Assembly: GCA_041650335.1 (NCBI GenBank) | Contig: JBAZLK010000002.1 | Coordinates: 124,070 to 188,069 of the forward strand | Reading direction: 5' to 3' | DNA length: 64,000 nt | Origin: Patescibacteria group bacterium | GTDB lineage: Bacteria > Patescibacteriota > Patescibacteriia > JAHIZJ01 | In this document: piece by piece, positions 1 to 64,000 of the stretch | How the letters are laid out: each line of letters starts with the position of its first letter | Position numbering within the stretch: position 1 is the stretch's first letter | The notes under the pieces: generated by a model | What the model was told of the DNA's origin: nothing | The model's database searches: none | What the model saw: the letters and a program-made list of their open reading frames with translations, nothing else | Program-made: the position numbers and the translations under genes

Positions 1-264
1 TGAGGCAACCATACTCTCCCCTTTTTCCCACTCGCCTTGCGGAAATTCCCAGGACACTGCCTTGACAGCGTACCGGTAGAGCTGGATCAGGTATATTTTT
101 TTACCCGCAATGGGAATGGTAACGCCGTAATCGGGTTTTTCAACAATGCCATAGACACCTCGACTGCCGTCAGAACGGATAACCCGTTTCTCCAACACTT
201 TCATCCAGTGATTTTGATAAACAATCTTTGAGCTAAGCGTTTTCCAAGGTTTCTTTGACTTCAT
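1..264 (-). CDS. NUDIX hydrolase (ADP-ribose pyrophosphatase-like), N-terminal part; C-terminus lies beyond window start
   Basis: Manual rc translation from ATG at 264: MKSKKPWKTLSSKIVYQNHWMKVLEKRVIRSDGSRGVYGIVEKPDYGVTIPIAGKKIYLIQLYRYAVKAVSWEFPQGEWEKGES..., the N-terminal pattern of ADP-ribose pyrophosphatase-type NUDIX proteins, running into the start of the Nudix box. Not in the ORF track because no stop falls inside the window. Confidence 0.5.
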   Translation of the reverse strand, partial: MKSKKPWKTLSSKIVYQNHWMKVLEKRVIRSDGSRGVYGIVEKPDYGVTIPIAGKKIYLIQLYRYAVKAVSWEFPQGEWEKGESMVAS

Positions 265-440
265 GGTATTCACCATTATTGGCAAGCTTTCATATCTATT
301 GTAGCTGGCCATGAAAAAATACACAAACCACCCTCTTGCATCTGTTGCATAAGTATGGTAAACCGCAGGTATTACCGCCGTTTCTCCAAGCAGTTACGGC
401 ACCACACCAGACGCCCTATTTCCAAGGAGGAGTGTATTCG

Positions 441-875
441 ATGAGGTGCGTAGCCCTGGCTACTCCCGTTGCGCTACCGGCTGAACGCTCGGCGGCGTGG
501 GTCGCGGTCGGCGATCGTGTCATGTGTTACGTGGATGATCGAGCCAGGTTCTTTCCGGACGACGATCAGCTGGCATTCTCGGACAGGTGGGTCCCGGGCC
601 GAGTGACGATTGCTTGCCCGCCCGGTCGGTGCGCCAAACAACCGTATCTGTCCGTGGACCTTGATCGGACGATCTTTCTGCAGCCCAACCCCCATCGTCC
701 GACCATCCCCCTTCGTCGCGAGATCGTCCTGCGCTGGACCAGTCCACGCGTGCTGCGGCAGGAAGAGTATCGCCGGTTGCGCTCGGACTCAGCGACAAGG
801 GATGCCTGGCAGCCGGCAGCCGAGGCGCAGAAAGACCACTCACCGCACTCTCTTGCCTGCTTCAGCCCGGAATGA
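441..875 (+). CDS. hypothetical protein (very high GC ORF)
   Basis: ATG at 441 preceded by AGGAGG 7 nt upstream (ccaaggaggagtgtattcgATG). 144 aa, Arg/Pro/Ala-rich, no recognisable domain. GC is markedly higher than neighbouring genes. The track ORF 336..875 is trimmed to the SD-supported start. Confidence 0.35.
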   Translation: MRCVALATPVALPAERSAAWVAVGDRVMCYVDDRARFFPDDDQLAFSDRWVPGRVTIACPPGRCAKQPYLSVDLDRTIFLQPNPHRPTIPLRREIVLRWTSPRVLRQEEYRRLRSDSATRDAWQPAAEAQKDHSPHSLACFSPE

Positions 876-915
876 ATCCCCGCACCCATGGCCGGCTCGT
901 TCCCTTGTGACTCGC

Positions 916-1410
916 TCACGAGGGCTTTTCTTTTCCCGCTGTTCTCAATACCTTCTCTGCAAACTGTTGGGCTTTTTGACAGTCGTTCGTGTTCGGCCGG
1001 CCACGATATAAGCCGCCGATGTATTTAAATATCCCCCAGCTATCCCAGCCCGGGCAATCAAATTCGCCAATAATCTGGTATTTTTTGTCCACGAGCATCC
1101 GGCGCAACTCTTGGTGGCTGCCGAACCAGGCGCCGTGAGTTGAAAATATAAAAACGGGAAAACCTTCGCGTTTAGGCAGCTGACTGGCAAAATCCAGCAG
1201 CGCCTGGTGGTGTTTCCAAAAATAAATACCCGAACCAAAGCCGACCAAATCATATTCCATAACCTCTTCAGGTTTTATCGTAAACGGCTTCCTCAGGTCA
1301 GCCGACAAAACATCGCCCATCTCCCGGGCGATAGTTTCCGTGTTGTGGTGGTGGATTGATTGGTAGATGATGAGCGTCTTCACTATAATTACCTCATCGG
1401 TTGTATTCAC
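916..1410 (-). CDS. flavodoxin-family protein
   Basis: 164 aa. N-terminal KTLIIYQSIHHHNTETIAREMGDVL resembles the flavodoxin FMN-binding loop (compare KALIVYGSTTGNTE...). Confidence 0.55.
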   Translation of the reverse strand: MNTTDEVIIVKTLIIYQSIHHHNTETIAREMGDVLSADLRKPFTIKPEEVMEYDLVGFGSGIYFWKHHQALLDFASQLPKREGFPVFIFSTHGAWFGSHQELRRMLVDKKYQIIGEFDCPGWDSWGIFKYIGGLYRGRPNTNDCQKAQQFAEKVLRTAGKEKPS

Positions 1411-1489
1411 TCAGCCAACTGAATTTATCTACTACTCATGACAAGTTTGGCTCCGCTTAATCCATGCTATTAACCGCGAATTTATAAGT

Positions 1490-2032
1490 TTAATCGTAAG
1501 CGACTGAAAACATTGGGTATAAGCCTTTGAGAACTATTTTAACTTCATTAAGAGCCCTGATGATATGTCGATTTAAATAGAGTTTTTGATCGCCGAAGAA
1601 AAAACAAACATCGTTTTCGTAATCTGAAACTAATTCCTTCCCTGATATGTTTGCTATTTTTCCTTTACCGTATGCAATATTAAAATAAAAAACAGTTTTA
1701 CCATCTAATAAATAATTATCCGATTCAATGTGGCAAGCAGCATCCCTTACATAACGAACAGCACTTGTTATATCCTTTACAAGCCTTCTACCATTATTAT
1801 ATTTTAAAACAACCATATCATCGGTAAAATTTATTCTCTTTCCAGATTTATCGCACTTCCAAAGCAAATTTTGCAATCTAATTATTAGCTCTGTAAAGGC
1901 TGATTGCACCAATGGATTTTTCCAGTTTCTTTTCTCAAAAATTTTGCTTTCTAATATTTTTGATATCCTATCAAATTCATATAGTGCCTCGCTTTGTTCT
2001 CTAATATTTTTTGGTTGGTTATTATTGCTCAT
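1490..2032 (-). CDS. hypothetical protein (AT-rich, next to tRNA-Gln)
   Basis: 180 aa ORF with roughly 33% GC, much lower than the flanks. No recognisable motif. Confidence 0.5.
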   Translation of the reverse strand: MSNNNQPKNIREQSEALYEFDRISKILESKIFEKRNWKNPLVQSAFTELIIRLQNLLWKCDKSGKRINFTDDMVVLKYNNGRRLVKDITSAVRYVRDAACHIESDNYLLDGKTVFYFNIAYGKGKIANISGKELVSDYENDVCFFFGDQKLYLNRHIIRALNEVKIVLKGLYPMFSVAYD

Positions 2033-2045
2033 AGTTTTGATTTAC

Positions 2046-2119
2046 TGGCTCCGGGGCAGGGACTCGAACCCCGATACCTGCCTCCAAAGGGCAGTGTCCT
2101 ACCATTAGACGACCCCGGA
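2046..2119 (-). tRNA. tRNA-Gln (anticodon TTG)
   Basis: rc reads TCCGGGGTCGTCTAATGGTAGGACACTGCCCTTTGGAGGCAGGTATCGGGGTTCGAGTCCCTGCCCCGGAGCCA. 7-bp acceptor stem TCCGGGG/CCCCGGA, anticodon stem CTGCC/GGCAG with loop CTTTGGA (anticodon TTG), T-loop TTCGAGT, CCA encoded. Confidence 0.8.
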
Positions 2120-2214
2120 TCAAAAACCGCTATTATTATCGACACCCGCCGCGCCTACAAACAAAAAATGGGCGTATCACCCATATCCTAGCAAACAATC
2201 GAAGTTTTTTCAAC

Positions 2215-3543
2215 TCATTTAAGAAATAAGAATATTATGCTCGCAATGGCGACAATAATCATAAAAAAAGTAATTATCCATCCCAGAACATTTACTGGCC
2301 GACTATTGGCGTATTCACCCAGATGTTTTTTGCTGCCACTGATGAGCATGATAAAAATCATCAGAATGGGCGCGATAATACCATTAAGAATGGCCGCGTA
2401 AATCAATGCTTTAATCGGATCAAGACCGATGAAATTGATGGCGAAACCAATGACAATGGCAGCAATAATCACCCCATAAAAAGCATAAGCGTTTTTTAAC
2501 TTCCGATAAAGTCCTTCATGCCAGCGAAAACTTTCTGAAAAAGCATAGGCGGCTGAACCAGCCAACACCGGTATCGCCAGCAGCCCGATCCCGATGATAC
2601 CCACAGCGAAGAGAAGGGTGGCATATTTTCCAGCAAACGGTCGAAGCGCCTCAGCGGCCTGAGCGGCGGTATCGATGTTTGTAATTCCCGCCGGGTGTAA
2701 AACTGCTCCCGTCGTCAAGATAATAAAAAACATGACGATATTTGAAAAGAACATGCCGGTCCATACGTCTTTACGCATAGCCCGGATCTCCGGCCAATTA
2801 TTTTCCTGCGATCGGGCTTTTATCGTCGTTTGGCCGTCTAAGATTTCTTCCTCGACTTCTTGGGAGGCCTGCCAAAAAAAGAGGTACGGCGAAATAGTCG
2901 TGCCAAGAATGCCACAGATCAGGAGGATTTGATCGCGCGATAATTGCAGTGATGGGATAACGGCTCGACGCGCCACGTCTCCCCAGTCAACGCCTTTGAG
3001 CGTTAACGCAGTAATCACGTAGGCCAGCAAGACCAGCGCCAATATTTTTAGCACTTTTGAATACTTGCGATACGAGGTGAATATTTCCAAAATCAGCGTT
3101 ACCACAGTAAAGCCGATAAGCAAGAGAGCGTATTTTAATTGCGGGGCGATGAGATTTGCCGCTTCAGCCATGGCGCCGAGATCCGCGCCGATATTGAATG
3201 TATTGGCAATAAACAGTAGTACCGTGCAAAGATACAGCATCCAGCGGGGAAAGTGGAGACGGATATTGGCCGCTAAGCCGCGGCCGGTAACCAAGCCGAT
3301 CCGGGCGCACATTTCTTGGACAATCGTCATGAACGGAAACGTAAATGCGGCCAGCCAAAGAAGCTGGAAGCCGAAACGGCTTCCCGTCTGCGAATAGGTA
3401 GCAATGCCGGACGGGTCGTCGTCAGCCGCCCCGGTTGTCAGGCCAGGACCAAGCTGATGCCAAAACCGGCCCAGCCTTTTTATGCGATTGGATATGCTGG
3501 GACGCTGAGGGTTAGGCTTTACGGTTGGTGGTTTTTTTGGCAC
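2215..3543 (-). CDS. mntH: NRAMP-family divalent metal (Mn2+/Fe2+) transporter
   Basis: 442 aa multi-TM protein. N-terminal GPGLTTGAADDDPSGIATYSQTG matches the Nramp DPGN-type signature region. Confidence 0.8.
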   Translation of the reverse strand: MPKKPPTVKPNPQRPSISNRIKRLGRFWHQLGPGLTTGAADDDPSGIATYSQTGSRFGFQLLWLAAFTFPFMTIVQEMCARIGLVTGRGLAANIRLHFPRWMLYLCTVLLFIANTFNIGADLGAMAEAANLIAPQLKYALLLIGFTVVTLILEIFTSYRKYSKVLKILALVLLAYVITALTLKGVDWGDVARRAVIPSLQLSRDQILLICGILGTTISPYLFFWQASQEVEEEILDGQTTIKARSQENNWPEIRAMRKDVWTGMFFSNIVMFFIILTTGAVLHPAGITNIDTAAQAAEALRPFAGKYATLLFAVGIIGIGLLAIPVLAGSAAYAFSESFRWHEGLYRKLKNAYAFYGVIIAAIVIGFAINFIGLDPIKALIYAAILNGIIAPILMIFIMLISGSKKHLGEYANSRPVNVLGWIITFFMIIVAIASIIFLFLK

Positions 3544-3577
3544 GCTCTATAAATTATCGAGCACCCGTATCGTAATT

Positions 3578-4489
3578 TTATACCTTCAAATGCCGACCAA
3601 TCGCAATCATTGACGATATCACCGAGAGAATCAGAGCTACAATCAGCTGGAGGCCGAATATTTCGAAGAAATGGCTGGCAAAGTAGCTCGCAATATTCAG
3701 ATCATAACCCTGGAAAAAGTTCGTAATTTGCGGAGAAATGACTTTTAACAACGGATAGAGTATGCCCGTGGAGATTACCGTGCCAAGCAACGCATAGATA
3801 ACGCTTTCGAGAATAAACGGCCCGCGGATAAACCAGCCCGTCGCGCCGACCAAACGCATAATACCGATCTCTTCACGATGTGTGTAAATGGTAATCCGAA
3901 TGGTGTTAAAAATAACCAGGATCGCAATAATGATAAAGGTGACACTCATCACCAGCGCGACTTGATACAAGCGATCGGTGATATTCGTCAGCCGCCGGAT
4001 AACGGTTTGATAGTCTTCGAAATCCCGGTCGTAAATAAGCTGGCTGTAGCTCGGGTCTGATAATACCTGCAAAACCTCGTTTGTTTTATTAAGGTCATTC
4101 ACGCGAACGATCAAGGTTGAGCCCAGCGGATTATCCGCTAATATTTCCAGTGTTTCTTGGATAACCGGATCATCCTTAAAACGTTCTTTGAATGAGGCCA
4201 GCGATTGCTCTTTTGGAATAAACGTCACGTCTTTCACTGAGTCGAGCGTCTGGAGTCGGGCTTGGATGGCCTGGATTTCTTTCTCGGCCACGTCGGGATT
4301 AAAATAGACGCTTAAATCCACTTTTTCTTCAACTGACTGGATCGCGCGATCGCCGATGAAGTTTACCGCTCCCAGCAGACTTACGGAAAAAAGCGTCAGA
4401 ACTAAAATCAATAAGGTGGCGGCGGAAAGCCAAATATTTCGGATGAAGTTCTGCCAGGCAAATTTGAGCGCGCGATAAAACGAAATCAT
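3578..4489 (-). CDS. ftsX: cell-division ABC transporter permease FtsX
   Basis: 303 aa, N-terminal TM plus large periplasmic loop plus 3 C-terminal TMs. Lies immediately downstream of ftsE. Confidence 0.75.
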   Translation of the reverse strand: MISFYRALKFAWQNFIRNIWLSAATLLILVLTLFSVSLLGAVNFIGDRAIQSVEEKVDLSVYFNPDVAEKEIQAIQARLQTLDSVKDVTFIPKEQSLASFKERFKDDPVIQETLEILADNPLGSTLIVRVNDLNKTNEVLQVLSDPSYSQLIYDRDFEDYQTVIRRLTNITDRLYQVALVMSVTFIIIAILVIFNTIRITIYTHREEIGIMRLVGATGWFIRGPFILESVIYALLGTVISTGILYPLLKVISPQITNFFQGYDLNIASYFASHFFEIFGLQLIVALILSVISSMIAIGRHLKV

Positions 4490-4506
4490 GTTTCGTGGCT
4501 AAAGCA

Positions 4507-5226
4507 TTATAAAAGGTATTCTCCTTCCTCTTGATCGGAAATGATCTGGCCGTGATCGAGGGTGATTACCCGTTTCCGGAGCGCGTTGACAATATCGCGG
4601 TTATGCGTCACCAAGACAACGGTCGTGCCGAATTTGTTTATCTTTACCAGCAGGTCGATAATCTCCTGGGCGTTAATCGAGTCCAAATTGCCGGTCGGCT
4701 CATCGGCAATGATGATTTTCGGTCGGTGGACCAGGGAACGCGCAATGACAACTCGTTGCTGTTCGCCACCGGATATTTGGCCCGGAAAGCGGTCTGTTTT
4801 ATCTTCAAGGTTAACGATCTTTAAGGCTTGGGGAACGATTGTCCGGATCTTGGTTGGCGATGCGCCGGCTACCTCCAACGCAAAAGCGACGTTTTCATAG
4901 ACCGTCTTTTTCGGCAGGAGCTTAAAATCCTGAAAAACAACGCCGATTTGCCGACGCAAGGTTGGCACCTCGTCGTGTTTAATGTTGGTGATATCCCAGC
5001 CGCCGATAACAATCCGTCCTTTTGTTACCCTCTCCTCGGCAATAATCAGCCTGGCGAGAGTGGTTTTGCCGGTGCCGGATTGGCCGACGATCGAAACAAA
5101 CTCCCCGGGACGGATATGGAGAGTGACGTTTTTGAGAGCGACCGTGTTCGGTTTATAGTTTTTGGTGACGTTTTTGAGATAGATCATGGCTTGTTTTGGG
5201 AAAAGGTATCCGCTGAATTCCAACAA
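4507..5226 (-). CDS. ftsE: cell-division ABC transporter ATP-binding protein FtsE
   Basis: Walker A GQSGTGKTT, ABC signature LSGGEQQRVVIARSL, Walker B IIIADEPTGNLD. The true start may be the internal MIYLKNV. Confidence 0.85.
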   Translation of the reverse strand: MLEFSGYLFPKQAMIYLKNVTKNYKPNTVALKNVTLHIRPGEFVSIVGQSGTGKTTLARLIIAEERVTKGRIVIGGWDITNIKHDEVPTLRRQIGVVFQDFKLLPKKTVYENVAFALEVAGASPTKIRTIVPQALKIVNLEDKTDRFPGQISGGEQQRVVIARSLVHRPKIIIADEPTGNLDSINAQEIIDLLVKINKFGTTVVLVTHNRDIVNALRKRVITLDHGQIISDQEEGEYLL

Positions 5227-5260
5227 AAATAGTCCCGTTCGATTAGATACTATTATAGCA

Positions 5261-5290
5261 TTGACGCGTCACCTTCCTCATGCGTATAAT
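5261..5290 (+). promoter_or_regulatory. sigma70-like promoter upstream of tRNA-Gly
   Basis: TTGACG (5261-5266), 18-nt spacer, TATAAT (5285-5290). Confidence 0.45.
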
Positions 5291-5432
5291 AAGGAAAGTA
5301 GGGACATCTTAAGTAAAACGTTTCTGGAAGTATTTGTCAAACGGGCGGGCGTCGTTTCCGGCAGAGCCGGACCCGGCTTTGCCGGGCAGTTGGTAGAGTG
5401 CCTGCTTTCTTGGTCCTCGGCGGCAGTTGCCG

Positions 5433-5506
5433 GCGGGATTAGTACAGGGGTAGTATGCTTGCTTCCCAAGCAAGAGACGCGAGTTCGAGTCTCGTATCCC
5501 GCTCCA
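5433..5506 (+). tRNA. tRNA-Gly (anticodon CCC)
   Basis: GCGGGATTAGTACAGGGGTAGTATGCTTGCTTCCCAAGCAAGAGACGCGAGTTCGAGTCTCGTATCCCGCTCCA. Acceptor GCGGGAT/ATCCCGC, anticodon stem CTTGC/GCAAG with loop TTCCCAA, T-arm GCGAG-TTCGAGT-CTCGT, CCA encoded. Confidence 0.8.
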
Positions 5507-5599
5507 TCTGCTCCCGCGAAGGATGCAGTGAGGAGATCGTCGCGCCCGTGGCGGTATCACCCGCTCCAGTTCATGACCGGGCCCCTCGCGGTTTCATCC

Positions 5600-6004
5600 T
5601 TACACCGTTACGTACTGATGCACCTTTTCGATCACGCTGGCGGGCGTTTCAGCGGCTTTGACCAGGTATTCGGCGACGCCCAGCTCTTCCGAGCGTATCC
5701 GATCCTCGTGCGTGTCAATGTTGCTGAACACGAAAACGACCAGCTGGCGCGTCTTCGGATGCTGCCGTAGGTCGGCCAGCAGGTCAAACCCGACCCGCCG
5801 GTCATAGGCGACCATCTCCCCCGGCCGTTCCGGTATGATCAAATCAAGGAGCAACAGTTTTGGCCGGTGTTTTATGGCCAGCTCAATCCCCTGTTCCTTT
5901 GTCTGGGCAACCAAGAGTGTGTAGGTTGAGTGCCGCTCGAAGACCTGTTGGTACAGACGGACCAACGGCTGTTCGTCCTCAACGAGAAGGATTGTTTGTT
6001 TCAT
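5600..6004 (-). CDS. single-domain response regulator (CheY-like receiver)
   Basis: Start reassigned to MKQTILLVEDEQ... (ATG rc at 6002-6004). Receiver motifs: LLVEDE, LLLDLIIP (phospho-acceptor Asp), final K in YLVKAA. The track ORF 5600..6238 has an implausible N-extension that overlaps the hydrolase gene. Confidence 0.7.
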   Translation of the reverse strand: MKQTILLVEDEQPLVRLYQQVFERHSTYTLLVAQTKEQGIELAIKHRPKLLLLDLIIPERPGEMVAYDRRVGFDLLADLRQHPKTRQLVVFVFSNIDTHEDRIRSEELGVAEYLVKAAETPASVIEKVHQYVTV

Positions 6005-6776
6005 GGACGGCCGAGTGTTTATTGATAAAGTCATAGATTGCCCGATAGACCTCAAACCGTTGCGGTGTTTCATAATAATGGTGTTCCGGGCTATCAAGCC
6101 AGTGCAATGCTTTGTCACGAGAAGCGACCTGATCAACGAGATAGTGGGCGCTTCGTGGCTGCACATTGAAATCTTTTCGAGTTTGAACGACCATGATTGG
6201 CGTCTGAATGCGCCGGAGTATTTTCCGGCTGAGAACAATCACTCGATACATCGCGTGAAGCGCGCGTAGTGGCAAGACGAGATACTTCCCCAGCCGTTCA
6301 TAGTGCGCCCGCTGAGCCGGCTTAACCCAGCTTTTGGTCACGCTTTTCTTCAGCCGCATGAGGAGGGGAATAAGAAAACGATGCAGATATTCGTGAGGCA
6401 AGAATAGTGGGGTGTTAATGGTAACAAGGCCGGACGGTTGGAGGGCGTGTTCGGCGGTCACAATCAAGGCGAGATTCCCGCCGAAAGAATAGCCGACTAC
6501 GGCGACTCCACCTCGCGATACCGTTCTCAAACGCTGATATTCGCTGACCACGGCGGCGCTCCAATCCGATGCCCGTTTCGTATTCAAATCATCGGGCGTT
6601 GTCCCGTGTCCGGGCAAGCAAGGGCCTGAAACGGTCAGGCCGTGCTTTGACAAATACTCGCCTAATTCGATAACATCAGATGGTCCGCTGGAAAACCCAT
6701 GGATCATGAGGACGGCCGGCCGATCCGGCTGTCCGGAGAAGAAAAATGGCTGGGCGACAGGAGCGTGACTTTCCAT
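5979..6776 (-). CDS. alpha/beta-hydrolase fold esterase/lipase
   Basis: 265 aa. HGFSSGP oxyanion region and nucleophile elbow GYSFGG (GXSXG). Confidence 0.7.
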   Translation of the reverse strand: MESHAPVAQPFFFSGQPDRPAVLMIHGFSSGPSDVIELGEYLSKHGLTVSGPCLPGHGTTPDDLNTKRASDWSAAVVSEYQRLRTVSRGGVAVVGYSFGGNLALIVTAEHALQPSGLVTINTPLFLPHEYLHRFLIPLLMRLKKSVTKSWVKPAQRAHYERLGKYLVLPLRALHAMYRVIVLSRKILRRIQTPIMVVQTRKDFNVQPRSAHYLVDQVASRDKALHWLDSPEHHYYETPQRFEVYRAIYDFINKHSAVHETNNPSR

Positions 6777-6787
6777 AATTTTTTTAG

Positions 6788-6863
6788 GCCGATGTAGCTC
6801 AATTGGCAGAGCAATCCCTTCGTAAGGGAAAGGTTGTCGGTTCGATTCCGACCATCGGCTCCA
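6788..6863 (+). tRNA. tRNA-Thr (anticodon CGT)
   Basis: GCCGATGTAGCTCAATTGGCAGAGCAATCCCTTCGTAAGGGAAAGGTTGTCGGTTCGATTCCGACCATCGGCTCCA. Acceptor GCCGATG/CATCGGC, D-arm GCTC-AATTGGCA-GAGC, anticodon loop TTCGTAA, T-arm GTCGG-TTCGATT-CCGAC, CCA encoded. Confidence 0.8.
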
Positions 6864-6893
6864 GTAACCTTTTTACGGTTCAGTCTGTGATAT

Positions 6894-6926
6894 AAAACAA
6901 ACCCCGGCTCTTCGGGGTTTGTTTTT
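6894..6926. terminator. bidirectional rho-independent terminator (tRNA-Thr on plus, PPIase gene on minus)
   Basis: AAACAAACCCCGGCTCTTCGGGGTTTGTTTTT: 8-bp GC-rich stem flanked by A-run and T-run. Confidence 0.65.
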
Positions 6927-6934
6927 ATACCATC

Positions 6935-8275
6935 CTATTTAATGTAATTATAGATTTTCGCGGCGGTTTCCTTTTCGGTCAACCATTGATCGACGCCCAT
7001 CGTGTACACCAGGATATGCTGGAGATGATACCGCTCTTCACCTTCGGTGCCATTGTTGGCTGTATCATCAGCCTTCGGTTTTTCGACGAGCTTGATAATG
7101 TGATAACCGTAAACCGTCTGGACAATTGAGCTGACCTCTCCTTCGTTCAGGGCGAATGCGGCCGTGGCGAATTTTTCATCGAGATCAGACCGAGCCACCC
7201 AGCCGAGATCGCCGGTTTCACCGGACGAGGTGTCTTCATTGTACTCTTTGACAAGATCTTCAAACTTCGAGCCATCCTTCAATTTTTGGGCGACTTCGTC
7301 AATGCGCTTTTTGGCGTTTTGGTTATAACTGAGCGAAGCGTCAAAGGCAAGCTTTTCCTGAACTTTCTGGCGCAAGACGTAGCTCTTAAGAATACTTCTT
7401 TCAAAATCAGCGAGTTTCCAGCCGTACATTTCCTGCAAGGTCGCTTCGAGCGCGTCACGACCGCCTGACTCCGTGCTAAGCTTGTCGACCTCAGTATTGA
7501 TATCAGCTTGGGTAGCCGTTATACCTAACGTCTTTGCCTCAATTTCCAGCAGTTTGTCCTTGATGAGTTTATCGATGATGAGCGACCGAAAATCCTCTTC
7601 TGATGGTTTCGTAACCAGATCAGGGGTAAGCGAAGCCTGTTTGTCGTAATACTGTTTCAACGCGGCCAGGTCGTGATTAAAGTCGCTATACCGAACGAGA
7701 TGGTATTTCACTATGGCCGCCGGGTATGGAACGATTTTCATCACCTCGGTCATCACCCGGTTATTCCATTTATAGCGATATAATCCGACGCCAAAGACCA
7801 CGAGGGCAACGACAACGATGCCCAACAAACCTGCGACGACAAATAATACTACTTTCTTCTTAAGGCTGGTGGATTTTTTCTTTTTCGGCTCCTTTATTTC
7901 GGCCTCGGACGGCTTTATCGACGGTGGCGGCGGTTCGGGCGGTGGCGTCGGTTTCGGGGCGACCGGCGGTACTATTTTTTTCACGGGGGGCGGAGCTTGG
8001 ACCTTTGGCGGTGGCGGTGGCGACGCTTTTACGGGTGGGGCCGGTTTTGCCGTTTTCTGCGGTTGCCCTTGTTTTTGATTAGCCGGCATTGCGTCTTTAT
8101 GGATTACCTCAAGGATTTCCTTCCGCGCTTCGGCCATATCTCGATCGCTTAATTCAGATTCAGCGATAGTATCGGATTGGCTTTTTACGTTCGCCGACGC
8201 ACCGTTGCTCTTCTTTTTTAGGTCCTGATTTGCCTCAGTTTTTTTACCTCGGCCGTTTGATGAGTTTCGTGGCAT
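6935..8275 (-). CDS. PpiC/parvulin-type peptidyl-prolyl cis-trans isomerase (SurA/PrsA-like) with N-terminal Pro-rich region and TM anchor
   Basis: The C-terminal rotamase-like region KFEDLVKEYNEDTSSGETGDLGWVARSDLDEKFATAAFAL...GYHIIKL is parvulin-like. The N-terminal third is low complexity (PPPPPKVQAPPPVKK...). Confidence 0.7.
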   Translation of the reverse strand: MPRNSSNGRGKKTEANQDLKKKSNGASANVKSQSDTIAESELSDRDMAEARKEILEVIHKDAMPANQKQGQPQKTAKPAPPVKASPPPPPKVQAPPPVKKIVPPVAPKPTPPPEPPPPSIKPSEAEIKEPKKKKSTSLKKKVVLFVVAGLLGIVVVALVVFGVGLYRYKWNNRVMTEVMKIVPYPAAIVKYHLVRYSDFNHDLAALKQYYDKQASLTPDLVTKPSEEDFRSLIIDKLIKDKLLEIEAKTLGITATQADINTEVDKLSTESGGRDALEATLQEMYGWKLADFERSILKSYVLRQKVQEKLAFDASLSYNQNAKKRIDEVAQKLKDGSKFEDLVKEYNEDTSSGETGDLGWVARSDLDEKFATAAFALNEGEVSSIVQTVYGYHIIKLVEKPKADDTANNGTEGEERYHLQHILVYTMGVDQWLTEKETAAKIYNYIK

Positions 8276-8284
8276 AATGATCCT

Positions 8285-8734
8285 TTATTTTTTAGCAAAA
8301 AAATAATTCCACCATTTTTGCGGAGGGGAAAGCTGGTCATTGTCCGAGCTATCGCTAGCTGTTGTCGTCTGTCCACCGACCCCAGCTGAGCCACCGGCAA
8401 TAGGAACGCTGATTGCTGATTCACCCTCTTTTTGAAGACCAAGCTTTAATCTCGCTTCTTGCTCCTTGTAGTAGTCAGACTGAAAATACGCGACTAAACC
8501 CGATAATTCGGTGTTTTGATTCTGGAGTTCGGCTATTTGCTCTTCAAGCTTCTGTATTTCTTGACGGACTTCCCAGCGCCTGAAAATTTCCTTAATTAAA
8601 GCCACGGAAAACAGCACGATTATTCCCAATTCGATAACGAGAAGGATTTTCGATGTTAGAAAACGCCGCCATGCATTCGTGGGATTCTTCGGTCTCATGG
8701 TACAGATTATACCAAAACCGATAAATTCCGACAA
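8285..8734 (-). CDS. septum formation initiator (FtsB/DivIC-like) coiled-coil membrane protein
   Basis: TM segment followed by coiled coil EIQKLEEQIAELQNQNTELSGLVAYFQSDYYKEQEARLKLGL, typical of FtsB/DivIC. Confidence 0.5.
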   Translation of the reverse strand: MSEFIGFGIICTMRPKNPTNAWRRFLTSKILLVIELGIIVLFSVALIKEIFRRWEVRQEIQKLEEQIAELQNQNTELSGLVAYFQSDYYKEQEARLKLGLQKEGESAISVPIAGGSAGVGGQTTTASDSSDNDQLSPPQKWWNYFFAKK

Positions 8735-8740
8735 GGCAAA

Positions 8741-9379
8741 CTACTTCTTTGGCCTTTTCTGGTTTTTTCCCGCCATCTCCTCTGAGGCAATGAGCTTTTT
8801 GAATTGTTCATCGCTCATCCCCTTCTTTATCCTCATGACGAGATCAATCAATTCCTTGGCTGACAGGTCGTCCGGCGTCTTCTGGGCGGACACTTCGCGT
8901 TGAATTCGAATGATCGTATCCTGCACTTTCTGAGGTTCGGCGATGTCTTTTATCTCCAGGTTTGCCTGAGAGCCGGCAGTCTGTATCTCAAGATCGCCAT
9001 AATTAAATAGTGTTGGCATGACTCCTTTGATGCGAAAACTGACATCCTGAATTTTATCATAGGTCGATTCCGAAACAACTCGTTCAAACAACCCTTTTTG
9101 GTCAAAATCCAAAATGCGCTCCCTGGTCACCACGAGGGCGTTCTGATAATAAATGACGGTCTGACGGAGCGCAAAGATAATTCCGAATACCAGTGCCAGA
9201 AAAAATATGATGATGCCGGCCGTACCCCAGCGGAAAAGCGGATAGAGAAAAAAGAATGGCAGAAGGATGAAGACCAGCGACAAAAAGATGTGAAACGCGT
9301 ACGTCAGGTAGTACCGCCGCACCAGACAGACGATCTCTTCCCCTTCCTTTAAATGTTTGGTAAAATAATGGGTGAACAT
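8741..9379 (-). CDS. membrane protein with bacterial PH (YdbS/YdbT-like) domain
   Basis: Two N-terminal TMs then a bPH_2-like segment (GVMPTLFNYGDLEIQTAGSQANLEIKDIAEP). Confidence 0.45.
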   Translation of the reverse strand: MFTHYFTKHLKEGEEIVCLVRRYYLTYAFHIFLSLVFILLPFFFLYPLFRWGTAGIIIFFLALVFGIIFALRQTVIYYQNALVVTRERILDFDQKGLFERVVSESTYDKIQDVSFRIKGVMPTLFNYGDLEIQTAGSQANLEIKDIAEPQKVQDTIIRIQREVSAQKTPDDLSAKELIDLVMRIKKGMSDEQFKKLIASEEMAGKNQKRPKK

Positions 9380-9507
9380 TGAACTCTATGTTGGTCAATA
9401 AAAATCGTAAGAAAATTCAAATCATCTGGCTGATTATCACGATCATCGGCGTCTTTGCGATGGTCTTCTTCACTGTGCTGCCGGCGTTCGGGCAATAAAC
9501 GAGCTGG

Positions 9508-11313
9508 TCATTTTTTCCGCAAGAGGGCAAGATAGGCCTCTGGCGGGATATCAACCCGCCCCGTCTCGCGCATGCGCTTTTTGCCCTTTTTTTGTTTTTC
9601 CAAGAGCTTCATCTTCCGGGTGACGTCGCCGCCATAGAGCTTGGCCGTGACATCTTTCCGCAACGGGGCTAGCCGGGCAGACGCGATAATCGTACTCGAA
9701 AGCGTAGCCTGTATTTTCACTTCAAAGAGCTGGCGCGGAAGCGTCTCTTTGAGATTCTCAACGATGCGGCGGCCGTTGGCATAGGCTTCGCTTCGCCGCA
9801 CGATCGTCGCCAGCGGCTCGACGACTTCACCCGCAACCACAATGTCCAAACGGACAAGGTCGGCTTTACGGTATTCCAACAACTCATAACTCATCGAGGC
9901 ATAGCCGCGCGTCGCGCTTTTTAGTTTATCATAAAAGTTGATGATGACGCCAGCTAAGGGGATTTCGCAATGGACGACTACGCGCTCCGGATCAAGATAC
10001 TCCATGGTTAAATAAATGCCGTGACTTTCTTCAATCAGCTTCATGAGTGAACCGATAAAGCCGGACGGCGAGACAATATCAACTTTGAGCCACGGCTCTT
10101 CCATCGTTTCGATCTCGGCCAGATTCGGCAGCTCTTGGGGACTCCGGATCGTGATCGACTCGGCTTGTCCGCGCGTGTAGACGTGATAGGCAACGCTCGG
10201 CGCCGTCACGACTAAGTCAATATTATACTCGCGCTGCAAACGTTCCTGAACTATCTCTAAATGAAGCAGACCCAGGAATCCCGCCCGAAAGCCGAAACCC
10301 AAAGCTGGAAAATTCTCAGGCTCATAGGTCAGGGCGGCGTCGTTGAGCTTTAACTTCTCGATCCCCTCGCGGAGCCGCGGGTATTCATTTCCAACCTTGG
10401 CATAGAGTCCGGCAAACACCATCGGCTTCACGGATCGGTAGCCTGGTAGCGCGGCTGGATATGGCGGCGCCTCTTTCACGACCGTATCGCCCACGCGGCA
10501 ATCAGCCACTTCTTTCAAACCCGTGACGATATACCCGATCATGCCGGCCGTCAGCTCATCGCGCTTATCAAGTTTCGGGCTGAAAACACCGACCTCCAAG
10601 GCCTCAGTGACGCGATCAGTCTGTAAAAAACGCACCTTATCGCCGGCCCGAATCGCCCCATCAACCACGCGCACATACGCGACGACGCCGCGGTATTCAT
10701 CATAGACCGAGTCGAAAATCAACGACCGGTACGGCTGTACTTGATCTCCCGAAGGCGGCGGGATAACCTGGACGACGCGTTCGAGAATCTGCTCAATGTT
10801 CTGGCCTGTTTTGGCCGACACCAGAATAACGTCTGCTGGGGCAACGCCGATGAGTTTGACGAGATCTTTTGTGACGCGCTCGGTGTCGGCGTTCGGCAAA
10901 TCAATTTTGTTGATAACTGGGATAATCGTCAGGTTCTCTTCAAGCGCGAGATAGAGATGCGAGAGGGTTTGCGCCTCGATCCCCTGGGTAGCATCAACCA
11001 GCAAAATCGCGCCTTCGACCGCGGCCAACGTCCGGGAGACTTCATACGAAAAATCCACGTGACCGGGCGTATCGATAAAATGCAGAAGATACTGCTGCCC
11101 GTCTTTGGCTTGATATCGCATCTGCACCGGTTGGAGCTTGATCGTTATCCCCCGTTCTCGCTCCAGATCCATTTGATCAAGCAGCTGCTCTTTCATTAGG
11201 CGCTTCGGTACCGTTTTTGTGGCTTCTAAAAAACGGTCGGCCAAGGTCGACTTCCCGTGATCAATATGTGCGATCACGCAAAAATTCCGGATGTGCGTTA
11301 TGGCTTCATTCAT
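9508..11313 (-). CDS. lepA: elongation factor 4 (LepA)
   Basis: Start set to MNEAITHIRNFCVIAHIDHGKSTLADR (ATG rc at 11311-11313). GTPase G1 AHIDHGKST, DTPGH; full-length LepA-like C-terminus. The track ORF is extended 37 codons upstream. Confidence 0.9.
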   Translation of the reverse strand: MNEAITHIRNFCVIAHIDHGKSTLADRFLEATKTVPKRLMKEQLLDQMDLERERGITIKLQPVQMRYQAKDGQQYLLHFIDTPGHVDFSYEVSRTLAAVEGAILLVDATQGIEAQTLSHLYLALEENLTIIPVINKIDLPNADTERVTKDLVKLIGVAPADVILVSAKTGQNIEQILERVVQVIPPPSGDQVQPYRSLIFDSVYDEYRGVVAYVRVVDGAIRAGDKVRFLQTDRVTEALEVGVFSPKLDKRDELTAGMIGYIVTGLKEVADCRVGDTVVKEAPPYPAALPGYRSVKPMVFAGLYAKVGNEYPRLREGIEKLKLNDAALTYEPENFPALGFGFRAGFLGLLHLEIVQERLQREYNIDLVVTAPSVAYHVYTRGQAESITIRSPQELPNLAEIETMEEPWLKVDIVSPSGFIGSLMKLIEESHGIYLTMEYLDPERVVVHCEIPLAGVIINFYDKLKSATRGYASMSYELLEYRKADLVRLDIVVAGEVVEPLATIVRRSEAYANGRRIVENLKETLPRQLFEVKIQATLSSTIIASARLAPLRKDVTAKLYGGDVTRKMKLLEKQKKGKKRMRETGRVDIPPEAYLALLRKK

Positions 11314-12928
11314 AATTGGTTGACTGTCCGTTACGCTGAAAAAGTCGCTTGGCTTTATCAAGCCATTGCCGCAAAGCGCTGATTTCTTCGCAGTGCAGCA
11401 CGTAGGCGATGATAATGTAGGCAATCACGCCGGCCACAAAGGCAATGCTCGTCTGCAGGGCGATACCCAGAAAGGTTTGCATGTTGACACCGGTGGCAAT
11501 AAAATATTTCATGAGCTGAACAATCGCGCCCATGGCGATCGTCGCCACGATAATTTTTAGGGTGGAACGCAGAATTCTTCGTTCATCGAGATCGCCGACA
11601 ACGACACGCAAGGCGATCAATAAGAGTAACGTGTTTACAACGCTCGAGATTGAAAACGCCAACGCCAATCCATAAATACCCCAGCGTTGGCTCAACCAAA
11701 TCCCGAGGCCGATATTCATCGCCATCGAAATCAAGCTGATGATCACCGGCGTCTTCGTGTTTTGAAAGGCATAAAACGAGCGGGTGAGCATCGGTGCCAG
11801 GCTTTGGGCGAAGAGGGATAACGAAAAAAATCCGAGCGTCTGGGCGGTCAGGATGGTATCGTTCCAGTCAAACGCGCCCGCACCCAAGATGATCCGGACA
11901 AATTGAGCGCGAAGCAACAGAATGCCCACCGAAACCGGAATGATGAGAAAAAGGATTCTTCGAAAAGTCTCCGAGAAATGGCGGACAAAGCCGTCGCGAT
12001 CATTTTCCGCCCAAGCCTTACTGAAAACCGGAAATGACGAAATAGCCAGTGAAATCCCAAATACGCCAATGGGGAAACTCTGAAGATTGTTGGCCAGATT
12101 GAAAACCGCTACGCTGCCTGTGCCCAGGTTTGAGGCCAGAACATTGATCACCACCTGGTTGATCTGAACAACGCCGAGGCTTAGCGCCCGCGGTATCATC
12201 AACCGGCCGATTTTTCTCACGCCGGCATGAGCGGTATCAAAAATCCATTTATAGACAAAACCGACGCGGCGCGCCGCCGGCCACTGAACAACCAAGTGAG
12301 CAAACGAACCGATCACAACGCCATAGGCGAGACCTTTCACGCCCCAGTGCGGCGCGAGCACCAATATGCCGAAAATGATTCCGAAATTATACATGATCGG
12401 CGCGAGCGAATACACAAAAAACCGCCGAAACGAATTTAAAATTCCGCTTAAAACATTGCTCACCCCGAAGAAAACGATACTTACCAGCATGATCCGCGTC
12501 AGTAGGGCAGTCGCCGCCTTTTTTTCCGGTGAAAAACCAGGCGCGATAATACCCATTAATTGCGGCGTAAACAGCCACATCAAACCGCCGAGAATAATGA
12601 GCGTGATGGCGATCAGATTCAGAATCGAGTTTGTCATCGGCCAGGCTTGCCGTTCCACCTCCGGTTTTGACTGATCACGATGCCAGTACTCAAGGAAAAC
12701 GGGAATGAACGAAGCGGAAAGCGCGCCGAGGACGAAAATGTTAAAGATAAAGTCAGGCAGCCGAAAAGCGGCATAATACACATCGAGCACCTCGCCGGCG
12801 CCAAACGTTGACGCCAAAAGCCGGTCTCGGATGAGCCCCACCAGCCGACTCAAAACCGAGGCGAACCCAACAATGATGGCGCCGCCGAGGATTGTCGTTT
12901 CCAGACGGTAGAGTATCTTTTTTAGCAT
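11306..12928 (-). CDS. murJ: lipid II flippase MurJ (MviN)
   Basis: 540 aa, about 14 TM. N-terminal SRLVGLIRDRLLASTFGAGEVLDVYYAAFRLPDFIFNIF is the MurJ signature. Overlaps the lepA start by 8 nt. Confidence 0.85.
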   Translation of the reverse strand: MLKKILYRLETTILGGAIIVGFASVLSRLVGLIRDRLLASTFGAGEVLDVYYAAFRLPDFIFNIFVLGALSASFIPVFLEYWHRDQSKPEVERQAWPMTNSILNLIAITLIILGGLMWLFTPQLMGIIAPGFSPEKKAATALLTRIMLVSIVFFGVSNVLSGILNSFRRFFVYSLAPIMYNFGIIFGILVLAPHWGVKGLAYGVVIGSFAHLVVQWPAARRVGFVYKWIFDTAHAGVRKIGRLMIPRALSLGVVQINQVVINVLASNLGTGSVAVFNLANNLQSFPIGVFGISLAISSFPVFSKAWAENDRDGFVRHFSETFRRILFLIIPVSVGILLLRAQFVRIILGAGAFDWNDTILTAQTLGFFSLSLFAQSLAPMLTRSFYAFQNTKTPVIISLISMAMNIGLGIWLSQRWGIYGLALAFSISSVVNTLLLLIALRVVVGDLDERRILRSTLKIIVATIAMGAIVQLMKYFIATGVNMQTFLGIALQTSIAFVAGVIAYIIIAYVLHCEEISALRQWLDKAKRLFQRNGQSTNYE

Positions 12929-12960
12929 AATATCCTTCCTATAGTACCATCAATATCGAC

Positions 12961-12993
12961 AAAAAACAATGGAAAAACCCGCTTCGCGCGGGT
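12961..12993 (-). terminator. rho-independent terminator upstream of murJ
   Basis: Minus sense: ACCCGCGCGAAGCGGGT followed by TTTTTCCATTGTTTTTT. Confidence 0.6.
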
Positions 12994-13198
12994 TGGTCGC
13001 AGACTCGCTCCTGCCGAGTTGAGAGAAGGAGGCGAATAACGAACGGCAAGACGAAAAATCCGAAATTTTGTGTTGCGACGCGCGCAACGAGGATTCTGTT
13101 TGCTGATGTTCGATGACTTCCCTCCCTCACTACCGGCAGGAGTAAATGTGCCACCGGAAGTGTGGATAAGCCATTGTTCGTAGTATATTATACAAAAT

Positions 13199-13266
13199 CA
13201 CACGTTGATTGTGAACGTGTGTCGACATGGTTAAGGGGGCGGATTTGTCCGTCCCCTTTCTTCGGC
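13199..13266 (+). ncRNA. candidate small RNA convergent with the small ORF (possible antitoxin-like sRNA)
   Basis: A weak plus-strand promoter candidate (TGGATA 13163-13168, 18 nt, TATTAT 13187-13192). It is followed by hairpin CACACGTTgattgtgAACGTGTG, then terminator hairpin GGGGGCGGAtttgTCCGTCCCC plus TTTCTTCGG. Purely structural prediction. Confidence 0.25.
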
Positions 13267-13385
13267 TACCGCTGACCAAAGAGATAGCCGAGATACTCCG
13301 GCTGAGTGAGCCAGGTATAGACGATGACCGCGATCTCCAGGAACAGTACGCCGAACATCTGTTTTTCCCAGAATGAGATTTTCAT
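13266..13385 (-). CDS. small hydrophobic peptide (39 aa), not in the ORF track
   Basis: MKISFWEKQMFGVLFLEIAVIVYTWLTQPEYLGYLFGQR with a single TM. Strong SD: GGAAGGAGGAGAGCGGCC then ATG. It has its own promoter and a roughly 250-nt structured leader. The 96-aa track ORF 13231..13521 is in another frame and lacks an SD. Confidence 0.35.
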   Translation of the reverse strand: MKISFWEKQMFGVLFLEIAVIVYTWLTQPEYLGYLFGQR

Positions 13386-13650
13386 GGCCGCTCTCCTCCT
13401 TCCATGGATACCGGCCGGCTGATCGAGAACAACCTGAAGACTTGGAATAATATAAAGAGCAATTTGAAAGCCAAGTCTTCAGATTGTCATTGACCAGAAT
13501 AGTAATGTGCAGTGGTATCACCGCTGGAAAATGGGTGTGTACGCGGCTTCCCTTCCTCGTCTTCCTGTGAAGTGAAGAGAGAACTCAAGCGAGAAACCAT
13601 CACACCCATTTTTCAACGGTCAAGAGGAGAAACAGACGGAATTTTTTTAC

Positions 13651-13690
13651 GACCATCAATAATATACCAAGCTGGCGATTTTGTCAAGGG
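13651..13690 (-). promoter_or_regulatory. sigma70-like promoter driving the leader plus small ORF
   Basis: Minus sense CCCCTTGACA-17 nt-TATTAT (rc of 13682-13687 and 13659-13664). Confidence 0.45.
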
Positions 13691-13726
13691 GAGCTTGGCA
13701 AACGCAGCCGGCGCAATCAGCCAGTC

Positions 13727-16054
13727 TTATTTTTTTATTTGGAATATCGTACCAAGATAATAATCGCGGTCCAATATCTTTTCAAACGTCAACCTATTCG
13801 AATCATTCCGTAATTGTTGTTCGTCTGGCCATTGCCAGACAACCTGATAACCGTCGGGGTAGGTAATCTGGGACCGAAGCAAGGCGTCGAAACTCCCGGC
13901 CTGCCGCTGGATGAAGAGGCTGTACGGAAACGAATAATTTACCAAGTTTTCTGGCTTAATCAGGAACGGTAACCGATAGACGAACCGGACGGTCGCGCTC
14001 TGGCCCGGCTCGACCTGAACCCAATTTCCAAACACCGTCTTCCCAAACTCCTGGTTGATCCGGGTATTCGAGCGTTCGTCAATAATGACCTGACCCTCAA
14101 TCTGAGTCAAATCAGTGTCCGGCTGATACCCGGCCTCCGGCCATTTCATAAGCTTCGGGTCGGGTGCGACAAAGCCGGTCGCCTCGATTAATTCTGACCC
14201 AGCCGGCACATATAGCCGCATAAAGTCGATATTTTTTACACCAGTCCATTGATCGCCAGCCTTCCCGTTATGAACGCGGGTAATTTCAACCGTCGCCGTC
14301 GCCTGGCCGTCAGTACCGATCGCGAGTTGGTGAGAAATAGTTTGGTCGATCACCGCGTCTGTTTTGCCACCACTGATGTTCGTGTTCACGAGCATCAGAT
14401 AATCACCGCTGACCCGTTTGATTTCACCCGCCCAGCCGAGATTAACTACGTTTGTCTGAAGCGTTTCATCGCGGACATAAAAGAGGATATCGCGGCGCTC
14501 AAGCGCATCGCTGATGGCTGAAATGTTGGTAAAAAATTCCTTTTGGCCACCCTCAAATATCCGCTGGAGCAAGATTGGCAGTAAATCGGCGATAAACTGC
14601 TTTGGTTTGTTCTCCTCTTTATCGTATTCTTGTTCGACTTGATTGAGCGTTTCGTCAATAAAATTCTCACTTGTTATTGTAACCCCATACGTGTCTTGAA
14701 GGTCAATTGAGCCGCTGATTTTCAAGAGATTGATCACGACTTCGGGCGTTAAGCTGATGACCCCGTCGACGGTTGGTCCGCCACTTTTTTCATAGAACCA
14801 CATGATCTTCTTGGCTGACGTCGGGAAATCCGGAAACCAATTGGCGTCCTGGAGAAACCAGTGCGGGTTGACGAGATGCAAGGGCGTCGGCGAAACGACC
14901 TGTTCCGTTAGCTGACCCTGAAAATCATAGGGGCCGCCGCCGGGAACCTCGATTTTTTTTATGGCGCCATGATCAATATCGACCAGAGCGAGGCTGCCGA
15001 TGAATCCGCCAGTAGCACGCATTTCGCGGTTGTTCTGAAAAATCATCAGATACCGTTTTGAACCGTCGCCTCCTAATAGTTTTCGAAAGGTTTCGCCGAA
15101 CAATAAGAATTGGTCGAATTGCTGCTGCAATTGCGGCAAGCCTTCTTTCACGCGCTCCATTGCGGTTCGATATTGCGCCGGCAATGAATCGGCGTCGACC
15201 TGATTCAGATGCGTCGAGGCCAGCGCCAGGCGATCCCGGGCTGGTCCCAGGTATTCTTGGCTGGTCGCCAATAAATCGGTGATGTTATTTTGTATTAAAA
15301 AGTCTTTATTTTGGGCAATCTCCGGGTTGTAGGCCTGAATGGCTTGCGTGATATCCTGCCCGGCTAGCGCAATCGCCTGACCGGCCGCCAGGAGGTGTTC
15401 GCCGGACGATAACTGCTTGCCCTTCAGCGGGACAAAGCGCAGCAGGTCGATCACCGTGGCGCCGATTCGGTCCAGCTCGCGCTGAGCGGTCAGAAACGTG
15501 TCTGAGGCCTCGGCAAAACGGGCTCGAGCGGCATTATAATCGCTTTGCGTCGTGGCTTCGCCGGCCAGAACAAGCTGGTCAAAGGCGCGAATAGAGATGG
15601 CGAGAACTTGGCCGCGGACGTCGAGCAGGCGCTGATACCACCATAAGCCGAAGACGAGCAGTATTAAACCGAGCGAGACGGCCATGAATGCCGAGAGCGA
15701 TTTTAAGTGGCGACGCTCGATGCGTATTCTGGGCGGGGTGAACTTGACGGCGCGTTTCGGAGCGGCGGTTGCAGGTTGCGTGAATGTTGTCGGCGGAGCC
15801 AGCTCAACCGATTCAACTTTTTGAGACGGCGCCGGGGCGGCGGTTTTCGACGGCTTGCTGGAGGTCAGCGACTTCAGTTTTCCGAAGACGGTCCCCTTTT
15901 TTCGCTGTTCCAACTCCTGACGTAACCGTTCAACTTCTTTTTGCAACATCAACTCCCGGAGATTGATGACATTCGACTCCGGGATCGAGCCGCCTTCCTG
16001 GAGATGTGAAAGCGGTATTCGCTTGGCGCTGCCTTTTTTCTTCCTTCGTTCCAT
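13727..16054 (-). CDS. DUF4012 domain-containing membrane protein
   Basis: 775 aa, N-terminal TM. Central motif MIFQNNREMRATGGFIGS is the DUF4012 hallmark. Sits directly upstream of the glycosyltransferase cluster. Confidence 0.65.
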   Translation of the reverse strand: MERRKKKGSAKRIPLSHLQEGGSIPESNVINLRELMLQKEVERLRQELEQRKKGTVFGKLKSLTSSKPSKTAAPAPSQKVESVELAPPTTFTQPATAAPKRAVKFTPPRIRIERRHLKSLSAFMAVSLGLILLVFGLWWYQRLLDVRGQVLAISIRAFDQLVLAGEATTQSDYNAARARFAEASDTFLTAQRELDRIGATVIDLLRFVPLKGKQLSSGEHLLAAGQAIALAGQDITQAIQAYNPEIAQNKDFLIQNNITDLLATSQEYLGPARDRLALASTHLNQVDADSLPAQYRTAMERVKEGLPQLQQQFDQFLLFGETFRKLLGGDGSKRYLMIFQNNREMRATGGFIGSLALVDIDHGAIKKIEVPGGGPYDFQGQLTEQVVSPTPLHLVNPHWFLQDANWFPDFPTSAKKIMWFYEKSGGPTVDGVISLTPEVVINLLKISGSIDLQDTYGVTITSENFIDETLNQVEQEYDKEENKPKQFIADLLPILLQRIFEGGQKEFFTNISAISDALERRDILFYVRDETLQTNVVNLGWAGEIKRVSGDYLMLVNTNISGGKTDAVIDQTISHQLAIGTDGQATATVEITRVHNGKAGDQWTGVKNIDFMRLYVPAGSELIEATGFVAPDPKLMKWPEAGYQPDTDLTQIEGQVIIDERSNTRINQEFGKTVFGNWVQVEPGQSATVRFVYRLPFLIKPENLVNYSFPYSLFIQRQAGSFDALLRSQITYPDGYQVVWQWPDEQQLRNDSNRLTFEKILDRDYYLGTIFQIKK

Positions 16055-16062
16055 GCGCGTTG

Positions 16063-17181
16063 TTATGACTCGCGATAATATGCCAGGGTCTGTTCGGCCA
16101 TGCTTTTCCAGCTATATCGCTTCACCTGCTCGAAACCGCGCTGTCGTAAAACCGCGCGTTTTTCTTCATGTTGAATAAGGTCTAAAAGTACTTGTACTAT
16201 AGCATGTTTGTTCTTTGGATCAAAGTAGGCGGCGCTTTGGCCAAGAATTTCAGGCAAACAGGAGTACGCTGAACAGGCGACGGGCGCGCCATATTGCATT
16301 GCCTCCAACGGCGGGAGACCAAAACCTTCTGAAAGTGAGGGAAAAACATAGAGCAACGCCTGGCGATACAGGGCCGGCAAATCCGCGTCGGCGACATAAC
16401 CCGGGAAGATAACAACGTCATCGAGTTTCAACGCTTGGCGTAAAGCGATCAGGCGGTTGTAGAAATAATCCATTTTTCCGACCAAGACCAGCTTTACTTC
16501 CGGACGCTGCCGATGCAGTTCAACAAACGCTTCAAGTAACAGTTCAAGATTTTTATGCGGATAGGCGTTGCCAACATATAACAGATACGGTGATTGAACC
16601 TTCAAGCGACGCAGGATCTGCTCGGGCGCATCCGGGCTCTCCGGGAACGCATCGGCCGCTTCATACGTGACAGCAATTGATTCTTTGGCTAGATGGAAAT
16701 AGTCATGCAATTCATTTTTTACGTATTCAGAAACCGTGATAATCTTCTTGGCGCGCCGCACGGCCGAACGGATCGCGACGGTATAGCCAAGCCTCTTAAA
16801 ATAATACATCACCGGCCCGAGGCGCGTCGCCCGAACCGTCGGAAAATGGGTGATGATTAAATCGTGAATTGTGACAATAAATGGTCGTCGATACAGTATC
16901 GGCACGTTAAAATGAGGAAAATGCATGAGATCAAGGTGATACTTGGCCAAAAGCCGCGGAAAACCGATCTGTTCTTGCCAGGAATACCAGCGATAAGGCG
17001 CCAATACCTTGGCAAAACGCGGATTTTTTGGGTGATAGGTATCGATATTTTCCGGTCGCAAAAATATCGTGTAGCGATTCTCGCGGTCAGTCGCTTCAAG
17101 ATTGGTGATGAGTTTTTCGGTGTATCGCCCAAGCCCCTTGCCGCCTGGGCCGAGGAAGCGAGCGTCAATTCCGATGTGCAT
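16063..17181 (-). CDS. GT4-family glycosyltransferase
   Basis: C-terminal EGFGLPPLEAMQYGAPV (GT4 E-x7-E region), 372 aa. Confidence 0.8.
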   Translation of the reverse strand: MHIGIDARFLGPGGKGLGRYTEKLITNLEATDRENRYTIFLRPENIDTYHPKNPRFAKVLAPYRWYSWQEQIGFPRLLAKYHLDLMHFPHFNVPILYRRPFIVTIHDLIITHFPTVRATRLGPVMYYFKRLGYTVAIRSAVRRAKKIITVSEYVKNELHDYFHLAKESIAVTYEAADAFPESPDAPEQILRRLKVQSPYLLYVGNAYPHKNLELLLEAFVELHRQRPEVKLVLVGKMDYFYNRLIALRQALKLDDVVIFPGYVADADLPALYRQALLYVFPSLSEGFGLPPLEAMQYGAPVACSAYSCLPEILGQSAAYFDPKNKHAIVQVLLDLIQHEEKRAVLRQRGFEQVKRYSWKSMAEQTLAYYRES

Positions 17182-18313
17182 TGTTTACGAGATTGGTAAA
17201 TAAATCGAGTGTTTTTTTGGCAGTCTGTTGCCAGGTATAGTTTTTTAAAACCTCCTGTCGGTGACTGAGCAACAGCTGGCGTAACTTGTCATTTCCGGCG
17301 CTGGCCAGGAGCGCTTCCGTCAATTCTCTGACATTGTAGGGCTGTACTAAAATCGCACTATCGCGCAAAACCTCTGGCAGTGCCGGAGCGGCAGCAGCAA
17401 TAACTGGCGTACCAACCGCTACGCTTTCCAGGGGCGGGAAACCAAAGCCCTCATAGACCGAGGGGTAAATAAAGAGATCGGCTGCCCTCAAGAGACAACG
17501 TTTTTCTCGATCTGACAGATAGCCGAGGAGCCGGATGTCGCGCCCATGTTTGAGTTGTGCAATCATCTTCTGAAGCTGACTGTATTGCCAACCAGCCGCG
17601 CCAACGATAAACAGCGTATGCGGTAATGTGGAGCGTTCTTTAAACTGGTCAAAGGCTTGAAGCAGCGTAACCAGGTTTTTTCTCGGCTCTAGGAAGCCGA
17701 TCGATAGAAAATACGGCTGGGTGAGCTGATGAGCGGCGAGAACCGCCTTTATTTCGGCCGCCGCGCTCTCATGAAAACATTCTTCATCAATACCTGAATA
17801 GATCACCTCAATCCGCTCCGCCGGAATTTCGTACACATCGATCAGGTCTTTTTTTGTTTGCTCGGAGACGGCAATAATCTTGTCGGCCCGTCGGGCGAGT
17901 CGCCGCGGCGATACGCCCGCGTGCCAGAGTCGCCGTTTGATATTTAAGAAGCGCGGGTAAATCTCAAACGATAAATCATGAACCGTCAGAACAAACGGAC
18001 AGTTTTTGGAAAGACTTACAAAATTTATATTTGGCACGAAAAATAGATCAACCGGTCCAATGACGCGATCGAGCTGCGGCCGCCGAAGCAACGCCAAACT
18101 AGAATTATAGAGTTTATTCGGCCACCGCGTTTGCCGTAGTTGCGTGTTCGTTTGCGGAAAAGCGGCGCGTGGACGAGCCCACGAGTTCGAATACAGAATA
18201 TATTCGTTCTGCTGATCCAAGCGCAATAAATGCTCGAGCAACTGGCGAGTATAGCGTGGCACGCCCCCCGGCCGCGCTTCTGAAAGGCATCGGATGTCTA
18301 CACCGATACGCAT
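17165..18313 (-). CDS. GT4-family glycosyltransferase
   Basis: EGFGFPPLESVAVGTPVIAAAAPALPEV, 382 aa. Overlaps its neighbour by 17 nt. Confidence 0.8.
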   Translation of the reverse strand: MRIGVDIRCLSEARPGGVPRYTRQLLEHLLRLDQQNEYILYSNSWARPRAAFPQTNTQLRQTRWPNKLYNSSLALLRRPQLDRVIGPVDLFFVPNINFVSLSKNCPFVLTVHDLSFEIYPRFLNIKRRLWHAGVSPRRLARRADKIIAVSEQTKKDLIDVYEIPAERIEVIYSGIDEECFHESAAAEIKAVLAAHQLTQPYFLSIGFLEPRKNLVTLLQAFDQFKERSTLPHTLFIVGAAGWQYSQLQKMIAQLKHGRDIRLLGYLSDREKRCLLRAADLFIYPSVYEGFGFPPLESVAVGTPVIAAAAPALPEVLRDSAILVQPYNVRELTEALLASAGNDKLRQLLLSHRQEVLKNYTWQQTAKKTLDLFTNLVNNAHRN

Positions 18314-18316
18314 GCG

Positions 18317-18928
18317 TTAGCCGGTCTTAAAATACCGGACAAGGTAGATCACGCCGAGGCTGAGACAAAAACCAAGAACGAGCCCAACAATCGTATTAAT
18401 AATGAGCGGGGGCTTCTGGGCCACAATGACCGGCGTCGAACCGACGACCTCAAATAAGGCCTTTCGATCGGCTGTTTGGTTTAGCGAGGCGCCGCGCTCT
18501 TTTACCGTGTCGATGATTGACTGCGATATTTTTTGGGCAGTCTGTTCATCCCGTTCGGAAAACGTTACGACGATGTTCTGGGCCGAATACTTTCTGGTTT
18601 TGAAACGGCTTGAAAACGTCTCGAGTGACGTGATCGAGGGATCAATCCCGGCGCGATCGTAGATCTCGAGCAGTACCGACGGTGTATAAAACCAGCTGAC
18701 CACCGTCTGCGAGAAAAGATCGCTCGCCTGAATCGCGTAATACCCGTCATACTGGTATTCCGCCGTGTCCTGTTTATTAATCCGGTTGACCGCGAACGAG
18801 ATTGAGGCTTTATGCGTAGTCGGCGACAGATACGTGAAAACGAATGCGGCCGCGGTGACCAAAACCGTAAGAACGATGATCAGGAGGCGATTGCGTTTAA
18901 TAAACTCTTTGTGCTCAGAAAATTTCAT
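18317..18928 (-). CDS. Wzz/YveK-like polysaccharide chain-length determinant protein (short form)
   Basis: 203 aa with an N-terminal TM, periplasmic domain, and C-terminal TM. The position inside the GT/WbaP cluster supports the call. Confidence 0.45.
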   Translation of the reverse strand: MKFSEHKEFIKRNRLLIIVLTVLVTAAAFVFTYLSPTTHKASISFAVNRINKQDTAEYQYDGYYAIQASDLFSQTVVSWFYTPSVLLEIYDRAGIDPSITSLETFSSRFKTRKYSAQNIVVTFSERDEQTAQKISQSIIDTVKERGASLNQTADRKALFEVVGSTPVIVAQKPPLIINTIVGLVLGFCLSLGVIYLVRYFKTG

Positions 18929-18946
18929 AGGCGATATATTGAACGA

Positions 18947-20047
18947 TTAAATATGTTTACGTTGCCGCCAACGTTCTTCAACTAATTTTCCAATTTGTTC
19001 CTTGAACCGGTCCTGATTGAACGTCTCGGCGTGCGCCCGAATTACTGCCGGATCAAATGTTTCCGGCTTGAAACGGAGTACGGCGTCGGCCAAAGCCGCC
19101 CAATGCTGGTCGGCAAAAAATATTCCGGTCTTATTTTCGACGACTGTATCCAAGGCGCCGCCTTTGGCGAAAGCGATTACGGGCCGACCAGCCGCCATTG
19201 CTTCAATGGCCGTGATACCAAAATCCTCTTCTTGAGGGTAGATAAATGCCTTCGCCCGTCGCATCAGCTGAGCTTTCTGTTGTTCGGAAACTGGTCCGAG
19301 AAATTCGATGTTCGCCTTCGCGATTTTTCGGAGGCGTTTTTCTTCCGGTCCATCACCAAATATCTTGAGCGGCAGGCCAAGTTGGTTAAACGCGTGAACA
19401 GCCAAATCATACCGTTTATAGGGCACCAGCCGCCCGCCAATGAGAAAATAGTTATCATAGCCGTCCGACACTTGAAAATTCCGCATTTCGACCGGCGGAT
19501 AGATCACCTCGCTCGAACGTCGGTAGTATTTTGCGATCCGCTGTCGTACCGATTGCGAGTTCGCAATAAATTCGTCAACCCGCTGGGCTGCCAATTGGTC
19601 CCAGAGGCGTATCCGGGGCAGGATAAACGGGATAAGTTTTTTTATCAATAAAGGATAGCGGAGCTCTTGAACGTAACTGTAGGTATCACTCCAGAGGTAC
19701 CGCGTCGGCGAATGACAATAACAAATATGGATACTGTCCGGTCGGGTGATCACGCCCTTGGCAAAGGCGGAACACGATGAAAGGATCACGTCGTATTCCG
19801 ATAAATCATAATGCTCAACCGCCGTTGGCATCCACGGCAAAAACCATTGATAGTGGCGCAAACCGAGGGGTATTTTCTGAATAAAGGAGGTGTAAATTTT
19901 CCGGTCTCGAAACGATGGATTGGCCCGCTTCCGGTCATAAACCAAGGTATACGTTGGCGCGTCCGGATAGAGTTCCTGGAACGCCTGCAGAACTCGTTCG
20001 GCTCCCCCGTCCTGAGCCAAATGCTCGTGAATTAATGCGATTTTCAT
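18947..20047 (-). CDS. GT4-family glycosyltransferase
   Basis: EEDFGITAIEAMAAGRPVIAFAKGGALDTV, 366 aa. Confidence 0.8.
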   Translation of the reverse strand: MKIALIHEHLAQDGGAERVLQAFQELYPDAPTYTLVYDRKRANPSFRDRKIYTSFIQKIPLGLRHYQWFLPWMPTAVEHYDLSEYDVILSSCSAFAKGVITRPDSIHICYCHSPTRYLWSDTYSYVQELRYPLLIKKLIPFILPRIRLWDQLAAQRVDEFIANSQSVRQRIAKYYRRSSEVIYPPVEMRNFQVSDGYDNYFLIGGRLVPYKRYDLAVHAFNQLGLPLKIFGDGPEEKRLRKIAKANIEFLGPVSEQQKAQLMRRAKAFIYPQEEDFGITAIEAMAAGRPVIAFAKGGALDTVVENKTGIFFADQHWAALADAVLRFKPETFDPAVIRAHAETFNQDRFKEQIGKLVEERWRQRKHI

Positions 20048-20050
20048 AGG

Positions 20051-21439
20051 TTAGCTTGCTGATTTAGCACTCAATACGACCCAGGGGGTACGCAAAAGTA
20101 TTTTAAAATCTAATAACGGTGACCAGTGTTCGATATAGTAGATATCAAGTCGCGCCTCCTCGTTAAAGTTCAGTTCCGAACGTCCTGATATCTGCGCCAG
20201 CCCGGTAACACCCGGTTTAATGGCGAGCAATTTCCGCTGTTCTTTTTGGTAGCGGCGGACTTCCTCGGGTTCGTGCGGCCGCGGGCCGACCAGGCTCATT
20301 TCGCCCCGAAGTATATTAAAGAGTTGGGGCAACTCATCAAGACTCGTCCGACGGATGAATTTGCCGAACCGCGTTACCCGGGGATCGTCTTTCATCTTGA
20401 ACAACGGACCATCGCTACGTTCATTAAACTTCATGAGCTCGGGTTTCATAGCGTGTGCGTTCTCCACCATCGAGCGAAATTTATACGCGCCGAAGCGGCG
20501 CTCCCGTTCGCCGACCCGCTCCGAACGATAAAATACCGGTCCGGAGCTGTCGAGCTTGATAATAATCGCGACACAAATCAAGAGCGGCGACAAGATAAGA
20601 AGGATAATGGCCGCAAAAAATGTATCAGTGATTCTTTTCAGGATCCGACCCCAGCCGTCAAGCGGTGTTCGCTTGATCTCAATCATGGGACGGCCGATAA
20701 TGGTTTCAATGGTCACGTTCGAAATTGCCGCATCGAGCAGGTCGGCGGTATATTTGAACGAGACGTGGCGATCGTGACACAGGTCAACCATCTTCAGGCG
20801 TGTTTCTCGGCCAGCAGACGGGTCAGCCAAAATAACTTCATCGATCGGCTGTGCCTGGAGCATACCGCCAAGTTGCTGAATCGCTGCGTCTCCACTCACA
20901 GGTATTTCTGCCAGCACCCGGTACCCCAGTTGCGGACTGGCTCGAAATTGCTTATTGAGTAGACTGGCCGTCTCGCCCGACCCGATGATGAGGACATTGC
21001 GTAAGCCATAGCCTTTTTGCAATAACGCGTGCTGGATTGATCGAACAATCAGGCGACCGATACTGACGGATACGATTGCTAACAGCCAGCCGGCTAAAAT
21101 AATAAACCGCGAGGAGAATAACTCGCGCTGGAAAAAAATTAATACCATGAGAAAGAGGACGCCCGTTGAACAGGCCAGAAATATTTTTACGATTTCGTCG
21201 AGAAATCGCCGCGTTCCCCGCATCGTGTACAAGCCGGACAGCGCAAAGACACATACCCAAATCAAACCAACGCCGATGAGAATCGGTATGAATTCCTTGA
21301 GCGGCAGCTCATAGACGACTGGTCGCAGGCTGGCAATCTCGCGGAAGCGCAATCGATACGCGACCAGTCCGGCTGCCACAATCATCAGATAATCAACTGG
21401 TACTAAAACACCGCTGAAAACGAGTTCAGTTCTTTTCAT
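20051..21439 (-). CDS. undecaprenyl-phosphate sugar phosphotransferase (WbaP/bacterial sugar transferase family)
   Basis: 462 aa with N-terminal TMs. The C-terminal catalytic domain has PLFYRSERVG...YKFRSM...DELPQLFNILRGEMSLVGPRP. Confidence 0.85.
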   Translation of the reverse strand: MKRTELVFSGVLVPVDYLMIVAAGLVAYRLRFREIASLRPVVYELPLKEFIPILIGVGLIWVCVFALSGLYTMRGTRRFLDEIVKIFLACSTGVLFLMVLIFFQRELFSSRFIILAGWLLAIVSVSIGRLIVRSIQHALLQKGYGLRNVLIIGSGETASLLNKQFRASPQLGYRVLAEIPVSGDAAIQQLGGMLQAQPIDEVILADPSAGRETRLKMVDLCHDRHVSFKYTADLLDAAISNVTIETIIGRPMIEIKRTPLDGWGRILKRITDTFFAAIILLILSPLLICVAIIIKLDSSGPVFYRSERVGERERRFGAYKFRSMVENAHAMKPELMKFNERSDGPLFKMKDDPRVTRFGKFIRRTSLDELPQLFNILRGEMSLVGPRPHEPEEVRRYQKEQRKLLAIKPGVTGLAQISGRSELNFNEEARLDIYYIEHWSPLLDFKILLRTPWVVLSAKSAS

Positions 21440-21449
21440 AAAATGTCGT

Positions 21450-22020
21450 TAGCGTCTCAAGAAGACCGATAAGCCGAATTCTGTCTCCGCACCACTCGCT
21501 CCGTTCCACTATCGCTCGGGTGCAGAGCAAGCCCTGTATTGAAATTGGGGGCTTGCTCTGTGCCCAAACATAGCGAAGCGAAGTGAGTGGTACAGAGGAT
21601 GATCATCTCTCTAGGCCCGAGTGTTGCCACTGGGCTCAAGCGACCTACCCGTCCGGTCGACTGACCGGACCTATTCGGTCTTGCACCTGGCAGGGTTTTT
21701 CCCGTCCGATCATTACTGACCGGACCTGTGGGCTCTTGCTTTCACCCGCCGAAGCGGGCTATCCCACGCGAAGGTGGGCCCACTCTTTTCACCCTTACTA
21801 ACAGAGGCACCAAGTTTATGCCTCCATTAGCGGTATTGTTTCTGTGACACTCTCCCTGGCTTACGCGCGCCTCAAAAGTCTATAGTGCTCTTCAGACCAC
21901 GCGTTTCCGCCTCCATTTCGAAGGTGCCAACTTACCCGGCCGCATGACCGGGTGGTGTTCGGACTTTCCTCCCTCAGGCATTTATTTGCCTGACGGCGAT
22001 CATCTGGTCTTCTCAAGACT
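21450..22020 (-). ncRNA. rnpB: RNase P RNA (bacterial type, unusually long)
   Basis: Minus sense shows the conserved P4/J regions: GGAGGAAAGTCCGAAC, AGGTCGCTTGAGCCCAGTGGCAACACTCGGGCCTAGA, GTAAGGGTGAAA, and 3' ACAGAATTCGGCTTATCGGTC. P1 pairs 5' AGTCTTGAGAAGACC with 3' GGTCTTCTTGAGAC. About 570 nt, owing to extra hairpins including two related GTCCGGTCAGT...CCGGACGGG elements. Confidence 0.8.
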
Positions 22021-22115
22021 TCAATACCATACCGTATTATCTGTTTTTTGTCAATAATAATAAGAGCAACTGTTTATACATAATCAAAAGGGTTGCCTGC
22101 TTCGAATTTTGCCTA

Positions 22116-22535
22116 TTATGATTTCAAATTATTGTCGAGCGCTTGATTTACAAGCTGGTCGGCAATCTTATTTTTTTCCCGCGGAATCGCGTGGAAAGAT
22201 GCTTTTTTGAATTGATGAATGAGGTTCCACGTTTTCACGAAATACGGCCCCAGCCCTTGATTCTTCACCTTGTATTTCAGATTTAACTGCTGAACAACCA
22301 GCTCGCTGTCGAGATAGCACTCGACTTCATGGGCGCCGAGCTCGAGCGCCCGCGCCAACGCAAATTCAATCGCTTGATACTCCGCCTGATTATTCGTCGC
22401 CACGCCGATAAAGGATGAAATTTTATCGACCACTGTTATTCCGTCCGCCGCAAACAGAACCGCTCCGACTGCCGCGGGGCCGGGGTTACCGCGCGCGCCA
22501 CCGTCAGAGTAAATTATAATTTTGCTTTGTTCCAT
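22116..22535 (-). CDS. rnhA: ribonuclease HI
   Basis: IIYSDGGARGNPGPAAVGAV (RNase H DxG region) with C-terminal catalytic Asp/His region. 139 aa. Confidence 0.8.
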   Translation of the reverse strand: MEQSKIIIYSDGGARGNPGPAAVGAVLFAADGITVVDKISSFIGVATNNQAEYQAIEFALARALELGAHEVECYLDSELVVQQLNLKYKVKNQGLGPYFVKTWNLIHQFKKASFHAIPREKNKIADQLVNQALDNNLKS

Positions 22536-24040
22536 ACGTATGAATAATATGATGTATCAGTCATCAATTCGATCGGCGCCCGATTGTCGGTAAAGACGAG
22601 GCCGTGGGTTGGTCGATAGAATTCAATCGCGTCCGTAATTCCTTCGGCGAGCGGCTTGACTGATGCAGGGTAAACAGCATTCGCGAAGTCAAGCGGCGCC
22701 TGACTCGCCATAACCAGGTAATTGACGGCATTTGGCTGCCTGATAAACGCTACCGTCGGAAAAGCCGTGCCCAGGGTGCGTAAAAAAGAATCAAATAGGG
22801 TTGAATTTTTGTTCGGAGCGACGAAGTTAATAGCCACCGCCCCGTTCGGCTGGAGGTGGTCGGCGACCAACATAAAAAATTCCTTGGTGGCTAAATGGAA
22901 CGGGATCGCCATTTGATTCGTATAGACATCAACGACGATGAGGTCGTACTTCCCGGTCTGCTGACGCAAAAACGAGCGCCCATCGGCGATGTGAATGGCA
23001 ACCGGCAGCGTGCCGAGCTCAAAAAATTTCCGTCCGGCTTCGATTAAACCGGGATCAATATCAACGCCGTCCATTGTTAAGTCATAGTCGCGTCCATAGA
23101 CTTGTTCATACAGCCGCGCCCCCGTCCCCCCGGCAACGCCGATAAATAGGACGTCGAGGGGCTGCCCGGCTTTTTTAAGCGTCGGCGGAAGAAGCGTTAA
23201 ATAATCAAAGTAATGTCCCGTGAAAACCGAATTTTTCATATAGACGGATTGCAGCGCGTGGCCTTCATTCGTGATCAGTAGACGCTCGTTGTTGCGTTCG
23301 AGCACTTGGATGAACTGGTAGGGCGTTTCACGCTCGTAAATCACATCAGCCCGTGGTCGGATTTTTCCGTTTGCGAAAAATATGGTGGAAAGCGATAAAA
23401 GCGTAAATAATCCGGCCGGTATAAAAATAAGGAGCAGGACGGATTTTCTCCAACCGAAAGCGCCCAGGATTAATAAGACCGCCGCCGATATAAAAATCGT
23501 TTCTTGAGTGCCAACATAGGGGATCGCGACAAATGCGGTAATAAAGGTCCCGACAATACTGCCGACTGTTGACCAGGCGTAGAGCGAGCCAGCCGAGGAG
23601 CCGGTTTGTTCAACCGCTGAGGTAGCCAAACGGACGGCGAACGGACTGACCATGCCGAGTAAAAAGACGGGCGGGGCAAACAGGCACAGTATCAGAATAA
23701 ACGCGCCAAACGACAAGGAGAGGGCGTTCTGGCTAAAGTTGTCGAGCACGGCCGGCGCGAGCGCCCGATAGACAAAGGGCACTACGCTCACATAAAGACC
23801 GGCCATAATCGTGATTTTCATGAGCAGGGTCAGGGACGGTTTCCGGTCAGCGAGCCGCCCGCCATACCAGTAGCCGAGCGCGAGGGCGATGAGTATAATC
23901 CCGATAATATTCGCCCAAATAAATATGCTGGCGCCAAAATACGGGGCCAGCAAGCGCGAGGCCGCCATTTCCAGGACGAGGACGACAAAACCTGTTCCAA
24001 AAACGAAAAATCGAAGATAGCGCAGTTGTCCGGGCGTCAT
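22514..24040 (-). CDS. membrane-anchored spermidine synthase-like aminopropyltransferase
   Basis: About 200 aa of N-terminal multi-TM region, then a Rossmann-fold methyltransferase-like domain (VLFIGVAGGTGARL...MDGVDIDPGLIEAGRKFF...YDLIVVDVY) typical of SpeE-like proteins. Confidence 0.65.
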   Translation of the reverse strand: MTPGQLRYLRFFVFGTGFVVLVLEMAASRLLAPYFGASIFIWANIIGIILIALALGYWYGGRLADRKPSLTLLMKITIMAGLYVSVVPFVYRALAPAVLDNFSQNALSLSFGAFILILCLFAPPVFLLGMVSPFAVRLATSAVEQTGSSAGSLYAWSTVGSIVGTFITAFVAIPYVGTQETIFISAAVLLILGAFGWRKSVLLLIFIPAGLFTLLSLSTIFFANGKIRPRADVIYERETPYQFIQVLERNNERLLITNEGHALQSVYMKNSVFTGHYFDYLTLLPPTLKKAGQPLDVLFIGVAGGTGARLYEQVYGRDYDLTMDGVDIDPGLIEAGRKFFELGTLPVAIHIADGRSFLRQQTGKYDLIVVDVYTNQMAIPFHLATKEFFMLVADHLQPNGAVAINFVAPNKNSTLFDSFLRTLGTAFPTVAFIRQPNAVNYLVMASQAPLDFANAVYPASVKPLAEGITDAIEFYRPTHGLVFTDNRAPIELMTDTSYYSYVWNKAKL

Positions 24041-25743
24041 GAGGTCCGATGAAGATCAATGATTTTCAATTGTAGCTCTTGGGTGCCATTCCACTGGTTC
24101 ACGCCGACTTCGTAGGCGATTTCAACCGGCGCGTCGACCAATAATTCGTCACCGCGCGCGCCAAAGCCGAAACCAATGAAACGGCGGCTTACCGTTGCCT
24201 CGTCTCGGGTGACGAGCCGTAAATGGTTGCGATTGGCGCCGACCCGTTCCCAATCAATCACCGTCAATCGCGTACTGGCGAAAACTGGTGACGGGTTGCC
24301 CTCGCCAAATGGCGCGAACGCCTCGAGCGCTTCGACCAGCGGCCAATCGATCTGGCTGAATTGTATTTCCGCGTCAACCGTCAGCTGGGGGCGTAATTCC
24401 AAACCGTGCAAACTGTCAGCGGCCAGCTGCGAAAGCGCCTTTGTAAAATCTGTCACGCTGACGTCTTCTTTCAACGTAAAACCGCAGGCCTGACGATGCC
24501 CTCCATAATGAACCAGCAGATGTTCTATTTTTTTCAGCGCTTCGGTAATATGAAATTCGGCGATGCTCCGACCGGACCCAATGATCAGGTTTTGCCGCCG
24601 GCCGATGATGACCGCCGGCCGATGGTGTTTTTCGCAAAGCCGCGAGGCGACCAGCCCGATTAATCCAGCCGGCCAGTCGTTCCCCTGCGCCACCACGAGA
24701 TATTGCTCAGGCAAAACGTTGCCGATTTGCTCTTCAGCCTGTTGAGCAATTTGCTCAGTCAGGCGCTGGCGCGATTGGTTCAGCTGATGGAGATTCTGGG
24801 CAAACTCTGCTGCTTCGTCCCGCAAGCCAGTCATTAGGAGCGCATAGGCGGCATTGGCGTGGTCCACTCGTCCCGCCGCGTTCAAGCGCGGCACGATCTG
24901 GAAAGCGACCGACCGCGCATCAATGCTTTCGGGTTTCAAGCCCATAACCTGATATAGCGCTTCGAGTCCGACGCGCCGGGTTTTTTGGAGCACAATTAAG
25001 CCATACTTCGTCAAGGTTCGGTTTTCACCGACCAGCGGTACGTAATCAGCGATGGTGCCAAGCGCGACGAGATCGAGGAGCCATTTTTCTTCGGCTTCAG
25101 GGTGGTTTGCCCGCCGCAAGAGCGCTTGTGATAGTTTAAATGCGACGCCAGTGCCGGACAGCTTGGCAAATGGATACGTTTCCTCAGCTAATGACGGGTT
25201 TATGATGCAGTCGGCTGGCGGTAGTTCTCCATGGGCAAGATGATGGTCGGTGATAATGACATCCATCCCCTTTTTCTTCGCCAACGCCACCTCGGCCGTA
25301 TTAGTCGTGCCACAATCAACGGTAATAATCAATTGGGTGCCCTTTTTCGCCAGCTCAGTAATCGTGGCAATATTTAAACCGTAGCCCTCGATCTCACGAT
25401 GCGGCAAATACACTTCGATCGCACTCTCCGGGGCGATTAAGCGCAGGGTGGAAACCAGCGTTGCCGTTCCGCAGACACCGTCGGCGTCATAGTCGCCGTG
25501 AACGACAATTTTTTCCTTTTCCGACAAGGCCTTCTGTATCCGAACAACCGCCCGCTCCATATCGCGAAATAGAAACGGATCATGGACGTCTTGGCTATAG
25601 TCGGGATTGAGAAATTCATCAATCGCCGCCTGGGTCCGTAAGCCACGGTTCCAGAGCAATTGCAAAACAATCGGATGAATTTCCGGAAAGGCATTGCGTT
25701 CTTTCTGGGTGAGCTTCGGCGCTACCCGCCAAACATGATCCAT
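24037..25743 (-). CDS. recJ: single-stranded-DNA-specific exonuclease RecJ
   Basis: DHH motifs VVHGDYDADGVCGTA, DHH (ITDHHLA), and DHHA1 C-terminal region. 568 aa. Confidence 0.85.
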   Translation of the reverse strand: MDHVWRVAPKLTQKERNAFPEIHPIVLQLLWNRGLRTQAAIDEFLNPDYSQDVHDPFLFRDMERAVVRIQKALSEKEKIVVHGDYDADGVCGTATLVSTLRLIAPESAIEVYLPHREIEGYGLNIATITELAKKGTQLIITVDCGTTNTAEVALAKKKGMDVIITDHHLAHGELPPADCIINPSLAEETYPFAKLSGTGVAFKLSQALLRRANHPEAEEKWLLDLVALGTIADYVPLVGENRTLTKYGLIVLQKTRRVGLEALYQVMGLKPESIDARSVAFQIVPRLNAAGRVDHANAAYALLMTGLRDEAAEFAQNLHQLNQSRQRLTEQIAQQAEEQIGNVLPEQYLVVAQGNDWPAGLIGLVASRLCEKHHRPAVIIGRRQNLIIGSGRSIAEFHITEALKKIEHLLVHYGGHRQACGFTLKEDVSVTDFTKALSQLAADSLHGLELRPQLTVDAEIQFSQIDWPLVEALEAFAPFGEGNPSPVFASTRLTVIDWERVGANRNHLRLVTRDEATVSRRFIGFGFGARGDELLVDAPVEIAYEVGVNQWNGTQELQLKIIDLHRTS

Positions 25744-25837
25744 GGGTTTACTGTACCATCAATTATTCTATCGGTAAAGAAAAAATCGGGTGATTTCCCC
25801 GCTTGAAATCTTCCTGGTCGTTACTCGGTACCCGCTT

Positions 25838-26380
25838 TCACTGGGCCGGGCTATAATTACCAATCGCCGAGGTGACGCCACCGCTGACGACCTGGCAAGG
25901 CGCTGTACTCCGTTCTAGACAGGTGCTTAAATGATAGGTCTGATTTGATAAGACCTCGCTATCATTCGCATCACGGACGCAGGCTTGCCCGGTACCAGGT
26001 TCATAATGGCAGTAATAGTATCGATACCCCTGGCCGCAGGAGCAGCCGGTCGTGGCGTTGACCGGATCGAGTGGTATCGCCGCGAGGTATTTCAGATCGA
26101 CCAATTCTTGTAAAGGATTTCCAATCGTTTGGGCGCTGCCGTTTTTCCATTCAGAATCGGTGCTAAAACCCTCGCCGATCGGGTAATGGCCGAATTTTTT
26201 ATAATACCGATCAAGCGCGACCGTAATTTGCGCGAGGTTATCCCTCCGTTGATTATCGCGCTTGTTGATTTTAAAACGGTGCATGTAATAGACGCCGATA
26301 ACCGTAATTAGACATATGACAAAAATTATCGCCATTATCGCCATAACCGTTACACCGCTGATATTTTTTTGCTTTTTCAT
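25838..26380 (-). CDS. type IV pilin/pseudopilin-like protein with non-canonical N-terminus
   Basis: Hydrophobic N-terminal helix followed by RRDNLAQITVALDRYYKKFGHYP (GspG/ComGC-like), and multiple Cys in the C-terminal half. Lacks the classic G-FTLIE cleavage motif. Confidence 0.4.
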   Translation of the reverse strand: MKKQKNISGVTVMAIMAIIFVICLITVIGVYYMHRFKINKRDNQRRDNLAQITVALDRYYKKFGHYPIGEGFSTDSEWKNGSAQTIGNPLQELVDLKYLAAIPLDPVNATTGCSCGQGYRYYYCHYEPGTGQACVRDANDSEVLSNQTYHLSTCLERSTAPCQVVSGGVTSAIGNYSPAQ

Positions 26381-26384
26381 AAGG

Positions 26385-26915
26385 CTATTTTAGCATTATT
26401 TTTCCGCCGGGCAAATACCCGTGCGCCCGCAGCTGGTCATGCACTTGCCGGAGAATTACTTTTTGATTCAGGTATCTCAACAAACGGATGGCCTCTGGGT
26501 ATGCGCACCAACGATAGGCCGTGTGTTCATTAGACAAACGGACGCGGCCGCTCCCAAAGCCGGCAAAGAGATATACGGTTTTACATATCTGCTGCTGGCC
26601 GACCCGGAAGTGATACCGCATGAGTTTTTGAAATTGTGGCAAGATGCAAATTTTCTTTAAACCCACCTCCTCGCGTACCTCCCGCCGCGCCGCCGTTTCC
26701 ACGGTCTCGCCGGATTCGATCTTCCCCTTCGGCCACTCCCACCGCGGGCTCAGACTGGTCTTGACGAGTAGGATTTTTTTCGTCACGGCATGAAAAATAA
26801 CGATACCAGCTGAGCGCTGATAATGTTTTTTTGTTTTCGCGCGCTTCATAATCTTAGAGACTTTGAAGGATTGAGGAAATACGCTGCGCCTCATCTCGGA
26901 CAACCTCGGAATCAT
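26385..26915 (-). CDS. NUDIX hydrolase
   Basis: Nudix box GKIESGETVETAARREVREEVGL. Confidence 0.6.
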   Translation of the reverse strand: MIPRLSEMRRSVFPQSFKVSKIMKRAKTKKHYQRSAGIVIFHAVTKKILLVKTSLSPRWEWPKGKIESGETVETAARREVREEVGLKKICILPQFQKLMRYHFRVGQQQICKTVYLFAGFGSGRVRLSNEHTAYRWCAYPEAIRLLRYLNQKVILRQVHDQLRAHGYLPGGKIMLK

Positions 26916-27159
26916 ATTCCCCAGCGTGGGCGTGTCCGTCCTCGTAAGTTGGCTGTTTCGCGTCGAGATGGAGGTTAACCGTTAAGCCGCCAGCGACTGT
27001 CCGTTCAAGATAAATGTGAAACTGCGGGTAGCGCACCCGGCGCAACGGTCGGACATAACTCACCTCACCGGTCCGACGATTATAAAATTCCGCGTAGCCA
27101 CACTGACGCATGAGATTCCGTTCGTTATCGCGAAAAGCCTTCTCAAACAGTATTTTCAT
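26854..27159 (-). CDS. hypothetical small protein
   Basis: 101 aa ORF that overlaps the neighbouring gene by 62 nt. No motif recognised. Confidence 0.3.
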   Translation of the reverse strand: MKILFEKAFRDNERNLMRQCGYAEFYNRRTGEVSYVRPLRRVRYPQFHIYLERTVAGGLTVNLHLDAKQPTYEDGHAHAGEYDSEVVRDEAQRISSILQSL

Positions 27160-29242
27160 GGACCTCCGTGATTACCGCGCGGGCGTCAACCACGACTCCG
27201 CCGTCGCCGCTGGCTCCGACCAGATATGGATTGATATCCAGTTCCGATATTTGTGGATAGGTTTGAAGCATTTGTCCGAGTTGAGCGGCCGCGTGATAGA
27301 GCGCGTTTCGATCAAGCGAGCGATCACCGACCGACTGACGCAGTTGGTTCGCCAGCGGAGATTCCTCAAGCTGCCGTCGAATGGCCTGGGTTGTAAACGG
27401 CGGCAAGAGCGTTAGGATCCTTGCTTCGTTCTCCACTTCGGTGCCGCCAACGCCGATGATAACCACCGGTCCAAAGGTCGCATCGCGTTTTCCGCCGAGA
27501 AACCACTCGCGACGACCTGACACCATGCGCTGCACCATCCAGCCCTCGTCAGCGCCCCGCCGATACGAGGCGGGAAATTGTCGTTCAGCCTGCCGCAATT
27601 GCCGGCGGAGCTGAGCCGGATCGTCTAGCTGAAGCCAGATCGCTTTCTTTTTTGCCTTATGGATAACCCGATGGCTGAGGAGCTTTATAGCCAGGGGAAA
27701 GTGAAGTTTTTTCGAAACGCGGATTGCCTCGATAGCGTTCTTCGCCACCTGATACGGTGCGATCCGAAAACCAAACCGTCGCAACAGTCTCTGCGTAGCG
27801 GGCGGTAACAACAAGCCGTCCACCGGCATCTGCGAACGCGTGAAGAATTTAAGCCGCGGAAAAATGATTCGCTGTCGTGGCAACCGCCGCGCTGTTTCAT
27901 ACTCAAACAGCCGCTGAAATGCCCGGATGCCGTTTTCCGGATAAGTAAAATGCGGTAAGCGGTTTTTTTCAAAGATCGCGTAAGCGCCAGCGACTGATTT
28001 TCCGCCGAGAAAAGCGGCCAGAATCGGTTTCTCTGGATAGCGTCGCTGCACCTGAACTATTGTTTCAGCTGTCGCTGTCGGCTGAGTAACAACCTGGGGG
28101 GTCAGGATCACCAACATGCCGTCCACGGTCGGGTCAGCCGCGAGTATATTCAAAGCGCGGCGATACCGCGATTCGTCAGCATCGCCAATCAGGTCAATCG
28201 GATTGGTTAGGCTGGCTGATGGCGGCAGGGCGCGTGTTAATTTCCGCGCGGTGGCAGCCGTGAGCGTACTTAAGCGCAGCGGCGTTTGGGCAACGGCATC
28301 GGTCGCGATAATCGCGGGGCCGCCGGCATTCGTCACAATCGCCAAACGGCGCCCATGGAGGCGCCGACCGGTCGAAAAAACCATCGCCAAATCATAGAGC
28401 TCCTCTACGGTTGTGGCCACCAGCACGCCGGCGCTTTGGAGCGCCGCCAGCGTGACCTCGCGCGATGAGGCGAGAGCGCCGGTATGGGATTTGGCCGCGG
28501 TTTGACCAAGCTCTGAGAGGCCGGCCTTAAAGACAATGACTGGCTTTACTTTTATGGCCCGCTTCGCTTCTTCCAAGAAGGCGGGGCCGTTTGAAATGCT
28601 TTCCAGATAGAGCAGGATCGCTTTCGTCTTTTTATCCTGACGAAAATGGCTGAGAAAATCAGTTTCAGTTAGGCCGGCGCTGTTGCCCAGGCTAACCACG
28701 GCTCGAAATCCAACCTTGGCCCGTTTGCCCCAATCAGTGATCGCCGCGGCTAATGCGCCTGACTGAGAAATCAGCGCCACGGTTCCGCCTGGTTCAAGCG
28801 GACGACTGAATGAGGCGTTGATCCTGTTGTCGCCATGGAGAAAACCGAGGCAGTTTGGCCCGAGCAATCGGAGGTTGTACTTCCCGGCCCGTCGTTTCAG
28901 GTCACGCTCTCGCGCTTCTCCGGCTGGACCGATTTCTTTGAAACCCGATGAAATCACGATGCCGTACGGAATTCGCGCCCGGCCGCATTCTTCAATGATC
29001 CCAGGGACAGTCGGCGCCGGCGTGACGATAATTGCCACATCAATCCGGCCCGGCACTGCCAGCACGTTTGAAAAACAGCGGTGGCCAGCCACCTGTGAAA
29101 TATTCGGATTTACCGGAATGAGCCGGCCGCGGTAGCCGCCGTCGTGAAGATTGTAATACACCCGACTGCCCAGCTTATTCTTATTGCGCGAAACGCCGAT
29201 GACGGCGATCGTCCGGGGCGAAAAAAAATTTTGCATGTTCAT
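27143..29242 (-). CDS. acetate--CoA ligase (ADP-forming), fused alpha/beta domains
   Basis: N-terminal CoA-binding domain (RTIAVIGVSRNKNKLG), succinyl-CoA-synthetase-like domain with GPNCLGF, C-terminal ATP-grasp region. Start set to MNMQNFF (29242). Confidence 0.75.
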   Translation of the reverse strand: MNMQNFFSPRTIAVIGVSRNKNKLGSRVYYNLHDGGYRGRLIPVNPNISQVAGHRCFSNVLAVPGRIDVAIIVTPAPTVPGIIEECGRARIPYGIVISSGFKEIGPAGEARERDLKRRAGKYNLRLLGPNCLGFLHGDNRINASFSRPLEPGGTVALISQSGALAAAITDWGKRAKVGFRAVVSLGNSAGLTETDFLSHFRQDKKTKAILLYLESISNGPAFLEEAKRAIKVKPVIVFKAGLSELGQTAAKSHTGALASSREVTLAALQSAGVLVATTVEELYDLAMVFSTGRRLHGRRLAIVTNAGGPAIIATDAVAQTPLRLSTLTAATARKLTRALPPSASLTNPIDLIGDADESRYRRALNILAADPTVDGMLVILTPQVVTQPTATAETIVQVQRRYPEKPILAAFLGGKSVAGAYAIFEKNRLPHFTYPENGIRAFQRLFEYETARRLPRQRIIFPRLKFFTRSQMPVDGLLLPPATQRLLRRFGFRIAPYQVAKNAIEAIRVSKKLHFPLAIKLLSHRVIHKAKKKAIWLQLDDPAQLRRQLRQAERQFPASYRRGADEGWMVQRMVSGRREWFLGGKRDATFGPVVIIGVGGTEVENEARILTLLPPFTTQAIRRQLEESPLANQLRQSVGDRSLDRNALYHAAAQLGQMLQTYPQISELDINPYLVGASGDGGVVVDARAVITEVHENTV

Positions 29243-29243
29243 A

Positions 29244-30269
29244 TCAGAGACGTTCTTTATAAATCTTTCGGTAGCGTTCAAATAGTTCGGCTCGCCGGAG
29301 TAATCCTTTTTGCGGTCCGATCGTGCCAACAACAGAGCTGCTGTTTATCATTGCGAGCCGCAGTGCGCGACGCAGATCGTTTTTACATAAACGCAGCCCA
29401 GCGGTCAGGGTTGAGCCAAAGGCGTCGCCTGCGCCGGTAGTGTCCACGTCGTGCGTGCCAACCGCTTTTTCAAAATATCGTTTCTCACCGTCAAACGCCG
29501 TACTGCCGCGCTCGCCAGCCGTGACCACGGCAATTTTCGGTCCCCATGACCGCAAAATTTTAGCTAAGACTAGCGGGTTTTTTAAGCCAGCCGTCCGGCC
29601 TTGGGCGCGGAGGATTAATTCGGTCGCCTCGTCGACATTGACGATAAATACCTCGGTCAATTTCAGCAAACGGGCCAAACCCTTCCGGCCGGCGGCAAGC
29701 TGCTTCTGGCCGGGATTCCATACGAGTTTCACCTGCTTTCGCTGGGACAGAAAAGCTACCAGATTCGATACGCTCTGCGACCACGATGGTGCAGTCAATG
29801 ATGCCAGATACAGCCACCGCGCCGGCGCTCGAAGTAATTCTGCCTGAGCCATTCTCATCCGATCATTCGCGCCCCGATACAGAAAGGCGGCGTGCTCCTT
29901 GGTCTTGTTCTGAATGGCCATAAATGAAAAACCTGTCGCCACGGTCGCATCTTGTTCGATAAATTTCGTCTCAATCCCCTCGCGCCGCAAGGAGGCGATA
30001 ATTCCAGCGCCGTCATGATCTCGACCGACCCTGACAAATGCGCCGGTCCGCAAGCCCAGACGACGGAACGTTATCGCTGAATTGCACCCGCCGCCGCCAT
30101 ACACGAAATAAATTGCGGTCGGTAAAATCTTGGCCCCGTATTCGAAGCCAATCAATTTTTGACGCAGCAGGTCTTTCGGATTTGGCACCACGCAGCCTTC
30201 GGCCGTATAAAACATGATATCGCGAGTGGCTCCGCCGATGGTGATAACATCGAAACGTCTTCGAAACAT
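29244..30269 (-). CDS. PfkB-family carbohydrate/nucleoside kinase
   Basis: N-terminal GG motif (TIGGATRD) and C-terminal DTTGAGDAF anion-hole motif. Confidence 0.75.
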   Translation of the reverse strand: MFRRRFDVITIGGATRDIMFYTAEGCVVPNPKDLLRQKLIGFEYGAKILPTAIYFVYGGGGCNSAITFRRLGLRTGAFVRVGRDHDGAGIIASLRREGIETKFIEQDATVATGFSFMAIQNKTKEHAAFLYRGANDRMRMAQAELLRAPARWLYLASLTAPSWSQSVSNLVAFLSQRKQVKLVWNPGQKQLAAGRKGLARLLKLTEVFIVNVDEATELILRAQGRTAGLKNPLVLAKILRSWGPKIAVVTAGERGSTAFDGEKRYFEKAVGTHDVDTTGAGDAFGSTLTAGLRLCKNDLRRALRLAMINSSSVVGTIGPQKGLLRRAELFERYRKIYKERL

Positions 30270-30279
30270 AGGCTTTTTG

Positions 30280-31854
30280 TTAGGTGTCTAAAAATCCTTT
30301 TGGAAAACGGGCCAGTACTTTTCCCGTCATTTCTTTTGGCGGCTTTATCTTATAGAGATTCAAGATTGTTGGAGCAATGTCCCCGGCGACGCCGTTCTTT
30401 CGTAGGTGCAGCCCTGTATATTGGTTGGAGATGATATAAAACGGCACCGGATTTGACGTGTGGTTCGTGTGCACCTCGCCTGATTTCAGATCGATCTTTT
30501 GTTCGGCATTCCCATGATCGCTGGTGATGAAAACGACCCCTTTCTTTTCTAAAACCGCTTCGACAACCTGGCCGATACATTCATCAACCACTTCGACCGC
30601 CCGAATCGTCGCCGCCAGGTTGCCGGTATGACCAACCATATCCGGATTGGCATAGTTCATCACGTAAAAATCGTACACATCCATTTGGACATTATTAACC
30701 ACCACCTGGGTAACTTGATACGCACTCATTTCCGGCTTTTGATCATACGATTTGACGTCCGGCGAAGGGATCAGCACCCGCTGTTCACCCGCGACCGGCT
30801 CGGCGTAGCCGCCGTTGAAAAAATAAGTCACGTGAGCGTATTTCTCGGATTCAGCGATATAGAGCTGGCGAAAATGCCGCAGGGCCATCGGCAACGTCCC
30901 CTTGAGATCGACGCTCGGAAACGCCGTCAACACGCCCGGCAAGTCCGGTCCGAAATCGGTCATGGCAATAAAACGTAAGCCGGAAATCGCTTTGCACCGT
31001 TTAAAACCAGGGAAATCGCTTTGCACGAAAGCCTTGGTCAATTGTCGCGTCCGATCAGACCGGAGATTAAAAAAGATGATCGAGTCATTATTGTTGACCG
31101 TCCCGATTGGTTTACCCTTTTCGTAAAAAACAGTCGGGCGGATGAACTCGTCGCTCTCGCCGCGGTTATAGGAAGAGATGACGGCCTTGATCGGGTCCGT
31201 CTGCTCCAGCCCCTGTCCGCAGACAATCGCGTTAAACGCCTTTTCCGTGCGCGACCAGACCTTTTTCCGATCCATCGCATAAAAACGTCCCTGGAGAGAG
31301 GCTATTTTTACCTCGGGATATCGCTTCAATGCCACCAAGAGATCGCGCAGATAGCCGACTGAGGCGTACTGAGGAGAATCCCGGCCGTCGGTAAAGAGGT
31401 GCAGGCACACATTCTTCAGGCCTTCGCCATGAGCTAACGAGAGCAGGGCCAACAAATGATCCGGATCGCTGTGCGCGCTTTGTTCGGCCGTCAGCAAGCC
31501 CATAAGGTGAAGGGTTGAGTGGTTCCGCTTCACGTGTCCAATGGCTTCATGAAAAGCGGGGTTCTTAAAAAACGTACCCTCATTGATGGATTTTGAGATA
31601 ATTACCGAGTCCTGATCGACAATCCGCCCGGCGCCGATATTCATGTGGCCGGCCTCGGAGTTGCCGTCTTGTCCGATCGGAAGACCGACCAGGCTGCTCG
31701 CCGCTTTCAGCAGGGTATGCGGGTATTTTGCGTCGAGCTGATCAAAAACGGGTGTCTTGGCCAGTCGGATGGCGTTACCCGAATTCGGCGGCGCCACGCC
31801 CCAGCCGTCAATGACGATCAGAACAACTGGTTTGATTGTTTTTTTAGCTGCCAT
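30280..31854 (-). CDS. gpmI: 2,3-bisphosphoglycerate-independent phosphoglycerate mutase
   Basis: VVLIVIDGWG N-terminus and iPGM core motifs (SDHGN, TSDHGN-like). 524 aa. Confidence 0.9.
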   Translation of the reverse strand: MAAKKTIKPVVLIVIDGWGVAPPNSGNAIRLAKTPVFDQLDAKYPHTLLKAASSLVGLPIGQDGNSEAGHMNIGAGRIVDQDSVIISKSINEGTFFKNPAFHEAIGHVKRNHSTLHLMGLLTAEQSAHSDPDHLLALLSLAHGEGLKNVCLHLFTDGRDSPQYASVGYLRDLLVALKRYPEVKIASLQGRFYAMDRKKVWSRTEKAFNAIVCGQGLEQTDPIKAVISSYNRGESDEFIRPTVFYEKGKPIGTVNNNDSIIFFNLRSDRTRQLTKAFVQSDFPGFKRCKAISGLRFIAMTDFGPDLPGVLTAFPSVDLKGTLPMALRHFRQLYIAESEKYAHVTYFFNGGYAEPVAGEQRVLIPSPDVKSYDQKPEMSAYQVTQVVVNNVQMDVYDFYVMNYANPDMVGHTGNLAATIRAVEVVDECIGQVVEAVLEKKGVVFITSDHGNAEQKIDLKSGEVHTNHTSNPVPFYIISNQYTGLHLRKNGVAGDIAPTILNLYKIKPPKEMTGKVLARFPKGFLDT

Positions 31855-31865
31855 GCAAGTATTGC

Positions 31866-33140
31866 TTATTTCTGCCGTTCGACTTCGTCCTCGATTTCCA
31901 TCAATCGATTATATTTCACCACCCGTTCGCCGCGCGAGACTGAGCCGGCTTTCAAATAATCGGCGTTCAGACCGACGGCCAGATCAACAATCGTCGTGTC
32001 GGTTGTTTCGCCCGAGCGATGCGAGCAAATGATTTTATAGCCGTTCTGCTTGGCTGTCTCCATGGTTTCAATCGTTTCACTGATCGTGCCAACCTGATTC
32101 GGCTTGATCAGAATACCCGTTCCAACCTGGCGCTGGATGGCTTCCTTTAATATTTTCAGATTAGTGCAAAACATATCATCGCCAATAATCGTCATTTTTC
32201 CGCTCAATGCTTTGGTCAGTCGCTGCCAGCCGCTCCAGTCGTCCTCGCGCAAACCGTCTTCGAGCAACGTGATCGGGTAGGTATCCGCCCAGCGGCTATA
32301 GAGATCGATCAGCTTGTCGGTATCAAACGCGGCGTCCTCGACTTCAATAAAATAGGTATCGCGTTCTTTGTCGTAAAACGAGTTCGCGCCCGCGTCAATG
32401 CCGAGGAAGACGTCTTTGCCGGGCTTATACTTGCTGGCTTTAATTGCCTGGATAATCCATTCAAGCGCGTCAATGCTTGAATTAATGTCCGGCGCGTAGC
32501 CGCCTTCATTGCCCGTGTCCGTATCGAGCCCTTCAGCTTGCAGCACGTCCTTCAGCTTATGAAAAACTTCCGCGCCCATTCGGATACGTTCGCGGGCCGT
32601 CGAGGCGGAATACGGGATGATCCAAAATTCCTGGAAATCAAGGTTTGTGTCAGCGTGCTTGCCGCCGTTGAAAATATTCATCACCGGCGTCGGCATGGAA
32701 TACTCTTTTGAGCTGGCCAGCGAGGATAATTGCCGCAGATATTGATACAAGGGCAGATGGAGCGCTTTTGTGGCCGCCCGGAGCACGCTCAACGAAACCG
32801 CCAGCGTCGTATTGGCGCCGAGCTTTGATTTATTCTCCGTTCCATCCAGCGCGATCAGCTTTTTATCGACGGCTTTCTGATCGGCGGCGTCGAAACCCTT
32901 CAGCTCTTTCGTGATGAGGGTGTTTATGAACTGACAGGGCTTCAACACCCCCTGCCCGCCATACCGTTTCATATCACCGTCGCGCAATTCGAGCGCTTCT
33001 TTCGACCCTTTCGAAGCGCCGGCCGGGACTGAGGCGCGTCCACGCACGCCGCCGGCTAACGTCGTCCGCACCTCGATCGTCGGATTCCCGCGCGAATCAA
33101 GAATTTCCCGGGCATTCAGGTGTTCAATTTTTGTGGACAT
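31866..33140 (-). CDS. eno: enolase
   Basis: MSTKIEHLNAREILDSRGNPTIEV; 424 aa; conserved SHRSGETED. Confidence 0.95.
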   Translation of the reverse strand: MSTKIEHLNAREILDSRGNPTIEVRTTLAGGVRGRASVPAGASKGSKEALELRDGDMKRYGGQGVLKPCQFINTLITKELKGFDAADQKAVDKKLIALDGTENKSKLGANTTLAVSLSVLRAATKALHLPLYQYLRQLSSLASSKEYSMPTPVMNIFNGGKHADTNLDFQEFWIIPYSASTARERIRMGAEVFHKLKDVLQAEGLDTDTGNEGGYAPDINSSIDALEWIIQAIKASKYKPGKDVFLGIDAGANSFYDKERDTYFIEVEDAAFDTDKLIDLYSRWADTYPITLLEDGLREDDWSGWQRLTKALSGKMTIIGDDMFCTNLKILKEAIQRQVGTGILIKPNQVGTISETIETMETAKQNGYKIICSHRSGETTDTTIVDLAVGLNADYLKAGSVSRGERVVKYNRLMEIEDEVERQK

Positions 33141-33161
33141 AACTCGTCTCCGCTTATGAAT

Positions 33162-34346
33162 TTATCGTTTATTCAGATAGCGCAAGCCCGGCAGGGCGAC
33201 GCCAGAAAGAAAATCAAGCATTGCGCCGCCGCCCGTCGAAACAAAATCAATCTTTTTTTCAACACCCGACATTTCCAGGGCTGCTTCCGTATCTCCCCCG
33301 CCGACCACGCTGCGGCCTTTTATCCGGGCAATTGCCCGGGCCACGGCAAAGGTCCCGCGGGCGAAAGGCGCTAGCTCGAAATAGCCCATCGGCCCGCTCC
33401 AAAGTACTGTTTTCGCCCGTTTTATTATTTCACCATATAGCTTCACCGTATCCGGACCGATATCGAGCAGATACTCGTTTGGTTTAACGTTACCGACGGC
33501 CCGGACGGCGGTGGCGGCATCCTTGCTTATCCGGGTAGCAGTCACGACGTCGACCGGTATTTTTATTTTTACATCAGTCAGTTTCAGGCTCCGGGCGACC
33601 CGGGCAGCTGCCCCGCTCACCCGCGATCGGCCGACGGCGATGCCTTTTATCTGGAGTATCGTGTTGGCGGCCACGCCGCCCAATAAGACAAAATCTGCTT
33701 TTGTTAATAATCGAGTTAACAGCGCCACCTTATCCTCTATTTTTGCGCCGCCGATTACCGCCACAAACGGACGTTTCGGCTGCCGCATCAGTCGGCTGAG
33801 CGTATCGATCTCGCTCATTACCGTAAAACCAGAGACCGTCGGCAGATATCGCTGCGGACCGACGATGGAGGCGACGTCGCGGTGCGCCTGCGCAAATGCA
33901 TCAAAAACTTGGATTTCTCCGAGCGCCGCCAGTTCTTTCATGAAGCCGGCGTCTTTCGCTTCTTCCTCGGCATGAAAACGCACATTTTCAAGTAAAATCA
34001 CCTCGCCTGGTTTTTGGACTGCCAGCGCCTTCGTCACGGTTGGACCAATGCAATCGTCGAGCTTTTTTACCCGCTGGCCTAACAGCCGGCTGAGGCTTCG
34101 GGCTACTGGGTCCAATTTGTACTTTGCCACCTGCTTACCATCCGGCCGGCCGCACCAGGTCAGGATAACGATTCGGCAGCGCTGGCGGATAAGATATCGC
34201 AGGGTCGGGATGGTTGCCACAAGACGCGTATCATCGCGGACAACATATCCTTTTTTCGCCTTTTCCAGCGGAACATCATAGGCCGTCCGGTACAACACAC
34301 GCTTTCCCCGCAGGTTGACCATCCGAAGGGTTTTCGCATTTTTCAT
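33162..34346 (-). CDS. pgk: phosphoglycerate kinase
   Basis: Start set to MKNAKTL (34346). LLENVRFH...EE motif and GGGD/A region present. Confidence 0.9.
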   Translation of the reverse strand: MKNAKTLRMVNLRGKRVLYRTAYDVPLEKAKKGYVVRDDTRLVATIPTLRYLIRQRCRIVILTWCGRPDGKQVAKYKLDPVARSLSRLLGQRVKKLDDCIGPTVTKALAVQKPGEVILLENVRFHAEEEAKDAGFMKELAALGEIQVFDAFAQAHRDVASIVGPQRYLPTVSGFTVMSEIDTLSRLMRQPKRPFVAVIGGAKIEDKVALLTRLLTKADFVLLGGVAANTILQIKGIAVGRSRVSGAAARVARSLKLTDVKIKIPVDVVTATRISKDAATAVRAVGNVKPNEYLLDIGPDTVKLYGEIIKRAKTVLWSGPMGYFELAPFARGTFAVARAIARIKGRSVVGGGDTEAALEMSGVEKKIDFVSTGGGAMLDFLSGVALPGLRYLNKR

Positions 34347-34423
34347 GGTATGAATTATACCATAATATTGAAAAAAATAAAAATGCCCGAAAGCCGGCAT
34401 ATTTCTGTGTTTGTCGGGAAGTA

Positions 34424-35326
34424 TTAGAGGTGATCGCCCGCAAACTGCAGCACGCGTTTCTTATATTCTTCCCGTTGGCCCATGAACAACGATTCGTAAT
34501 TTCCGGACACGGTCCAGAGTTCCGTCCCTTTCGAGATTACGTTTTGGTGGATATCCCGTGCACTCTGCGCTGATCCTTCATCGTTGTTCTCGGCGGCCAT
34601 GAGCAATATCGGCGCGGTGGTATTCCGGACGCTGTCCGCCGGCACAAATTTGCTCGGATTTGTCTGGGCTAGAAATCGAAACCATTGGCCAGTCATCCAG
34701 GCGAGCGGCTTTCTCAGGAATGAATATTGCTCATACATCGTATCCAATCTGGTAGAAAAACGATCAGTCGCGCTGTCAGCAATAACCATCCGGATGTCGG
34801 CTGTTTCAGCCGCCGCGAGTATGGCGGCGTTTGCGCCAATGTCATACCCAAAAACTCCAATCCGCGTCCGATCGACGTCTGATCGGGTTTTCAGATATTC
34901 GAGTGCACCGAGAACATCCTTCGATTCCTTATAACCGAATGTCACCGGCTTCACCCCGCTACTCCCATGTCCCCGAAAATCGAACAGGAACAAGTTATAT
35001 GTATCATGCAGGTAATGACACCAATCCAAGGCCTCGGCCCTGGTCAGGCCGTATCCGTGGAGAACGATAACCGTCGCCGGATTTTTATTTTCTTCCTTTT
35101 TCTTCGCCGGTATAAACCACCCCTTCAACGCCACGTTGTCGGTACTGTTAAAGTTTACGTTCTCATAGGAAAACTTCAGTGTTTCCGGGGTTCGCTCGCT
35201 CACCTCGGTTTTCGGGTAGGCGTTCGTCCGGAAGGTATAATACGTAATAATCAAACTCGATACCACGACGATCAGTATGATATCTCGGATGATTTTTCGC
35301 GTTACAATGTAGGAGGTATATAACAT
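34424..35326 (-). CDS. membrane-anchored alpha/beta hydrolase (S9/dienelactone-hydrolase-like)
   Basis: N-terminal TM. VLHGYGLTR and nucleophile elbow GVFGYDIGA. Confidence 0.55.
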   Translation of the reverse strand: MLYTSYIVTRKIIRDIILIVVVSSLIITYYTFRTNAYPKTEVSERTPETLKFSYENVNFNSTDNVALKGWFIPAKKKEENKNPATVIVLHGYGLTRAEALDWCHYLHDTYNLFLFDFRGHGSSGVKPVTFGYKESKDVLGALEYLKTRSDVDRTRIGVFGYDIGANAAILAAAETADIRMVIADSATDRFSTRLDTMYEQYSFLRKPLAWMTGQWFRFLAQTNPSKFVPADSVRNTTAPILLMAAENNDEGSAQSARDIHQNVISKGTELWTVSGNYESLFMGQREEYKKRVLQFAGDHL

Positions 35327-35518
35327 GATAGGTCTATTATACCATTTTTAAAAAATAAAAAAAGCGACAATAACAATCTTGTACCGATAATGCGCCGTGC
35401 TTTCAGACTATTTTCAGCCAGAAACAGTTTTAGATTTATAATTTATCCCGCCGTAAATCTATTTAGCTGTTAACCGTGCCGTTTCTGTGTCATTTACCCA
35501 GTTTAATATGTGCCTATG

Positions 35519-36256
35519 TTACATTATCGGGGTGACTGAATTCACTAAAGCATACATTAAGTCAATTTCATCTATGAGACTTTTTGCTGATTTTGGCGGC
35601 TCACCAGAAAGGCTATTAGTGTACGTCTGGAAATCTTGTCTTGAAATTCTAGTGTTTGATGAAAGTGACATAACCAGCGTTTTATCTGGGTCAGCGTTTT
35701 TTCTAAGAAAATATATCTTTGCAATAATTCCAATATCACTGTTCTCCGAAAGATAATCAGGAATATATTTATACGCTGTAAATCCGTTAAATTTGGTATT
35801 TACATCATTGATACTTTTACATTGAGCAAAATCGACCAAGCTTGTAAGATTGTTGCAAGATATATTCTTTAAATCACTAATAGCTGATAGTTCATTCAGC
35901 GTCGGAAATGATGTTTCAAAGGCACAACCGTTATTTAATCGATAGCTCAGCCAGAAAAAATTATTTTGAAGCGTATCGTGCGATAGATAGCCACACGTGA
36001 GATCGGAATCCCAGTCTGTTTTGTTATATTTGGTGAGATCCTGATCAGTGATGTTAAAAAGCGCCTTTGGCAACTTCAAGCTGACGCGAGCGTACGGTAG
36101 ATGAACCTCTTGACCATCGGTCGCAGGCTTGATCGTGACTAAATCGGGCAAGGTGCTTTTCTCGCTTTTTATGCCCTTAGCCAGCCAGAAGAAGCCGGCG
36201 GTAGCCAGTAAGAATAAACCGACCATCAATGAAATGAATAAGCCATTGCTTTTCAT
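35519..36256 (-). CDS. hypothetical secreted protein (AT-rich)
   Basis: Start reassigned to MKSNGLFISLMVGLFLLATAGFFWLA (signal anchor) at 36256. The upstream part of the track ORF overlaps the M23 gene terminator region. Confidence 0.5.
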   Translation of the reverse strand: MKSNGLFISLMVGLFLLATAGFFWLAKGIKSEKSTLPDLVTIKPATDGQEVHLPYARVSLKLPKALFNITDQDLTKYNKTDWDSDLTCGYLSHDTLQNNFFWLSYRLNNGCAFETSFPTLNELSAISDLKNISCNNLTSLVDFAQCKSINDVNTKFNGFTAYKYIPDYLSENSDIGIIAKIYFLRKNADPDKTLVMSLSSNTRISRQDFQTYTNSLSGEPPKSAKSLIDEIDLMYALVNSVTPIM

Positions 36257-36302
36257 GGGAGGGGGATTTAAAAAATGATTATTTCTAACCATATTATGGC
36301 AC

Positions 36303-36346
36303 GAAGAAAAAGGCCGGGGAAGGCAGTTAAAGATAATGCCTTCCCC
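36303..36346 (-). terminator. rho-independent terminator after the M23 peptidase gene
   Basis: Minus sense GGGGAAGGCAttatctttaacTGCCTTCCCC then GGCCTTTTTCTTCG. Confidence 0.65.
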
Positions 36347-36359
36347 GCGGACCCGAATC

Positions 36360-37016
36360 TTAGCAGAAAAAGAAGACAATACAGGCGTAATATTCAGAAT
36401 CACAGAGTGTTGGTATGACAGGATCTCCGTTGGCGTCGAAGTGATCGATGTTTTCGTACCCGACAAGATGAAGATGCGGACCCGAGGAGGTATTCCCAAT
36501 TCTGCCGAGGTACTGCCTGGCCGTGACATACTGTCCCTTCTGGACCGCCGTGGACTGGAGGTGCGCATAACGCAGGGCAACGTGCCGAGCAGGATCATAG
36601 ATCACTACCTGGAGTCCTTGGCCATAACCAGAACCAACTTTCACGACTGTTCCGTTGAACCCGGCGTATACCTTACGGCCAACTCCATGCTCATCCAAAG
36701 TTGTTCCGTCAATCCGGCTGATGTCGCGGGCATAGTAATCAGCCCCTTGATGCGAATTCATCGTTTGCCCGCAGGCATCGATGGTACCGCCTCCGGTCCT
36801 AATACCGCTCATTCCGCGCCAATCATCCGGATCCTCCCCTGGCCCAATCGGCGAAGCGATGCCCATATAGGCACCACGAACCATGGGCATTCCGCTCGAA
36901 AGATCGTCGCTGATCTCTTCGGGCGACGGGTTTGACACTGCCCCCTCCTTCGCGCATCCGACGAGAAACGACAGGGGGAGGGCGAGGATAAGGCAGAAAA
37001 AACTGAACCTCTTCAT
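36360..37016 (-). CDS. M23-family peptidoglycan metalloendopeptidase, lipoprotein
   Basis: Lipobox signal MKRFSFFCLILALPLSFLVGC. M23 motifs HxxxD-like region and HLHLVGYE (HxH). Confidence 0.8.
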   Translation of the reverse strand: MKRFSFFCLILALPLSFLVGCAKEGAVSNPSPEEISDDLSSGMPMVRGAYMGIASPIGPGEDPDDWRGMSGIRTGGGTIDACGQTMNSHQGADYYARDISRIDGTTLDEHGVGRKVYAGFNGTVVKVGSGYGQGLQVVIYDPARHVALRYAHLQSTAVQKGQYVTARQYLGRIGNTSSGPHLHLVGYENIDHFDANGDPVIPTLCDSEYYACIVFFFC

Positions 37017-37121
37017 TAGTTTGCCTCCATTTCAGAAATGCGGCCTCACTCCACTACAACAAGTAACGTGATTCTTCCAGCTCAGGTCTAGCTACCTCCT
37101 TTTTCTAGACCAGGGAAACGG

Positions 37122-37286
37122 GTTGTCGAAAGAACGGGCAATCATTACGGTCTCATACCCCTTTCAGATATGAAAAACCGGCCAATGCCCGTCGCGTTGG
37201 TTCTTGGTAAATAAATAAACGAGCCGTGAAAGCCCACCTCTCTTCACTTACAAAGTGCAAAATCAGTAAGACGCTGCTTATCCACC
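37122..37286 (-). repeat. conserved promoter plus leader element, copy A (upstream of M23 lipoprotein gene)
   Basis: Contains promoter module (rc GGTGGATAAGC ... GAAGAGAGGTGGGCTTTCACGGCTCG) and the ~95-nt leader module (rc CCAACGCGACGGGCATTGGCCGG...GATTGCCCGTTCTTTCGACAAC). Confidence 0.7.
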
Positions 37287-37342
37287 GATGGTCATTTTGA
37301 AGCTATCGCTGTGCTTGCATATTAATCTGTTTGCTCTTCGAA

Positions 37343-37945
37343 TTATTCGTTCACACTAATACTTTCAAGGATCGTGCTATACGTATCACGTACGTTTTCT
37401 AAGTCATCAGCGGTAAAAGTTGAGATTGATCCTGTTGGAGTCGATGGAGCGGTTTGTTCAATGTAGAAATTATACTTATCTCCTTGGTTGTCTTGAAATA
37501 TCGTGCTAATATACACACCAACACCGCTCAGCTTTTCAATACGATAACCTGGTAGTGAATGGAAGGTGATATTTTTAAGCGATGAACGATAGTCATCAGA
37601 TATTATCTGCTCCATATACGATTCTAGACTGGTGGCGTCTCGCGGTATGTTCTTGGTAAGATCATATTCCAGATCTCCAATGGCTGGATGCGTCATGATA
37701 GTAATTTGCCAGCTGGAACCACTAACTGTTTGTGGAACCATATCTGACCCTGTTGGAATACGTAATGTAACATTGTAATCTGTCAAAGTCTTCGTCTCGA
37801 AATCTGCGATGGTATAGTTATTTCTATTATTATTAATAATCGTAGCATTGTCATTTTGATTATTACGACCGTCGAGATAAAGCCACGCACCTACTGTGAT
37901 TGCAGCCATTATTACGACTGACCATAATACAACCTGTTTTTTCAT
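37343..37945 (-). CDS. hypothetical secreted protein (AT-rich)
   Basis: 200 aa with N-terminal signal anchor MKKQVVLWSVVIMAAITVGAWLY. No recognisable domain. Confidence 0.5.
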   Translation of the reverse strand: MKKQVVLWSVVIMAAITVGAWLYLDGRNNQNDNATIINNNRNNYTIADFETKTLTDYNVTLRIPTGSDMVPQTVSGSSWQITIMTHPAIGDLEYDLTKNIPRDATSLESYMEQIISDDYRSSLKNITFHSLPGYRIEKLSGVGVYISTIFQDNQGDKYNFYIEQTAPSTPTGSISTFTADDLENVRDTYSTILESISVNE

Positions 37946-38004
37946 TGTTTTTATAATAATAGTAATTTGTTAGAATAAGGGGAAGTTGGATTCCTCCCCC
38001 TAGT

Positions 38005-38625
38005 TTACCACACATTGTACTGTGAGAGGATATGACCCCACATCGGCAGAACGTGACGAGTAATCCTGTTGGATTCGATGAAATTTGAGTCGATCACATC
38101 CAGTCTTGTCGGATGTCCGACCCCATCCCTTTCCATAACCTGGAAAACGATGGCGGTATGAGGGATTCGTCCACCGGCATTTGATCGTTGAATGACCTGT
38201 CCGGGCCTCACCACGTTGATGCTTCGTGTCGCATAGGCATACCCGCTGGGCAGCGTGACTATCCCACCCGTCGCCCGTGAAACGATGGTGCTCCCAAACG
38301 ACTTACACTGCCCCCCGATGCCGACGCCAAGCCCACGATAATTCCAATCCCCCGCGAACCAGCAACCATCGTTACAGATAATCTCGTCCGAGGCACCCCA
38401 GTCGTTGTTGTTGTAGTGATCTCTCGAGAGAGCGTAGCAGATCTCACGATAGACTGCATACTCCCACTGCTCCGGAAGCTGTGATTGTGGTATTGGGAAA
38501 ATGCCGTTGGGCGGCCATTCCTCCTGTGACTCAGGTGATAACACACCTCCCCTCTTTCCGCAGCCAAGCAATAACCCTCCAGCAATTACCGGCAAGACCT
38601 TCAGAAAATCCCTGCGTGTGTTCAT
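38005..38625 (-). CDS. CHAP-domain-like peptidoglycan amidase/peptidase, Tat-type lipoprotein
   Basis: Start at MNTRRDFLKVLPVIAGGLLLGCG (RR motif plus lipobox). GGAGG SD. Cys/His pair GGQCKSFGSTIV ... PHTAIVFQV resembles the CHAP catalytic dyad. Confidence 0.5.
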   Translation of the reverse strand: MNTRRDFLKVLPVIAGGLLLGCGKRGGVLSPESQEEWPPNGIFPIPQSQLPEQWEYAVYREICYALSRDHYNNNDWGASDEIICNDGCWFAGDWNYRGLGVGIGGQCKSFGSTIVSRATGGIVTLPSGYAYATRSINVVRPGQVIQRSNAGGRIPHTAIVFQVMERDGVGHPTRLDVIDSNFIESNRITRHVLPMWGHILSQYNVW

Positions 38626-38650
38626 CCTCCTCTCCTTTTCTATTGGTAGT

Positions 38651-38752
38651 GTTGTCGAAAGAACGGGCAATCATTACGGTCTCATACCCCTTTCAGATAT
38701 GAAAAACCGGCCAATGCCCGTCGCGTTGGATCTCTTGGTAAAAAAATAAACG
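38651..38752 (-). repeat. conserved leader element, copy B (leader module only; about 25 nt upstream of the CHAP gene start)
   Basis: Near-identical to copies A and C across about 95 nt (gttgtcgaaagaacgggcaatcattacggtctcatacccctttcagatatgaaaaaccggccaatgcccgtcgcgttggatctcttggtaaaaaaataaacga). Confidence 0.7.
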
Positions 38753-38915
38753 AACTGACTTCAGTATAATTTATGGCTCTCGATTATCGACTGATACTAA
38801 TATATGGTTTCTATTGCAGTAATTGCCGTAGAAACCGCGGTCCGATCGCCTTGCTAGCTACCCCATCCGATTGGCCCAGTCTTTTTAGCGGACACACAAC
38901 CACTTCTTCGCTATA

Positions 38916-39557
38916 TTACTTAAGGCTCACCGATTCAGCAATCGTCATCAGCGTTTCTTCAGAAACGTCGTTTGAGATTAGTACCAGTATTTCGTTCGAG
39001 GTAATAAAATACAGGTATTGCCCAACCGCACCGCCAACCCCATTTCCCTGGTGGGTGAGTACAATTGTGTTTAGGCCGACGACGCGCGTTTCGTTTCTGA
39101 CAATAGTTTCACCAGGCATGTTCCGCTCAATCCACGGCGCCAGCCGACCCCATTGGTCAGATGAAATATTTTCATCGTTGGTATAAACTGCCAGGTGCAT
39201 GACGTCGTCCGCAAAGGTATTGAATCCATCGGGCGTATTACGGTTATGCCCCTCACTGGTGTTTTTATTTGTTCGAGAAAAACGAACCAATAAACTCTCT
39301 GTTTTAATTGGCGGCACGACCTGATAAGAAAACTCACTCGGCACGACAAGCGAAAAACCATAGCGAGCACTAATATACGCAGTCGTCTGTCCGGCGCTGT
39401 TTAACGGCCTAAATGCCGGATCGGCTTGCGTTTGACTGAGGCTAATTTGATCGGATGGTTCTGTTTTTGCCCGGCTGACCGCGAAAAGCCAGGCGCCAAG
39501 CACCACTGATAAAACCAGAATGACGGCAAAGGAAATGATGGTTGTTGGTTGTTTCAT
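38916..39557 (-). CDS. hypothetical signal-anchored protein
   Basis: 213 aa, N-terminal TM MKQPTTIISFAVILVLSVVLGAWLFAV. Confidence 0.5.
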   Translation of the reverse strand: MKQPTTIISFAVILVLSVVLGAWLFAVSRAKTEPSDQISLSQTQADPAFRPLNSAGQTTAYISARYGFSLVVPSEFSYQVVPPIKTESLLVRFSRTNKNTSEGHNRNTPDGFNTFADDVMHLAVYTNDENISSDQWGRLAPWIERNMPGETIVRNETRVVGLNTIVLTHQGNGVGGAVGQYLYFITSNEILVLISNDVSEETLMTIAESVSLK

Positions 39558-39639
39558 GGGTTGTATGCTTAATTATAGTTTATTTTATATCGTATCGTCA
39601 GAAAAGGGAAGTCGTTTTCACGGCTTCCAGGTAATCTCA

Positions 39640-40341
39640 CTATCGCCTGACTGGTACATATATCTTCCCCTGCGTAGCCCAGGAAGCCTCAAAGTCACTG
39701 ACCGAAATCTGTCTGTAACAGCCGTACGAGCTTCCCGGATCGTGTAGAATGACGTTTCCGTTCCAGCCAACTGCGAGAACCCAGTGTGCCGTTCCGCCGG
39801 AACTGACGATGCGGCCTTTTTTGATCATGACGCCGCAAATCACGGGATGTCCGTGCGCCACCTCGTTTATCACGTCATTGGCGCGATTGCCATAGTAGAC
39901 GGTGTAATGAAGTCCGTGGAATTCAGTCAGAAGGATGCCCAGGGCGTTTCGTCCGGAGAAGTTAGTGTACCATCCGTTGGGACTGTCGAAACGCGAATCA
40001 TCGAGGCGATCGGCTAAGAACTGATTTTCCGCGGTGATGACCCATGGTTCGACGTAGCCATTGTTAAAGTAGCCGCCCAGCATCACCCCGCAGGCCTGAC
40101 CGCAGTTCTTCGTGTTGTACTGATCGCCGGGCGGGAACTGGCGGAGCCAACGCATGTTGAGATGGAAACAGTAGCCAGGGTAGTCTGCCAGCAAACCGAC
40201 AATCGGTGCCAGTGAGTCCGGCAGCAACTGCTCTCCCGAGTGATCAACGGGTTCGGTTGATACGGCCTGCTCCTGCCCGCACCCCATAATTAACGTAAGG
40301 GGGAGAGCGAGAATAAGGCAGAAAAAACCGGAGCGTTTCAT
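39640..40341 (-). CDS. C39-like (papain-fold) cysteine peptidase domain lipoprotein
   Basis: Start at MKRSGFFCLILALPLTLIMGC (paralogous to the M23 signal peptide). Cys region NCGQACGVMLGGY and His region AHWVLAVGW resemble the Peptidase_C39-like catalytic dyad. Confidence 0.5.
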   Translation of the reverse strand: MKRSGFFCLILALPLTLIMGCGQEQAVSTEPVDHSGEQLLPDSLAPIVGLLADYPGYCFHLNMRWLRQFPPGDQYNTKNCGQACGVMLGGYFNNGYVEPWVITAENQFLADRLDDSRFDSPNGWYTNFSGRNALGILLTEFHGLHYTVYYGNRANDVINEVAHGHPVICGVMIKKGRIVSSGGTAHWVLAVGWNGNVILHDPGSSYGCYRQISVSDFEASWATQGKIYVPVRR

Positions 40342-40462
40342 TGGATTTACCTCCCTGTCGTACCGAACGACAGTGGTTGAGATGATGAGCAATAACACAC
40401 CCTGAAACCGAGACTCAACGCCTCCTTTTCCTCCTTTCTTAATAGAGACAGTAGCGATAGGT

Positions 40463-40638
40463 ATTGTCAAAAGAACGGGCAATCATTACGGTCTCATACC
40501 CCTTTCGGATATGCAAAACCGGCCAATGCCCGTCGCGTTGGATCTCTTGGTAAAAAAATAAACGAGCCGTGAAAGCCCGTCTTCTTTCTGCCTTTAGTAT
40601 GCGCCATCAATAATACCTGTCAATGTAGCTTATCCACC
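40463..40638 (-). repeat. conserved promoter plus leader element, copy C (upstream of C39-like lipoprotein gene)
   Basis: Has both modules. Promoter module rc GGTGGATAAgctacaTTGACA-17 nt-ATACTA then AGAAAGAAGACGGGCTTTCACGGCTCG; leader module as in copies A and B. Confidence 0.7.
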
Positions 40639-40662
40639 GACGGCTTTATGACGCGACGGCTG

Positions 40663-40698
40663 ATAAAAAAACGGACCACATGGTCCGTTTTATTTATT
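40663..40698. terminator. bidirectional rho-independent terminator
   Basis: AAAAAAACGGACCACATGGTCCGTTTTATTTATT. Confidence 0.7.
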
Positions 40699-40709
40699 AC
40701 TGCCTCGAC

Positions 40710-41336
40710 TTATTCGAGTTTTACGCTGTCAAAAATATCGCTCACCGTCTGACTCGCTTTGAGATAGGTAGCCGAGTCGGGATTTGGGTCAAATATTTCG
40801 GCTCGGATCTGCCAGATACCTGTTCCGGTCTGGATATAATAGGTGTGATATGAATCCGTGATCGGATTGCCCTGGAACCAAATCCATTGGCGGATGCCGA
40901 TATTCCCGTCGCGGTCATCCCGGGTACGGACTTTTTCGTTCGCTGTTTCGGATTTCGCATTGATAAAATCAGGCAATGAAAGATTTTCGGCGTTTGGCTC
41001 TTTGCTAATCGCCAGTCTGATAAGCGATTCAGTCACGTCTTGCTTCGAGAGCGGATCAGTGATGGTCGCCTGTTCAGTCGACTCAAGTTCGCCCACCGTC
41101 GTCGAGCCGTTTTCAGCCGAAATCGAAAGAAGCGTCAGATTTTTTGGGTACATGAAGGTAATTCCCTGCGCTTGGAACGTTTCGGTCAGCGGCGGCACTT
41201 CCGTATTTCTGTTTGTTTTCACAGAGCACATCGTGGTGGCGAAGCTCGGCACTGATTGCAAGCCATACATCACCGCCGCACCCCCGGTGAGCGCCGCCAG
41301 TAGAAAAATGACAAAGTACCAAAAATTTTTACGCAT
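40710..41336 (-). CDS. hypothetical secreted protein
   Basis: 208 aa with signal anchor MRKNFWYFVIFLLAALTGGAAVMYG. Confidence 0.5.
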   Translation of the reverse strand: MRKNFWYFVIFLLAALTGGAAVMYGLQSVPSFATTMCSVKTNRNTEVPPLTETFQAQGITFMYPKNLTLLSISAENGSTTVGELESTEQATITDPLSKQDVTESLIRLAISKEPNAENLSLPDFINAKSETANEKVRTRDDRDGNIGIRQWIWFQGNPITDSYHTYYIQTGTGIWQIRAEIFDPNPDSATYLKASQTVSDIFDSVKLE

Positions 41337-41466
41337 ACATAGCTATTTTAATGCCAAATGGTCAATATTCCCATATATTTGCGCTCCTGACGAACGGCAT
41401 GGGCGGCTTTTCGTGCTTGATAATAGTATACTACACTTATAATTTTTTTCATATGATATTTTCCCA

Positions 41467-41499
41467 GCAATAAAACGGGCACGAACTTGCGTTCGCGCC
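41467..41499 (-). terminator. rho-independent terminator after the 913-aa gene
   Basis: Minus sense GGGCGCGAACGCAAGTTCGTGCCC then GTTTTATTG. Confidence 0.55.
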
Positions 41500-41528
41500 C
41501 AGAGGACGTTTGTGCGATGTTTGTTTTC

Positions 41529-44270
41529 CTAACGGACCACGATCAGCCGGCGCTCGGATTGTTCGATGCCTGACCGGACGCGGCAGAAGTAGATGCCGCT
41601 CGCTACCCGCTGACCCTGATCGTCGCGGCCGTTCCAGATAATGGCCTGGGGTCCGGACGGCAGCTCGCCAGTGAACAGCGTCTGCACCCGCCGGCCGGAT
41701 ACGTCGTAGATCTCGACAGCCACCGGTTTCGCCTGGTTAAGGGTGAAGGAGATAGTCGTCGAGGGGTTGAGGGGATTCGGCGTGGCGGATAGCGTCTTGG
41801 CCATGCTGGCCGACGCCGACTGCCGCCACTGGACGCTGATGTCCCTCAGCCAGACTGAACCAGCGTCCTGGCCGAGGTAGAAGATGAGCTTCGCGGCCGG
41901 GTCGGTGACTTCCGGCCAGAACGGCAGGACGATCGGCTGATCGGCCGAGGCCAGAGTGAGATTGACGCCTTGCCACAGCGGCTTGGCACCGTTCGAACAC
42001 TCGATCACAGCCGTGATCGCGCACGGCGGATTAGCCGCGCCGGTAAAAACGAGCTCGCACGCGCTTCCGGCCTGCGTGTAAACCCAGTCCTGCGTGAGAG
42101 AAAGCTCGTGCCACTGCCGGGCATGGTCCACGCTCACTCTGAGAGTGTGATCGTCCTGGACCACCGGCACCAGCCAGTCGAGACCGGCCGGCTTGGTGAA
42201 TTGCCAGCAGTCAAGGCCGCGGGTGAAGCTGCCGTTGCTGATGAAGCTGCCCGGATCATCCTCGCCCGTGCAGGTTGGAGGTGGCGGGGGTGGTGGAGGC
42301 GGCGGACTGTCGTCAGACACGAGCCGGATATTGCGGATCCGGAACATGCTTCCGCCGGTCTCGCCGAACGCCCAGGTCAGCTTCGCCGTTGAAGCAGTCC
42401 TGGTAACGGTGATGGGAAAACGGTGCTCTTCCCAGCCGCCCGGCGACTGGCGATAATCCTGCCACAAACCGCAGTTGACGTACTGGCCGTTCACCTGCAC
42501 GGTCAGACCGAGCATAGTGTGGACGGTCCGCACGCTCTGCTGTTCATAGCTCAGGATCAGCTTCTCGCCGGCCGTGATCCGGGGCAGGGTTTGTGACAGC
42601 TGGACGCTCCAGATGTCGGCATTCCCGTGCATGACGAATTCGGCCATGGGCGTCGCCAGATTAATGTCGCAGTGCTCGGTCGGCCAGATCGGCGTTTCCC
42701 AGCAGTCGAGACAGCTCTCGAAGCTTCCGTTTGCGATAAGGTTGTCAGGAGAACGATAGCACTCGTCTGCCCCAGCCTTGGCCATCTTGTTCTCGTCCAC
42801 GCACCGGCTCAAGTCGATCTCGGAAACGGAATGTCCGTCCGTCTCTAAACGCCAGTGCTTGCCGCTTCGATGTTCGTAGAAGTCCTGGGTAATTTTACCG
42901 TCCATCTCGAACTGATCGGTGGTCGGATACCCAAACCTGTCTACGTCGCCGTGGCTTTCGAAATACGCCAGGATATTCCTGTCGTAGACGCAGTGGGCTT
43001 CAGCCGTACAGGAGTTATGGATAGCGCCGGCCGGATCATAGAAGATGATTGCCTTGGACCCGTCCGGACGCCTGAAGTCCTGAACGTCATAGCCGTCCCA
43101 GTTGTGGACCCGAGCCGTGCCGCTTCCGCCTGGAATAGCATGACCCAGATTCTGGGAGCCGCCGTTCCGGTTGTAGCACTCGGCAAAGAGATAGCTTGAT
43201 TCTGGGTGCCAGCCATTTTCGTAGTAGCCGGGGGCGCAGTTGGGATACCAGGCGAAATGCGGCAGACCATTGGCCCAGAGCATCACACCGTCCGTGCACT
43301 CCTGGATAGCGGAGATGCCGTCAAGCCGCGTAACGGCGTTCTCTTTGTAGTTTTGCTTGTAGTAACTTCGGAGATTCGATGGTACGTTGCTCTCGTCCCG
43401 GATCGGCATCTTGGCCGGGCATCTCGGGCCGCCACGCTGCGTCCAGAAAGTCCATAGGCCTGAATGCAAGACAATCGCGGCTCTGGCTCCTCCCAGCGCA
43501 TCGTAAACGATGGCGTTATCGCCGAAGAACCCGCCGTTGAAGTGCCAGATAGCGCAATTCTTCGGCATGCCCCGAGCGTCGTAGAGATCATTCGGATCCC
43601 AGGCGTAGTACCAGGGATGGCTGGAATTAGCCCGACGGGCTGCGTCCAAATCCCACATCTGATACTCAGGGTAACCAATCATGGCCGAGCCGTAGCGACT
43701 GTAAGCCTGGTCAAACAGGGCGGTGTTGCGGGAAACAACAATACTGCCATAGATAGGATTTCCACCGTCCGAAAAGCTTGATGAGATCGACTGGCCGTTT
43801 GGGTTGTCGCCTTGTTGTCGCTGATAATGGAGATGCGCGTTGTATCTTCCATCGGCATCACCCATCAAGCCGATTACCTGGCCAGCTTTTACCTCTTCAC
43901 CAGGCTTGACGAACAACTTCTCTAGATGTCCATTCAAACCCTCATCTTCTTCCGCGCCCTTGTAGCGAATAACCGCGCAGTTACCCCAATCGTCTTGGCC
44001 AGGTCGGTAATCCTGGGCATAAACAACCACTCCATCTTCAGTTGCGACGATGGGATAACCAATGTTTCGCTCCCTATAAAGTCCATTAACACAGAAATCC
44101 CACGCGAACTCAAGCTTGCTGCCTCGAAGATGGGTTGGGGTATCAGCGTTTCCTTGCCCACAAACCAATACAGTGCCACCGATGACGGGGAGATTCTGTT
44201 CAGCTACTGACGCGGATGAATACACAAAACCAAGCACCAAAAACAACCCCAGGATCGATGCTGACTTCAT
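41529..44270 (-). CDS. large secreted multidomain protein: N-terminal M23 peptidase domain, central beta-rich region, poly-Pro linker, C-terminal Por/FlgD-Ig-like sorting-type tail
   Basis: Signal peptide MKSASILGLFLVLGFVYSSASVA. M23 motifs (GTVLVCGQGN..., HLHYQ). An 11xPro run. The last ~85 aa, SATPNPLNPSTTISFTLNQAKPVAVEIYDVSGRRVQTLFTGELPSGPQAIIWNGRDDQGQRVASGIYFCRVRSG..., match the T9SS/FlgD-like C-terminal domain pattern. Confidence 0.7.
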   Translation of the reverse strand: MKSASILGLFLVLGFVYSSASVAEQNLPVIGGTVLVCGQGNADTPTHLRGSKLEFAWDFCVNGLYRERNIGYPIVATEDGVVVYAQDYRPGQDDWGNCAVIRYKGAEEDEGLNGHLEKLFVKPGEEVKAGQVIGLMGDADGRYNAHLHYQRQQGDNPNGQSISSSFSDGGNPIYGSIVVSRNTALFDQAYSRYGSAMIGYPEYQMWDLDAARRANSSHPWYYAWDPNDLYDARGMPKNCAIWHFNGGFFGDNAIVYDALGGARAAIVLHSGLWTFWTQRGGPRCPAKMPIRDESNVPSNLRSYYKQNYKENAVTRLDGISAIQECTDGVMLWANGLPHFAWYPNCAPGYYENGWHPESSYLFAECYNRNGGSQNLGHAIPGGSGTARVHNWDGYDVQDFRRPDGSKAIIFYDPAGAIHNSCTAEAHCVYDRNILAYFESHGDVDRFGYPTTDQFEMDGKITQDFYEHRSGKHWRLETDGHSVSEIDLSRCVDENKMAKAGADECYRSPDNLIANGSFESCLDCWETPIWPTEHCDINLATPMAEFVMHGNADIWSVQLSQTLPRITAGEKLILSYEQQSVRTVHTMLGLTVQVNGQYVNCGLWQDYRQSPGGWEEHRFPITVTRTASTAKLTWAFGETGGSMFRIRNIRLVSDDSPPPPPPPPPPTCTGEDDPGSFISNGSFTRGLDCWQFTKPAGLDWLVPVVQDDHTLRVSVDHARQWHELSLTQDWVYTQAGSACELVFTGAANPPCAITAVIECSNGAKPLWQGVNLTLASADQPIVLPFWPEVTDPAAKLIFYLGQDAGSVWLRDISVQWRQSASASMAKTLSATPNPLNPSTTISFTLNQAKPVAVEIYDVSGRRVQTLFTGELPSGPQAIIWNGRDDQGQRVASGIYFCRVRSGIEQSERRLIVVR

Positions 44271-44405
44271 GACCGGTTACCTCCTTCCGCATTGCGGATA
44301 CAAACATGTCAATGTGCTAACACCCTCTCAATTTCGAGAGGCCTTTCACTACCTGCTAACAGGCGGCGAAAGCGCTCTCGAAATGAAAATGTGTCGTTTC
44401 GCTTC

Positions 44406-45563
44406 TTACTCAGCTTTCAGGCTAAACATAATAGTATTAAACACATCGAGCATATCGTAATCAAACCAGGCCCCGAGTGAAATATTTATCAGATTTTCAT
44501 TCAGCTGGATATATGCTTCACGATGTATAGCATTTCCGGCATATTCATATTGGTATGCCTTCCCGCTTAGCGGTTGAGGAAGGTCGATTAGCTGATCATT
44601 AATACCCTTATCTCTTATCCATTTTTCCAGATCATTTGGTTTCGTTTTTTCCCATGAAATCGCAAATATGGGAGTTTCTGTCTCTCTATCAATATATTCT
44701 TTTTTTGTGATGTATAACGTATTTCCCTCCTGGTTTCTAATACCGTAATCAGAGGGATAAAGGAAAAAAAAGCCAAGCTCGCTATTCGTATACTTCTGCC
44801 AATTTGCCGTATCCAGTTTTGTACTCAGATCAAAGGCCATGTTGTTTGTAAATTCCAGACTTCGAGCGATCTGGTCGGCGGTATTGAGCAGGTTTTCATC
44901 GCCAGACAACACGACCGCTGAAAGTTCTAACACCTGTTGATTGTGTTTTATATAGTAGTTTGTTATTTTACCATCTAGCCATTCTGTATCGACTTGAACT
45001 TTCGGTGTTTTTCCGGTCGTGATTTTTTCGATTATGGCATCGTTACCGTCAATTGCCGTTTGCTCCGTTGTGACATCAAAATATATATCTCTGCGATTAA
45101 CTTTTAAATATTCGTCAAACCACCCTGTTAAACTTAAACTTGATATCTTGTAGACATGAACATCAACATTAATCTCACCCTTTTGAGGATGGTATACGTC
45201 TAGATTTTCAGAATAATTTTGAATGTATGCCGTTTGAATTCCTTGTGTTACTAATTGCACTTCTTCATCATTATCAATTTGGACAAGTTGCCACTCTTTC
45301 GGAAATTTCAATCTATAACTATATTTATCGTTTGTGTATATGTTCCAACCCGTCACCGGATCAATCGTAATGTTAACGTTGGTGTTCTGATTTGTTGTAT
45401 TTGTGTTTGCATTACCATTCACATTGCTATTGATATTCTGATTTGAATTAGTATTGATTTTTTTGTTAAATCCCCACCACACTGCGCCTCCAGCCAAGAT
45501 GATAACAATAACAATCAAGACAATGGCGATTGCAGAGACTCCTTTGTTGTTAAATTTCTTCAT
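44406..45563 (-). CDS. hypothetical membrane-anchored protein with Asn-rich low-complexity region (AT-rich)
   Basis: 385 aa. TM MKKFNNKGVSAIAIVLIVIVIILAGGAVWW, then NTNSNQNINSNVNGNANTNTTNQNTN. Confidence 0.5.
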   Translation of the reverse strand: MKKFNNKGVSAIAIVLIVIVIILAGGAVWWGFNKKINTNSNQNINSNVNGNANTNTTNQNTNVNITIDPVTGWNIYTNDKYSYRLKFPKEWQLVQIDNDEEVQLVTQGIQTAYIQNYSENLDVYHPQKGEINVDVHVYKISSLSLTGWFDEYLKVNRRDIYFDVTTEQTAIDGNDAIIEKITTGKTPKVQVDTEWLDGKITNYYIKHNQQVLELSAVVLSGDENLLNTADQIARSLEFTNNMAFDLSTKLDTANWQKYTNSELGFFFLYPSDYGIRNQEGNTLYITKKEYIDRETETPIFAISWEKTKPNDLEKWIRDKGINDQLIDLPQPLSGKAYQYEYAGNAIHREAYIQLNENLINISLGAWFDYDMLDVFNTIMFSLKAE

Positions 45564-45800
45564 GGTTATTCTCCCTGTCTAAAAAGTAAATAACGACATC
45601 CATTGAAGGATCCCGTCTTTCCTTTTTTCATTAATAATATTCAATTGTTTAGGTTGTTTTGTTTGCATTATTTAGTGTAAAGCAAAGGTCATCTTTTGTC
45701 AAATAAAAACATTAACTAACTAGGAAAGAAAACGCAGCCTAGTCGTTCGTGAAAAAATATATATTACGCATTTACGATCGACGCAATTCCTGCCCGATTA

Positions 45801-48572
45801 TTATTCTACCGGCAGAGTAAATATAAACGTGCTCCCCTTGCCCAAACCTTCGCTCTCGACCCAGATCTGTCCGCCGTGGGCGTCGACGATGCGCTTGGCA
45901 ATATAGAGACCGAGACCGGACCCGTCCGGCTGGACTTGGGCGATGCCCTCCCCGCGGACAAACTTCGTGAACAGCCGCTTGGCGTCATCCGGCGGGATAC
46001 CGCGGCCCGTGTCCTTCACGGAAACGCTGATATTGCCGTTGATCTTCTGAACCGAAACCGTGACGCTGCCCTGCGGTGTGTATTTTATCGCGTTATCGAC
46101 GAGATTCAAAATGACGTCTTTCAATTTATCCGAATCAACCATCAGGGCGGGCAGTTTTTTGGCCGGCTTTTTGTATTCCAGCTTGAGGCCTTTTTCCTCA
46201 GCCACCTTGATGATTTCGATCAATTCGGTCTGGATCAGTTCTTCGATTTGCGCCGGTTTCTTATCGAGTACGAATTTACCCGCCTCGATCTTCGTAATAT
46301 TGAGGAATAAATTTACCATCCGGACCATGCGCTTGCTCGCATCCAGCACTTGTTTCAAAATATTCAGTTTTTCTTCGTCAATCTTTCCGAAATCGCCGTC
46401 CACCAGCATGGACAGCCAGCCCTGGATGCCGGTCAGCGGGGTGCGCAATTGGTGCGAGGCGATGGAGATAAACTCGTTCTTCGCCTCGTCGAGCTGTTTC
46501 AAATGATCGTTCGCCTTGGCCAGCTCGGTATTCGTCAGCCGTAGCTCCTCGACCAACTTCAGATTCCTAGTGACAATACCCATCTGATCGGCCAGCGACT
46601 CCATCATCTGGATCTCGTCCTCAGATACTTCTTTCTTGGATTTTTGGATGACAAACACGATCGATCCGATGATCTCCTTTTCCGAGAAAATCGGCGCGGC
46701 CACGATCGTCTTCGCGCCCACGAGCTTTTGCATAGCATAGCAGATCGGCTTTGGAATCGGCGGGGACAGGAAATCAGATAGCGATTCGCTGATCTGGATA
46801 TTTCCCGTGCGGATTGCCTCCGTCGCCAGATCCTTATCCGCCATCGTGCCGCTGTATTGTTCGAGCTGTTTGGGCAGGAGTTTGACCGCGGCTTGAGTGA
46901 TTTTTGTCATCGTGATGGCCACCGGATGCGTTTTTTCACCTTCTCCGCGTAAAATAATAACCCCCCCGATGTACCCCAGCTCATTGGCGATGCCGTCAAC
47001 GATCGCCTGGGTAACCTTCTTGAAGTCGAGCGACCGAGTGATGATATTGCCGATACTCTGGAGAGCGTTCAAGTAGACATTCCGGTTCTTTAGCTCCACG
47101 TTGGCCATCTGAAGATCGGCCGTGGCGTGCTCGACCTCAACCTTCAGCTTTTCACTGAATGATTTTACCTCGTCATAGAGCCGCGACTTCTCGATCGCCG
47201 ACCCCATGAGCGGGCTCAAGACTTCGAGCAGTTTCAGGTCGTTTCCGCTATAGACATCGCCGGATCGCTTCTGGCCCAGCACATAGAGGCCAGTCACCTC
47301 GCCCTCGAGCATGATCGGCGCGATCACTGCCGCGCCCGTGGCTTTTACCTCAGCTAGTGATTTCTCGAGCTGTTTGCGCTCGCGTTCATCGGCCGTATCG
47401 GAGATTTTTCGCTCAAGCTCTTCGAGGACAACCACTTTTTCGGTTTTTTGAACGTATTTGGCGACCGAGCCATTCGCATCGACGCGCGTATTATTACCGT
47501 TACCGTTGTTATTTCTACGCTTGCTGTATGACTGTTTGTTTTTCGTGAGCAATAATATGTCCGCATATTTGATTTTCAGAATACTGGCGAGCTTCCACTC
47601 CACTGACGACAGCAGATCATCGAGCTCGATCTTCACACTGACCATTTCGGTCAGTATCTGGGTGGCTTCGGTATAGTCCACCTCGCCTTTGAAGAATATT
47701 GCATCGGTAATTTTTGCCAGTAAACGCTTCAACGGATCAAAACCGAAAACTATTACAAGCGAGACAAGGATAGTCGCGAGAAACCCCGACCCGCCAAGCT
47801 CTTGGATAAAAAGACCGGTCAGAAACGTAGCTGAAGTGAAAGCAAACGTAGTAAAAAGAATGAGAAAGAAATAGATAATGGAGCGAGATATAACCACCCT
47901 AATATCAAACAATCTGTGTTTGACGATTGCATAGGCGGTAATAATCGCATAAATGAAAACAAAATAATTACCAACAGGATAAATATTTAATCTAAAATCT
48001 AGTAAAAAATTTGTAGATCCACCAACAAATCCAATCAATGACGCGACAAACATGTATAATAACTGTTGTGATCTGAGACCAAGAGCTTTTTTATATTCAA
48101 TATATATATTTCTGATACTCCAAAAAACGACTGCAACAAAATATATAAGAAATGTTGGGTATATGCTTCCAGTTTTTACCGGCCAATAGCCAAAATATGT
48201 CCTGGGACTCACTTGCTCGATAAACAATTTAGAAAAAACGAGAATCGAAAATATTACCGAAATGACATACAAAAAAATAGTAATATACAAGTATTTCTTT
48301 TTTGTCCTGCCGGTTAATACAACGCTATAACGAAAAAATACGGCGGGTAATAACGCAGTACCAATATACAACAACCTTTGCCAAATCAATGCCTGATCAG
48401 AGTTATTAGCAATGACGGTACCGAATAAACCTATAGTCCATATTGAAGTTACACAACTGACAAGAAACCATATTTGATTTAATTCTTTCTTCCTATTTCC
48501 AAATAAAACAAACAGTCCTAGTGCAACAGTTAATATCGCGGTTAAAAGACAGGTATACGCAAAAGTGTTCAT
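45801..48572 (-). CDS. sensor histidine kinase with N-terminal 7TM sensor module and GAF domains
   Basis: 923 aa. The first ~300 aa are multi-TM. H-box FISIASHQLRTPLTGIQGWLSML, N/G boxes (NLVDNAIKYT, DTGRGI, GSGLGLYI). Confidence 0.8.
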   Translation of the reverse strand: MNTFAYTCLLTAILTVALGLFVLFGNRKKELNQIWFLVSCVTSIWTIGLFGTVIANNSDQALIWQRLLYIGTALLPAVFFRYSVVLTGRTKKKYLYITIFLYVISVIFSILVFSKLFIEQVSPRTYFGYWPVKTGSIYPTFLIYFVAVVFWSIRNIYIEYKKALGLRSQQLLYMFVASLIGFVGGSTNFLLDFRLNIYPVGNYFVFIYAIITAYAIVKHRLFDIRVVISRSIIYFFLILFTTFAFTSATFLTGLFIQELGGSGFLATILVSLVIVFGFDPLKRLLAKITDAIFFKGEVDYTEATQILTEMVSVKIELDDLLSSVEWKLASILKIKYADILLLTKNKQSYSKRRNNNGNGNNTRVDANGSVAKYVQKTEKVVVLEELERKISDTADERERKQLEKSLAEVKATGAAVIAPIMLEGEVTGLYVLGQKRSGDVYSGNDLKLLEVLSPLMGSAIEKSRLYDEVKSFSEKLKVEVEHATADLQMANVELKNRNVYLNALQSIGNIITRSLDFKKVTQAIVDGIANELGYIGGVIILRGEGEKTHPVAITMTKITQAAVKLLPKQLEQYSGTMADKDLATEAIRTGNIQISESLSDFLSPPIPKPICYAMQKLVGAKTIVAAPIFSEKEIIGSIVFVIQKSKKEVSEDEIQMMESLADQMGIVTRNLKLVEELRLTNTELAKANDHLKQLDEAKNEFISIASHQLRTPLTGIQGWLSMLVDGDFGKIDEEKLNILKQVLDASKRMVRMVNLFLNITKIEAGKFVLDKKPAQIEELIQTELIEIIKVAEEKGLKLEYKKPAKKLPALMVDSDKLKDVILNLVDNAIKYTPQGSVTVSVQKINGNISVSVKDTGRGIPPDDAKRLFTKFVRGEGIAQVQPDGSGLGLYIAKRIVDAHGGQIWVESEGLGKGSTFIFTLPVE

Positions 48573-49216
48573 TGTATTGTATTCTGTTTTTCCACTAAAT
48601 TGACAATCTTTTTGGCTATTTGTCGTTTTCCTTTAATAAAAATGATATTATTGGCATGGTCTAATATAAATGCCTCGTGAACCCCTCTAACTCTTTTATA
48701 TTCGTTTGCCACCATGAAATCGGCGCGTGACTCCGCCATACTTTTGGACGCGATCTGAATTAATTGTTTTGATGTTTTGTTTACTTCCAACTTGAACTTA
48801 ACAAGAATGGTACTGGGGGTAATTTTTTTAATATAATTTACTATTTTTTTTGTTGGCTTCAGTTTCAAAAATATCGTTTTCTTGCCACTTTTTATTTTCC
48901 CACTATATTTTTTTGATAACTGATAATCGGATATTGCGGCGGAATGAAATATTGCGTCGTATTTATTTTCTTTAATTTCTTTAATGAATATCCGAAACAA
49001 TTCATCATAATAGTGAAATTTTATTAATCTAACTTTAATAGATCTAAGTTTATGATCACAAACTCTTCCTGGTCCTAACATCAGTGTAACCTTGTGTCCT
49101 CTTCTGCTAGCGATTTTTGCTATTTCAAAACCAAGATTACCTGCAAAAACATTCGTAATTACTCTTACTTTATCGATGGGAACCCAAACTGGACCGGCGG
49201 TCACTAATACTCTCAT
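48569..49216 (-). CDS. coaB: phosphopantothenate--cysteine ligase-like (CoaB domain)
   Basis: MRVLVTAGPVWVPIDKVRVITNVFAGNLGFEIAKIASRRGHKVTL matches the CoaB pattern VLVTSGGT.EPID.VRFI.N.SSG. Confidence 0.55.
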   Translation of the reverse strand: MRVLVTAGPVWVPIDKVRVITNVFAGNLGFEIAKIASRRGHKVTLMLGPGRVCDHKLRSIKVRLIKFHYYDELFRIFIKEIKENKYDAIFHSAAISDYQLSKKYSGKIKSGKKTIFLKLKPTKKIVNYIKKITPSTILVKFKLEVNKTSKQLIQIASKSMAESRADFMVANEYKRVRGVHEAFILDHANNIIFIKGKRQIAKKIVNLVEKQNTIQ

Positions 49217-50012
49217 TTTTTACTATATAATTATTTTTTACTTTTTTATACCATTTCCATGGAGTCCTAAACAAATTGTATTTTACGTATAGTGATAAAT
49301 GATTTTGTTTAAACCATTTGATAAACTCTTTATCAATATCTTCTCTACTTCTTATTTGATGTCCCCTTTTCCTGAGAAAATCGATATAGATATTACCTAT
49401 TGGAAAGATAAAATGTTTAGTAATATATCTCGGTTTTTTCTCTAGTTGATAATCAATATTATCCAAAGGCTCACTCATGCTAATAATGTGCTTTTCATTT
49501 ATTGGATGCACTGCATCATGTTCCCCATCCCATATAATCAAATCTGTGAGATTATCAATATGTTTTGTCTTCAATGAAAGTTCTGTATCCGTTGATGGGT
49601 CGCATTTTATCCAGCGATTATCTATATATACAAAGCAAACTATATGCACCGATGAACTACTAATACTTTCCTTGATAAAAGAAGGAAGAATATGCCCAAA
49701 AGATTCCCCGCCAATTACCTTATATATACAATATCCGCTCGGTATACCTGCAGCTCTAAAAAGCGCAACAAGTAAATTTGTACTAGTGGTACACATGCCC
49801 GTCTGACTCTCCATAGTTTCAGAAGCTCTCTTACTCCATGCGCCAACCCTGTATTTAATATTATCCCTTACATATTCAAAAAGTGCTATCGCAAGATCCT
49901 TATCATTCTGATTGACCTTTTTATAACTTTTAACAAAATCTATAATATTGTGATTATCATAATCACAATATTTTGTAACAGCTAAATACTTTTGCTTATT
50001 TATTTTTTCCAT
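49170..50012 (-). CDS. transglutaminase-like cysteine protease superfamily protein
   Basis: Core GMCTTSTNLLVALFRAAGIPSGY (catalytic Cys), then His/Asp region (SFGHIL...VYIDNRWIKCDPS). Overlaps coaB by 47 nt and coaC by 13 nt. Confidence 0.55.
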   Translation of the reverse strand: MEKINKQKYLAVTKYCDYDNHNIIDFVKSYKKVNQNDKDLAIALFEYVRDNIKYRVGAWSKRASETMESQTGMCTTSTNLLVALFRAAGIPSGYCIYKVIGGESFGHILPSFIKESISSSSVHIVCFVYIDNRWIKCDPSTDTELSLKTKHIDNLTDLIIWDGEHDAVHPINEKHIISMSEPLDNIDYQLEKKPRYITKHFIFPIGNIYIDFLRKRGHQIRSREDIDKEFIKWFKQNHLSLYVKYNLFRTPWKWYKKVKNNYIVKNESISDRRSSLGSHR

Positions 50013-50578
50013 TGCTTTAATAATTTTTCGATGTTATTTTGAAGGACATCATTTCCAATTAGCGCTCCTTCACCCTCATAACCGCATGCTAATTTTCCTT
50101 TGATCGGTCCAACGATGCTATATTTATCCAAGTTGCCTATTTTAATATTTCTCAATTTGCTAATATTTGACTGGATTATTTCATTTTCCCACATATGACA
50201 ATTCATAGCGGGCGCAATAAGTACTGGCGTTTTTTTCGGGAGTGCGCACATTACTGTTGTAAGTAAATTATCAGCTATTCCACATGATAATTTACTTATT
50301 GTATTTGCAGTCGCCGGTGCTAATACAAAAATGTCGCACCAATCAGCTAAATGTATGTGCTCAACAACGGTTTTATCGTGCGTTTCAAAGGTATCTAAAT
50401 ATACTTGCGAATTAGACAATGTCTGTATAGTTACCAGTGAAATCAATTGCGTGGCAGCCGCCGACATAATAACTTTAACAGTTGCCCCTGAAGCCTTTAG
50501 TCTATTTATTAAACTACACATTCTATAAGCACCAATACATCCAGTAATTCCTAATAATATCTTTTTGTTCTTTAACAT
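50000..50578 (-). CDS. coaC: phosphopantothenoylcysteine decarboxylase-like flavoprotein (CoaC domain)
   Basis: KKILLGITGCIGAYRMCSLINRLKASGATVKVIMS... and PAMNCHMWEN match the HFCD flavoprotein family. Confidence 0.6.
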   Translation of the reverse strand: MLKNKKILLGITGCIGAYRMCSLINRLKASGATVKVIMSAAATQLISLVTIQTLSNSQVYLDTFETHDKTVVEHIHLADWCDIFVLAPATANTISKLSCGIADNLLTTVMCALPKKTPVLIAPAMNCHMWENEIIQSNISKLRNIKIGNLDKYSIVGPIKGKLACGYEGEGALIGNDVLQNNIEKLLKQWKK

Positions 50579-50640
50579 ACCATTTAATTAAATTATTATA
50601 TATTAAAATTCTTTATAAAACATATAGGACAAAGATCCAA

Positions 50641-51324
50641 CTACTTCTTCAATACTATCACTGCAATCATAACCGCCACGACACCGGCAAATAGCGGAGA
50701 ATATGCCATGTTAATTGATAAATCAAAAAGGGGGAAGATGCGATCCATAACCACGCCAACTAAACCGCTAATACCAATTATTATAGTAACGGCGGTTACC
50801 TGTTTTTTTAGTTGCACCGAGACAATGTTTATTTTTTTTATTAACAAATATAGTGATAACAACAAATATATCAACGATACTATGAAGAGCGCCCAGAACG
50901 CATTACCTGGTTTAATATCGATAAATCCTTCATTTACATTAACATCATTAATGAAGCTTGGCTGTAATATTATTGCTGGCAAGACAATAAATATTGATCC
51001 AAATATTACCAATCGGCGAACAAGAGGATCCATATTTGTCGGCAACGGATAATACATTGCCAATGCAAGGAGACTTACGAAACTGGCCGTACCAGAGTAG
51101 AATGCTGCCCTGGCAATAATCAACTTTGACATTTCTGTATTCGAAGTCATGAGAAGTCCAACAAAGAAGGACATTAGTGAAAAACCAAAAAGCATAGCGC
51201 AGAGCGCATAGATAGACTGAGTTTTTTGATATCGAAAATAAATATACAATGCGAGAATCAATTCTAATATGGAAAGAGACCAAAGAATTATTGTATTTGC
51301 TTCAGTAATGATACTCATTTTCAT
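50641..51324 (-). CDS. hypothetical polytopic membrane protein
   Basis: 227 aa, about 6-7 TM, AT-rich. Confidence 0.45.
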   Translation of the reverse strand: MKMSIITEANTIILWSLSILELILALYIYFRYQKTQSIYALCAMLFGFSLMSFFVGLLMTSNTEMSKLIIARAAFYSGTASFVSLLALAMYYPLPTNMDPLVRRLVIFGSIFIVLPAIILQPSFINDVNVNEGFIDIKPGNAFWALFIVSLIYLLLSLYLLIKKINIVSVQLKKQVTAVTIIIGISGLVGVVMDRIFPLFDLSINMAYSPLFAGVVAVMIAVIVLKK

Positions 51325-51642
51325 ACCGCTTTTTTCTTAAATAGAATAGGTGTAAGAAACTTAATTGTTACCGATTCACAAAAAGCATATAAAAAAGCCA
51401 GCGCAAAAAGCAAGCCAGCTTCAATAAGTAAAATGTAGTTTTGTATCTGCATCCTTGTCTACTATGAAAAATTAGGATTCCAGTCGGATGCCTTTTAGTT
51501 ACAGAGATATTATACAAAAATCTGCGGAAAAGTCAAATCTGAAATAATTACACTAAATATGACACGATGCACATAAAAATGTGCGATAAATGGTCTATTT
51601 GTGTGAATATATCGAAGTACTCACTTTTGTTACATTTCGTTG

Positions 51643-51996
51643 TCATCCTGAACTTGCTTCAGGATCTCCATACCACTTTTCCGCTAGGTCAATATAATTT
51701 GGATTCTGCTTTTGAATCAAATTCATTTTCCACACCCGATGCCAATTCTTCAATTGTTTTTCTCTCGTGATAGCCGCACAGATGTCATCGGTTTCTTCAT
51801 AATACAATAATTTGGTCAGATTATATCTCGCACTGAAACCCCTAACTAAATGATTCTTGTGTTCATACATCCTCCGTATTAAATCATTAGTCACACCGAT
51901 GTAAAGCGTTGTGTAGAGAGTGTTGGATATAATATAGACATAATAGGTTTTCATAAATTCTATGTTGATTATGAGATGCTGAAACAAGTTCAGCAT
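51643..51996 (-). CDS. GIY-YIG nuclease family protein
   Basis: YYVYIISNTLYTTLYIGVTNDLIRRMYEHKN is a canonical GIY-(10-11)-YIG plus Arg/Glu region. 117 aa. Confidence 0.7.
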   Translation of the reverse strand: MLNLFQHLIINIEFMKTYYVYIISNTLYTTLYIGVTNDLIRRMYEHKNHLVRGFSARYNLTKLLYYEETDDICAAITREKQLKNWHRVWKMNLIQKQNPNYIDLAEKWYGDPEASSG

Positions 51997-52048
51997 GACA
52001 ATAAAATAAAAAACAGGGTTTATGTCTCCCTGCTTTCTTTTATCTTTT

Positions 52049-53509
52049 TTAAACTTTTACCCCAATCCGCTCAAGCGCGTTTTTATAAAGTATCACATTT
52101 TCTAATGCATAGGCCGCCTCCTGCGCGACATTCTGTAAATATCTGACGTCTTCTGTTGTATACGGTTCGTTCGATGTCTTACTGCCAAGAAGAACAAGCG
52201 CAGAAAGTCCGTGGCGCGTAGCTAGCGGCAATACCGCTTCGGTTTTCAGATTGTCCATTTCCTTTTCGCACTGCTCGAGCCGTCGCTGTTCAAGACCGAA
52301 TGCTTCCTGAAATAGATACGGGATTTCTTCACGGATTAGCATTTTCATGGAATCTTTCAAAAAACTCGGTAATGCTTCTTCTGCGCGAATACTGATATTG
52401 CCGTCTAATGAGTCATATGTTCCCTGGCGCTTGTTTACTATTAAACAAGTTATTCGATTCACGTTCACAACCTTTAATATTTCACCCGATAGCTCTCGGC
52501 AAAACTCTTCCAAGTCCACTAAACCGATCACGCGCTGCCGAACATCTTCAATCATCTGTTTCATATTCGGCTGGCGCGAAAAAAACAAACGGTTAATTAT
52601 TCGTATCAACCATTTACGAAATGGGATAAAGGTTACGGCAATAACAAGCACTGAAGCAAAATTCACAAATGCACGGTTGAATGCGTACTTCTGGACTAAA
52701 TAATCATTCGCAAGCAGAACTAAATAACCATAGACGATTAGTAATAATATAAGAACCAGCGTATGGGCCGCGCCCTTTTTCATTACTATCCTTACGTCCA
52801 TAAAACGATACCGTAGTATGGCATACGCAATAAGCCACGTAAACACAGCTAAACCAATCAAACTTAGAGGATATAATTTATTGTAACCAAGCGATGGCAG
52901 TAGTAAATTAAATAGTAAAGAAAATGTCGCAACGCAAATAAACGCAAAGATAATATAACGTAGTTGAATCTTTGTAACTTTTGATGTAGTTGATTTGAAA
53001 ATATTGAATAATTTTTTCAATCCAAAAAATGCATATATTAATAAATAAATAATATATGCAGGATACAATTGACTAATACTCGGACGATAACCGTAATTTT
53101 CAATATATTCGACATCAGAGATGTTATACCTTGTCGGAACTATTGCTACAATGGCTATGGATGGTAAAAAAAGTAGCAAAATTTGCCACCACGAAAATGG
53201 CGTCTTTTTTTTATAGAGAGTATACGCAAAAAGTAAAAATAATGTCGGGGAAAACGCCGGTCCGAGAAAAGTCAGTCTCGCCCATAAAAGAGCGGCTTCT
53301 TTGCCACCAACAAGATCGGACATAATGTTCGCAAACAACCACACAGAGAGACTTAGCACTAACGATCCAAAGAAGATCAGATTTGGTCTTTTTTTGCTCT
53401 TAATAAATACGGTAATGGATATTACCAGGAGCGCAAAAAAACAAATTACTGAGGTAACTTCAATAATTTGGATCTCTAGACTATGATATATTCCAGGATT
53501 AATCTCCAT
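52049..53509 (-). CDS. membrane sensor with N-terminal 7TM module and C-terminal GAF-like domain (no kinase domain)
   Basis: The first ~300 aa are multi-TM and resemble the N-terminus of the 45801..48572 kinase. The C-terminus is GAF-like (ALVLLGSKTSNEPYTTEDVRYLQNVAQEAAYALENVILY). Confidence 0.5.
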   Translation of the reverse strand: MEINPGIYHSLEIQIIEVTSVICFFALLVISITVFIKSKKRPNLIFFGSLVLSLSVWLFANIMSDLVGGKEAALLWARLTFLGPAFSPTLFLLFAYTLYKKKTPFSWWQILLLFLPSIAIVAIVPTRYNISDVEYIENYGYRPSISQLYPAYIIYLLIYAFFGLKKLFNIFKSTTSKVTKIQLRYIIFAFICVATFSLLFNLLLPSLGYNKLYPLSLIGLAVFTWLIAYAILRYRFMDVRIVMKKGAAHTLVLILLLIVYGYLVLLANDYLVQKYAFNRAFVNFASVLVIAVTFIPFRKWLIRIINRLFFSRQPNMKQMIEDVRQRVIGLVDLEEFCRELSGEILKVVNVNRITCLIVNKRQGTYDSLDGNISIRAEEALPSFLKDSMKMLIREEIPYLFQEAFGLEQRRLEQCEKEMDNLKTEAVLPLATRHGLSALVLLGSKTSNEPYTTEDVRYLQNVAQEAAYALENVILYKNALERIGVKV

Positions 53510-53617
53510 GGTGTTTGTCTTATGTGTTATACAGAATCATACCAAAATCAGCGAAAAAGTCAAATTCTTTAGTTAATTACAAAACCGGGGACAACCCCGG
53601 TTTTGTACATTATCCGC

Positions 53618-54154
53618 TTATTGTACTTTTTCAATCTCATTGGTTAATTTGGTCTTCGCATATTCCGTGCCAGCCTCGTCGCGAAAGATATTACCCGGCA
53701 GTGCAGTGAAAATCGCCTGCATCGTTGAAAGCGGGGTGTATGCCTGTAAATCATCGCGATAATACAGATAGAGCAGGCGCTCATCGCCGGGTTTGAGGTT
53801 CTGTCCGCCTTGGGTGTCGGCGATGACGACGAGATTTCCATTTTCACCCCCAAGAATTGACACAATAAGTTTTTTCGACGCAGTTCCCTTCCAGACTTCC
53901 TGCGGCTCCACCTGCCAATCCGTGTAAATCATTTTCTCTCCCGTATCTTTCTCGAAGACTTCCCGGACATTGCTCGAGATGAATCGGCCGGTAAGAACAA
54001 TCTGTGATTCTTTTGCCAGATCGGCTGGCGTAAGTGTCACCTCTAACTTGCTAACACTTGTGGTAGGTTTATCGCCGCGCAGTGCGATTATCGCAATGAG
54101 ACTTCCGATAATAAACACGCCGGCCAAACCAATGATGATTGTTCGCTTTTTCAT
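53618..54154 (-). CDS. hypothetical secreted protein
   Basis: 178 aa, signal anchor MKKRTIIIGLAGVFIIGSLIAIIAL. Confidence 0.45.
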   Translation of the reverse strand: MKKRTIIIGLAGVFIIGSLIAIIALRGDKPTTSVSKLEVTLTPADLAKESQIVLTGRFISSNVREVFEKDTGEKMIYTDWQVEPQEVWKGTASKKLIVSILGGENGNLVVIADTQGGQNLKPGDERLLYLYYRDDLQAYTPLSTMQAIFTALPGNIFRDEAGTEYAKTKLTNEIEKVQ

Positions 54155-54172
54155 ATTTTTTTACATAAAGTA

Positions 54173-54736
54173 TTAGATGCCATATATTGCCCTGATGCCG
54201 GAAATATCATCCGAATGCAACGTGCGCTTATATGTCTCACCGGGTGCCCCGCTTCCATACATTGTTTTCCAATAATCTCCGCCGCTGTACAGATCATTGA
54301 GCATAAGCCAGTGTCCAAATTCATGCGCCATGACATTTTCAACGTCATATTTGTTCGGGTCCCCGTTCACGTCCCAAGAAAAGCGCGAGTTTATGTATGT
54401 ATCACGATCAGTGATGCGATTATTGTTCCATCCTTCTCGCACATACGTTATGGCAAGTGCATGTGGGTCAGACAAATACTGGAGACGCACTTCATGCCCT
54501 TGCGAGCCAGCAATAAACCGATACTTTGCGCCCGCCTGATTCCACGATGACATAGCGTGGGATATGGCCGGTACCCAGGCGGGCAGGATACTACTGTGCA
54601 TGTAGACCGATACCCGGGTCGGATTGCCATAGTCCCAGTGATGGCCGGAATTGTAGTAGGCTTGGGCGTTAGGCGCACTAATGCCGGCCATAGCCGCAAC
54701 AAAGAACGCGACTAATGCTAAAAACTTTTTTCTCAT
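54173..54736 (-). CDS. secreted zinc metalloprotease (HExxH)
   Basis: Start at MRKKFLALVAFFVAAMAGISAPNAQA (signal peptide). Motif VMAHEFGHWLMLND. Confidence 0.55.
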   Translation of the reverse strand: MRKKFLALVAFFVAAMAGISAPNAQAYYNSGHHWDYGNPTRVSVYMHSSILPAWVPAISHAMSSWNQAGAKYRFIAGSQGHEVRLQYLSDPHALAITYVREGWNNNRITDRDTYINSRFSWDVNGDPNKYDVENVMAHEFGHWLMLNDLYSGGDYWKTMYGSGAPGETYKRTLHSDDISGIRAIYGI

Positions 54737-54806
54737 CTTGTACCCTTTTCCACCCGTCATATTAATTATAGCTATGTCAATGGATAATTGGAAATAAAGC
54801 AAAAAA

Positions 54807-54882
54807 CGAGCCCGAAAGCCCGTCTCTTTCTAACACTAGAATACTCTCTACGTATATTATGTCAACTACCTGTTATCCACCC
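54807..54882 (-). repeat. conserved promoter element, copy D (upstream of secreted metalloprotease gene)
   Basis: rc GGGTGGATAAcaggtagTTGACA-16 nt-TATTCT-agtgtt-AGAAAGAGACGGGCTTTCGGGCTCG. Confidence 0.65.
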
Positions 54883-55520
54883 GCCCCCGCAACTTGATAT
54901 AATGCTTCCAACTCTACTTTTGTCCACCGGATACCGTACACAGCTCGAAATATTCGTGGAAATATTTCGGGTGAATTTGTCTGGCCAAGCTTTCGCAGCA
55001 ACGTAAGCATTTTTTTCTCGCCGTATTTCCGGATCAGCGCGTTGACCCAGAAATACCCGACCGGATATGCCATGACAGAGAAGTTACCCATGGGTCTTGT
55101 TACTGAGAGCGCCAGCGCCAATGGCGGCGTGCGTTTTTTCTGACCAGCCAACCAGCAAGCCAAGCCTTCGTTCAGCCATTTCGGCACATTCCAACCCGCA
55201 ACACTGCGGATGTACAGATGCGCGTGTTCGTGGCGCAGGGTGGTCCAGAATTCAGATCGGCGCCTATGGTTTGACTCGCTGACGTATTTTTCCGGGCTCA
55301 GAATATAAATTACCCGTTCTCTCGTCCAGCCGACTGACCAATCCTCAGTTTTTCTTCCCCAAAGAGCGTCGATCTGACGTCGCGAGGTGAGAAGAACGAC
55401 CAACGGTTCAGAAAGCTTGTATCCGAAGAAACGGTCAAGTTCTTTCGTTTGCATTTTTATCTGGCGTCGCAGTTTCGGCAGTTGGCGAACCCGACTTATT
55501 TCCACACATAGGTTTTTCAT
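54873..55520 (-). CDS. hypothetical protein with HExxH motif (putative metal-dependent hydrolase)
   Basis: TTLRHEHAHLYIRS; 215 aa. Confidence 0.35.
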   Translation of the reverse strand: MKNLCVEISRVRQLPKLRRQIKMQTKELDRFFGYKLSEPLVVLLTSRRQIDALWGRKTEDWSVGWTRERVIYILSPEKYVSESNHRRRSEFWTTLRHEHAHLYIRSVAGWNVPKWLNEGLACWLAGQKKRTPPLALALSVTRPMGNFSVMAYPVGYFWVNALIRKYGEKKMLTLLRKLGQTNSPEIFPRIFRAVYGIRWTKVELEALYQVAGAGG

Positions 55521-55534
55521 TGTATCGTTTTTTA

Positions 55535-56122
55535 CTATTTCTCAACCTTATGAGCGATCATTCTGACCACATGATGCTGATGGGGTTCTTCCTTGCCTGG
55601 GTGTCCCGGATCGTCAATCACCGCTTCGCGATAAAAATCAACATCAAAATCGGAAAACAGATCGCGTAGCTGCCCTTTTTGGAAATAACAGGCGTCCGGT
55701 CGTTTTTGATAGGACGGCTCATCAACCGTGAAACCAGATACAATGATATACCCGCCTGGATGGAGGGCGTTTTTTACTCGCTGGATTAAGTCGAGCGCTT
55801 TTGGTTTTTCTATAAACTGGAGGACATTGAAAAGCTGGATTATGGAGTATCGATCAGGCTCTATCTCGAAATCCTCTGCCCGACCCTGGATGATTTTGAT
55901 CGGCAGTTTGTTAAAGTCAGGTGTTTTTTTCATTTCAGCAATTTCGTCTGGCGACCTTTCCACCGCCACAACGCGCCAGCCGTTTTGCGCCATGAACAAA
56001 CTGTCACGCCCTTGACCGGCGCCAAAATCAAGGAAGGAATGTGCACGATCAGCGTTTTGCCAAATCCTCTGCAATAATTTGTTGGGCATACTGATTGGGT
56101 TTTGTGTAATCGACACGGGCAT
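55535..56122 (-). CDS. class I SAM-dependent methyltransferase (TehB-like)
   Basis: LDFGAGQGRDSLFMAQNGWRVVAVERSPDEI (motif I and post-I). Confidence 0.65.
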   Translation of the reverse strand: MPVSITQNPISMPNKLLQRIWQNADRAHSFLDFGAGQGRDSLFMAQNGWRVVAVERSPDEIAEMKKTPDFNKLPIKIIQGRAEDFEIEPDRYSIIQLFNVLQFIEKPKALDLIQRVKNALHPGGYIIVSGFTVDEPSYQKRPDACYFQKGQLRDLFSDFDVDFYREAVIDDPGHPGKEEPHQHHVVRMIAHKVEK

Positions 56123-56445
56123 AATTCGTTAGATAATAGCAATATATAGTATAAATATGGAAGCGCCTTCGTACAAATATACGAACGTCATCTATTGGCT
56201 CATGCACAGCGATAAAAACTTTTTCTTGATTGTCGCGTTTAATTCCTTGCTAAGTTCGCGTTGAAACGCTAGTTCAACTGGTTCAGACGTTTGTATATGT
56301 CCTCCCGGTAAAAAATTTGAATCAGCTCCGCGTATATACAATTACCAATAATTTTTTTATGAATCATTCCTCCTGGACTACCAGCAACCTCGCATCACGT
56401 ACAGATTTATTAGCTATAATATTTTGATATTAGTGAGGCGTTTTA

Positions 56446-56865
56446 TCATGATCTTAAATGTTTTATTACGGTTCTCTTGTATCCACTCTCCATCTTAAGC
56501 ATCCTTACTCCAGCTGCAGTCACCCAACGCCATTTGTCATGTTCCTCACTCAGATAGAATCGGCTCTTCGATATCCGGCATTCAAAAACCACAACGCAAA
56601 AATGATACCTGGCAATATCATGGAATTTCGTCATGATATTAAACACTGATATTGGTCGGCCAATTTCTACCCGGGTAATTCCAAGTTCCTCTTTTAATTC
56701 TCGGCACAGGACCGCCTGCGGCGTTTCTCCAAATTCCATCTTTCCTCCGGGCAATTCCCAGGAACCGCCGGGCGTATGTACAAATAATACTTTATTATCG
56801 CGTAGGATCAACGCTTTTATTGTAATGCGTAATCGCCGTTCCATTTTTGGATAGTAACCCTTCAT
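56446..56865 (-). CDS. NUDIX hydrolase
   Basis: Nudix box GGKMEFGETPQAVLCRELKEELGI. Confidence 0.6.
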   Translation of the reverse strand: MKGYYPKMERRLRITIKALILRDNKVLFVHTPGGSWELPGGKMEFGETPQAVLCRELKEELGITRVEIGRPISVFNIMTKFHDIARYHFCVVVFECRISKSRFYLSEEHDKWRWVTAAGVRMLKMESGYKRTVIKHLRS

Positions 56866-57437
56866 AACTTTTTATTATTCAATTTATCAATAAACATTGC
56901 GAATGTATTTTCTTTAAGAGAAATATGACGGCCGTACCATCGTTCCACTAATCCACTGAATTCTATTATTCGAGTAAACCCGGAATTTCGGTCGTGGTTT
57001 ATCTGCTTTCGATACCACGACTTACCTTCTGTCTCGCTGATATGAATAGCATTTAAACAACGGACAAAGTATTCCTCAAGATTGTCACGGAATGTTTGCC
57101 CTCGATAGTTATCGGGAAGTCCAATTTCACATTCCTGGACAAAATGACTGACCGACATTTTTGTCTTTATCAGTGAATGCAGGGCTTCGTGTCGCACGGT
57201 ATTCCAGGGGAAGCTATGATCTGGGTGGGGATGTAAACGAATAATATGTTTTACTCCGTCATGTGATACTCGACCGTTCCCCAAGGGCAGATGCTCGTCA
57301 ATTTTTATTTCCAAAATCAACGAACAATCATCTTCGTTCCACCGTAATAGGTCAACTGCCTCAAGGACGGTTGATCTGCACTTCTCCATAAACCCATCTA
57401 TTTTCGATAATTTTTTGGCTAGTTTAATATCGATCAT
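56862..57437 (-). CDS. hypothetical HExxH protein (putative metallopeptidase) downstream of the radical SAM gene
   Basis: RHEALHSLI motif; 191 aa; AT-rich compared with the flanking rSAM gene. Confidence 0.4.
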   Translation of the reverse strand: MIDIKLAKKLSKIDGFMEKCRSTVLEAVDLLRWNEDDCSLILEIKIDEHLPLGNGRVSHDGVKHIIRLHPHPDHSFPWNTVRHEALHSLIKTKMSVSHFVQECEIGLPDNYRGQTFRDNLEEYFVRCLNAIHISETEGKSWYRKQINHDRNSGFTRIIEFSGLVERWYGRHISLKENTFAMFIDKLNNKKL

Positions 57438-57516
57438 TATTTTCTAGATTACGCCACAAGGTGCAAAAAGTAAAATCCCTTCGATCTCGGCATCAAAGGG
57501 GTATAGCAACATCCAG

Positions 57517-58785
57517 TCACTTGATTGGCTCCGGTGGAAGACCGAGCTCCATCCGGAGAATTGCCCGAGTGAAAAAGCGTATCCCCTCACAACGGTGGCT
57601 AACCCGCCTAGCGAAACCAGCCCCGTACGCCGACGCTCGCACATGGCAACAGTCGCCTTTGCAATTGCTCATGGCATAACAGTCATGACATTGGGGCACC
57701 GAATCCGCTGTATAGCCGGCCAATTGTTGATACGATTTCCCGGATATTTCGGGACCCGTGCCATGGGGCGTTATTTTGCCATAATGGAAGCATGCCGCTA
57801 GCGGATCGCGGGAATCGCTGACTCGCGTACAGGCCGTTACGTTGCCCTCCGGATCGATGCCGAAGATTCTGCCGTTGACCCCGCAGAAGCTGAGCCGGCA
57901 TACGTGCGACTTGAAGGTTGCCAATGAGGAACGCAGCTGCAAGTTATTTGCTTTCGCAATCGCCAGCAAGCCTACATACTGCTGAGCAAACACTCGAAGA
58001 TCCGGCGGTTGCGCATTGGTGTCGATGCACCTTCCGGTATACTCCAGCGGCTCGATGCCGATGACCACATTCGGCCAGCGACGGTGCAAAAACAGCACAT
58101 TGTCTTCGAGATCGTTGACGCTCTCTGCCGAAACAGTCATCCGAAAGCCTATACCGATGGTACCAACACCACTTAGCGCGTCGATGTTGGCCGCCACGAT
58201 ATTGAACGACGGTCGTCCGTCGGCCAGCGGCCTCTGTTTGTTCTGTATCATCGGAGGTCCGTCGATTGAGATCGAGATGTTCGTGAAGTTGTCAACGATG
58301 AAGCGCCGAAGCTTGGAGGAAAAGCAGCCGTTGCTGACAATGGCGAGTTTGCACCGGAGCCCCGTTTCGGACTCCTTCTGCCTGCAGTAGGCCACGATTT
58401 TACGCACCAGCCTCAAAGACAACAGCGGTTCCCCGCCGCCGGTCAGCGTAACGTCGAAGTGTGATAGCCCCAACTCTTTCGCATCTTTGGCCACCTGGTC
58501 GATAGCCTGGCAGGCTATGGGAAATGGCATTTCCCGTCGCTGTTGCGTACCGGAATTCGCGTGGCAGTAAATGCAGCGCAAATTACAGAAGTTGTTGAGC
58601 ACCAGATCACAACGGGGAAACCTCCCGTCCGGCGCGCGTTCAGTGGAATGCGTCTCAACTGTTGCGTCAAACAGGTCGGGTACTTGGATGCTCTGCGGAA
58701 CAAGCCGGACCGTGCGAAGCTGGGGAATGTACACGATCTTGTTCCCGCTTTCAACCGGAATCTGAAAAGCGCGAACCGCAGTCAT
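57517..58785 (-). CDS. radical SAM / SPASM-domain peptide-modifying enzyme
   Basis: CNLRCIYCH (CxxxCxxC). C-terminal Cys cluster CHDCYAMSNCKGDCCH fits the SPASM Cx2Cx5Cx3C pattern, plus additional upstream Cys. GGAGG SD. Confidence 0.8.
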   Translation of the reverse strand: MTAVRAFQIPVESGNKIVYIPQLRTVRLVPQSIQVPDLFDATVETHSTERAPDGRFPRCDLVLNNFCNLRCIYCHANSGTQQRREMPFPIACQAIDQVAKDAKELGLSHFDVTLTGGGEPLLSLRLVRKIVAYCRQKESETGLRCKLAIVSNGCFSSKLRRFIVDNFTNISISIDGPPMIQNKQRPLADGRPSFNIVAANIDALSGVGTIGIGFRMTVSAESVNDLEDNVLFLHRRWPNVVIGIEPLEYTGRCIDTNAQPPDLRVFAQQYVGLLAIAKANNLQLRSSLATFKSHVCRLSFCGVNGRIFGIDPEGNVTACTRVSDSRDPLAACFHYGKITPHGTGPEISGKSYQQLAGYTADSVPQCHDCYAMSNCKGDCCHVRASAYGAGFARRVSHRCEGIRFFTRAILRMELGLPPEPIK

Positions 58786-58812
58786 TGGTCACCTCCTGAG
58801 AAAGGATTGAGT

Positions 58813-58836
58813 GGGGCCGGCGGTGAAACCGGCCCC
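58813..58836 (-). promoter_or_regulatory. intergenic hairpin between precursor peptide and radical SAM gene (putative attenuator/partial terminator)
   Basis: GGGGCCGGcggtgaaaCCGGCCCC, perfect 8-bp GC stem, 30 nt after the peptide stop. Confidence 0.5.
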
Positions 58837-58853
58837 CTACCGCGTTGACTCGA

Positions 58854-59018
58854 TCAGTCGCTCGAGCAGATGTAGTCGTCGCAGCAGTTGTCGCAGCAGG
58901 CTTGCCCGTTCTGCGAATATTGCCGATCGCTCAGCGTTGCTTCTCGCACGCTGACCTGATCCAGCTCCGACAGCGTCGCAATTGAACGGGTTTCCGTGCC
59001 ATGGCTCGACGCATTCAT
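58854..59018 (-). CDS. candidate RiPP precursor peptide (54 aa, Cys/Asp-rich C-terminus), absent from the ORF track
   Basis: MNASSHGTETRSIATLSELDQVSVREATLSDRQYSQNGQACCDNCCDDYICSSD. SD GGAGAGGAGGG lies 8 nt before ATG. Directly upstream of the rSAM/SPASM gene. Confidence 0.55.
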   Translation of the reverse strand: MNASSHGTETRSIATLSELDQVSVREATLSDRQYSQNGQACCDNCCDDYICSSD

Positions 59019-59178
59019 TTAGCTACCCTCCTCTCCGCCCATAGGAGTCAGGTTGATTAGCCAGAGGTTCCGGCATTCGGAATGTGGCAAAACCGCCAGA
59101 GACCGATGGGTCTTTTGTTGTAAAAGATCGATAACACAAAAAGAGCCGGTTTTTCTGCCTGCCTTCGGAAGGCAAGAA

Positions 59179-59247
59179 AGAAAGCCCGTCTCTTTCTGCC
59201 TGCATGATACACCATCTAGAGAACCGGTCAAGATCGTTTTATCCACT
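59179..59247 (-). repeat. conserved promoter element, copy E (upstream of the precursor peptide)
   Basis: rc GTGGATAAaacgatcTTGACC-16 nt-TATCAT-gcaggc-AGAAAGAGACGGGCTTTC. Confidence 0.65.
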
Positions 59248-59346
59248 CAGCTAGATATAAATTAGATAATTGCCTGTTCGTTTGAAATAAAAATGACCGA
59301 ACGGGAGGTCCGGTCAAGAAGTAGCTCGGTTGCCAGCAATGTACAT

Positions 59347-60513
59347 TTAGGGTGGGCCGATGATGGCGAGCTCCCGTTCCAGCTCGCAGTCAAAACTCCA
59401 GGGAGAGTAGGTCGAATGAACCAGGTTGTTCGTGGCAGAGATAGCGTACCGCCGGCGCGCTTCCTTCTTCCAGCAGAGCGCGCGATAGTATCCGCCCCGG
59501 CCGGCGACCAGCACCGCGAGCGATTCGCCGCGTGCCAGCAATGCGACCGCTTCTTCGTACCAGTCATCAGCGCGCGATGCCTGGTACCACGTCTGCGCTT
59601 CGGCCTGAGTAAACCGGTGCGGCCAGGTCCGGACGATGTTCAACCCGTACCGATTAAGCAGTTTGAGCAATTCGGCTTCAAGTCCCCGGCGGCGCGCTTC
59701 CGGCTTCAGCAGTATGAGCGAGCGCTCGATGCGGTCCGGCTGGAGCGAGCCTTTTGGGCACAGCGTCAGCCAGCGGTAATAGCCCGGTTCATTGATGAAC
59801 GTGCGGCTCAGCGTGAGATCGCCGGGCGTATTGATGTTGCAGCACAGGTCGTCGCCGACCAGGCCCAGGATCCGGAAGTTCCGCATTAGCAGCAGCCGAA
59901 CCAGGTAGTCCCAGCCGAGCGAATAGGCCTGAAACTGATAGTTCTGCCAGTTACGAAAATCCTCTACCCAGCCACCGCTCAACCGCTCGAGGCTGGATGT
60001 CCGGAACGCCCACAGCACCAGGAGCGTCGGTATCTCGTGCCCTGGCACTTCTTCAAGTTCACACACCCAGCCGTTTTCAACCCGGTACCGCCAGTAGATC
60101 CAGTCAGAGGTGATGAACGGCCGGCAGACCGTGGTGATGAGCACGGCGCCATCCGCCGAGGACTCCTGTTCCAGCGCCTGAAGCAAGCGGTCAGCGCTGG
60201 CTGGATGCCAGAGCGTATCCCCGTTCACTCCGACAATGATGTCAGGCTGATATTGCCGGGCGGCGTTGAAGAAACAGGTCGTCAGCGGTTCGACACACCC
60301 GGCCGCGACGTTGACGCGTCCGGCGGTATGCTCGATCAGCGCCTCCTTCCCGTCGTCGACACCCATTACGATCGAATTGAAACCGGTCGTCAGGCCAGCC
60401 TCGATTATCCGATCAATAATCGGCCGCCCCTCAACTTCAACCAGCGATTTCGGCCCGGCACATCCGAGTCGGCGTCCCTGGCCGCCGGCGGCGATGAAGA
60501 GTTGCGTTTTCAT
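59347..60513 (-). CDS. fusion protein: N-terminal sugar-phosphate nucleotidyltransferase-like domain plus C-terminal nucleoside-diphosphate-kinase-like domain
   Basis: N-terminus AAGGQGRRLGCAGPKSLV (NTP-transferase G-x-G-x-R-x-n-K). C-terminus RSLILLKPEARRRGLEAELLKLLNRYGLNIV ... NNLVHSTYS resembles the NDK motifs (IKPD..., N.IHGSDS). Confidence 0.5.
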   Translation of the reverse strand: MKTQLFIAAGGQGRRLGCAGPKSLVEVEGRPIIDRIIEAGLTTGFNSIVMGVDDGKEALIEHTAGRVNVAAGCVEPLTTCFFNAARQYQPDIIVGVNGDTLWHPASADRLLQALEQESSADGAVLITTVCRPFITSDWIYWRYRVENGWVCELEEVPGHEIPTLLVLWAFRTSSLERLSGGWVEDFRNWQNYQFQAYSLGWDYLVRLLLMRNFRILGLVGDDLCCNINTPGDLTLSRTFINEPGYYRWLTLCPKGSLQPDRIERSLILLKPEARRRGLEAELLKLLNRYGLNIVRTWPHRFTQAEAQTWYQASRADDWYEEAVALLARGESLAVLVAGRGGYYRALCWKKEARRRYAISATNNLVHSTYSPWSFDCELERELAIIGPP

Positions 60514-61478
60514 ACACCGATCTCCTTCTCATGCCAGCGCCAGAAAGGTTCTGAGACGCGGTAGCCGCCTTTGGCGAACGAAAGCCGCAGTTTGGCGAAC
60601 CATGGCCCATCTAGACTAATCCCGAGATCGACCAGCTGACCCCCGCTTTCCTGGGTATCGGCCCGGCCTTCAATGAGGTCAGCCGCCGCGGAACAGCCGT
60701 GGCGAGCCAGGTACTCCAGCACAAACAGGTAGTACTGCGGAACTTGCCGATGGCCCAAGAAACGATAGGCATCGATGAGACGCAGCTCGTGTTCGGACAG
60801 CGGGCGTTTCGCCCGGTAGCCGTCAAGAAAGTACTGGAGACCGTCGAAATAATGGCGGTAACTCCAGCCGCCGTCCGTGACTAACAGGATCATGAAGGAC
60901 AGCGAGGCGCCGATGTCATAGACCGGCCAGCATACGCCGGAGTGCTCCCAGTCATAGGTGATCATCGGCTCGGCACTGAACAAGTTCTGGATTGTGTAAT
61001 CGCCGTGGATATAGACCGGCGCCAGACCATTCAAAGCAAGCCGGGCAGCCGACATGGTAGCGGCGGCTGCAGCCAGGGCCCCTTCGGGCAGATTGCTGCG
61101 CCGCAAGACATCCGTCTGCAGATCCTGAAACCGGCGGTTAATGAGCGCCGCGGTCGGCTCGCCATCGCACGTAAGGCCATGGATGTCGGCCAGCGTAGAT
61201 CCAATCGCCTGGAACGCCGACGGCTGCGGATTGCCCCACAACACCTGGTCAACGCGCGGGGCATAGATGCGCTCCATCACTGTCCAGCCGCCCCAGCGCC
61301 CGATGCCAGACTTCAGCACCCGCGGCGTACAGATACCTCCGTTCCCGGCCAAGGTAAGACCGCGCATTTCCGCCGCGTGCCGTTCCGGCCACATCCCCTT
61401 TTTCGTGAAGGTCGTTTCCGTCTGCTCATACTCTTTGCGCATTCCACCCAGCTTCAAATAAGCGTCCATAACAAACAC
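60510..61478 (-). CDS. aminoglycoside-phosphotransferase/choline-kinase-like small-molecule kinase
   Basis: YIHGDYTIQNL (Brenner HGD..N catalytic loop) and DWEHSG (D-x-E). Confidence 0.6.
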   Translation of the reverse strand: MFVMDAYLKLGGMRKEYEQTETTFTKKGMWPERHAAEMRGLTLAGNGGICTPRVLKSGIGRWGGWTVMERIYAPRVDQVLWGNPQPSAFQAIGSTLADIHGLTCDGEPTAALINRRFQDLQTDVLRRSNLPEGALAAAAATMSAARLALNGLAPVYIHGDYTIQNLFSAEPMITYDWEHSGVCWPVYDIGASLSFMILLVTDGGWSYRHYFDGLQYFLDGYRAKRPLSEHELRLIDAYRFLGHRQVPQYYLFVLEYLARHGCSAAADLIEGRADTQESGGQLVDLGISLDGPWFAKLRLSFAKGGYRVSEPFWRWHEKEIGV

Positions 61479-61571
61479 CCCCTGCTCGCTGTCTGAAACA
61501 GCGCGTTGTCAAAGATCATCGGGCCGGGGCTCGCCGGAACCCTCCGATCAACCGTCTAGCAACCGTGTCAA

Positions 61572-62234
61572 CTAAGTAATATCCCCGGCTTGTGCCTCCA
61601 TCCTAATCTGACGGAGCAAATTGTCAAGCCTGGCATATCGCTTCTTAGCGATGGCTTTTATTATTGGAAAATAGAACTGGCGCAGGTAATTTTTCGCGCT
61701 AACCCGGGCTCCTTCGGTCACCCAATACTCGTACAGCCGGTCAAGCCCTTTTTTATCGTAATGGGCATAGGTGATGTGACGCCAAATCTGCAGACAACCG
61801 TAATTATCCAAACGATCCGCATCCTTGACCATTTTCGCCTCCACGCTGAGCGCCTTTTTCCCGTGTTGCTGGTCTATTATGGACTGGACTTTCTTTATCT
61901 TGTCCCGGCCCAGTCCTGACCGGCCGATATATTTTACCACCAGCCGTGACCCGATTTCTGCGTGCCGCCGGTCAGCGTCAGAGTCATAGCGCAGCTCGCC
62001 TTTCGCATTCAACGACTTTATTTTGCCAACATCTGAAAATAAGGCGGCTACAAGCAAAACATCCTTGTCGATGTTCATTTTTTTGAAAAATGGCAGAGTC
62101 AGGAATTTCTCGCAGTATCGCATAACGCGCACTCCGTGATCGTATCGAAATTCGTACCCGCCGCCCGCCTCGTACGTATTCCGGAAGATGGCGTGATACT
62201 TTTGCAACAAACCGGCCCTTAAATTTTTTTGCAT
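61572..62234 (-). CDS. HD-domain phosphohydrolase
   Basis: LVAALFSDVGK, RHAEIGS, KDADRLD match HD motifs. Confidence 0.55.
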   Translation of the reverse strand: MQKNLRAGLLQKYHAIFRNTYEAGGGYEFRYDHGVRVMRYCEKFLTLPFFKKMNIDKDVLLVAALFSDVGKIKSLNAKGELRYDSDADRRHAEIGSRLVVKYIGRSGLGRDKIKKVQSIIDQQHGKKALSVEAKMVKDADRLDNYGCLQIWRHITYAHYDKKGLDRLYEYWVTEGARVSAKNYLRQFYFPIIKAIAKKRYARLDNLLRQIRMEAQAGDIT

Positions 62235-63331
62235 AATTTTTTATATATTTGTAAAAACGGCTCGAGACAGCGCGGCCAATGGTAATACCGTTCAACAAAC
62301 TTCCGGCCGCGCACCGTCATTGTACTATAGCTCCCGTAATTTTGCATAATGCCATGTATTCGGTCAGCGTACGCCGTGATATCATCCTCAATTATACAGG
62401 CATCGCGTACCGACGGATGCAGTCCTCGTACGCTCACGCTCGTGGCCACCAGTGGTAGTCCGGACGCCAGATAGTCAAGCACTTTTAAACTTGTCCCGGA
62501 CGCTTCCAGAATCGGCGCCACGGCAATGTCAGAGGCGAGTAACTCACGGCTGAGGTTCTTCGTGCCTCCGAAAAATACCGTTCCCGGGCCGCTGTATTTA
62601 TTTCTCAACGCCTCGGACACCGGGCCCATGATATTGATGCAATATCGGCGATCAAGCTTTTTCAGCTTAGGCAGAACGATCGTGGCCAGACGCCGGATCG
62701 CGTTTTCATTCGGCGGATAATAACCATGGCCCAAAAAAGCGATCCGAAATCTCTTCCGCTTCCGTATCTTGAACTGGATCGCGTTCGCGTCAATTGCCCC
62801 GCGATAGACGGTGATAGCGTGCCGCGAGCTATTCAGGCCAGCCAGCTGGCGCCTGTCTCGATTCGACCGGCAGAGCGTGTGGTTGGCCACGGTTATGGCG
62901 CGCGCTTGCTGTTTTTTCATAAACCGGACCATTTGGCTGTTCCGGTCGAGGCCGCCATAGAGAGTATGGTCAACATTGATGGCTTCATAAATAATTTTCA
63001 AACCGTATTTTTTTAAGACTGGCCCGAGGGCATTTATTTCCTCGGCGTTGCACATGTGAAGGCAATCAATATCGAATGCCGAGCACGCATAGGCCAAAGC
63101 CCGGGCTTTGTCGGGACGCGCTGTCGCCGGCACAAAAATCGTGGTAAACGGCTGTTTTGAGTACAATTTAGGGTCATCCCAGCCGCGGTAATTTATAATC
63201 AAATAAGGACGCACGCGACCGGTAGCGGCGAGATATTTCATGAGGTTGTAAATAGAGTAGAAAACGCCGTTCCGGATCGGTAAAAACGACCCATCCACAT
63301 AAAAGCCTACGCGGTAAATTTTTTTATTCAT
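62219..63331 (-). CDS. GT4-like glycosyltransferase
   Basis: C-terminal EASGTSLKVLDYLASGLPLVAT. Confidence 0.65.
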   Translation of the reverse strand: MNKKIYRVGFYVDGSFLPIRNGVFYSIYNLMKYLAATGRVRPYLIINYRGWDDPKLYSKQPFTTIFVPATARPDKARALAYACSAFDIDCLHMCNAEEINALGPVLKKYGLKIIYEAINVDHTLYGGLDRNSQMVRFMKKQQARAITVANHTLCRSNRDRRQLAGLNSSRHAITVYRGAIDANAIQFKIRKRKRFRIAFLGHGYYPPNENAIRRLATIVLPKLKKLDRRYCINIMGPVSEALRNKYSGPGTVFFGGTKNLSRELLASDIAVAPILEASGTSLKVLDYLASGLPLVATSVSVRGLHPSVRDACIIEDDITAYADRIHGIMQNYGSYSTMTVRGRKFVERYYHWPRCLEPFLQIYKKLCKKI

Positions 63332-63996
63332 AGCTTGTTTCGGATCATGGCTTCAAGCGCTTCCATTTTCTCGGTGCCGGGCAGCGTTATTATTTCGGTT
63401 TGCGGCTCGAGTTTTGGAAATACCTCTACGTAATATTGGCGGAAGCGGCGCAAGAAATTTACATTCAGCCACATGTTCGGGCTGGTCCGCGCCGGCACGC
63501 GTTCTTTCCGTCGGCTAGAAACGTTTACAGAAAGGTCGATATAGAACACCCGCCACGGTTTGATTATCAATTTTTTTACCAGCGCTCGGCGGTACCAGCG
63601 CAGCGCCGTCTGATACATCGTCGCCGACTTCACCCGATCATAAGCCCAATAGAATGCCAGCGTGCTGGGATAATAACGGTCGAGCACAAATTCTTTCTTC
63701 GGCGAGCGCATGATTGCCCGAGTCTTCAGCTCTTCGCTCCGAAAATAATAAGCCTGGCCCATCGCCTGGTCATTGGCCGGCTCAGTCGGTAATATTTGCG
63801 GAACCCGACCCATGCGTTTGTTGCCGCGCGTTAATAAAATAGCCAGGCTTGTCTTTCCGGCGCCCGGCAGACCCTCGAGCGCGTAGAGTTTTTTATCAAA
63901 AACCGAGACCGTTCCAGAATTTGCCGCGACAAAGCCGTAGAGCGCGTCATTGGGCAAATGATATATTTTTTTCGGCTTAAAGCCTCGCCGCAGCAC
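63328..63996 (-). CDS. P-loop kinase (deoxynucleoside/thymidylate-kinase-like); 5' end may lie beyond window
   Basis: Walker A GLPGAGKTS; 222 aa. The listed first codon is GTG at the window edge. Confidence 0.5.
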   Translation of the reverse strand: MLRRGFKPKKIYHLPNDALYGFVAANSGTVSVFDKKLYALEGLPGAGKTSLAILLTRGNKRMGRVPQILPTEPANDQAMGQAYYFRSEELKTRAIMRSPKKEFVLDRYYPSTLAFYWAYDRVKSATMYQTALRWYRRALVKKLIIKPWRVFYIDLSVNVSSRRKERVPARTSPNMWLNVNFLRRFRQYYVEVFPKLEPQTEIITLPGTEKMEALEAMIRNKL

Positions 63997-64000
63997 CTCG

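Follow-up and report, generated by a model that had tools for sequence, protein, structure and literature searches.

Introduction

The spacer between two cell-envelope genes, DUF4012 and murJ, of an uncultured Patescibacteria bacterium raises a simple question: does it carry a toxin-antitoxin pair, or a gene of another kind? An earlier note on this DNA had proposed a type I toxin-antitoxin-like module, in which a small hydrophobic peptide on a structured mRNA is opposed by a short, convergent antisense RNA. Eleven related loci, collected via MurJ, were used to examine this proposal. Throughout, "the window" designates the whole stretch of DNA analysed, 64 kb in length, and names such as L002 designate the related loci.

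Results

A separate unit on the minus strand

All features of the peptide unit lie on the minus strand of the window (Table 1). The promoter TTGACA-17-TATTAT, named P1 here, was found as announced in the earlier note, and an equivalent TTGACA promoter sits just 3' of the DUF4012 gene in L002, L075, L077 and L076. P1-like promoters were also seen by eye in L003, L004, L005 and L071. Promoters and terminators at this locus are consensus predictions; the region contains 7 promoter-like sites versus 2.0±1.5 in shuffled sequences. The leader, announced as some 250 nt, measures approximately 267 nt from the predicted start site to the AUG at 13385, and the whole transcript (13652-13225) folds with a minimum free energy (MFE) of -163.4 kcal/mol versus -122.6±5.5 kcal/mol for shuffles (z -7.4). 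Together with the coding evidence given below, these data support an independent unit, running from a predicted promoter to predicted terminators, in which the long leader is structured and the gene for a small hydrophobic peptide is real.

The order DUF4012 - locus - murJ is fixed in the chromosome of all relatives, and the neighbours are GT4, DUF4012, MurJ and LepA. The locus is single-copy, no second copy being present within the 64-kb window, and no prophage location was found. Gene content of the island is variable among them, and the peptide ORF is missing in L005 and L079. An origin of replication or DnaA-box cluster was considered for this region and rejected: a single TTATNCACA occurs in the 64 kb, where 1.5 are expected by chance, and there is no switch in GC skew.

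Table 1. Position and strand of the predicted features, in the order in which the peptide unit is read, followed by its neighbours.
Feature	Position	Strand	Remarks
Promoter P1, TTGACA-17-TATTAT	13659..13687	-	11/12 consensus matches; predicted TSS ~13652
RNA domain A, long irregular hairpin, 39 predicted pairs	13516..13628	-	holds the 12-bp helix AAAAUGGGUGUG/CACACCCAUUUU
RNA domain B, 23-bp hairpin	13419..13497	-	invariant core (AUCUGAAGACUUG/CAAGUCUUCAGAU in the window); contains the 10-bp helix
Translation initiation region	13386..13416	-	5-bp stem GGCCG/CGGCC brackets the SD and ends directly 5' of the AUG
Small ORF, 39 aa, MKISFWEKQMFGVLFLEIAVIVYTWLTQPEYLGYLFGQR	13266..13385	-	predicted single-pass membrane peptide; lineage-specific, fast-diversifying family
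GC-rich hairpin H1 (GGGGACGG...CCGCCCCC)	13235..13256		just 3' of the stop codon; predicted sense terminator in relatives
Hairpin H2 and tail AUUUUGUAU	13199..13221	-	8 pairs; predicted sense intrinsic terminator for transcription from P1
Claimed antisense promoter TGGATA-17-TATTAT (13163..13191) and ~68-nt convergent sRNA	13163..13265	+	9/12 consensus matches; unsupported by comparison
Neighbour promoter P2 (TTCACA-17-TATAAT), for the rod-shaped sRNA	13187..13215	-	-35 inside H2
Neighbour block outside the peptide unit	12976..13169	-	DnaA-box-like TTATCCACA 13169-13161; rod-shaped RNA 12995-13155; terminator 12994-12976

Two conserved hairpin domains in the leader

Both helices reported earlier for the leader, of 12 and 10 bp, are present, and comparison with the relatives revealed that they are the cores of two larger hairpins, domains A and B. 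The 12-bp helix is the centre of 20-nt arms (13520-13539/13601-13620) in domain A, where the motifs GAGUUCUCUCUUC and GAAGACGAG are also invariant. In domain B, whose loop of approximately 30 nt carries a conserved AAAUYGYUCUUU, the 10-bp helix forms the centre of 27-nt arms (13419-13445/13471-13497).

For domain A, pairing was kept in 93.4% of the cells of the comparison (7 species), versus 44-57% in slid controls. Pairs changed on both sides numbered 8 or 9 in two counts, and 20 compensatory cells were found versus 8.6±2.4 in shuffles (0/500). For domain B, pairing was kept in 94% of cells (11 sequences), and 9 pairs were changed on both sides, versus 4.6±1.3 in shuffles (1/500) and at most 5 in slid controls. 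These figures come from only 7-11 fairly closely related sequences, in which many stem positions are invariant and shared ancestry inflates the shuffle statistics. In domain A, G-U was counted 41 times versus 8 for A-C, and therefore it is the sense strand that would form the structure. The same count for domain B gave 31 versus 3, and a covariance model of this domain found one copy per locus, with the sense strand always at least 30 bits better. Comparison thus shows A and B to be RNA structures, predicted for the sense strand, under strong purifying selection. Constraint on these domains, outside the ORF, is stronger than on the ORF itself. Between the window and its closest relative, L002, leader DNA is 93% identical, and murJ DNA 88% (dS 0.62).

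A and B are previously undescribed RNA hairpin domains, without an Rfam match. A search of the intergenic region with Rfam 15 gave nothing at gathering score, and when thresholds were relaxed, the window, L075 and L003 gave sub-threshold generic hairpins only (miRNA precursors; STnc290 with 20 bits for a cut-off of 60). Matches to the domain B covariance model were confined to the clade with at least 62% MurJ identity. A domain B pattern retrieved 20 loci in a scan of JGI metagenomes, all chance matches by nhmmer, and 0 in viral contigs, where a looser domain A pattern gave 120 chance matches, none confirmed. In that collection, therefore, phages do not carry the elements.

In L003 and L004, other genes and terminators come between A on one side and B with the ORF on the other. 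In two genomes, L005 and L079, B is present without any peptide ORF: in L005, P1, B and a rod-shaped RNA (see below) follow in direct succession, and in L079 a terminator comes directly 3' of B. Two further pairings were discarded. The long-range helix of the MFE structure, joining the 5' end to the ORF, loses its ORF arm to a deletion in L002. Pairing of the domain B loop with the SD region, drawn by hand, gave 7 bp in the window, 6 bp in L077 and none in L002 or L003.

The ORF is a lineage-restricted gene

As announced in the earlier note, an AGGAGG (13400-13395, 9 nt 5' of the ATG) precedes a 39-aa ORF encoding a hydrophobic peptide, whose 17-residue hydropathy window has a mean Kyte-Doolittle value of 2.09. 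Homologous ORFs of 36-44 aa, located 3' of domain B and of a GGAGG/GGAAGGGGGUG SD, were found in nine relatives (L002, L077, L003, L073, L004, L075, L076, L080 and L081). All have a hydrophobic window of transmembrane grade. SD, reading frame, length and hydrophobic core are kept across the family, as is an aromatic C-terminal motif, F-x-P-x-x-W/L-x-x-x-F-G-Q. Within an allele class (L073 versus L075), dN/dS is approximately 0.14. The opposite strand has no consistently open frame, and an antisense ORF was rejected as an alternative. By these comparative signs, the ORF is shown to be a real, lineage-restricted gene, with a predicted membrane peptide as its product.

The family amounts to 7 clusters among 5.8 billion proteins, all from the present clade. 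An exhaustive search of 1.84 billion representatives with a peptide profile found the same clade only, apart from two spurious entries, P0128 and P0129, that translate tandem-repeat DNA. No toxin family was matched by any of the peptides in Pfam, NCBIfam (E up to 10), PADLOC or PHROGs (E up to 1); the weak matches, unrelated to toxins, had E values of at least 0.04 and were all below curated cut-offs. The accessory ORFs of the island gave no significant match in the same four collections. The peptide may be toxic.

The peptide diverges much faster than its surroundings

In the near-identical pair L003/L073, murJ DNA is 98.7% identical (1610/1632) and the non-coding flanks of the ORF 97-98% (547/561), but the ORF only 67.5% (77/114; Fisher p = 2e-20 and 9e-32 for the excess divergence of the ORF). 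dS is 0.67 for the peptide versus 0.044 for murJ, and at the protein level, MurJ is 99.1% identical and the peptide 46%. This hyperdivergence is extreme in two genome pairs and mild in a third (L076 versus L081, ORF 87%, flanks 90-92%). Peptide allele classes are common to different species. Thus the alignments show a peptide sequence that turns over much faster than its surroundings, with divergent allele classes in near-identical genomes. Mutagenesis of the diversity-generating retroelement (DGR) type was set aside on inspection: the island showed neither a reverse transcriptase nor a template repeat, and no adenine bias was evident by eye.

Initiation of translation

The stem that brackets the SD covaries in L077 (GGCUC/GAGCC), and SD-enclosing hairpins were predicted in every species, but with energies at the level of shuffles (z about 0). 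A role of this small hairpin at the SD is suggestive only.

It had also been proposed that a CUCCUC near the 5' end of the leader pairs with the SD. The sequence exists (13629-13624), but its partner in the MFE structure is an ORF-internal sequence that is deleted in L002. In L003 and L004 the CUCCUC is not conserved, and the place is separated from the SD by more than 900 nt, with another ORF and a terminator in between. We rejected this anti-SD pairing as not conserved.

Terminators, and the claimed antisense RNA

The stem of H2 is kept by compensatory changes in L002 (CACACGUU.../AUGCGUU...), and sense terminators homologous to H2 are present in relatives. For H1, the earlier note had drawn a terminator shared by both transcripts. 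In the window its U-rich tail is on the plus strand only; in L002, L077, L003/L073, L075 and L076, and more weakly in L004, the tail is on the sense strand, which makes H1 a predicted sense terminator there.

A plus-strand RNA of approximately 68 nt, converging on this hairpin, was the central piece of the earlier proposal. Its promoter, a 9/12 match, recurs only in the closest relative, L002. It overlaps the palindromic -10 of the conserved minus-strand promoter P2, and amounts to a reverse reading of the AT-rich -10 of P2 and the TTATCCACA box. No antisense promoter was found in L003/L073, L077, L076 or L004. L075 has another 9/12 antisense site, different and unrelated, as well as terminator tails on both strands. 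Thus a conserved convergent antisense promoter or terminator is not supported by the comparison, and an antisense RNA may at most be specific to the window.

A rod-shaped RNA next to the unit

Immediately 3' of the peptide unit, the neighbour block is predicted to encode a separately transcribed, rod-shaped sRNA of approximately 160 nt with 18 covarying pairs, which is also new. It is present in L005 and L079, both devoid of the peptide, and absent in L077, which has the peptide. Its CCUCCUUC stretch is complementary to the SD region of the window (inverted repeat I7, 13025-13035 versus 13392-13402). However, duplex energies between initiation region and rod RNA were those of shuffled controls (z -1.8 to +0.3), with no preference for the RNA of the same species, and the CCUCC/GGAGG match is a generic polypurine-polypyrimidine pairing, not kept in L003. 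Pairing in trans of this sRNA with the initiation region of the peptide was rejected, the signal not exceeding that of shuffles.

Discussion

A proposed sense-only unit with a strain-variable membrane peptide

Our confidence stands about midway for a sense-only transcription unit of approximately 460 nt on the minus strand, in which a sigma-70-type promoter P1 would be followed by domain A, domain B, a cistron with a strong SD that encodes the 39-aa single-pass membrane peptide, and sense intrinsic terminators. We are similarly balanced between acceptance and doubt on what it would do, our best reading being a sense-only, possibly bifunctional RNA, with a small membrane protein that varies between strains, in an island that is itself variable. 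The RNA domains would be the conserved functional core. Domain B would probably be a cis-acting 5'-UTR element of control or stability, recognised by a protein or by RNase III, for the small-membrane-protein cistrons placed 3' of it; it may in addition have a function of its own as an RNA, which would make the transcript bifunctional. Translation might be tuned by the small hairpin enclosing the SD. The peptide itself would be an accessory membrane factor, varying between strains, of the island between DUF4012 and murJ, and would not be controlled by a convergent antisense RNA. Selection on it is apparently of a diversifying or balancing kind, which one would expect if it served in competition or in interaction with phages or hosts, or were a membrane-active toxin.

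A bolder form of this picture, which we consider rather unlikely, makes the whole DUF4012-murJ interval a dedicated diversification locus. Cassettes found in it encode the 37-44 aa peptide, a 56-58 aa protein with two transmembrane segments, and a Cys-rich protein of 142 aa. Invariant RNA modules (A, C, B and rod) would frame such swapped or long-lived small-protein cassettes, being scaffolds for expression and at the same time anchors for recombination; the transcript from P1 would be bifunctional, and the peptide would serve strain-specific interactions, for example self/non-self recognition, host attachment or phage exclusion.

Allelic peptide loci are known in other bacteria, such as comC, the agrD pherotypes and bacteriocin/immunity cassettes. 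The present locus shares with them a hyperdivergence sharply bounded by near-identical flanks, and allele classes that cross species boundaries. It differs in that the peptide resembles a membrane anchor rather than a secreted signal. No processing, export, receptor or immunity gene adjoins it among the neighbours GT4, DUF4012, MurJ and LepA, and no Gly-Gly leader motif was found in it by inspection.

A possible toxin held in check otherwise, or a possible RNA acting in trans

The peptide could be a toxin-like membrane peptide that needs no cis-antisense RNA, being checked either by structure in cis (domain B and the SD hairpin, with an mRNA inert until processed), or in trans by the rod sRNA. 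Control of a toxin by an adjacent sRNA acting in trans has models in tisB/IstR-1 and shoB/OhsC. A small hydrophobic peptide on a highly structured mRNA, a strain-variable island, and a strongly covarying sRNA lying next to the gene, with its stretch complementary to the SD region, would all be in keeping with such a control, and the rapid allelic turnover fits a conflict-type gene. But the duplex energies at shuffle level, the generic match lost in L003, and an sRNA that is found without the peptide in two genomes and missing beside it in a third, argue against the trans version, and we regard this explanation as improbable.

Alternatively, the transcript could be mainly a trans-acting dual-function RNA, A and B being the effectors and the ORF a dispensable, lineage-variable passenger. 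RNAIII/hld of Staphylococcus, SgrS/SgrT and SR1/SR1P are structured RNAs of approximately 0.2-0.5 kb with a small peptide ORF. Here too a structured RNA carries a small ORF, conservation is much higher in the RNA domains than in the peptide, and the RNA is kept in relatives that lack the ORF: B stands alone 5' of a terminator in L079 and directly 5' of the rod RNA in L005, and A is separated from B and the ORF in L003 and L004. However, the conserved parts are long duplexes, and the conservation of domain B in particular falls mostly in perfect duplex rather than in a single-stranded seed; neither a seed region nor a trans target was identified, initiation region versus rod RNA being the only pair compared for complementarity. 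The peptide has a transmembrane segment, its SD is unusually strong, and the locus has no sequence or Rfam relationship to these RNAs. Because this very strong SD is kept, and because dN/dS is below 1 within allele classes, the ORF does not look like a neutral passenger. We thus find a mainly trans-acting RNA hard to favour, and its probability low.

OLE RNA, approximately 600 nt long, has as its partner OapA, a multi-pass membrane protein. Our locus has in common with it a conserved and highly structured RNA, encoded directly 5' of a gene for a membrane protein, in an unusual lineage of bacteria. No Rfam match to OLE was found here, and the peptide is single-pass.

Antisense control, and the envelope genes

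In a type I toxin-antitoxin system of the txpA/RatA or bsrG/SR4 kind, the plus-strand sRNA, running from about 13199 to the shared hairpin, would base-pair with a membrane-toxin mRNA at its 3' end, leading to decay of the mRNA or to a block of translation. Bacillus toxins of this type are hydrophobic peptides of 38-59 aa, encoded by structured mRNAs of a few hundred nt with 3' hairpin terminators, and their antitoxin RNAs are 180-222 nt long, with promoters of their own, on the skin or SPbeta prophage elements (PMC6562991). The likeness is in the small hydrophobic peptide on a highly structured mRNA with 3' hairpin terminators, within a strain-variable island. The 9/12 promoter, the plus-strand U-rich tail of H1 in the window, and the L075 terminator tails with their weak antisense promoter also speak for it. 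Yet the sole antisense signal here is a non-conserved promoter match giving some 68 nt, absent in L003/L073, L077, L076 and L004; H1 is a predicted sense terminator in the other species; the locus is single-copy in a fixed chromosomal synteny rather than on a prophage-like element; the peptide is not similar in sequence to those toxins and matches no toxin family; domain B survives where the ORF is gone; and the anti-SD pairing is not conserved. Of the module first proposed, the independent unit, the structured leader and the small hydrophobic peptide gene stand, and the antisense RNA and the anti-SD pairing are not supported; this mechanism now appears very unlikely.

Single-transmembrane peptides acting on MurJ are known from ssRNA phages, and throughout the clade the locus keeps strictly to its place between DUF4012 and murJ. 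But it is most improbable that the peptide has a housekeeping function, as accessory subunit or regulator, with the MurJ flippase or the DUF4012 protein, and that the RNA elements are ordinary 5'-UTR structure, since a specific partner would be expected to co-vary with the protein that it binds (MurJ 99.1% versus peptide 46% identity in L003/L073) and the peptide is missing in L005 and L079 despite intact murJ and DUF4012.

Significance for the Patescibacteria

On present evidence, the type I toxin-antitoxin label should stay out of the annotation. The genomes of Patescibacteria (CPR) are tiny and leave little DNA to spare, and very little has been explored of the regulatory RNAs and small proteins that they encode. 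Here, one 800-nt spacer holds three RNA structures outside Rfam, predicted with the support of covariation, and a lineage-specific small membrane protein. Wholesale replacement of the peptide, with adjoining genes approximately 99% identical, suggests functions in conflict or recognition over housekeeping. If the RNA modules are indeed regulators, or anchors for the exchange of cassettes, they would give a handle on gene control and on strain-level diversification in these uncultured organisms.

Anatomy of the spacer

The locus lies in an 800-nt minus-strand spacer between a DUF4012 gene (13727-16054) and murJ (11306-12928), on a contig from an uncultured Patescibacteria bacterium. The promoter, both leader helices, the Shine-Dalgarno (SD) sequence and the ORF described in the earlier note are all real, and its helices of 12 bp and 10 bp form the cores of longer inverted-repeat arms, of 20 nt and 27 nt, in hairpin domains A and B, respectively. 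Seven promoter-like sites were counted in the region versus 2.0±1.5 in shuffles. The RNA 13652-13225 folds at −163.4 kcal/mol, against −122.6±5.5 for dinucleotide shuffles (z −7.4). We consider the anatomy of the spacer very probably correct.

Features of the spacer and of related islands (coordinates of the window, or of the locus named)
Feature	Locus	Positions	Strand	Remark
Promoter P1 (peptide transcript), TTGACA-17-TATTAT	window	13687..13659	minus	11/12 match
Hairpin domain A	window	about 13628-13516	minus	
Hairpin domain B	window	13497-13419	minus	
SD, AGGAGG	window	13400-13395	minus	5-bp stem around it
39-aa peptide ORF	window	13385-13266	minus	
GC hairpin H1	window	13256-13235		after the ORF in minus-strand order
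Hairpin H2	window	13221-13199	minus	U tail
Promoter P2 (sRNA), TTCACA-17-TATAAT	window	13215..13187	minus	after H2
TTATCCACA box	window	13161-13169	minus	between P2 and rod RNA
Rod-shaped RNA	window	12995-13155	minus	~160 nt, 43 pairs
Terminator of rod-shaped RNA	window	12994-12976	minus	
Extended -10	window	12941-12949	minus	just 5' of murJ start; conserved
Element C	L003	~2560-2700		
Element C	L075	~3570-3700		
Element C	L004	~1340-1480		
Element C	L071	~2570-2700		
Element C	L073	~225-350		
Cys-rich ORF	L003	2785-3213		between element C and domain B
Cys-rich ORF	L073	442-867		between element C and domain B
Cys-rich ORF	L004	1566-2024		between element C and domain B
Two-TM small ORF	L075	3841-4011		
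Two-TM small ORF	L080	~78-254		
Membrane + coiled-coil ORF	L004	3031-3588		
Membrane + coiled-coil ORF	L071	3715-4173		
Membrane + coiled-coil ORF	L080	604-1134		
Membrane + coiled-coil ORF	L079	667-1152		

Relatives were gathered through MurJ, by a scan of species-representative genomes and a protein search with contig look-ups. The scan gave loci L002, L003, L004 and L005 (MurJ identity 96%, 71%, 70% and 67%) and many remoter ones; L071/L072 and L073 to L079 were added by the protein search and look-ups, and L080 and L081 were obtained from the peptide itself. Those named are Patescibacteria and Candidatus Kerfeldbacteria MAGs. The gene order DUF4012 - spacer - murJ - lepA is kept in all relatives. 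Rfam families had no match anywhere in the spacer.

Two structured domains on the sense strand

All genomes of the clade have domain B, to a MurJ identity as low as 62%. Its covariance model detects exactly one copy per locus, which scores at least 30 bits higher on the sense strand in every case, and zero copies in remoter Patescibacteria loci. In the consensus, a 23-bp stem whose core is invariant (AUCUGAAGACUUG/CAAGUCUUCAGAU in the window) closes a loop of ~30 nt that contains a conserved AAAUYGYUCUUU. In this domain 94% of cells pair, and changes on both sides affect 9 pairs, against 4.6±1.3 in shuffles (1/500) and at most 5 in slid controls. Domain A (39 pairs) was found in seven distinct species; 93.4% of its cells pair, with 20 compensatory cells versus 8.6±2.4 in shuffles (0/500). 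By the count of both-side changes, 9 pairs versus 6.1±1.6 (33/500), its covariation support is moderate.

G-U pairs outnumber A-C juxtapositions by 31:3 in B and 41:8 in A, and pairing drops to about 82% if the opposite strand is assumed. It is thus the ORF-bearing RNA, and not an antisense one, that adopts these structures. In every species a small hairpin is predicted around the SD, and its stem shows covariation from the window to L077 (GGCCG/CGGCC to GGCUC/GAGCC); its stability is no greater than that of shuffled sequence.

On the plus strand, a convergent sRNA sharing the terminator hairpin of the peptide transcript had been proposed. The sequence is present, with a 9/12 promoter match whose -10 is the reverse reading of the P2 TATAAT region and whose -35 is the TTATCCACA box. 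This match recurs in L002 only; none is found in L003, L077, L076 or L004, and L075 has an unrelated 9/12 site. As for the shared hairpin, H1 has a sense-side U-run in L002, L077, L003/L073 and L076, and one on each side in L075. In the window alone the sense tail is degenerate, and there H2, whose stem shows compensatory, pairing-preserving changes from the window to L002, is the sense terminator 15 nt further on. The suggested pairing of a 5' CUCCUC with the SD did not hold up across relatives: the motif of the window is not conserved, and in L003 and L004 another ORF and a terminator separate the equivalent position from the SD. The unit is a sense-strand one, with two constrained RNA domains and no conserved antisense gene.

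A small membrane-protein gene with hyperdivergent alleles

The search for the peptide in relatives yielded homologous ORFs of 36-44 aa in nine loci (L002, L077, L003, L073, L004, L075, L076, L080, L081), each preceded by domain B and by a strong SD (GGAGG or GGAAGGGGGUGAU). They all start with a short polar N-terminus, followed by a ~18-residue hydrophobic stretch and F-x-P-x-x-W/L-x-x-x-F-G-Q-R/W; the window peptide has a hydrophobic core of TM grade. Indels are in frame, the stop codon position is unchanged, and within one allele class dN/dS stays below 1 (0.26/1.83 for L073 versus L075). By these sequence signatures the ORF is a real gene, putatively translated, and since it is conserved as a gene, the refuting condition named in the earlier note, a non-conserved ORF, does not apply. 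The family is very small, 7 clusters in 5.8 billion proteins; no further members emerged when 1.84 billion representatives were searched exhaustively with a profile, and Pfam, NCBIfam, PADLOC and PHROGs held no matching family.

L003 and L073 amount to a single species (MurJ protein 99.1% identical, murJ dS 0.044). Save for one single-base indel, they are identical over 60 nt 5' of the ORF and over more than 80 nt 3' of it, beginning about 15 nt past the stop codon. The ORFs share 67.5% identity in DNA and 46% in protein, differences running from codon 3 to about 12 nt past the stop. Differences number 37/114 in the ORF, versus 14/561 in the non-coding flanks and 22/1632 in murJ (Fisher p = 2e-20 and 9e-32), and peptide dS, 0.67, is fifteen-fold above the neighbouring neutral rate. 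The L073 allele resembles that of L075, a remoter relative, more closely (62% aa) than that of L003. Between the window and L002, likewise, the ORF is 60% and the 3' UTR 59% identical, versus 93% for the leader and 88% for murJ (dS 0.62), which places the leader under strong purifying selection. The contrast is milder between L076 and L081 (ORF 87% versus 90-92%), with changes concentrated in the TM segment. The small membrane-protein gene is thus real and allelically hyperdivergent, by allele replacement or long-lived allelic lineages, not by drift.

A variable island

The spacer is a variable island in which RNA modules are conserved and protein cassettes change. The arrangement P1-A-B-peptide occurs in the window, L002 and L077, all devoid of element C. 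This conserved structured element, located between domains A and B, is closed by a helix AUUUGGAGG...CCUCCAAAU and contains a conserved GAACUGUCCUGUCA; Rfam gave no match for it in L003 or L075. Element C is accompanied between A and B by a Cys-rich ORF (141-152 aa), matching no known family, in L003, L073 and L004. This ORF is also hyperdivergent between L003 and L073 (60-88% identity per 50-nt window, versus 94-100% for the RNA modules around it), and that of L073 has an extra indel of about 140 nt. L075 combines element C, between A and B, with a 56-aa two-TM ORF before the peptide. Such ORFs, of 56-58 aa, lie between domain B and the peptide gene in L075 and L080, where the peptide initiation region (GGAAGGGGGUGGUUCGGAUG) is duplicated, one ahead of each cistron.

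A membrane and coiled-coil ORF of 152-185 aa follows the peptide in L004, L071 and L080, preceded there by a conserved non-coding leader; the L079 homologue is upstream of B. This family, of varying island position, has a conserved C-terminus, FW.AH..A...GF..L..WK.YL, and the members tested had no Pfam, PADLOC or PHROGs match. L005 consists of P1, B and the rod RNA only, and in L079 B is followed directly by a terminator. As both keep B without a peptide ORF, domain B is the constant part, the peptide an optional one.

The rod RNA and other features

Just downstream of the peptide unit is an independent rod-shaped sRNA gene (12976-13215, minus). Compensatory changes affect 18 of the 43 pairs in eight species, and all measures were reached in 0/500 shuffles. 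The RNA is missing in L077 and had no match in Rfam, 6S included. Pairing with the peptide initiation region was rejected: z ranged from −1.8 to +0.3, and partners from the same species were not preferred.

The TTATCCACA box matches the DnaA-box consensus perfectly. It is located 17-20 nt 3' of the P2 -10 and is conserved as TTATNCACA in the window, L002, L003, L073, L004, L075 and L079, where N alone varies (C, A or G). As the 64-kb window holds a single copy (1.5 expected by chance) and no GC-skew switch, the site is not a replication origin or DnaA-box cluster. The box may be an operator for DnaA control of the rod sRNA, or may belong to the RNA itself.

In all relatives an extended -10 (TGGTACTAT, consensus TGnTAnAAT) stands 12-20 nt 5' of the murJ start codon, and several lack an SD there; murJ may therefore have its own promoter, located after the sRNA terminator, and a nearly leaderless mRNA.

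Elsewhere, a bacterial class A RNase P RNA match (21454-22015, minus) spans 562 nt for a 367-position model, hence insertions of about 195 nt. Positions 48001-54000, with a G+C of 0.32-0.40 versus about 0.50 elsewhere and strongly negative GC skew, may be a foreign island.

Discussion

What kind of locus is this? The earlier note's observation is partly confirmed, and its type I toxin-antitoxin interpretation only partly supported. Peptide size, hydrophobicity and a structured leader are shared with type I toxin mRNAs; the locus lacks homology to toxin families and a conserved antisense gene, the defining feature, and its single copy and fixed synteny seem atypical genomic behaviour for such modules. 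Characterised Bacillus antitoxin RNAs are 180-222 nt long, and their loci are on prophage-like elements (PMC6562991). A membrane-active toxin is one possibility for the peptide.

The RNA domains of our locus outlast the ORF and are better conserved than it, which recalls dual-function RNAs. In RNAIII/hld and SgrS/SgrT, the RNA domains are likewise more conserved than the ORF and persist without it. In their allelic pattern, the peptide genes are reminiscent of pherotype or bacteriocin loci, whose required partner genes are absent here. A phage origin of the elements was rejected, as scans for the hairpins in viral contigs, like those in JGI metagenome contigs, yielded chance matches only; island ORFs matched no known defence or phage protein family. 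We assign the locus neither to type I modules, nor to dual-function RNAs, nor to pherotype or bacteriocin loci, and describe it as a structured RNA with a small-protein gene.

We give roughly even chances to the overall reading, a sense-only unit of structured RNA domains with a strain-variable small membrane protein. Its functional side is more tentative. Domain B, a long near-perfect duplex with an invariant core and loop, might be a recognition element at or near the mRNA 5' end, either bound by a protein or a substrate of RNase III. It would govern the stability or translation of whichever small membrane-protein cistron comes next, and would perhaps also work as an RNA in its own right. 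As for the peptide, it would be an accessory membrane factor that varies between strains under diversifying or balancing selection. The chief interest of the locus lies in its undescribed RNA structures, which are supported by covariation and frame a hypervariable small membrane protein in a CPR bacterium.

What the first reader, a model, noticed from the sequence alone, without database searches (positions are those of the whole stretch)
35519..45563. Accessory island enriched in secreted peptidoglycan hydrolases with mosaic GC content
Within 10 kb lie an M23 lipoprotein, a CHAP-like Tat lipoprotein, a C39-like cysteine peptidase lipoprotein, a 913-aa M23 fusion protein and five further secreted hypothetical proteins. 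Strongly AT-rich genes (35519-36256, 37343-37945, 44406-45563) sit between high-GC ones, and each transcription unit has its own terminator. For an organism with a minimal biosynthetic repertoire, a battery of exported lytic enzymes suggests host cell-wall remodelling (epibiotic or predatory lifestyle) or competition.
Basis: partly seen in the sequence, partly recalled or inferred. Interest (0 to 1): 0.6.

Follow-up and report, generated by a model that had tools for sequence, protein, structure and literature searches.

The report
Cell-wall hydrolase and partner gene cassettes
A tiny-genome (Patescibacteria) bacterium carries a row of gene pairs, each a membrane-tethered cell-wall-cutting enzyme followed by a membrane-anchored partner, one of which is modelled with the fold of known 'immunity' proteins; three pairs share one repeated control sequence, and the layout recurs across the group but differs between close relatives.

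Summary
The cluster is real. The window comes from a Patescibacteria MAG, and 35519-45563 holds nine co-directional genes. Both M23 calls pass Pfam. The 'CHAP-like' Tat lipoprotein (D) has no Pfam hit, but it models as an NlpC/P60-CHAP fold with an invariant Cys and His. The C39-like call falls just under Pfam's cut-off.

The five 'secreted hypotheticals' are not filler. Each follows a hydrolase and carries an N-terminal membrane anchor. One (C) models as a Mog1/PsbP fold, closest to the type VI immunity proteins TplEi and Tsi3. The pairings B-A, D-C and C39-E recur in distant Patescibacteria.

Three cassettes (F-E, D-C, B-A) start with copies of one ~110-nt leader. In other lineages the repeat also covers the signal peptide and linker, so different catalytic domains sit on the same head.

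A congeneric relative lacks F, E, D and C and has different genes in place of B and A; its I counterpart is diverged and shorter.

The GC mosaic is real but follows gene class (enzyme GC-rich, partner AT-rich) in nearly every lineage examined, and it is not confined to the island.

Best reading: swappable hydrolase plus cognate inhibitor/immunity cassettes. Whether they target the host's wall or the cell's own is unresolved.

The parts
35519..36256 (-). A: 245-aa signal-anchored partner protein, downstream of B (AT-rich, 38.8% GC)
   Evidence: ORF and NCBI start. 22-residue uncharged N-terminal segment. A homologue (33% id, 3e-29) directly follows the B homologue in distant locus L055. No Pfam hit.
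36360..37016 (-). B: 218-aa M23 metallopeptidase lipoprotein
   Evidence: PF01551 55.4 bits. HxxxD (HQGAD) and HxH (HLH) present; lipobox LVGC. The first 39 aa are 51% identical to F.
37120..37239 (-). Leader copy 1, upstream of B: hairpin plus T-run (37217-37239), then a conserved long hairpin
   Evidence: Repeat family D1. 55-nt core exact match, 0 expected by chance. Alignment A1; fold; terminator-like site. GGTGGATAA box at 37278-37286.
37343..37945 (-). C: 200-aa signal-anchored partner of D, Mog1/PsbP fold (38.8% GC)
38005..38625 (-). D: 206-aa Tat-signal lipoprotein, divergent NlpC/P60-CHAP-fold cysteine peptidase
38649..38757 (-). Leader copy 2, upstream of D
   Evidence: 92.9% identical to the relative's single copy, the match extending into the RBS and first codons. 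Promoter-like TCGATA-16-TATACT at 38763-38790.
38916..39557 (-). E: 213-aa signal-anchored partner of F
   Evidence: 24-residue uncharged segment. Similar (7.5e-7) to the N-half of the 387-aa protein that follows a C39_2 gene in L018. Fold not determined.
39640..40341 (-). F: 233-aa C39-like cysteine peptidase lipoprotein
   Evidence: PF13529 23.4 bits against cut-off 24, aligned over the whole profile. PHROG endolysin family 2e-4. Lipobox IMGC.
40461..40660 (-). Leader copy 3 plus promoter region upstream of F. In order: GCCGTCG-N9-GCCGTCG dyad (40638-40660), GGTGGATAA box (40630-40638), TTGACA-16-CATACT (40596-40623), hairpin plus T-run (40560-40582), conserved long hairpin (40461-40559)
   Evidence: The same dyad-box motif stands upstream of lipoprotein hydrolase genes and ssb in other Patescibacteria.
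40710..41336 (-). G: 208-aa signal-anchored partner downstream of H
   Evidence: 95% identical in the relative. 36% identical (2.5e-27) to the C-half of the L018 protein that follows C39_2. Full-length hhalign to the I family, E = 2e-4. Own terminator at 40668-40691.
41529..44270 (-). H: 913-aa Sec-signal M23 peptidase with repeated middle domains, a poly-Pro linker and a C-terminal FlgD-Ig / T9SS type A sorting-like domain (58.5% GC)
   Evidence: PF01551 52.9 bits, PF13860 43.7 bits. TIGR04183 33.2 bits against cut-off 23. HxH present but no HxxxD. 72% identical to the relative's 1064-aa protein, which has one extra repeat. Terminator at 41476-41501.
44406..45563 (-). I: 385-aa signal-anchored protein with two PsbP-like domains, upstream of H (36.9% GC)
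   Evidence: PF18933 26.6 bits against cut-off 27. Relatives in L014 and L015 give full-length sub-threshold PsbP_2 matches. An I-like gene precedes the large M23 gene in L001, L017 and L049.
45801..48572 (-). Neighbouring sensor kinase (HisKA_7TM + GAF + HisKA + HATPase). Possible regulator; link not shown
   Evidence: Pfam. HisKA_7TM genes also flank hydrolase arrays in L017, L022, L055 and L056.
53618..54881 (-). A further pair outside the flagged interval, with the same promoter/hairpin module: secreted M10/matrixin-like peptidase (54173-54802) and a 178-aa membrane-anchored protein (53618-54154)
   Evidence: PF00413 30.9 bits. GGTGGATAA at 54873-54881, TTGACA at 54860-54865, hairpin GACGGGCTTTCGGGCTCGTTT at 54804-54824.

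Best explanation
The locus is an array of cassettes. Each encodes an exported, mostly lipid-tethered cell-wall peptidase followed by a membrane-anchored extracytoplasmic partner.

Shown:
- The enzymes are two M23, one divergent NlpC/P60-CHAP and one C39-like peptidase.
- F-E, D-C and B-A are close-set pairs (59-103 nt apart) with no predicted terminator between them.
- Each of these three pairs is headed by a copy of one ~110-nt leader.
- Enzyme family and partner family travel together across distant Patescibacteria.
- Partner C has the Mog1/PsbP fold.
- The set of cassettes differs between congeneric genomes.
- In other lineages the repeated head covers the leader, signal peptide and linker, with different catalytic domains behind it.

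Inferred:
- The enzymes leave by Sec (B, F, H) or Tat (D) and are lipidated at the lipobox Cys, so they sit on the outer face of the membrane.
- Each partner binds and restrains its own enzyme, as an immunity protein or inhibitor. This protects the producer's peptidoglycan while the enzymes cut the wall of the attached host or of neighbours.
- The shared head keeps the cassettes co-regulated and gives a homologous stretch at which new catalytic domain plus partner units can be recombined in.
For: - Domains.
- Export signals.
- Operon layout: (no terminator-like site inside the pairs; hairpin plus T-run at the 5' edge of each leader).
- Leader repeats: 3 copies, 86-100% identical, 0 expected by chance. 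There is a single copy in the relative, whose homology breaks exactly at the leader's 3' end.
- Shared heads elsewhere: in L011 an M23 gene and a D-family gene share 563 identical nt (-425 to +138), i.e. leader, signal and 46 aa. In L018 a C39_2 gene and a D-family gene share 94% over -225 to +135. In the window, B and F share a 51%-identical lipoprotein signal. D and the relative's Tat-M23 share leader and Tat signal.
- Cognate pairing: B->A in the window and L055; D->C in the window and L018; C39->E-like in the window and L018; H->G in the window and L001.
- Rapid partner turnover: 7 and 2 detectable relatives for C and G.
- Variability between ~90%-identical genomes.
- Precedent: signal-peptide or lipobox + linker + toxin domain with a membrane or lipoprotein immunity gene is a described class of simple polymorphic toxin system (bioRxiv 10.1101/2025.01.14.632903). 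Envelope-degrading enzymes are proposed host-attack tools in Patescibacteria (PMC11665869).
Against: - No binding, inhibition or lytic activity has been shown.
- Only C was modelled. E and A could not be linked to that fold.
- D-family genes are followed by different partner families in different lineages: C-like, I-like, or a beta-propeller.
- H and G are separated by a terminator-like hairpin.
- Lipoproteins stay on the producer, and no delivery system lies nearby.
- The promoter dyad/DnaA-box-like motif is shared with ssb. That fits cell-cycle housekeeping as well as it fits attack.
- The arrays are widely conserved in the phylum rather than sporadic.
Confidence: 0.45

Rival explanations
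1. These are housekeeping autolysins with regulators. The enzymes remodel the bacterium's own wall for growth, budding or division, and the partners are membrane-anchored regulators or scaffolds. The model is LytE/CwlO with IseA or FtsEX in Bacillus, or PcsB-FtsEX. The host is not the target.
For: - The organism makes peptidoglycan: murJ at 11306-12928 and ftsE/ftsX at 3578-5226.
- The enzymes are tethered to the producer's own membrane.
- The arrays are conserved across many Patescibacteria, often next to ssb.
- The promoter motif, which includes a DnaA-box-like TGTGGATAA, also heads ssb genes. That would suit cell-cycle control.
- G is 95% conserved between species.
Against: - Cassette content differs between congeneric genomes: F, E, D, C, B and A are all absent from the relative, and non-homologous enzymes sit behind the same leader.
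- Catalytic domains are swapped on identical heads.
- Partners evolve extremely fast.
- Redundancy is fourfold, or fivefold with the M10 pair.
- H-family genes sit beside a large serine recombinase and a defence system in L029.
Confidence: 0.3
2. The neighbours have no specific functional link. PsbP-like membrane-anchored proteins are simply very common in Patescibacteria surface-protein regions, and the alternation is a by-product of clustering exported genes.
For: - Similar anchored proteins occur elsewhere in the window, at 25838-26380 and 53618-54154.
- The partner family after D is not constant.
- E and A have no assignable fold.
Against: - Three enzyme-partner family pairs are co-inherited across genomes that share only 27-46% protein identity.
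- 4 of 4 hydrolases in the island, and the M10 peptidase outside it, are each followed by such a protein.
- Gaps inside the pairs are short and free of terminators.
Confidence: 0.12
3. The region is a remnant of a prophage or other mobile element, with lysis genes, recently acquired from outside the phylum. The reader's mosaic GC and the T9SS-type tail would point to an FCB-group donor.
For: - M23 domains match phage endolysin and tape-measure PHROGs.
- H carries a T9SS type A sorting-like domain and has the highest GC.
- An IS200-like Y1 transposase fragment lies in the relative's locus (L004).
- One D-family member sits beside a T4SS coupling protein in a 62% GC contig.
Against: - There are no phage structural, integrase or recombinase genes in or next to the island.
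- Full-length relatives of H and D are, as far as labelled, almost all patescibacterial.
- B, D and F have the GC3 of the core genes.
- Flanking synteny with the relative is intact.
Confidence: 0.04

Closest known systems
Type VI secretion peptidoglycan-hydrolase effector/immunity pairs (Tse1-Tsi1, Tse3-Tsi3, Tae-Tai families)
   Different: There is no T6SS or any dedicated injector here. Export is by Sec/Tat with lipid anchoring. The producer is presumably a single-membrane epibiont (own knowledge). There is no sequence homology to any Tsi or Tai family.
Simple polymorphic toxin systems: signal peptide or lipobox + unstructured linker + toxin domain, with a membrane or lipoprotein immunity gene (Burroughs et al., bioRxiv 10.1101/2025.01.14.632903; Zhang et al. 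2012, from memory)
   Same: The architecture matches. D's first ~40 residues are disordered. Heads are conserved while C-terminal domains vary. A membrane-anchored downstream partner is present. Cassettes stand in tandem.
   Different: The toxin heads here are peptidoglycan peptidases (M23, CHAP-like, C39-like), not the lipid-targeting Lipocone domains treated in that preprint. The conserved head extends upstream into a non-coding leader and promoter. Immunity function is unproven.
Pneumococcal fratricide module CbpD-ComM within the competence regulon (own knowledge)
   Same: It has a secreted CHAP-type murein hydrolase, a membrane immunity protein, and co-regulation with an ssb gene through a shared promoter element. 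Here the dyad/GTGGATAA motif heads both lipoprotein hydrolase genes and ssb.
   Different: No sequence relationship exists. ComM is a polytopic CAAX-type protein, not a PsbP fold. No competence sigma factor or cin-box is known here. The parallel is an analogy only.
Gram-positive autolysin/regulator pairs (LytE/CwlO-IseA, FtsEX-PcsB/CwlO/RipC)
   Same: NlpC/P60 or CHAP enzymes are controlled by a protein partner at the membrane. D matches LytE (in complex with IseA), CwlO and RipA structurally.
   Different: Those genes are conserved single copies and usually not adjacent as enzyme-inhibitor cassettes. They show no head sharing and no cassette turnover.
Patescibacterial VanZ-2 operon with either a papain-like or a Gly-Gly peptidase on the same N-terminal region, plus a Lamin-tail-domain protein (same preprint)
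   Same: It has the same phylum and the same theme of alternative peptidase heads on one N-terminal module. LTD/PKD proteins lie near the D-family arrays in L014-L016, L023, L025 and L027.
   Different: That system has a coiled-coil membrane anchor, an ABC transporter and VanZ. None of these is in the island here.

Membership tests
Peptidase M23 (PF01551) | Profile score above Pfam's gathering cut-off | tested here: met
   B 55.4 bits and H 52.9 bits against 28.7.
Peptidase M23 (PF01551) | Zinc-ligand motifs HxxxD and HxH | tested here: inconclusive
   B has HQGAD and HLH. H has HLH but no HxxxD, and its N-terminal 70 aa differ from the relative's. H may be a variant or inactive.
NlpC/P60-CHAP superfamily (gene D) | Match to a family profile (PF05257 or PF00877) | tested here: not met
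   No Pfam, NCBIfam or PDB-sequence hit for D or for its family profile. Two distant family members hit CHAP at 20.7 and 22.9 bits, below the cut-off of 26.
NlpC/P60-CHAP superfamily (gene D) | Papain-like alpha+beta fold | tested here: met
NlpC/P60-CHAP superfamily (gene D) | Conserved catalytic Cys and His | tested here: met
   C107 (GGQCK) and H156 (HTAIV) are invariant in 20 sequences, together with D176, D179 and N181. Their geometry in the model was not inspected.
Peptidase_C39_2 (PF13529; gene F) | Profile score above the gathering cut-off | tested here: not met
   23.4 bits against 24. The alignment spans profile positions 3-142 of 143. Cys (NCGQAC) and His (AHWV) are seen by eye only.
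Bacterial lipoproteins | Lipobox with Cys after a short hydrophobic region near the N-terminus | tested here: met
   B LVGC21, F IMGC21, D LLGC22. Presence of lgt/lspA in the genome was not tested.
Tat substrates | (S/T)RRxFLK motif before the hydrophobic region | tested here: met
   D has TRRDFLK at residues 3-9. tatA/tatC in the genome were not tested.
T9SS type A cargo (gene H) | C-terminal sorting domain TIGR04183 | tested here: met
   33.2 bits against cut-off 23. PF18962 scores 25.3 against 27.
T9SS type A cargo (gene H) | A type IX secretion machine and an outer membrane in the organism | not testable with these tools
   None is encoded in the 64-kb window. Patescibacteria are generally held to lack an outer membrane (own knowledge). 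The domain is more likely used as an Ig-like module.
Effector-immunity / polymorphic toxin systems | Conserved N-terminal trafficking head with varying C-terminal toxin domains | tested here: met
   L011: identical head on an M23 and a D-family domain. L018: 94% identical head on C39_2 and D-family domains. Window: B and F signals are 51% identical; D and the relative's M23 share leader and Tat signal.
Effector-immunity / polymorphic toxin systems | Immunity gene immediately downstream, co-inherited with its toxin family | tested here: met
   B-A (window, L055), D-C (window, L018), C39-E (window, L018). The D family also occurs with other partner families.
Effector-immunity / polymorphic toxin systems | The immunity protein binds and neutralises its toxin; the toxin harms target cells | not testable with these tools
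   No complex prediction or experiment was available.
Mog1/PsbP-fold proteins (partners) | Fold, or a PF18933 match | tested here: inconclusive
Integron gene cassettes | Adjacent integrase; attC hairpins of varied sequence at the 3' end of each cassette | tested here: not met
   No integrase lies in or beside the island. The repeats are near-identical and stand 5' of the enzyme genes. There is none after the last cassette.
Known cis-regulatory RNA families (Rfam 15) | Covariance-model match | tested here: not met
   Nothing relevant at E <= 10 in 36900-40800, nor in L015, L016, L023 or L060.

The most novel reading that the evidence does not exclude
Patescibacteria carry a phylum-wide, previously undescribed system of swappable cassettes. 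Each cassette pairs a Sec/Tat-exported lipoprotein peptidoglycan hydrolase with a PsbP-fold membrane immunity protein. Cassettes are exchanged by recombination at a shared promoter, leader and signal 'head'. They are co-regulated with ssb by a dedicated dyad/DnaA-box-like promoter and structured leaders. In effect this would be a fratricide-like programme in which the epibiont opens the host's (or a neighbour's) wall to obtain DNA and nutrients while shielding its own.
Probability: 0.2. Interest if true: 0.8.

Novelty: new variant of a known kind. Interest (0 to 1): 0.6.

Why it matters
How ultrasmall epibiotic bacteria breach or remodel cell walls is an open question, and only a few genes have been tied to it. 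This locus offers concrete, testable units:
- four enzyme-partner pairs, one with a new CHAP-like family and one with an immunity-like fold;
- a shared leader;
- a promoter motif that also heads ssb.

If the partners are inhibitors, the cassettes would be a delivery-machine-free form of effector-immunity system. They would also be a marker of host-interaction diversity between strains. If the enzymes are instead autolysins, the locus would define the division-hydrolase control system of a phylum that lacks the usual one. Either way, the conserved promoter and leader motifs give a first handle on a patescibacterial regulon.

Tried and rejected
- Rfam on the leaders: no family found.
- Exact-pattern scans for the window's leader core in GTDB species genomes and JGI metagenomes: no hits. 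The leader is known only from this genome and one congeneric species.
- A sigma-70-like promoter inside the conserved leader: none found by eye. The best candidates lie upstream of the hairpin plus T-run.
- Integron attC or REP/RAYT-type elements: rejected. There is no integrase, only three copies, all 5' of hydrolase genes. A Y1 transposase fragment exists only in the relative's L004.
- Prophage origin: rejected.
- BLAST among the five partners: no similarity. Small-profile hhalign links only G-I and weakly C-G.
- Word-based homologue search for G: only 2 hits.
- Profile search of the D family against PDB sequences: nothing.
- RNAalifold on the CGUGGGUC hairpins: failed, because MAFFT misaligned the 5' arms. 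Pair types were counted by script instead, on a set pre-selected for pairing.
- Short upstream ORFs after the upstream SD-like box: present in some leaders, but not conserved in sequence or start codon. Not pursued.
- GC mosaic as proof of recent foreign origin: rejected, because the same enzyme-high/partner-low pattern holds in 13 of the 14 other loci measured (12 of 13 distinct; and the per-ORF GC listing).
Full report
WHAT IS THERE

The window is part of a 368,560-bp contig of a Patescibacteria MAG. All nine island proteins are identical to NCBI entries MFA5107174-MFA5107182. Nearly every gene in the window is on the minus strand. In the direction of transcription the island reads as follows.
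- I (45563-44406): 385 aa.
- H (44270-41529): 913 aa.
- G (41336-40710): 208 aa.
- leader, then F (40341-39640) and E (39557-38916).
- leader, then D (38625-38005) and C (37945-37343).
- leader, then B (37016-36360) and A (36256-35519).

The flanks are a HisKA_7TM-GAF histidine kinase upstream (45801-48572) and an alpha/beta hydrolase, pgk, eno and iPGM downstream.

CHECKING THE DOMAIN CALLS

- B and H pass Pfam M23. B has both zinc motifs. H has HxH but no HxxxD.
- H also carries a FlgD-Ig / T9SS type A sorting-like C-terminal domain (TIGR04183 33.2 bits against 23).
- F reaches 23.4 bits on Peptidase_C39_2, whose cut-off is 24, over the whole profile. It also hits one PHROG endolysin family.

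D represents a family that the libraries do not cover.

CHECKING THE EXPORT SIGNALS (pattern-based; no SignalP was available)

- B and F have lipoboxes at Cys21.
- D has TRRDFLK followed by a lipobox.
- H has a Sec-type signal ending ASVA.
- A, C, E, G and I have 20-25-residue uncharged N-terminal segments and no further membrane segments. That pattern indicates signal anchors.

THE 'HYPOTHETICALS' ARE PARTNERS

Each hydrolase is followed by one of the anchored proteins. The partners show no BLAST similarity to each other, but their relatives keep the same position elsewhere.
- C resembles the gene right after the D homologue in L018 (4.5e-15).
- E and G resemble the two halves of the gene right after a C39_2 gene in L018 (7.5e-7 and 2.5e-27).
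- A resembles the gene right after a B homologue in L055 (3e-29, with B itself 40% identical).
- I-like genes precede the large M23 gene in L001, L017 and L049.

The partners evolve very fast. C has 7 detectable relatives among 1.84 billion representatives, and G has 2 hits.

Many arrays also hold a membrane-anchored beta-propeller protein after the PsbP-like one (sequences).

THE REPEATED HEAD

A ~110-nt element stands upstream of B, D and F. The copies lie at 37120-37235, 38649-38757 and 40461-40575 and are 86-100% identical. The 55-nt core is found three times, with none expected by chance.

Read along the minus strand, the element begins with a short G+C hairpin and a T-run. That is a terminator-like feature, and it may end the preceding cassette. 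Next comes a long imperfect hairpin, GACGGGCA...UGCCCGUUC, followed by a CU-rich stretch and a Shine-Dalgarno box.

Upstream of the F copy, in order, are a GCCGTCG-N9-GCCGTCG dyad, a GGTGGATAA box and a TTGACA-16-CATACT promoter-like site. The same box, promoter and hairpin also precede a secreted M10-like peptidase at 54173-54802. That gene too is followed by an anchored protein.

B and F share a 51%-identical signal peptide.

Other lineages repeat the principle with their own sequences.
- In L011 an M23 gene and a D-family gene share 563 identical nucleotides, covering the leader, the signal and 46 residues of linker.
- In L018 a C39_2 gene and a D-family gene share 94% over -225 to +135.
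- L015 has a 73-nt shared leader.

The L011 and L018 leaders are homologous to each other. Their first hairpin keeps its pairing with a different inner stem.

No Rfam family matches. I cannot tell whether the window's long hairpin acts as RNA or as paired DNA boxes, because its arms resemble the upstream GCCGTCG boxes in inverted orientation.

COMPARISON WITH A RELATIVE

A congeneric species (L001-L010) is about 90% identical in the flanks. It has kinase - 86 aa - 232 aa (I-like, 44% identical) - 1064-aa M23 (72%) - G (95%) - leader - a different Tat-signal M23 - a 381-aa propeller protein - hydrolase - pgk.

Homology breaks exactly at the 3' end of the leader and resumes before the alpha/beta-hydrolase gene. 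So F, E, D, C, B and A are specific to this genome. The H-G core is shared.

The region upstream of the kinase also differs. The window has an AT-rich coaB / transglutaminase-like / coaC block there; the relative has a methyltransferase and a 433-aa protein.

COMPOSITION

The alternation is real: enzymes are 53.5-58.5% GC and A, C and I are 37-39%. However, B, D and F have the GC3 of eno and pgk (0.58-0.66), so the AT-rich partners are the outliers.

The same enzyme-high/partner-low pattern, including at third codon positions, holds in L001, L011, L014-L016, L018, L019, L021, L023 and L025-L027. These loci have background GC between 36% and 47%. In L017 (51% GC) the gap is only about 7 points at both GC and GC3.

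GC extremes also occur elsewhere in the window. The mosaic is therefore a property of the gene classes. It is not evidence that the island is foreign. Its cause is unexplained: amino-acid bias, faster drift of the partners towards AT, or separate histories.

HOW WIDESPREAD

D-family genes sit in similar arrays in 15 further contigs, usually near ssb and an LTD/PKD protein.

A metagenome scan was run for the dyad plus box motif, GCCGTCG-N9-GCCGTCG-N0-10-GTGGAWA. It gave 70 hits, and the second gap peaks sharply at 8-9 nt (42 of 70). Among 30 low- to mid-GC hits, the first downstream gene is:
- a lipoprotein in 15, including homologues of B, of C39_2 and of D;
- ssb in 6;
- other kinds of gene in 9.

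The motif's last part equals the DnaA-box consensus in reverse complement (own knowledge).

INTERPRETATION

The best-supported reading is an array of cassettes, each holding a surface-tethered wall peptidase and a cognate binding partner, with shared heads that allow co-regulation and recombinational exchange.

The partner is most simply an inhibitor or immunity protein. Position, co-inheritance, fold and turnover support this; there is no direct evidence.

The architecture matches the simplest class of polymorphic toxin system described in bioRxiv 10.1101/2025.01.14.632903. Attack on the host envelope by secreted enzymes is a standing hypothesis for Patescibacteria (PMC11665869; see also PMC12102498).

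The main rival is own-wall autolysins with regulators. It is favoured by the lipid tether, by the murJ and ftsEX genes in the window and by the link to ssb. It is disfavoured by the cassette turnover and the domain swapping.

I put the two readings at about 0.45 and 0.30.

VERDICT

- The 'accessory island of foreign composition' framing is only partly right.
- The real content is a conserved yet plastic enzyme-partner cassette system with a repeated regulatory head.
- It is a new variant of known effector-immunity or autolysin-regulator designs, not a new category.

Noticed in passing
window 40630-40660 (minus strand); also L001 10678-10700, L014 5781-5803, L015 1731-1753, L016 2351-2373, L023 2566-2586, and about 42 of loci L030-L099: A tripartite motif, GCGCCGTCGC-N7-GCGCCGTCG-N8/9-(T/G)GTGGA(T/A)AA, lies just upstream of promoter-like sites. 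Its last part equals a DnaA box in reverse complement. In metagenome contigs it precedes lipoprotein hydrolase genes (15 of 30) and ssb (6 of 30). It is a candidate patescibacterial regulon signal.
   Followed up: partly
L014 5891-5922; L015 1862-1902 and 3882-3915; L016 2459-2485; L021 442-470; L023 2701-2729, 4332-4365 and 5563-5596; L032, L037, L055, L060, L076 and L082 (coordinates): Hairpins with 8-14-bp stems of differing sequence share a conserved loop ending (A)CGUGGGUC. Most of those listed lie 44-92 nt upstream of lipoprotein genes, including a homologue of B. Many stems pair an SD-like UAAGGAG with CUCCUUA. There are 18 distinct 5' arms; the set was selected for pairing. No Rfam match was found in the four loci tested. 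The motif is not present in the window itself.
   Followed up: partly
window 53618-54881: A secreted M10/matrixin-like peptidase and a following 178-aa anchored protein have the same GGTGGATAA box, TTGACA promoter and GACGGGCTTTC..GGCTCGTTT hairpin as the island cassettes. The regulon therefore extends beyond the flagged interval.
   Followed up: partly
window 41529-41800 (C-terminus of H); also L017 1391-3667 and L029 4737-7322: A T9SS type A sorting-like / FlgD-Ig C-terminal domain occurs on M23 proteins of Patescibacteria, which are not expected to have an outer membrane or a T9SS.
   Followed up: partly
window 45801-48572, 50641-51324, 52049-53509; L017 6394-7739; L022 4191-6558; L055 8047-10878; L056 9127-11148: HisKA_7TM sensor proteins, often as tandem paralogues, recur next to hydrolase arrays in several lineages. 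In L017, L055 and L056 they stand with homologous ~240-aa genes; the L017 member carries precomputed FeeM/autoinducer-synthase Pfam hits.
   Followed up: no
window 47894-50640 compared with L001 352-3029: A second strain-variable block lies here. The window has AT-rich (32-35% GC) coaB, a transglutaminase-like gene and coaC, plus a different 7TM N-terminus on the kinase. The relative has a methyltransferase and a 433-aa protein.
   Followed up: no
All related loci (L001, L011, L014-L019, L021, L023, L025-L027): Adjacent enzyme and partner genes differ by about 7-22 GC points, and by up to ~40 points at third codon positions, whatever the genome's background GC. The gap is smallest in L017. The cause is unknown.
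   Followed up: partly
L020 5836-6474: A D-family member (60% identical to D) sits in a 62% GC contig beside a T4SS coupling protein (TrwB/TraG-like). It is the only non-patescibacterial-looking context found, and it suggests a link to conjugation-type wall hydrolases.
   Followed up: partly
L021, L022, L023: Contigs deposited as 'uncultured Gammaproteobacteria' carry patescibacteria-like gene content: the D family, ssb plus an LTD protein, HisKA_7TM paralogues, and 39-47% GC. They are probably mis-binned or mislabelled.
   Followed up: no
L029 2206-11046: An H-family M23 protein lies between a large serine recombinase and a pair of genes resembling the Gabija defence system (AAA_15 ATPase plus UvrD helicase). 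That is a mobile or defence-island context.
   Followed up: no
window 21454-22015: The RNase P RNA match spans 562 nt against a 367-position model, so it carries large insertions.
   Followed up: no
window 12929-13726: About 800 nt between murJ and the next gene have no long ORF and no Rfam match. A perfect TGTGGATAA lies at 13161-13169 on the plus strand.
   Followed up: partly
L004 5338-5658 (and the 86-aa ORF at L001 5398-5658): A fragment of an IS200/IS605-type Y1 transposase lies between the kinase and the I-like gene in the relative. It is absent from the window.
   Followed up: no

Follow-up and report, generated by a model that had tools for sequence, protein, structure and literature searches.

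The closest precedents for the locus described here are the erp genes of Borrelia burgdorferi and putative mobile promoters. Members of the erp (ospE/ospF/elp) family, defined by an ‘upstream homology box’, are lipoprotein genes that share a promoter/operator, a leader peptide and the first mature residues, while the remainder of each open reading frame (ORF) is of independent origin, reshuffled by recombination; the genes are co-expressed from the common promoter (PMC10016077). Putative mobile promoters, as surveyed by Matus-Garcia, Nijveen and van Passel in 2012, are families of upstream sequences of 50–100 nt, at least 80% identical, that stand before non-homologous genes within a genome (PMC3488235).

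We analysed a 64-kb stretch of DNA (‘the window’) from an uncultured, Kerfeldbacteria-like CPR bacterium. It contains an array that resembles the erp loci in placing a shared 5′ end on lipoprotein genes with otherwise unrelated ORFs, but the two have no sequence relationship. The erp genes are allelic loci on cp32 prophage plasmids of Lyme disease spirochetes and encode host-binding surface proteins, whereas the window genes belong to tandem chromosomal arrays, encode three hydrolase folds, are each followed by a conserved partner gene and have leaders with terminator-like hairpins and an orphan Shine–Dalgarno (SD) sequence. A 105-nt repeat, present in three copies (86–96% identical) upstream of three genes, and a promoter/hairpin module both fall within the operational definition of mobile promoters. 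That survey covered only non-coding upstream DNA, whereas tracts of the type seen here extend into the coding region, through the signal peptide and, in the genome of one relative, across as many as 55 codons; they are also restricted to neighbouring units.

We propose, as the probable explanation, that recombination swaps 5′ ends among neighbouring non-homologous hydrolase genes. The tandem array consists of units in each of which a 5′ regulatory region precedes the gene for an exported hydrolase of cell-wall type (M23, divergent CHAP or papain-like C39_2) and that for a membrane-anchored partner (Table 1). Intragenomic recombination, whether gene conversion or 5′-end replacement between direct repeats, would repeatedly copy promoter, leader and signal-peptide segments between units; in this way, the C39_2 gene would have acquired a ‘type A’ 5′ end that belongs originally to the M23 lineage, and the 105-nt leader segment would have spread to all three units. 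The different hydrolases would then be transcribed from one kind of promoter (GTGGATAA box, −35 and −10), share leader signals (a GC-rich hairpin with a U run, or two of them, and then the orphan SD) and be exported and lipid-anchored alike via a lipobox cysteine.

Table 1 Features of the hydrolase array and of related modules in the window
Feature	Coordinates	Strand	Basis or detail
M23 partner, membrane-anchored, 245 aa	35519..36256	−	Gene call
Peptidase_M23 lipoprotein gene, 218 aa	36360..37016	−	ORF; Pfam M23 55.4 bits, cutoff 28.7
Orphan SD AAAAGGAGG, M23 leader	37095..37103	−	About −85 from start codon
105-nt repeat copy 1	37120..37224	−	Long leader hairpin 37193..37129; box TTCTTTCGACAAC at 37134..37122
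Degenerate promoter-region copy before M23 unit	37209..37291	−	GTGGATAA at 37285..37278
Partner downstream of CHAP-like gene, membrane-anchored, 200 aa	37343..37945	−	ORF
Divergent CHAP-domain lipoprotein gene, 206 aa	38005..38625	−	ORF; CHAP family search
105-nt repeat copy 2	38649..38753	−	Long hairpin 38722..38658
Separate promoter-like site of CHAP unit, TCGATA-16-TATACT	38755..38790	−	Promoter scan
C39_2-like gene’s partner, membrane-anchored, 213 aa	38916..39557	−	Paralogue in L023
Peptidase_C39_2-like (papain-fold) lipoprotein gene, 233 aa	39640..40341	−	Pfam C39_2 23.4 bits, cutoff 24
Orphan SD AAAAGGAGG, C39_2-like leader	40421..40429	−	About −86 from start codon
105-nt repeat copy 3	40461..40565	−	Long hairpin 40534..40470
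Short GC-rich hairpin with U run AGACGGGCUUUCACGGCUCGUUUAUUUUUUU, C39_2 unit	40552..40582	−	Terminator scan
Promoter-like site, C39_2 unit	40596..40643	−	Promoter scan, 10/12 match
Membrane-anchored 208-aa protein downstream of 913-aa M23 protein	40710..41336	−	ORF
Secreted 913-aa protein heading the array	41529..44270	−	N-terminal M23, C-terminal FlgD_ig/Por_Secre_tail domain
Promoter and 5′ hairpin module, further copy	53618..54880	−	Module at 54880..54801
Promoter and hairpin module, further copy	57517..59246	−	Module at 59246..59138

A first-pass annotation had reported near-identical signal peptides on the M23 and C39_2-like genes, and this was borne out. The two type A signals, MKRFSFFCLILALPLSFLVGC (M23; ATG at 37016, codons 37016..36954) and MKRSGFFCLILALPLTLIMGC (C39_2-like; ATG at 40341, codons 40341..40279), are identical at 15/21 residues, among them a 10-residue run, FFCLILALPL, and at 48/63 nucleotides; the plus-strand string quoted for this similarity was present. 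Against 703 pairs formed from 38 lipoprotein signal peptides of M23 and C39_2 homologues (median identity 0.29, 99th percentile 0.67), the window pair, at 0.71, ranked fourth and was the only one of the top ten to link different enzyme families. The similarity also exceeded that to unrelated lipoproteins, a comparison the annotation had suggested: three other lipoprotein signal peptides from the same contig had 6–8/22 residues in common with the pair. Only one further lipobox protein was found in the window, the CHAP-like product of the gene at 38625, and its signal is twin-arginine-like (MNTRRDFLKVLPVIAGGLLLGC, type B). The mature domains of the M23 and C39_2-like proteins are unrelated, as had been claimed, their best local alignment being 14/38 with a score of 41. 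At synonymous sites, the pair had the same codon at 8 of 14 identical residues, against 5.1 expected (P = 0.08); nucleotide identity here follows largely from amino-acid identity, and the event behind the pair is not recent. Since synonymous identity is not significant, the case in the window rests on amino-acid identity, flanking non-coding similarity and other genomes.

The enzyme assignments drew on structure as well as on family searches. An AF2 model of the C39_2-like protein (pLDDT 86.9) had the C39-like peptidase 3erv as its top Foldseek match, and its structural neighbours included 9l5u, a papain-like toxin/immunity pair, and staphopain with its inhibitor. The CHAP-like family (33 representatives) has an invariant Cys107 and a nearly invariant His156; Pfam CHAP was matched by 14/34 aligned members (best E 2.3e-6), and matches to PDB CHAP structures were weak.

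The shared upstream element that had been claimed corresponds to the 105-nt repeat, in which exact 28-mers and 23-mers each occur three times against 0 expected. The CHAP-like gene has this element without the type A signal peptide; its copy starts partway into the sequence corresponding to the short hairpin’s 3′ arm, and the SD downstream of it is the gene’s working one. In copy 3, the apical part of the stem differs at two positions, and one of these substitutions converts a U·G pair to C–G. The spacers from element to start codon in the M23 and C39_2-like genes had been called unrelated, and their identity is indeed at noise level, but both retain the orphan AAAAGGAGG, which in the M23 leader is followed by no start codon. 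A second SD-like sequence, AAAGGAGG, lies at about −95 in the C39_2-like leader, and seven leaders have an orphan AAAGGAGG between −73 and −98, in most cases without a usable start codon. The M23 and C39_2-like 5′ regions have a bipartite profile (88–96% identity at −225..−125, noise at −75..−25 and 76–84% at −25..+50). In order, the cassette comprises a promoter-like site, a terminator-like 5′ hairpin, the 105-nt element, a diverged spacer with the orphan SD, and the SD with the signal peptide, and it reads as a mosaic of separately exchanged segments, not one block.

The promoter-like site of the C39_2 unit consists of a GTGGATAA box (40637..40630), TTGACA (40623..40618), 16 nt and CATACT (40601..40596). 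This architecture recurs at four window sites and in L003, L004, L014 and L023; GTGGATAA itself occurs 5 times against 1.9 expected, with 4/5 occurrences at promoter-like sites. Beyond the array, the module precedes a secreted Peptidase_M10-like gene (54736..54173) followed by a membrane-anchored 178-aa gene (54154..53618), a unit that L090 also holds with the same leader, and a 54-aa Cys-rich ORF (59018..58854) followed by a radical SAM gene (58785..57517). The annotation described a cassette moved onto hydrolases, but the promoter/hairpin part also precedes non-hydrolase genes (the Cys-rich ORF with the radical SAM gene, and an HD-domain gene), so selection on a common regulatory signal, not exchange, could keep part of the upstream similarity. 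It is conceivable that there was no exchange at all, one regulon and one export route having kept promoter, leader and signal peptide similar, or made them converge. The module’s presence, at a conserved spacing, before at least four window units and in several genomes would fit such selection, as would hairpin stems of invariant sequence and the synonymous-site result; we consider it unlikely because of what it leaves unexplained in other genomes.

Non-homologous neighbours share 5′ sequence in five more arrays, found in three other genomes and on the same contig just beyond the window; the tracts measure 108–386 nt, are 83–99% identical and include non-coding DNA. In L004, 290 nt are common to three genes (96–99%), and a second contig of that genome has a shared tract of 386 nt (98%); the others are 328 nt in L007 (95%; residues 1–55 are identical), 168 nt in L017 (83%) and, just beyond the window, 108 nt in L023 (93%). 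Identity collapses at codon 4 in L023, at about 10 in L017, at about 25–30 in L004 and at 55 in L007. Within a genome, the signal peptides of neighbours agree at 22–26/26 residues in L004 and at 21/21, plus 34 more residues, in L007, compared with 15/21 in the window. Between genomes, M23 mature domains are 55–79% identical and their signal peptides match at 8–10 of 21–26 residues, with the exception of the closest relative, L003 (14/21). CHAP-like domains are likewise homologous between genomes, with signal peptides matching at 8–9 of 22–26 residues, and the window C39_2 gene and its same-contig paralogue share 127/207 residues in the mature part and 8/22 in the signal peptide. Relationships of catalytic domains and cassettes, a comparison that the annotation had proposed, were therefore incongruent, the enzyme being conserved between genomes but not the signal peptide. 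Selection without exchange does not account for 96–100% identity over 250–386 nt, spacer DNA and synonymous sites included (L004, L007, L065/L090), for the 34 identical mature residues past the lipobox in L007 or for quite different signal peptides on sister-genome orthologues.

On these comparisons, the 5′ ends of otherwise unrelated array genes are homologous, and from the same patterns we infer recombination as the cause and co-regulation as a consequence. The earlier proposal that recombination shuffles a cassette thus gains support from the cross-genome patterns, in the form of a mosaic of segments and not of a single unit. Because the FFCLILALPL signal was found in the closest M23 relative and in none of the signal peptides read from 43 recovered C39_2 homologues, the same-contig paralogue included, the M23-type 5′ end likely moved onto the C39_2 gene.

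Lipoprotein phase or antigenic variation in mycoplasmas offers an analogue for a different use of the repeats: recombination at them would frequently switch, delete or duplicate hydrolase–partner units in the population. The cassettes are direct repeats of 100–390 nt flanking whole units, tyrosine-recombinase-like gene fragments adjoin the L017 array, and same-population short-read assemblies break exactly at cassettes (L002 starts inside the element, L024 in the hairpin and L008 just upstream of M23), but repeats break assemblies anyway. We found no invertible segment or long inverted repeats flanking the units, the genes called in the neighbourhood of the window array include no recombinase, and divergence of the window cassettes to 76–96% argues against frequent ongoing exchange; programmed variation of this kind seems distinctly improbable. 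Still less can be said for an assembly artefact, in which chimeric joining at the repeat would have attached one 5′ region falsely to several genes. Short-read assemblers can be misled by repeats of this length, and Logan contigs break there, but the same sequences and junctions are found in independent assemblies (an ENA contig of 368,560 nt, an NCBI MAG and Logan contigs), the copies differ by substitutions and have different flanks, and unrelated MAGs of other studies show the pattern too, making such an artefact barely credible.

The partner genes bear on the origin of the units. In L003, M23 and its partner are conserved as a pair (z 61), and the partner is tied to those in other genomes via an L005 protein, with more distant links at z 9 to 20; in L023, the paralogous C39_2 gene is followed by a paralogue of the C39_2 partner (z 66). 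The 208-aa protein, whose gene is followed by an intrinsic terminator (40691..40668; terminator scan), resembles the partner that goes with the second M23 gene in L023 (z 14). Searches assigned the partner proteins to no known family, and Pfam gave none for the 200-aa partner; the partners resemble one another faintly (z 4–6). This, together with the tandem, co-oriented and similarly organized units, is what one would expect had whole units been duplicated from one ancestral gene of which only the 5′ end is still recognizable; because the enzymes differ in fold (M23 metallopeptidase, papain-like C39_2 and CHAP) and each has orthologues in other genomes whose signal peptides are different, we judge such an origin very improbable.

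Polymorphic toxin and effector–immunity arrays combine a constant N-terminal part with a variable C-terminal enzyme and an adjacent immunity gene. The window array is similar in its constant 5′/N-terminal part, in variable enzyme domains that plausibly attack cell walls and in the small co-inherited gene after each hydrolase; its constant part is no more than a UTR and a Sec- or Tat-type lipoprotein signal, whereas that of polymorphic toxins is a secretion-system targeting domain. Partner proteins may act on their own hydrolase as inhibitor/immunity protein or as activator, and the window proteins could equally be the cell’s own wall-remodelling enzymes with membrane regulators.

The shared leader may serve as a post-initiation control or stability device. 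In the C39_2 unit, the terminator-like short hairpin begins ~14 nt past the −10 hexamer and folds at −12.9 kcal/mol (z −3.2), with a purine run pairing with the U run; its counterpart in the M23 unit (37239..37209) is weakened (only −6.9 kcal/mol, z −0.4). Leader hairpin folds gave z of −3 to −6.8. The stems hardly vary, leaving almost no covariation by which to prove an RNA structure (one U·G to C–G change and two changes to wobble pairs). A STAB-SD, known from Gram-positive bacteria (cry3A), is an SD-like sequence far upstream of the start codon, without a translation start (PMC4113751). The window leaders, with an orphan SD far upstream and hairpins at the predicted 5′ end, resemble STAB-SD and 5′ stem-loop stabilizers, and the orphan SD might similarly block a 5′-exonuclease. 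Unlike in the STAB-SD system, U runs come after the hairpins, which therefore resemble intrinsic terminators or attenuators as well; a terminator just past the promoter and a 5′ protective structure are different functions, and either may fit. The two-hairpin and orphan-SD architecture recurs in the M23 leader of L014, and L090 has the same two-hairpin start. The hairpin 5′ motif had 80 metagenome matches, and all seven with full promoter and hairpin context came from contigs of the source bacterium’s lineage.

The M23 and C39_2-like genes of the window begin with near-identical lipoprotein signal peptides, as the first-pass annotation had reported: 15 of 21 residues and 48 of 63 nucleotides are the same, with FFCLILALPL as the common run, and the plus-strand string quoted for the signal-peptide codons was present. 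In a pattern scan, MKRFSFFCLILALPLSFLVGC and MKRSGFFCLILALPLTLIMGC showed the features of lipoprotein signals (a positively charged N-region ahead of a hydrophobic core, with the lipobox [LVI][ASTVI][GAS]C near residues 15–25); lipidation is predicted from this pattern. Lipoprotein signal peptides are the substrates of Lgt and LspA. Similarity no greater than among unrelated lipoproteins of the genome would have refuted the observation, and the similarity found was greater. Across 703 pairs of 38 signals from M23 and C39_2 homologues, background identity had a median of 0.29 and a 99th percentile of 0.67; the window pair reached 0.71 and was the sole cross-family pair in the background top ten. 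Lipobox proteins in the window were encoded only by the M23, C39_2-like and 206-aa (38625) genes, and three further lipoprotein signals of the same contig matched the M23 and C39_2-like signals at only 6–8 of 22 positions.

The two signals use the same codon at 8 of 14 identical residues against 5.1 expected (P = 0.08, not significant); their synonymous sites have diverged, so the exchange event would not be recent. The FFCLILALPL signal recurs in the closest M23 relative (L003, 71% identical) and was not found among the C39_2 homologue signals examined; the likely direction of transfer in the window is from an M23-type 5′ end to the C39_2 gene. Two other signals combine a twin-arginine consensus with a lipobox, those of the CHAP-like gene (38625..38560, NTRRDFLK) and of a second M23 gene just outside the window on the same contig (L023, 8505..8570, NTRREFLW), which suggests Tat-dependent lipoproteins in a CPR bacterium.

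The mature domains behind the two signals are, as annotated at first pass, unrelated. The M23 gene product passes the Pfam Peptidase_M23 (PF01551) cutoff with 55.4 bits against 28.7, and His152, His181 and His183 are invariant in an alignment of 18 homologues. The C39_2-like protein falls 0.6 bits below the Peptidase_C39_2 (PF13529) cutoff (23.4 against 24 bits; E = 9.5e-5), with a match that spans profile positions 3–142 of 143, and most of its homologues have a precomputed PF13529 match. Its AF2 model (pLDDT 86.9) has the C39-like peptidase 3erv as best Foldseek match (E = 2e-6), with a papain-like toxin, the pseudomurein endoisopeptidase PeiR and staphopain as further neighbours, and 33 homologues without exception have Cys80 and His186. 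On this predicted structure we assign it to the papain-like cysteine peptidase fold (clan CA, C39-like). The 206-aa protein alone gave no Pfam CHAP (PF05257) match and a single-sequence AF2 model of pLDDT 33. In its family (33 representatives), CHAP matches were obtained for 14 of 34 aligned members (best E = 2.3e-6), Cys107 is invariant and His156 nearly so, and the family profile matched solved CHAP domains weakly (E = 0.01–0.05). Armadillo-repeat matches of that profile covered a short stretch only (profile positions 56–85) and were taken as spurious. PDB sequence searches with single proteins returned no useful match.

Each of these three hydrolase genes is followed by a gene for a membrane-anchored partner protein, giving units 1 (M23), 2 (CHAP-like) and 3 (C39_2-like) of an array with all genes on the minus strand. 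The window sits within ENA contig k141_2554607 (368,560 nt), the array surroundings are chromosomal housekeeping genes, and the nearest named relatives, reached via the M23 protein, are Candidatus Kerfeldbacteria MAGs of the Parcubacteria group. The FlgD_ig/Por_Secre_tail domain of the 913-aa M23 protein, of the type IX sorting style, seems unexpected for Patescibacteria. Three HisKA_7TM proteins, including a complete 923-aa GAF-HisKA-HATPase kinase, adjoin the array, and the arrays of related loci L004 and L005 are likewise flanked by HisKA_7TM genes; a regulatory link of these kinases to the arrays is possible.

Features of the array and of other sites, in window coordinates
Feature	Coordinates	Strand	Remark
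Secreted M23 protein, 913 aa, FlgD_ig/Por_Secre_tail C-terminus	44270..41529	minus	first in array order
Anchored 208-aa protein gene, then terminator	terminator 40691..40668	minus	second in array order
Unit 3: C39_2-like gene and anchored 213-aa protein	C39_2-like gene start 40341	minus	
Unit 2: 206-aa gene and anchored 200-aa protein	206-aa gene 38625..38005	minus	
Unit 1: M23 gene and anchored 245-aa protein	M23 gene 37016..36360	minus	
Promoter and hairpin module	54880..54801	minus	before secreted M10-like protease and anchored 178-aa protein
Promoter and hairpin module	59246..59138	minus	before 54-aa Cys-rich ORF and radical SAM gene
GTGGATAA boxes	37285..37278, 40637..40630, 54880..54873, 59246..59239	minus	6–7 nt upstream of −35
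54-aa ORF	59018..58854	minus	
Radical SAM gene	58785..57517	minus	
HisKA_7TM proteins	45801..48572, 50641..51324, 52049..53509		
385-aa protein	44406..45563		upstream of array
RNase P RNA, class A	21454..22015	minus	

A 105-nt repeat lies upstream of all three units, in copies that are 86–96% identical, and its exact 28-mers occur three times against none expected. Units 1 and 3 share in addition about 75 nt farther upstream and the segment from the Shine–Dalgarno (SD) sequence into the signal peptide. Between the repeat and the SD segment lies a spacer of about 100 nt in which the identity of units 1 and 3 is at noise level, in agreement with the initial description of these UTR spacers as unrelated. 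Along the two 5′ ends, identity is 88–96% at −225 to −125, at noise level at −75 to −25 and 76–84% at −25 to +50. Because its segments differ in identity in this way, the cassette is a mosaic. The earlier proposal that a regulatory-plus-export cassette had been shuffled onto different hydrolases is supported in the form of separately exchanged 5′ segments, rather than of a single transferred block.

The same kind of sharing was found at related loci. At L004 (GCA_016294925.1), one 290-nt tract, comprising about 200 nt of upstream sequence and the signal MKGNTWLGPP...SGC, is carried at 96–99% identity by an M23 gene, a gene for an unknown 216-aa protein and a CHAP-like 239-aa gene, and elsewhere in the genome, on a second contig, a 386-nt tract (98%) is common to a further M23 gene and a different gene. 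At L007 the tract measures 328 nt (95%) and joins an M23 to a CHAP-like gene, with no difference in the first 55 residues; at L017 it measures 168 nt (83%) and is common to an unknown 214-aa gene and an M23 gene; and beyond the right end of the window (L023), the second M23 gene has 108 nt (93%) in common with a C39_2 paralogue, in a tract ending at codon 4.

Orthologues compared between genomes have different signals: M23 orthologues are 55–79% identical in their mature domains and match at 8–10 of 21–26 signal positions, and CHAP-like orthologues match at 8–9 of 22–26 signal positions. The two C39_2 paralogues on the contig of the window are identical at 127 of 207 mature residues and at 8 of 22 signal positions. 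Cassettes therefore cluster by genome or array and enzymes by family, the incongruence of catalytic domains and cassettes that recombination had been predicted to leave. The breakpoints of the shared tracts vary (codon 4, about codon 10, about codons 25–30 and codon 55), which is more in keeping with conversion tracts of varying length than with a fixed module. Together, these comparisons support, with the refinements described, a reading of the shared 5′ ends as products of recombination.

The 105-nt repeat as a MITE was set aside: inspection of the alignments by eye revealed neither terminal inverted repeats nor target duplications, and homologues in L023 and L014 occupy the same place in homologous leaders. 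Phase variation by an invertible segment was likewise rejected, flanking inverted repeats not being found. Putative mobile promoters are defined operationally, as at least 50–100 nt of upstream sequence at least 80% identical before non-homologous genes of one genome (PMC3488235), and the non-coding part of the cassette fits that class, the repeat having three copies, 86–96% identical, before non-homologous genes. Rfam 15 gave no family for the repeat or the hairpins in 36300..41500 at gathering or E-value thresholds; two sRNA matches to sequence of terminator type were at chance level (E = 0.24 and 7.9). Exact-pattern scans found neither a 22-mer of the repeat in GTDB species genomes nor a 30-mer from the signal-peptide codons among JGI metagenomes, and a protein search with the signal peptide alone gave no candidates. 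Beyond the window, the look for further copies covered the adjoining part of its contig, reached by way of a paralogue.

Other irregularities were seen at the related loci. Short-read contigs of the same population or of related ones, from Logan and other sources, begin or end inside cassettes (L002 at position 1, L024 at position 8, L008 at position 1), so cassette repeats fragment assemblies and account for the breaks at these loci. L014 carries a perfect 393-nt tandem duplication (3846–4238 and 4299–4691), and at L004 identical 64-nt stretches resembling tRNA 3′ halves (9454–9517 and 9550–9613) lie just upstream of the array. At L017, three adjacent tyrosine-recombinase-like ORF fragments (3292..4105), apparently a disrupted integrase, stand directly upstream of the cassette genes, and the M23 gene is split by a frameshift.

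The 5′ part of the cassette resembles a promoter followed by structured leader RNA. Before the C39_2 unit, a promoter-like site (a GTGGATAA box, TTGACA, 16 nt and CATACT) scored 10 of 12 in the promoter scan; a GC-rich hairpin with a U run begins about 14 nt past it and is followed by the long hairpin of the 105-nt repeat. The window has five copies of GTGGATAA where 1.9 would be expected, and four of the five are at promoter–hairpin sites. We take this box to be the DnaA-box core TTATCCAC in reverse complement. Several of its copies have, just upstream, either short repeats of GCCGTC(G) or a palindrome, GCCGTCGCGACGGC. The same promoter–hairpin module, equally spaced, is present at 54880..54801 and 59246..59138 in the window and in L003, L004, L014 and L023. 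A metagenome scan with the 5′ motif of the hairpin gave 80 matches, 63 of them without any context feature; the full promoter–hairpin context was found at seven, all on contigs of this lineage.

A terminator scan flagged 40582..40560 and a weakened copy at 37239..37217, both with the sequence features of an intrinsic terminator, namely a GC-rich stem-loop and a U run directly behind it, and the long hairpins have only UUCUUU as their 3′ flank. Folds were predicted at −13 to −42 kcal/mol (z −3 to −6.8), with the decayed copy before M23 as the exception; in these folds, each hairpin has its preceding purine run paired to its trailing U run. The stems are nearly invariant, and covariation support is therefore minimal. 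The long hairpin is not unique to this genome. At the homologous position, L023 has a short hairpin, with a stem of 7 bp, a tetraloop and U7, ahead of the same UUCUUUSGACAAY box; the order hairpin 1, hairpin 2 recurs in the M23 leader of L014, and the L090 leader starts with it as well. Judged by sequence, the leader hairpins may be either an attenuator or a 5′ protective structure.

Seven leaders carry an orphan AAAGGAGG at −73 to −98, and in most of them it has no start codon that could be used. Downstream of AAAAGGAGG at 37103..37095, no start codon falls within 4–12 nt, and the orphan SD at 40429..40421 has only a poorly spaced TTG; equivalent sites were found in five other genomes. These leaders resemble the STAB-SD of cry3A, an mRNA stabiliser (PMC4113751), the class being defined by a 5′-UTR SD complementary to the 16S 3′ end, unused for initiation, and by a stabilising effect. 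Upstream ORFs were rejected as an explanation: the ORF MIARSFDN... in the 105-nt repeat and the short ORFs after the orphan SD lack proper SD/start spacing, and none is conserved beyond the repeat.

The anchored partners belong to no known family, faint PsbP_2-like hints aside. Partners of the M23, C39_2 and second-type M23 enzymes match their counterparts across loci (z 9 to 66), so that for these three the pair is co-inherited. Co-inheritance is one mark of an effector–immunity module, whose definition further includes an enzyme toxic to cells and its neutralisation by the product of the adjacent gene. The co-inheritance seen here suggests a specific functional pairing, in which the partner may be an inhibitor/immunity protein or a regulator. 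Upstream of the array, a 385-aa protein matches PsbP_2 just under the cutoff (E = 7e-6), and the paralogous C39_2 gene has a partner with a faint PsbP_2 hint; a PsbP-like fold may be common to the anchored partners.

We liken the arrays to the erp (upstream-homology-box) genes of Borrelia by organisation alone and claim no membership of that family, whose definition includes a promoter and leader homologous to those of erp genes and a place on cp32 prophages. Unlike erp genes and mobile promoters, the arrays described here are chromosomal tandems in a CPR host with a cargo of three enzymatic folds, and each unit has a conserved partner gene and a hairpin/orphan-SD leader. No account of such an arrangement in Kerfeldbacteria was found among the listed papers mentioning the group.

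CPR bacteria (Patescibacteria) are uncultured and mostly episymbiotic, and to our knowledge their gene regulation and their handling of cell walls, their own or those of hosts, are largely unknown. An ambitious reading, which we think improbable, is that the arrays form an attack toolkit. Peptidoglycan hydrolases of several folds would be tethered at the surface, each with a cognate membrane-anchored immunity or control protein; one promoter/leader/export cassette, homogenised by recombination, would drive all units; and the conserved GACGGGC hairpin or hairpins would be a previously undescribed attenuator that switches them on jointly, for example on host contact. If true, this would be a polymorphic-effector system in which a cassette for regulation and lipoprotein export, and not a secretion-system domain, forms the constant region. 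Apart from that reading, the comparisons give a clear case of concerted evolution, in several such genomes, of the promoter, UTR and signal peptide at the 5′ ends of genes for unrelated enzymes. The candidate promoter layout and the signals of the leader RNA could serve to predict co-regulated genes in the lineage, and the hydrolase–partner pairs are a directly testable set for lysis and protection.

Two further features of the window were recorded. The 54-aa ORF, which ends in CCDNCCDDYICSSD and is next to the radical SAM gene, looks like a RiPP precursor accompanied by its maturase. The RNase P RNA (176 bits) contains several large insertions and extends over 562 nt, against a model of 367 positions.
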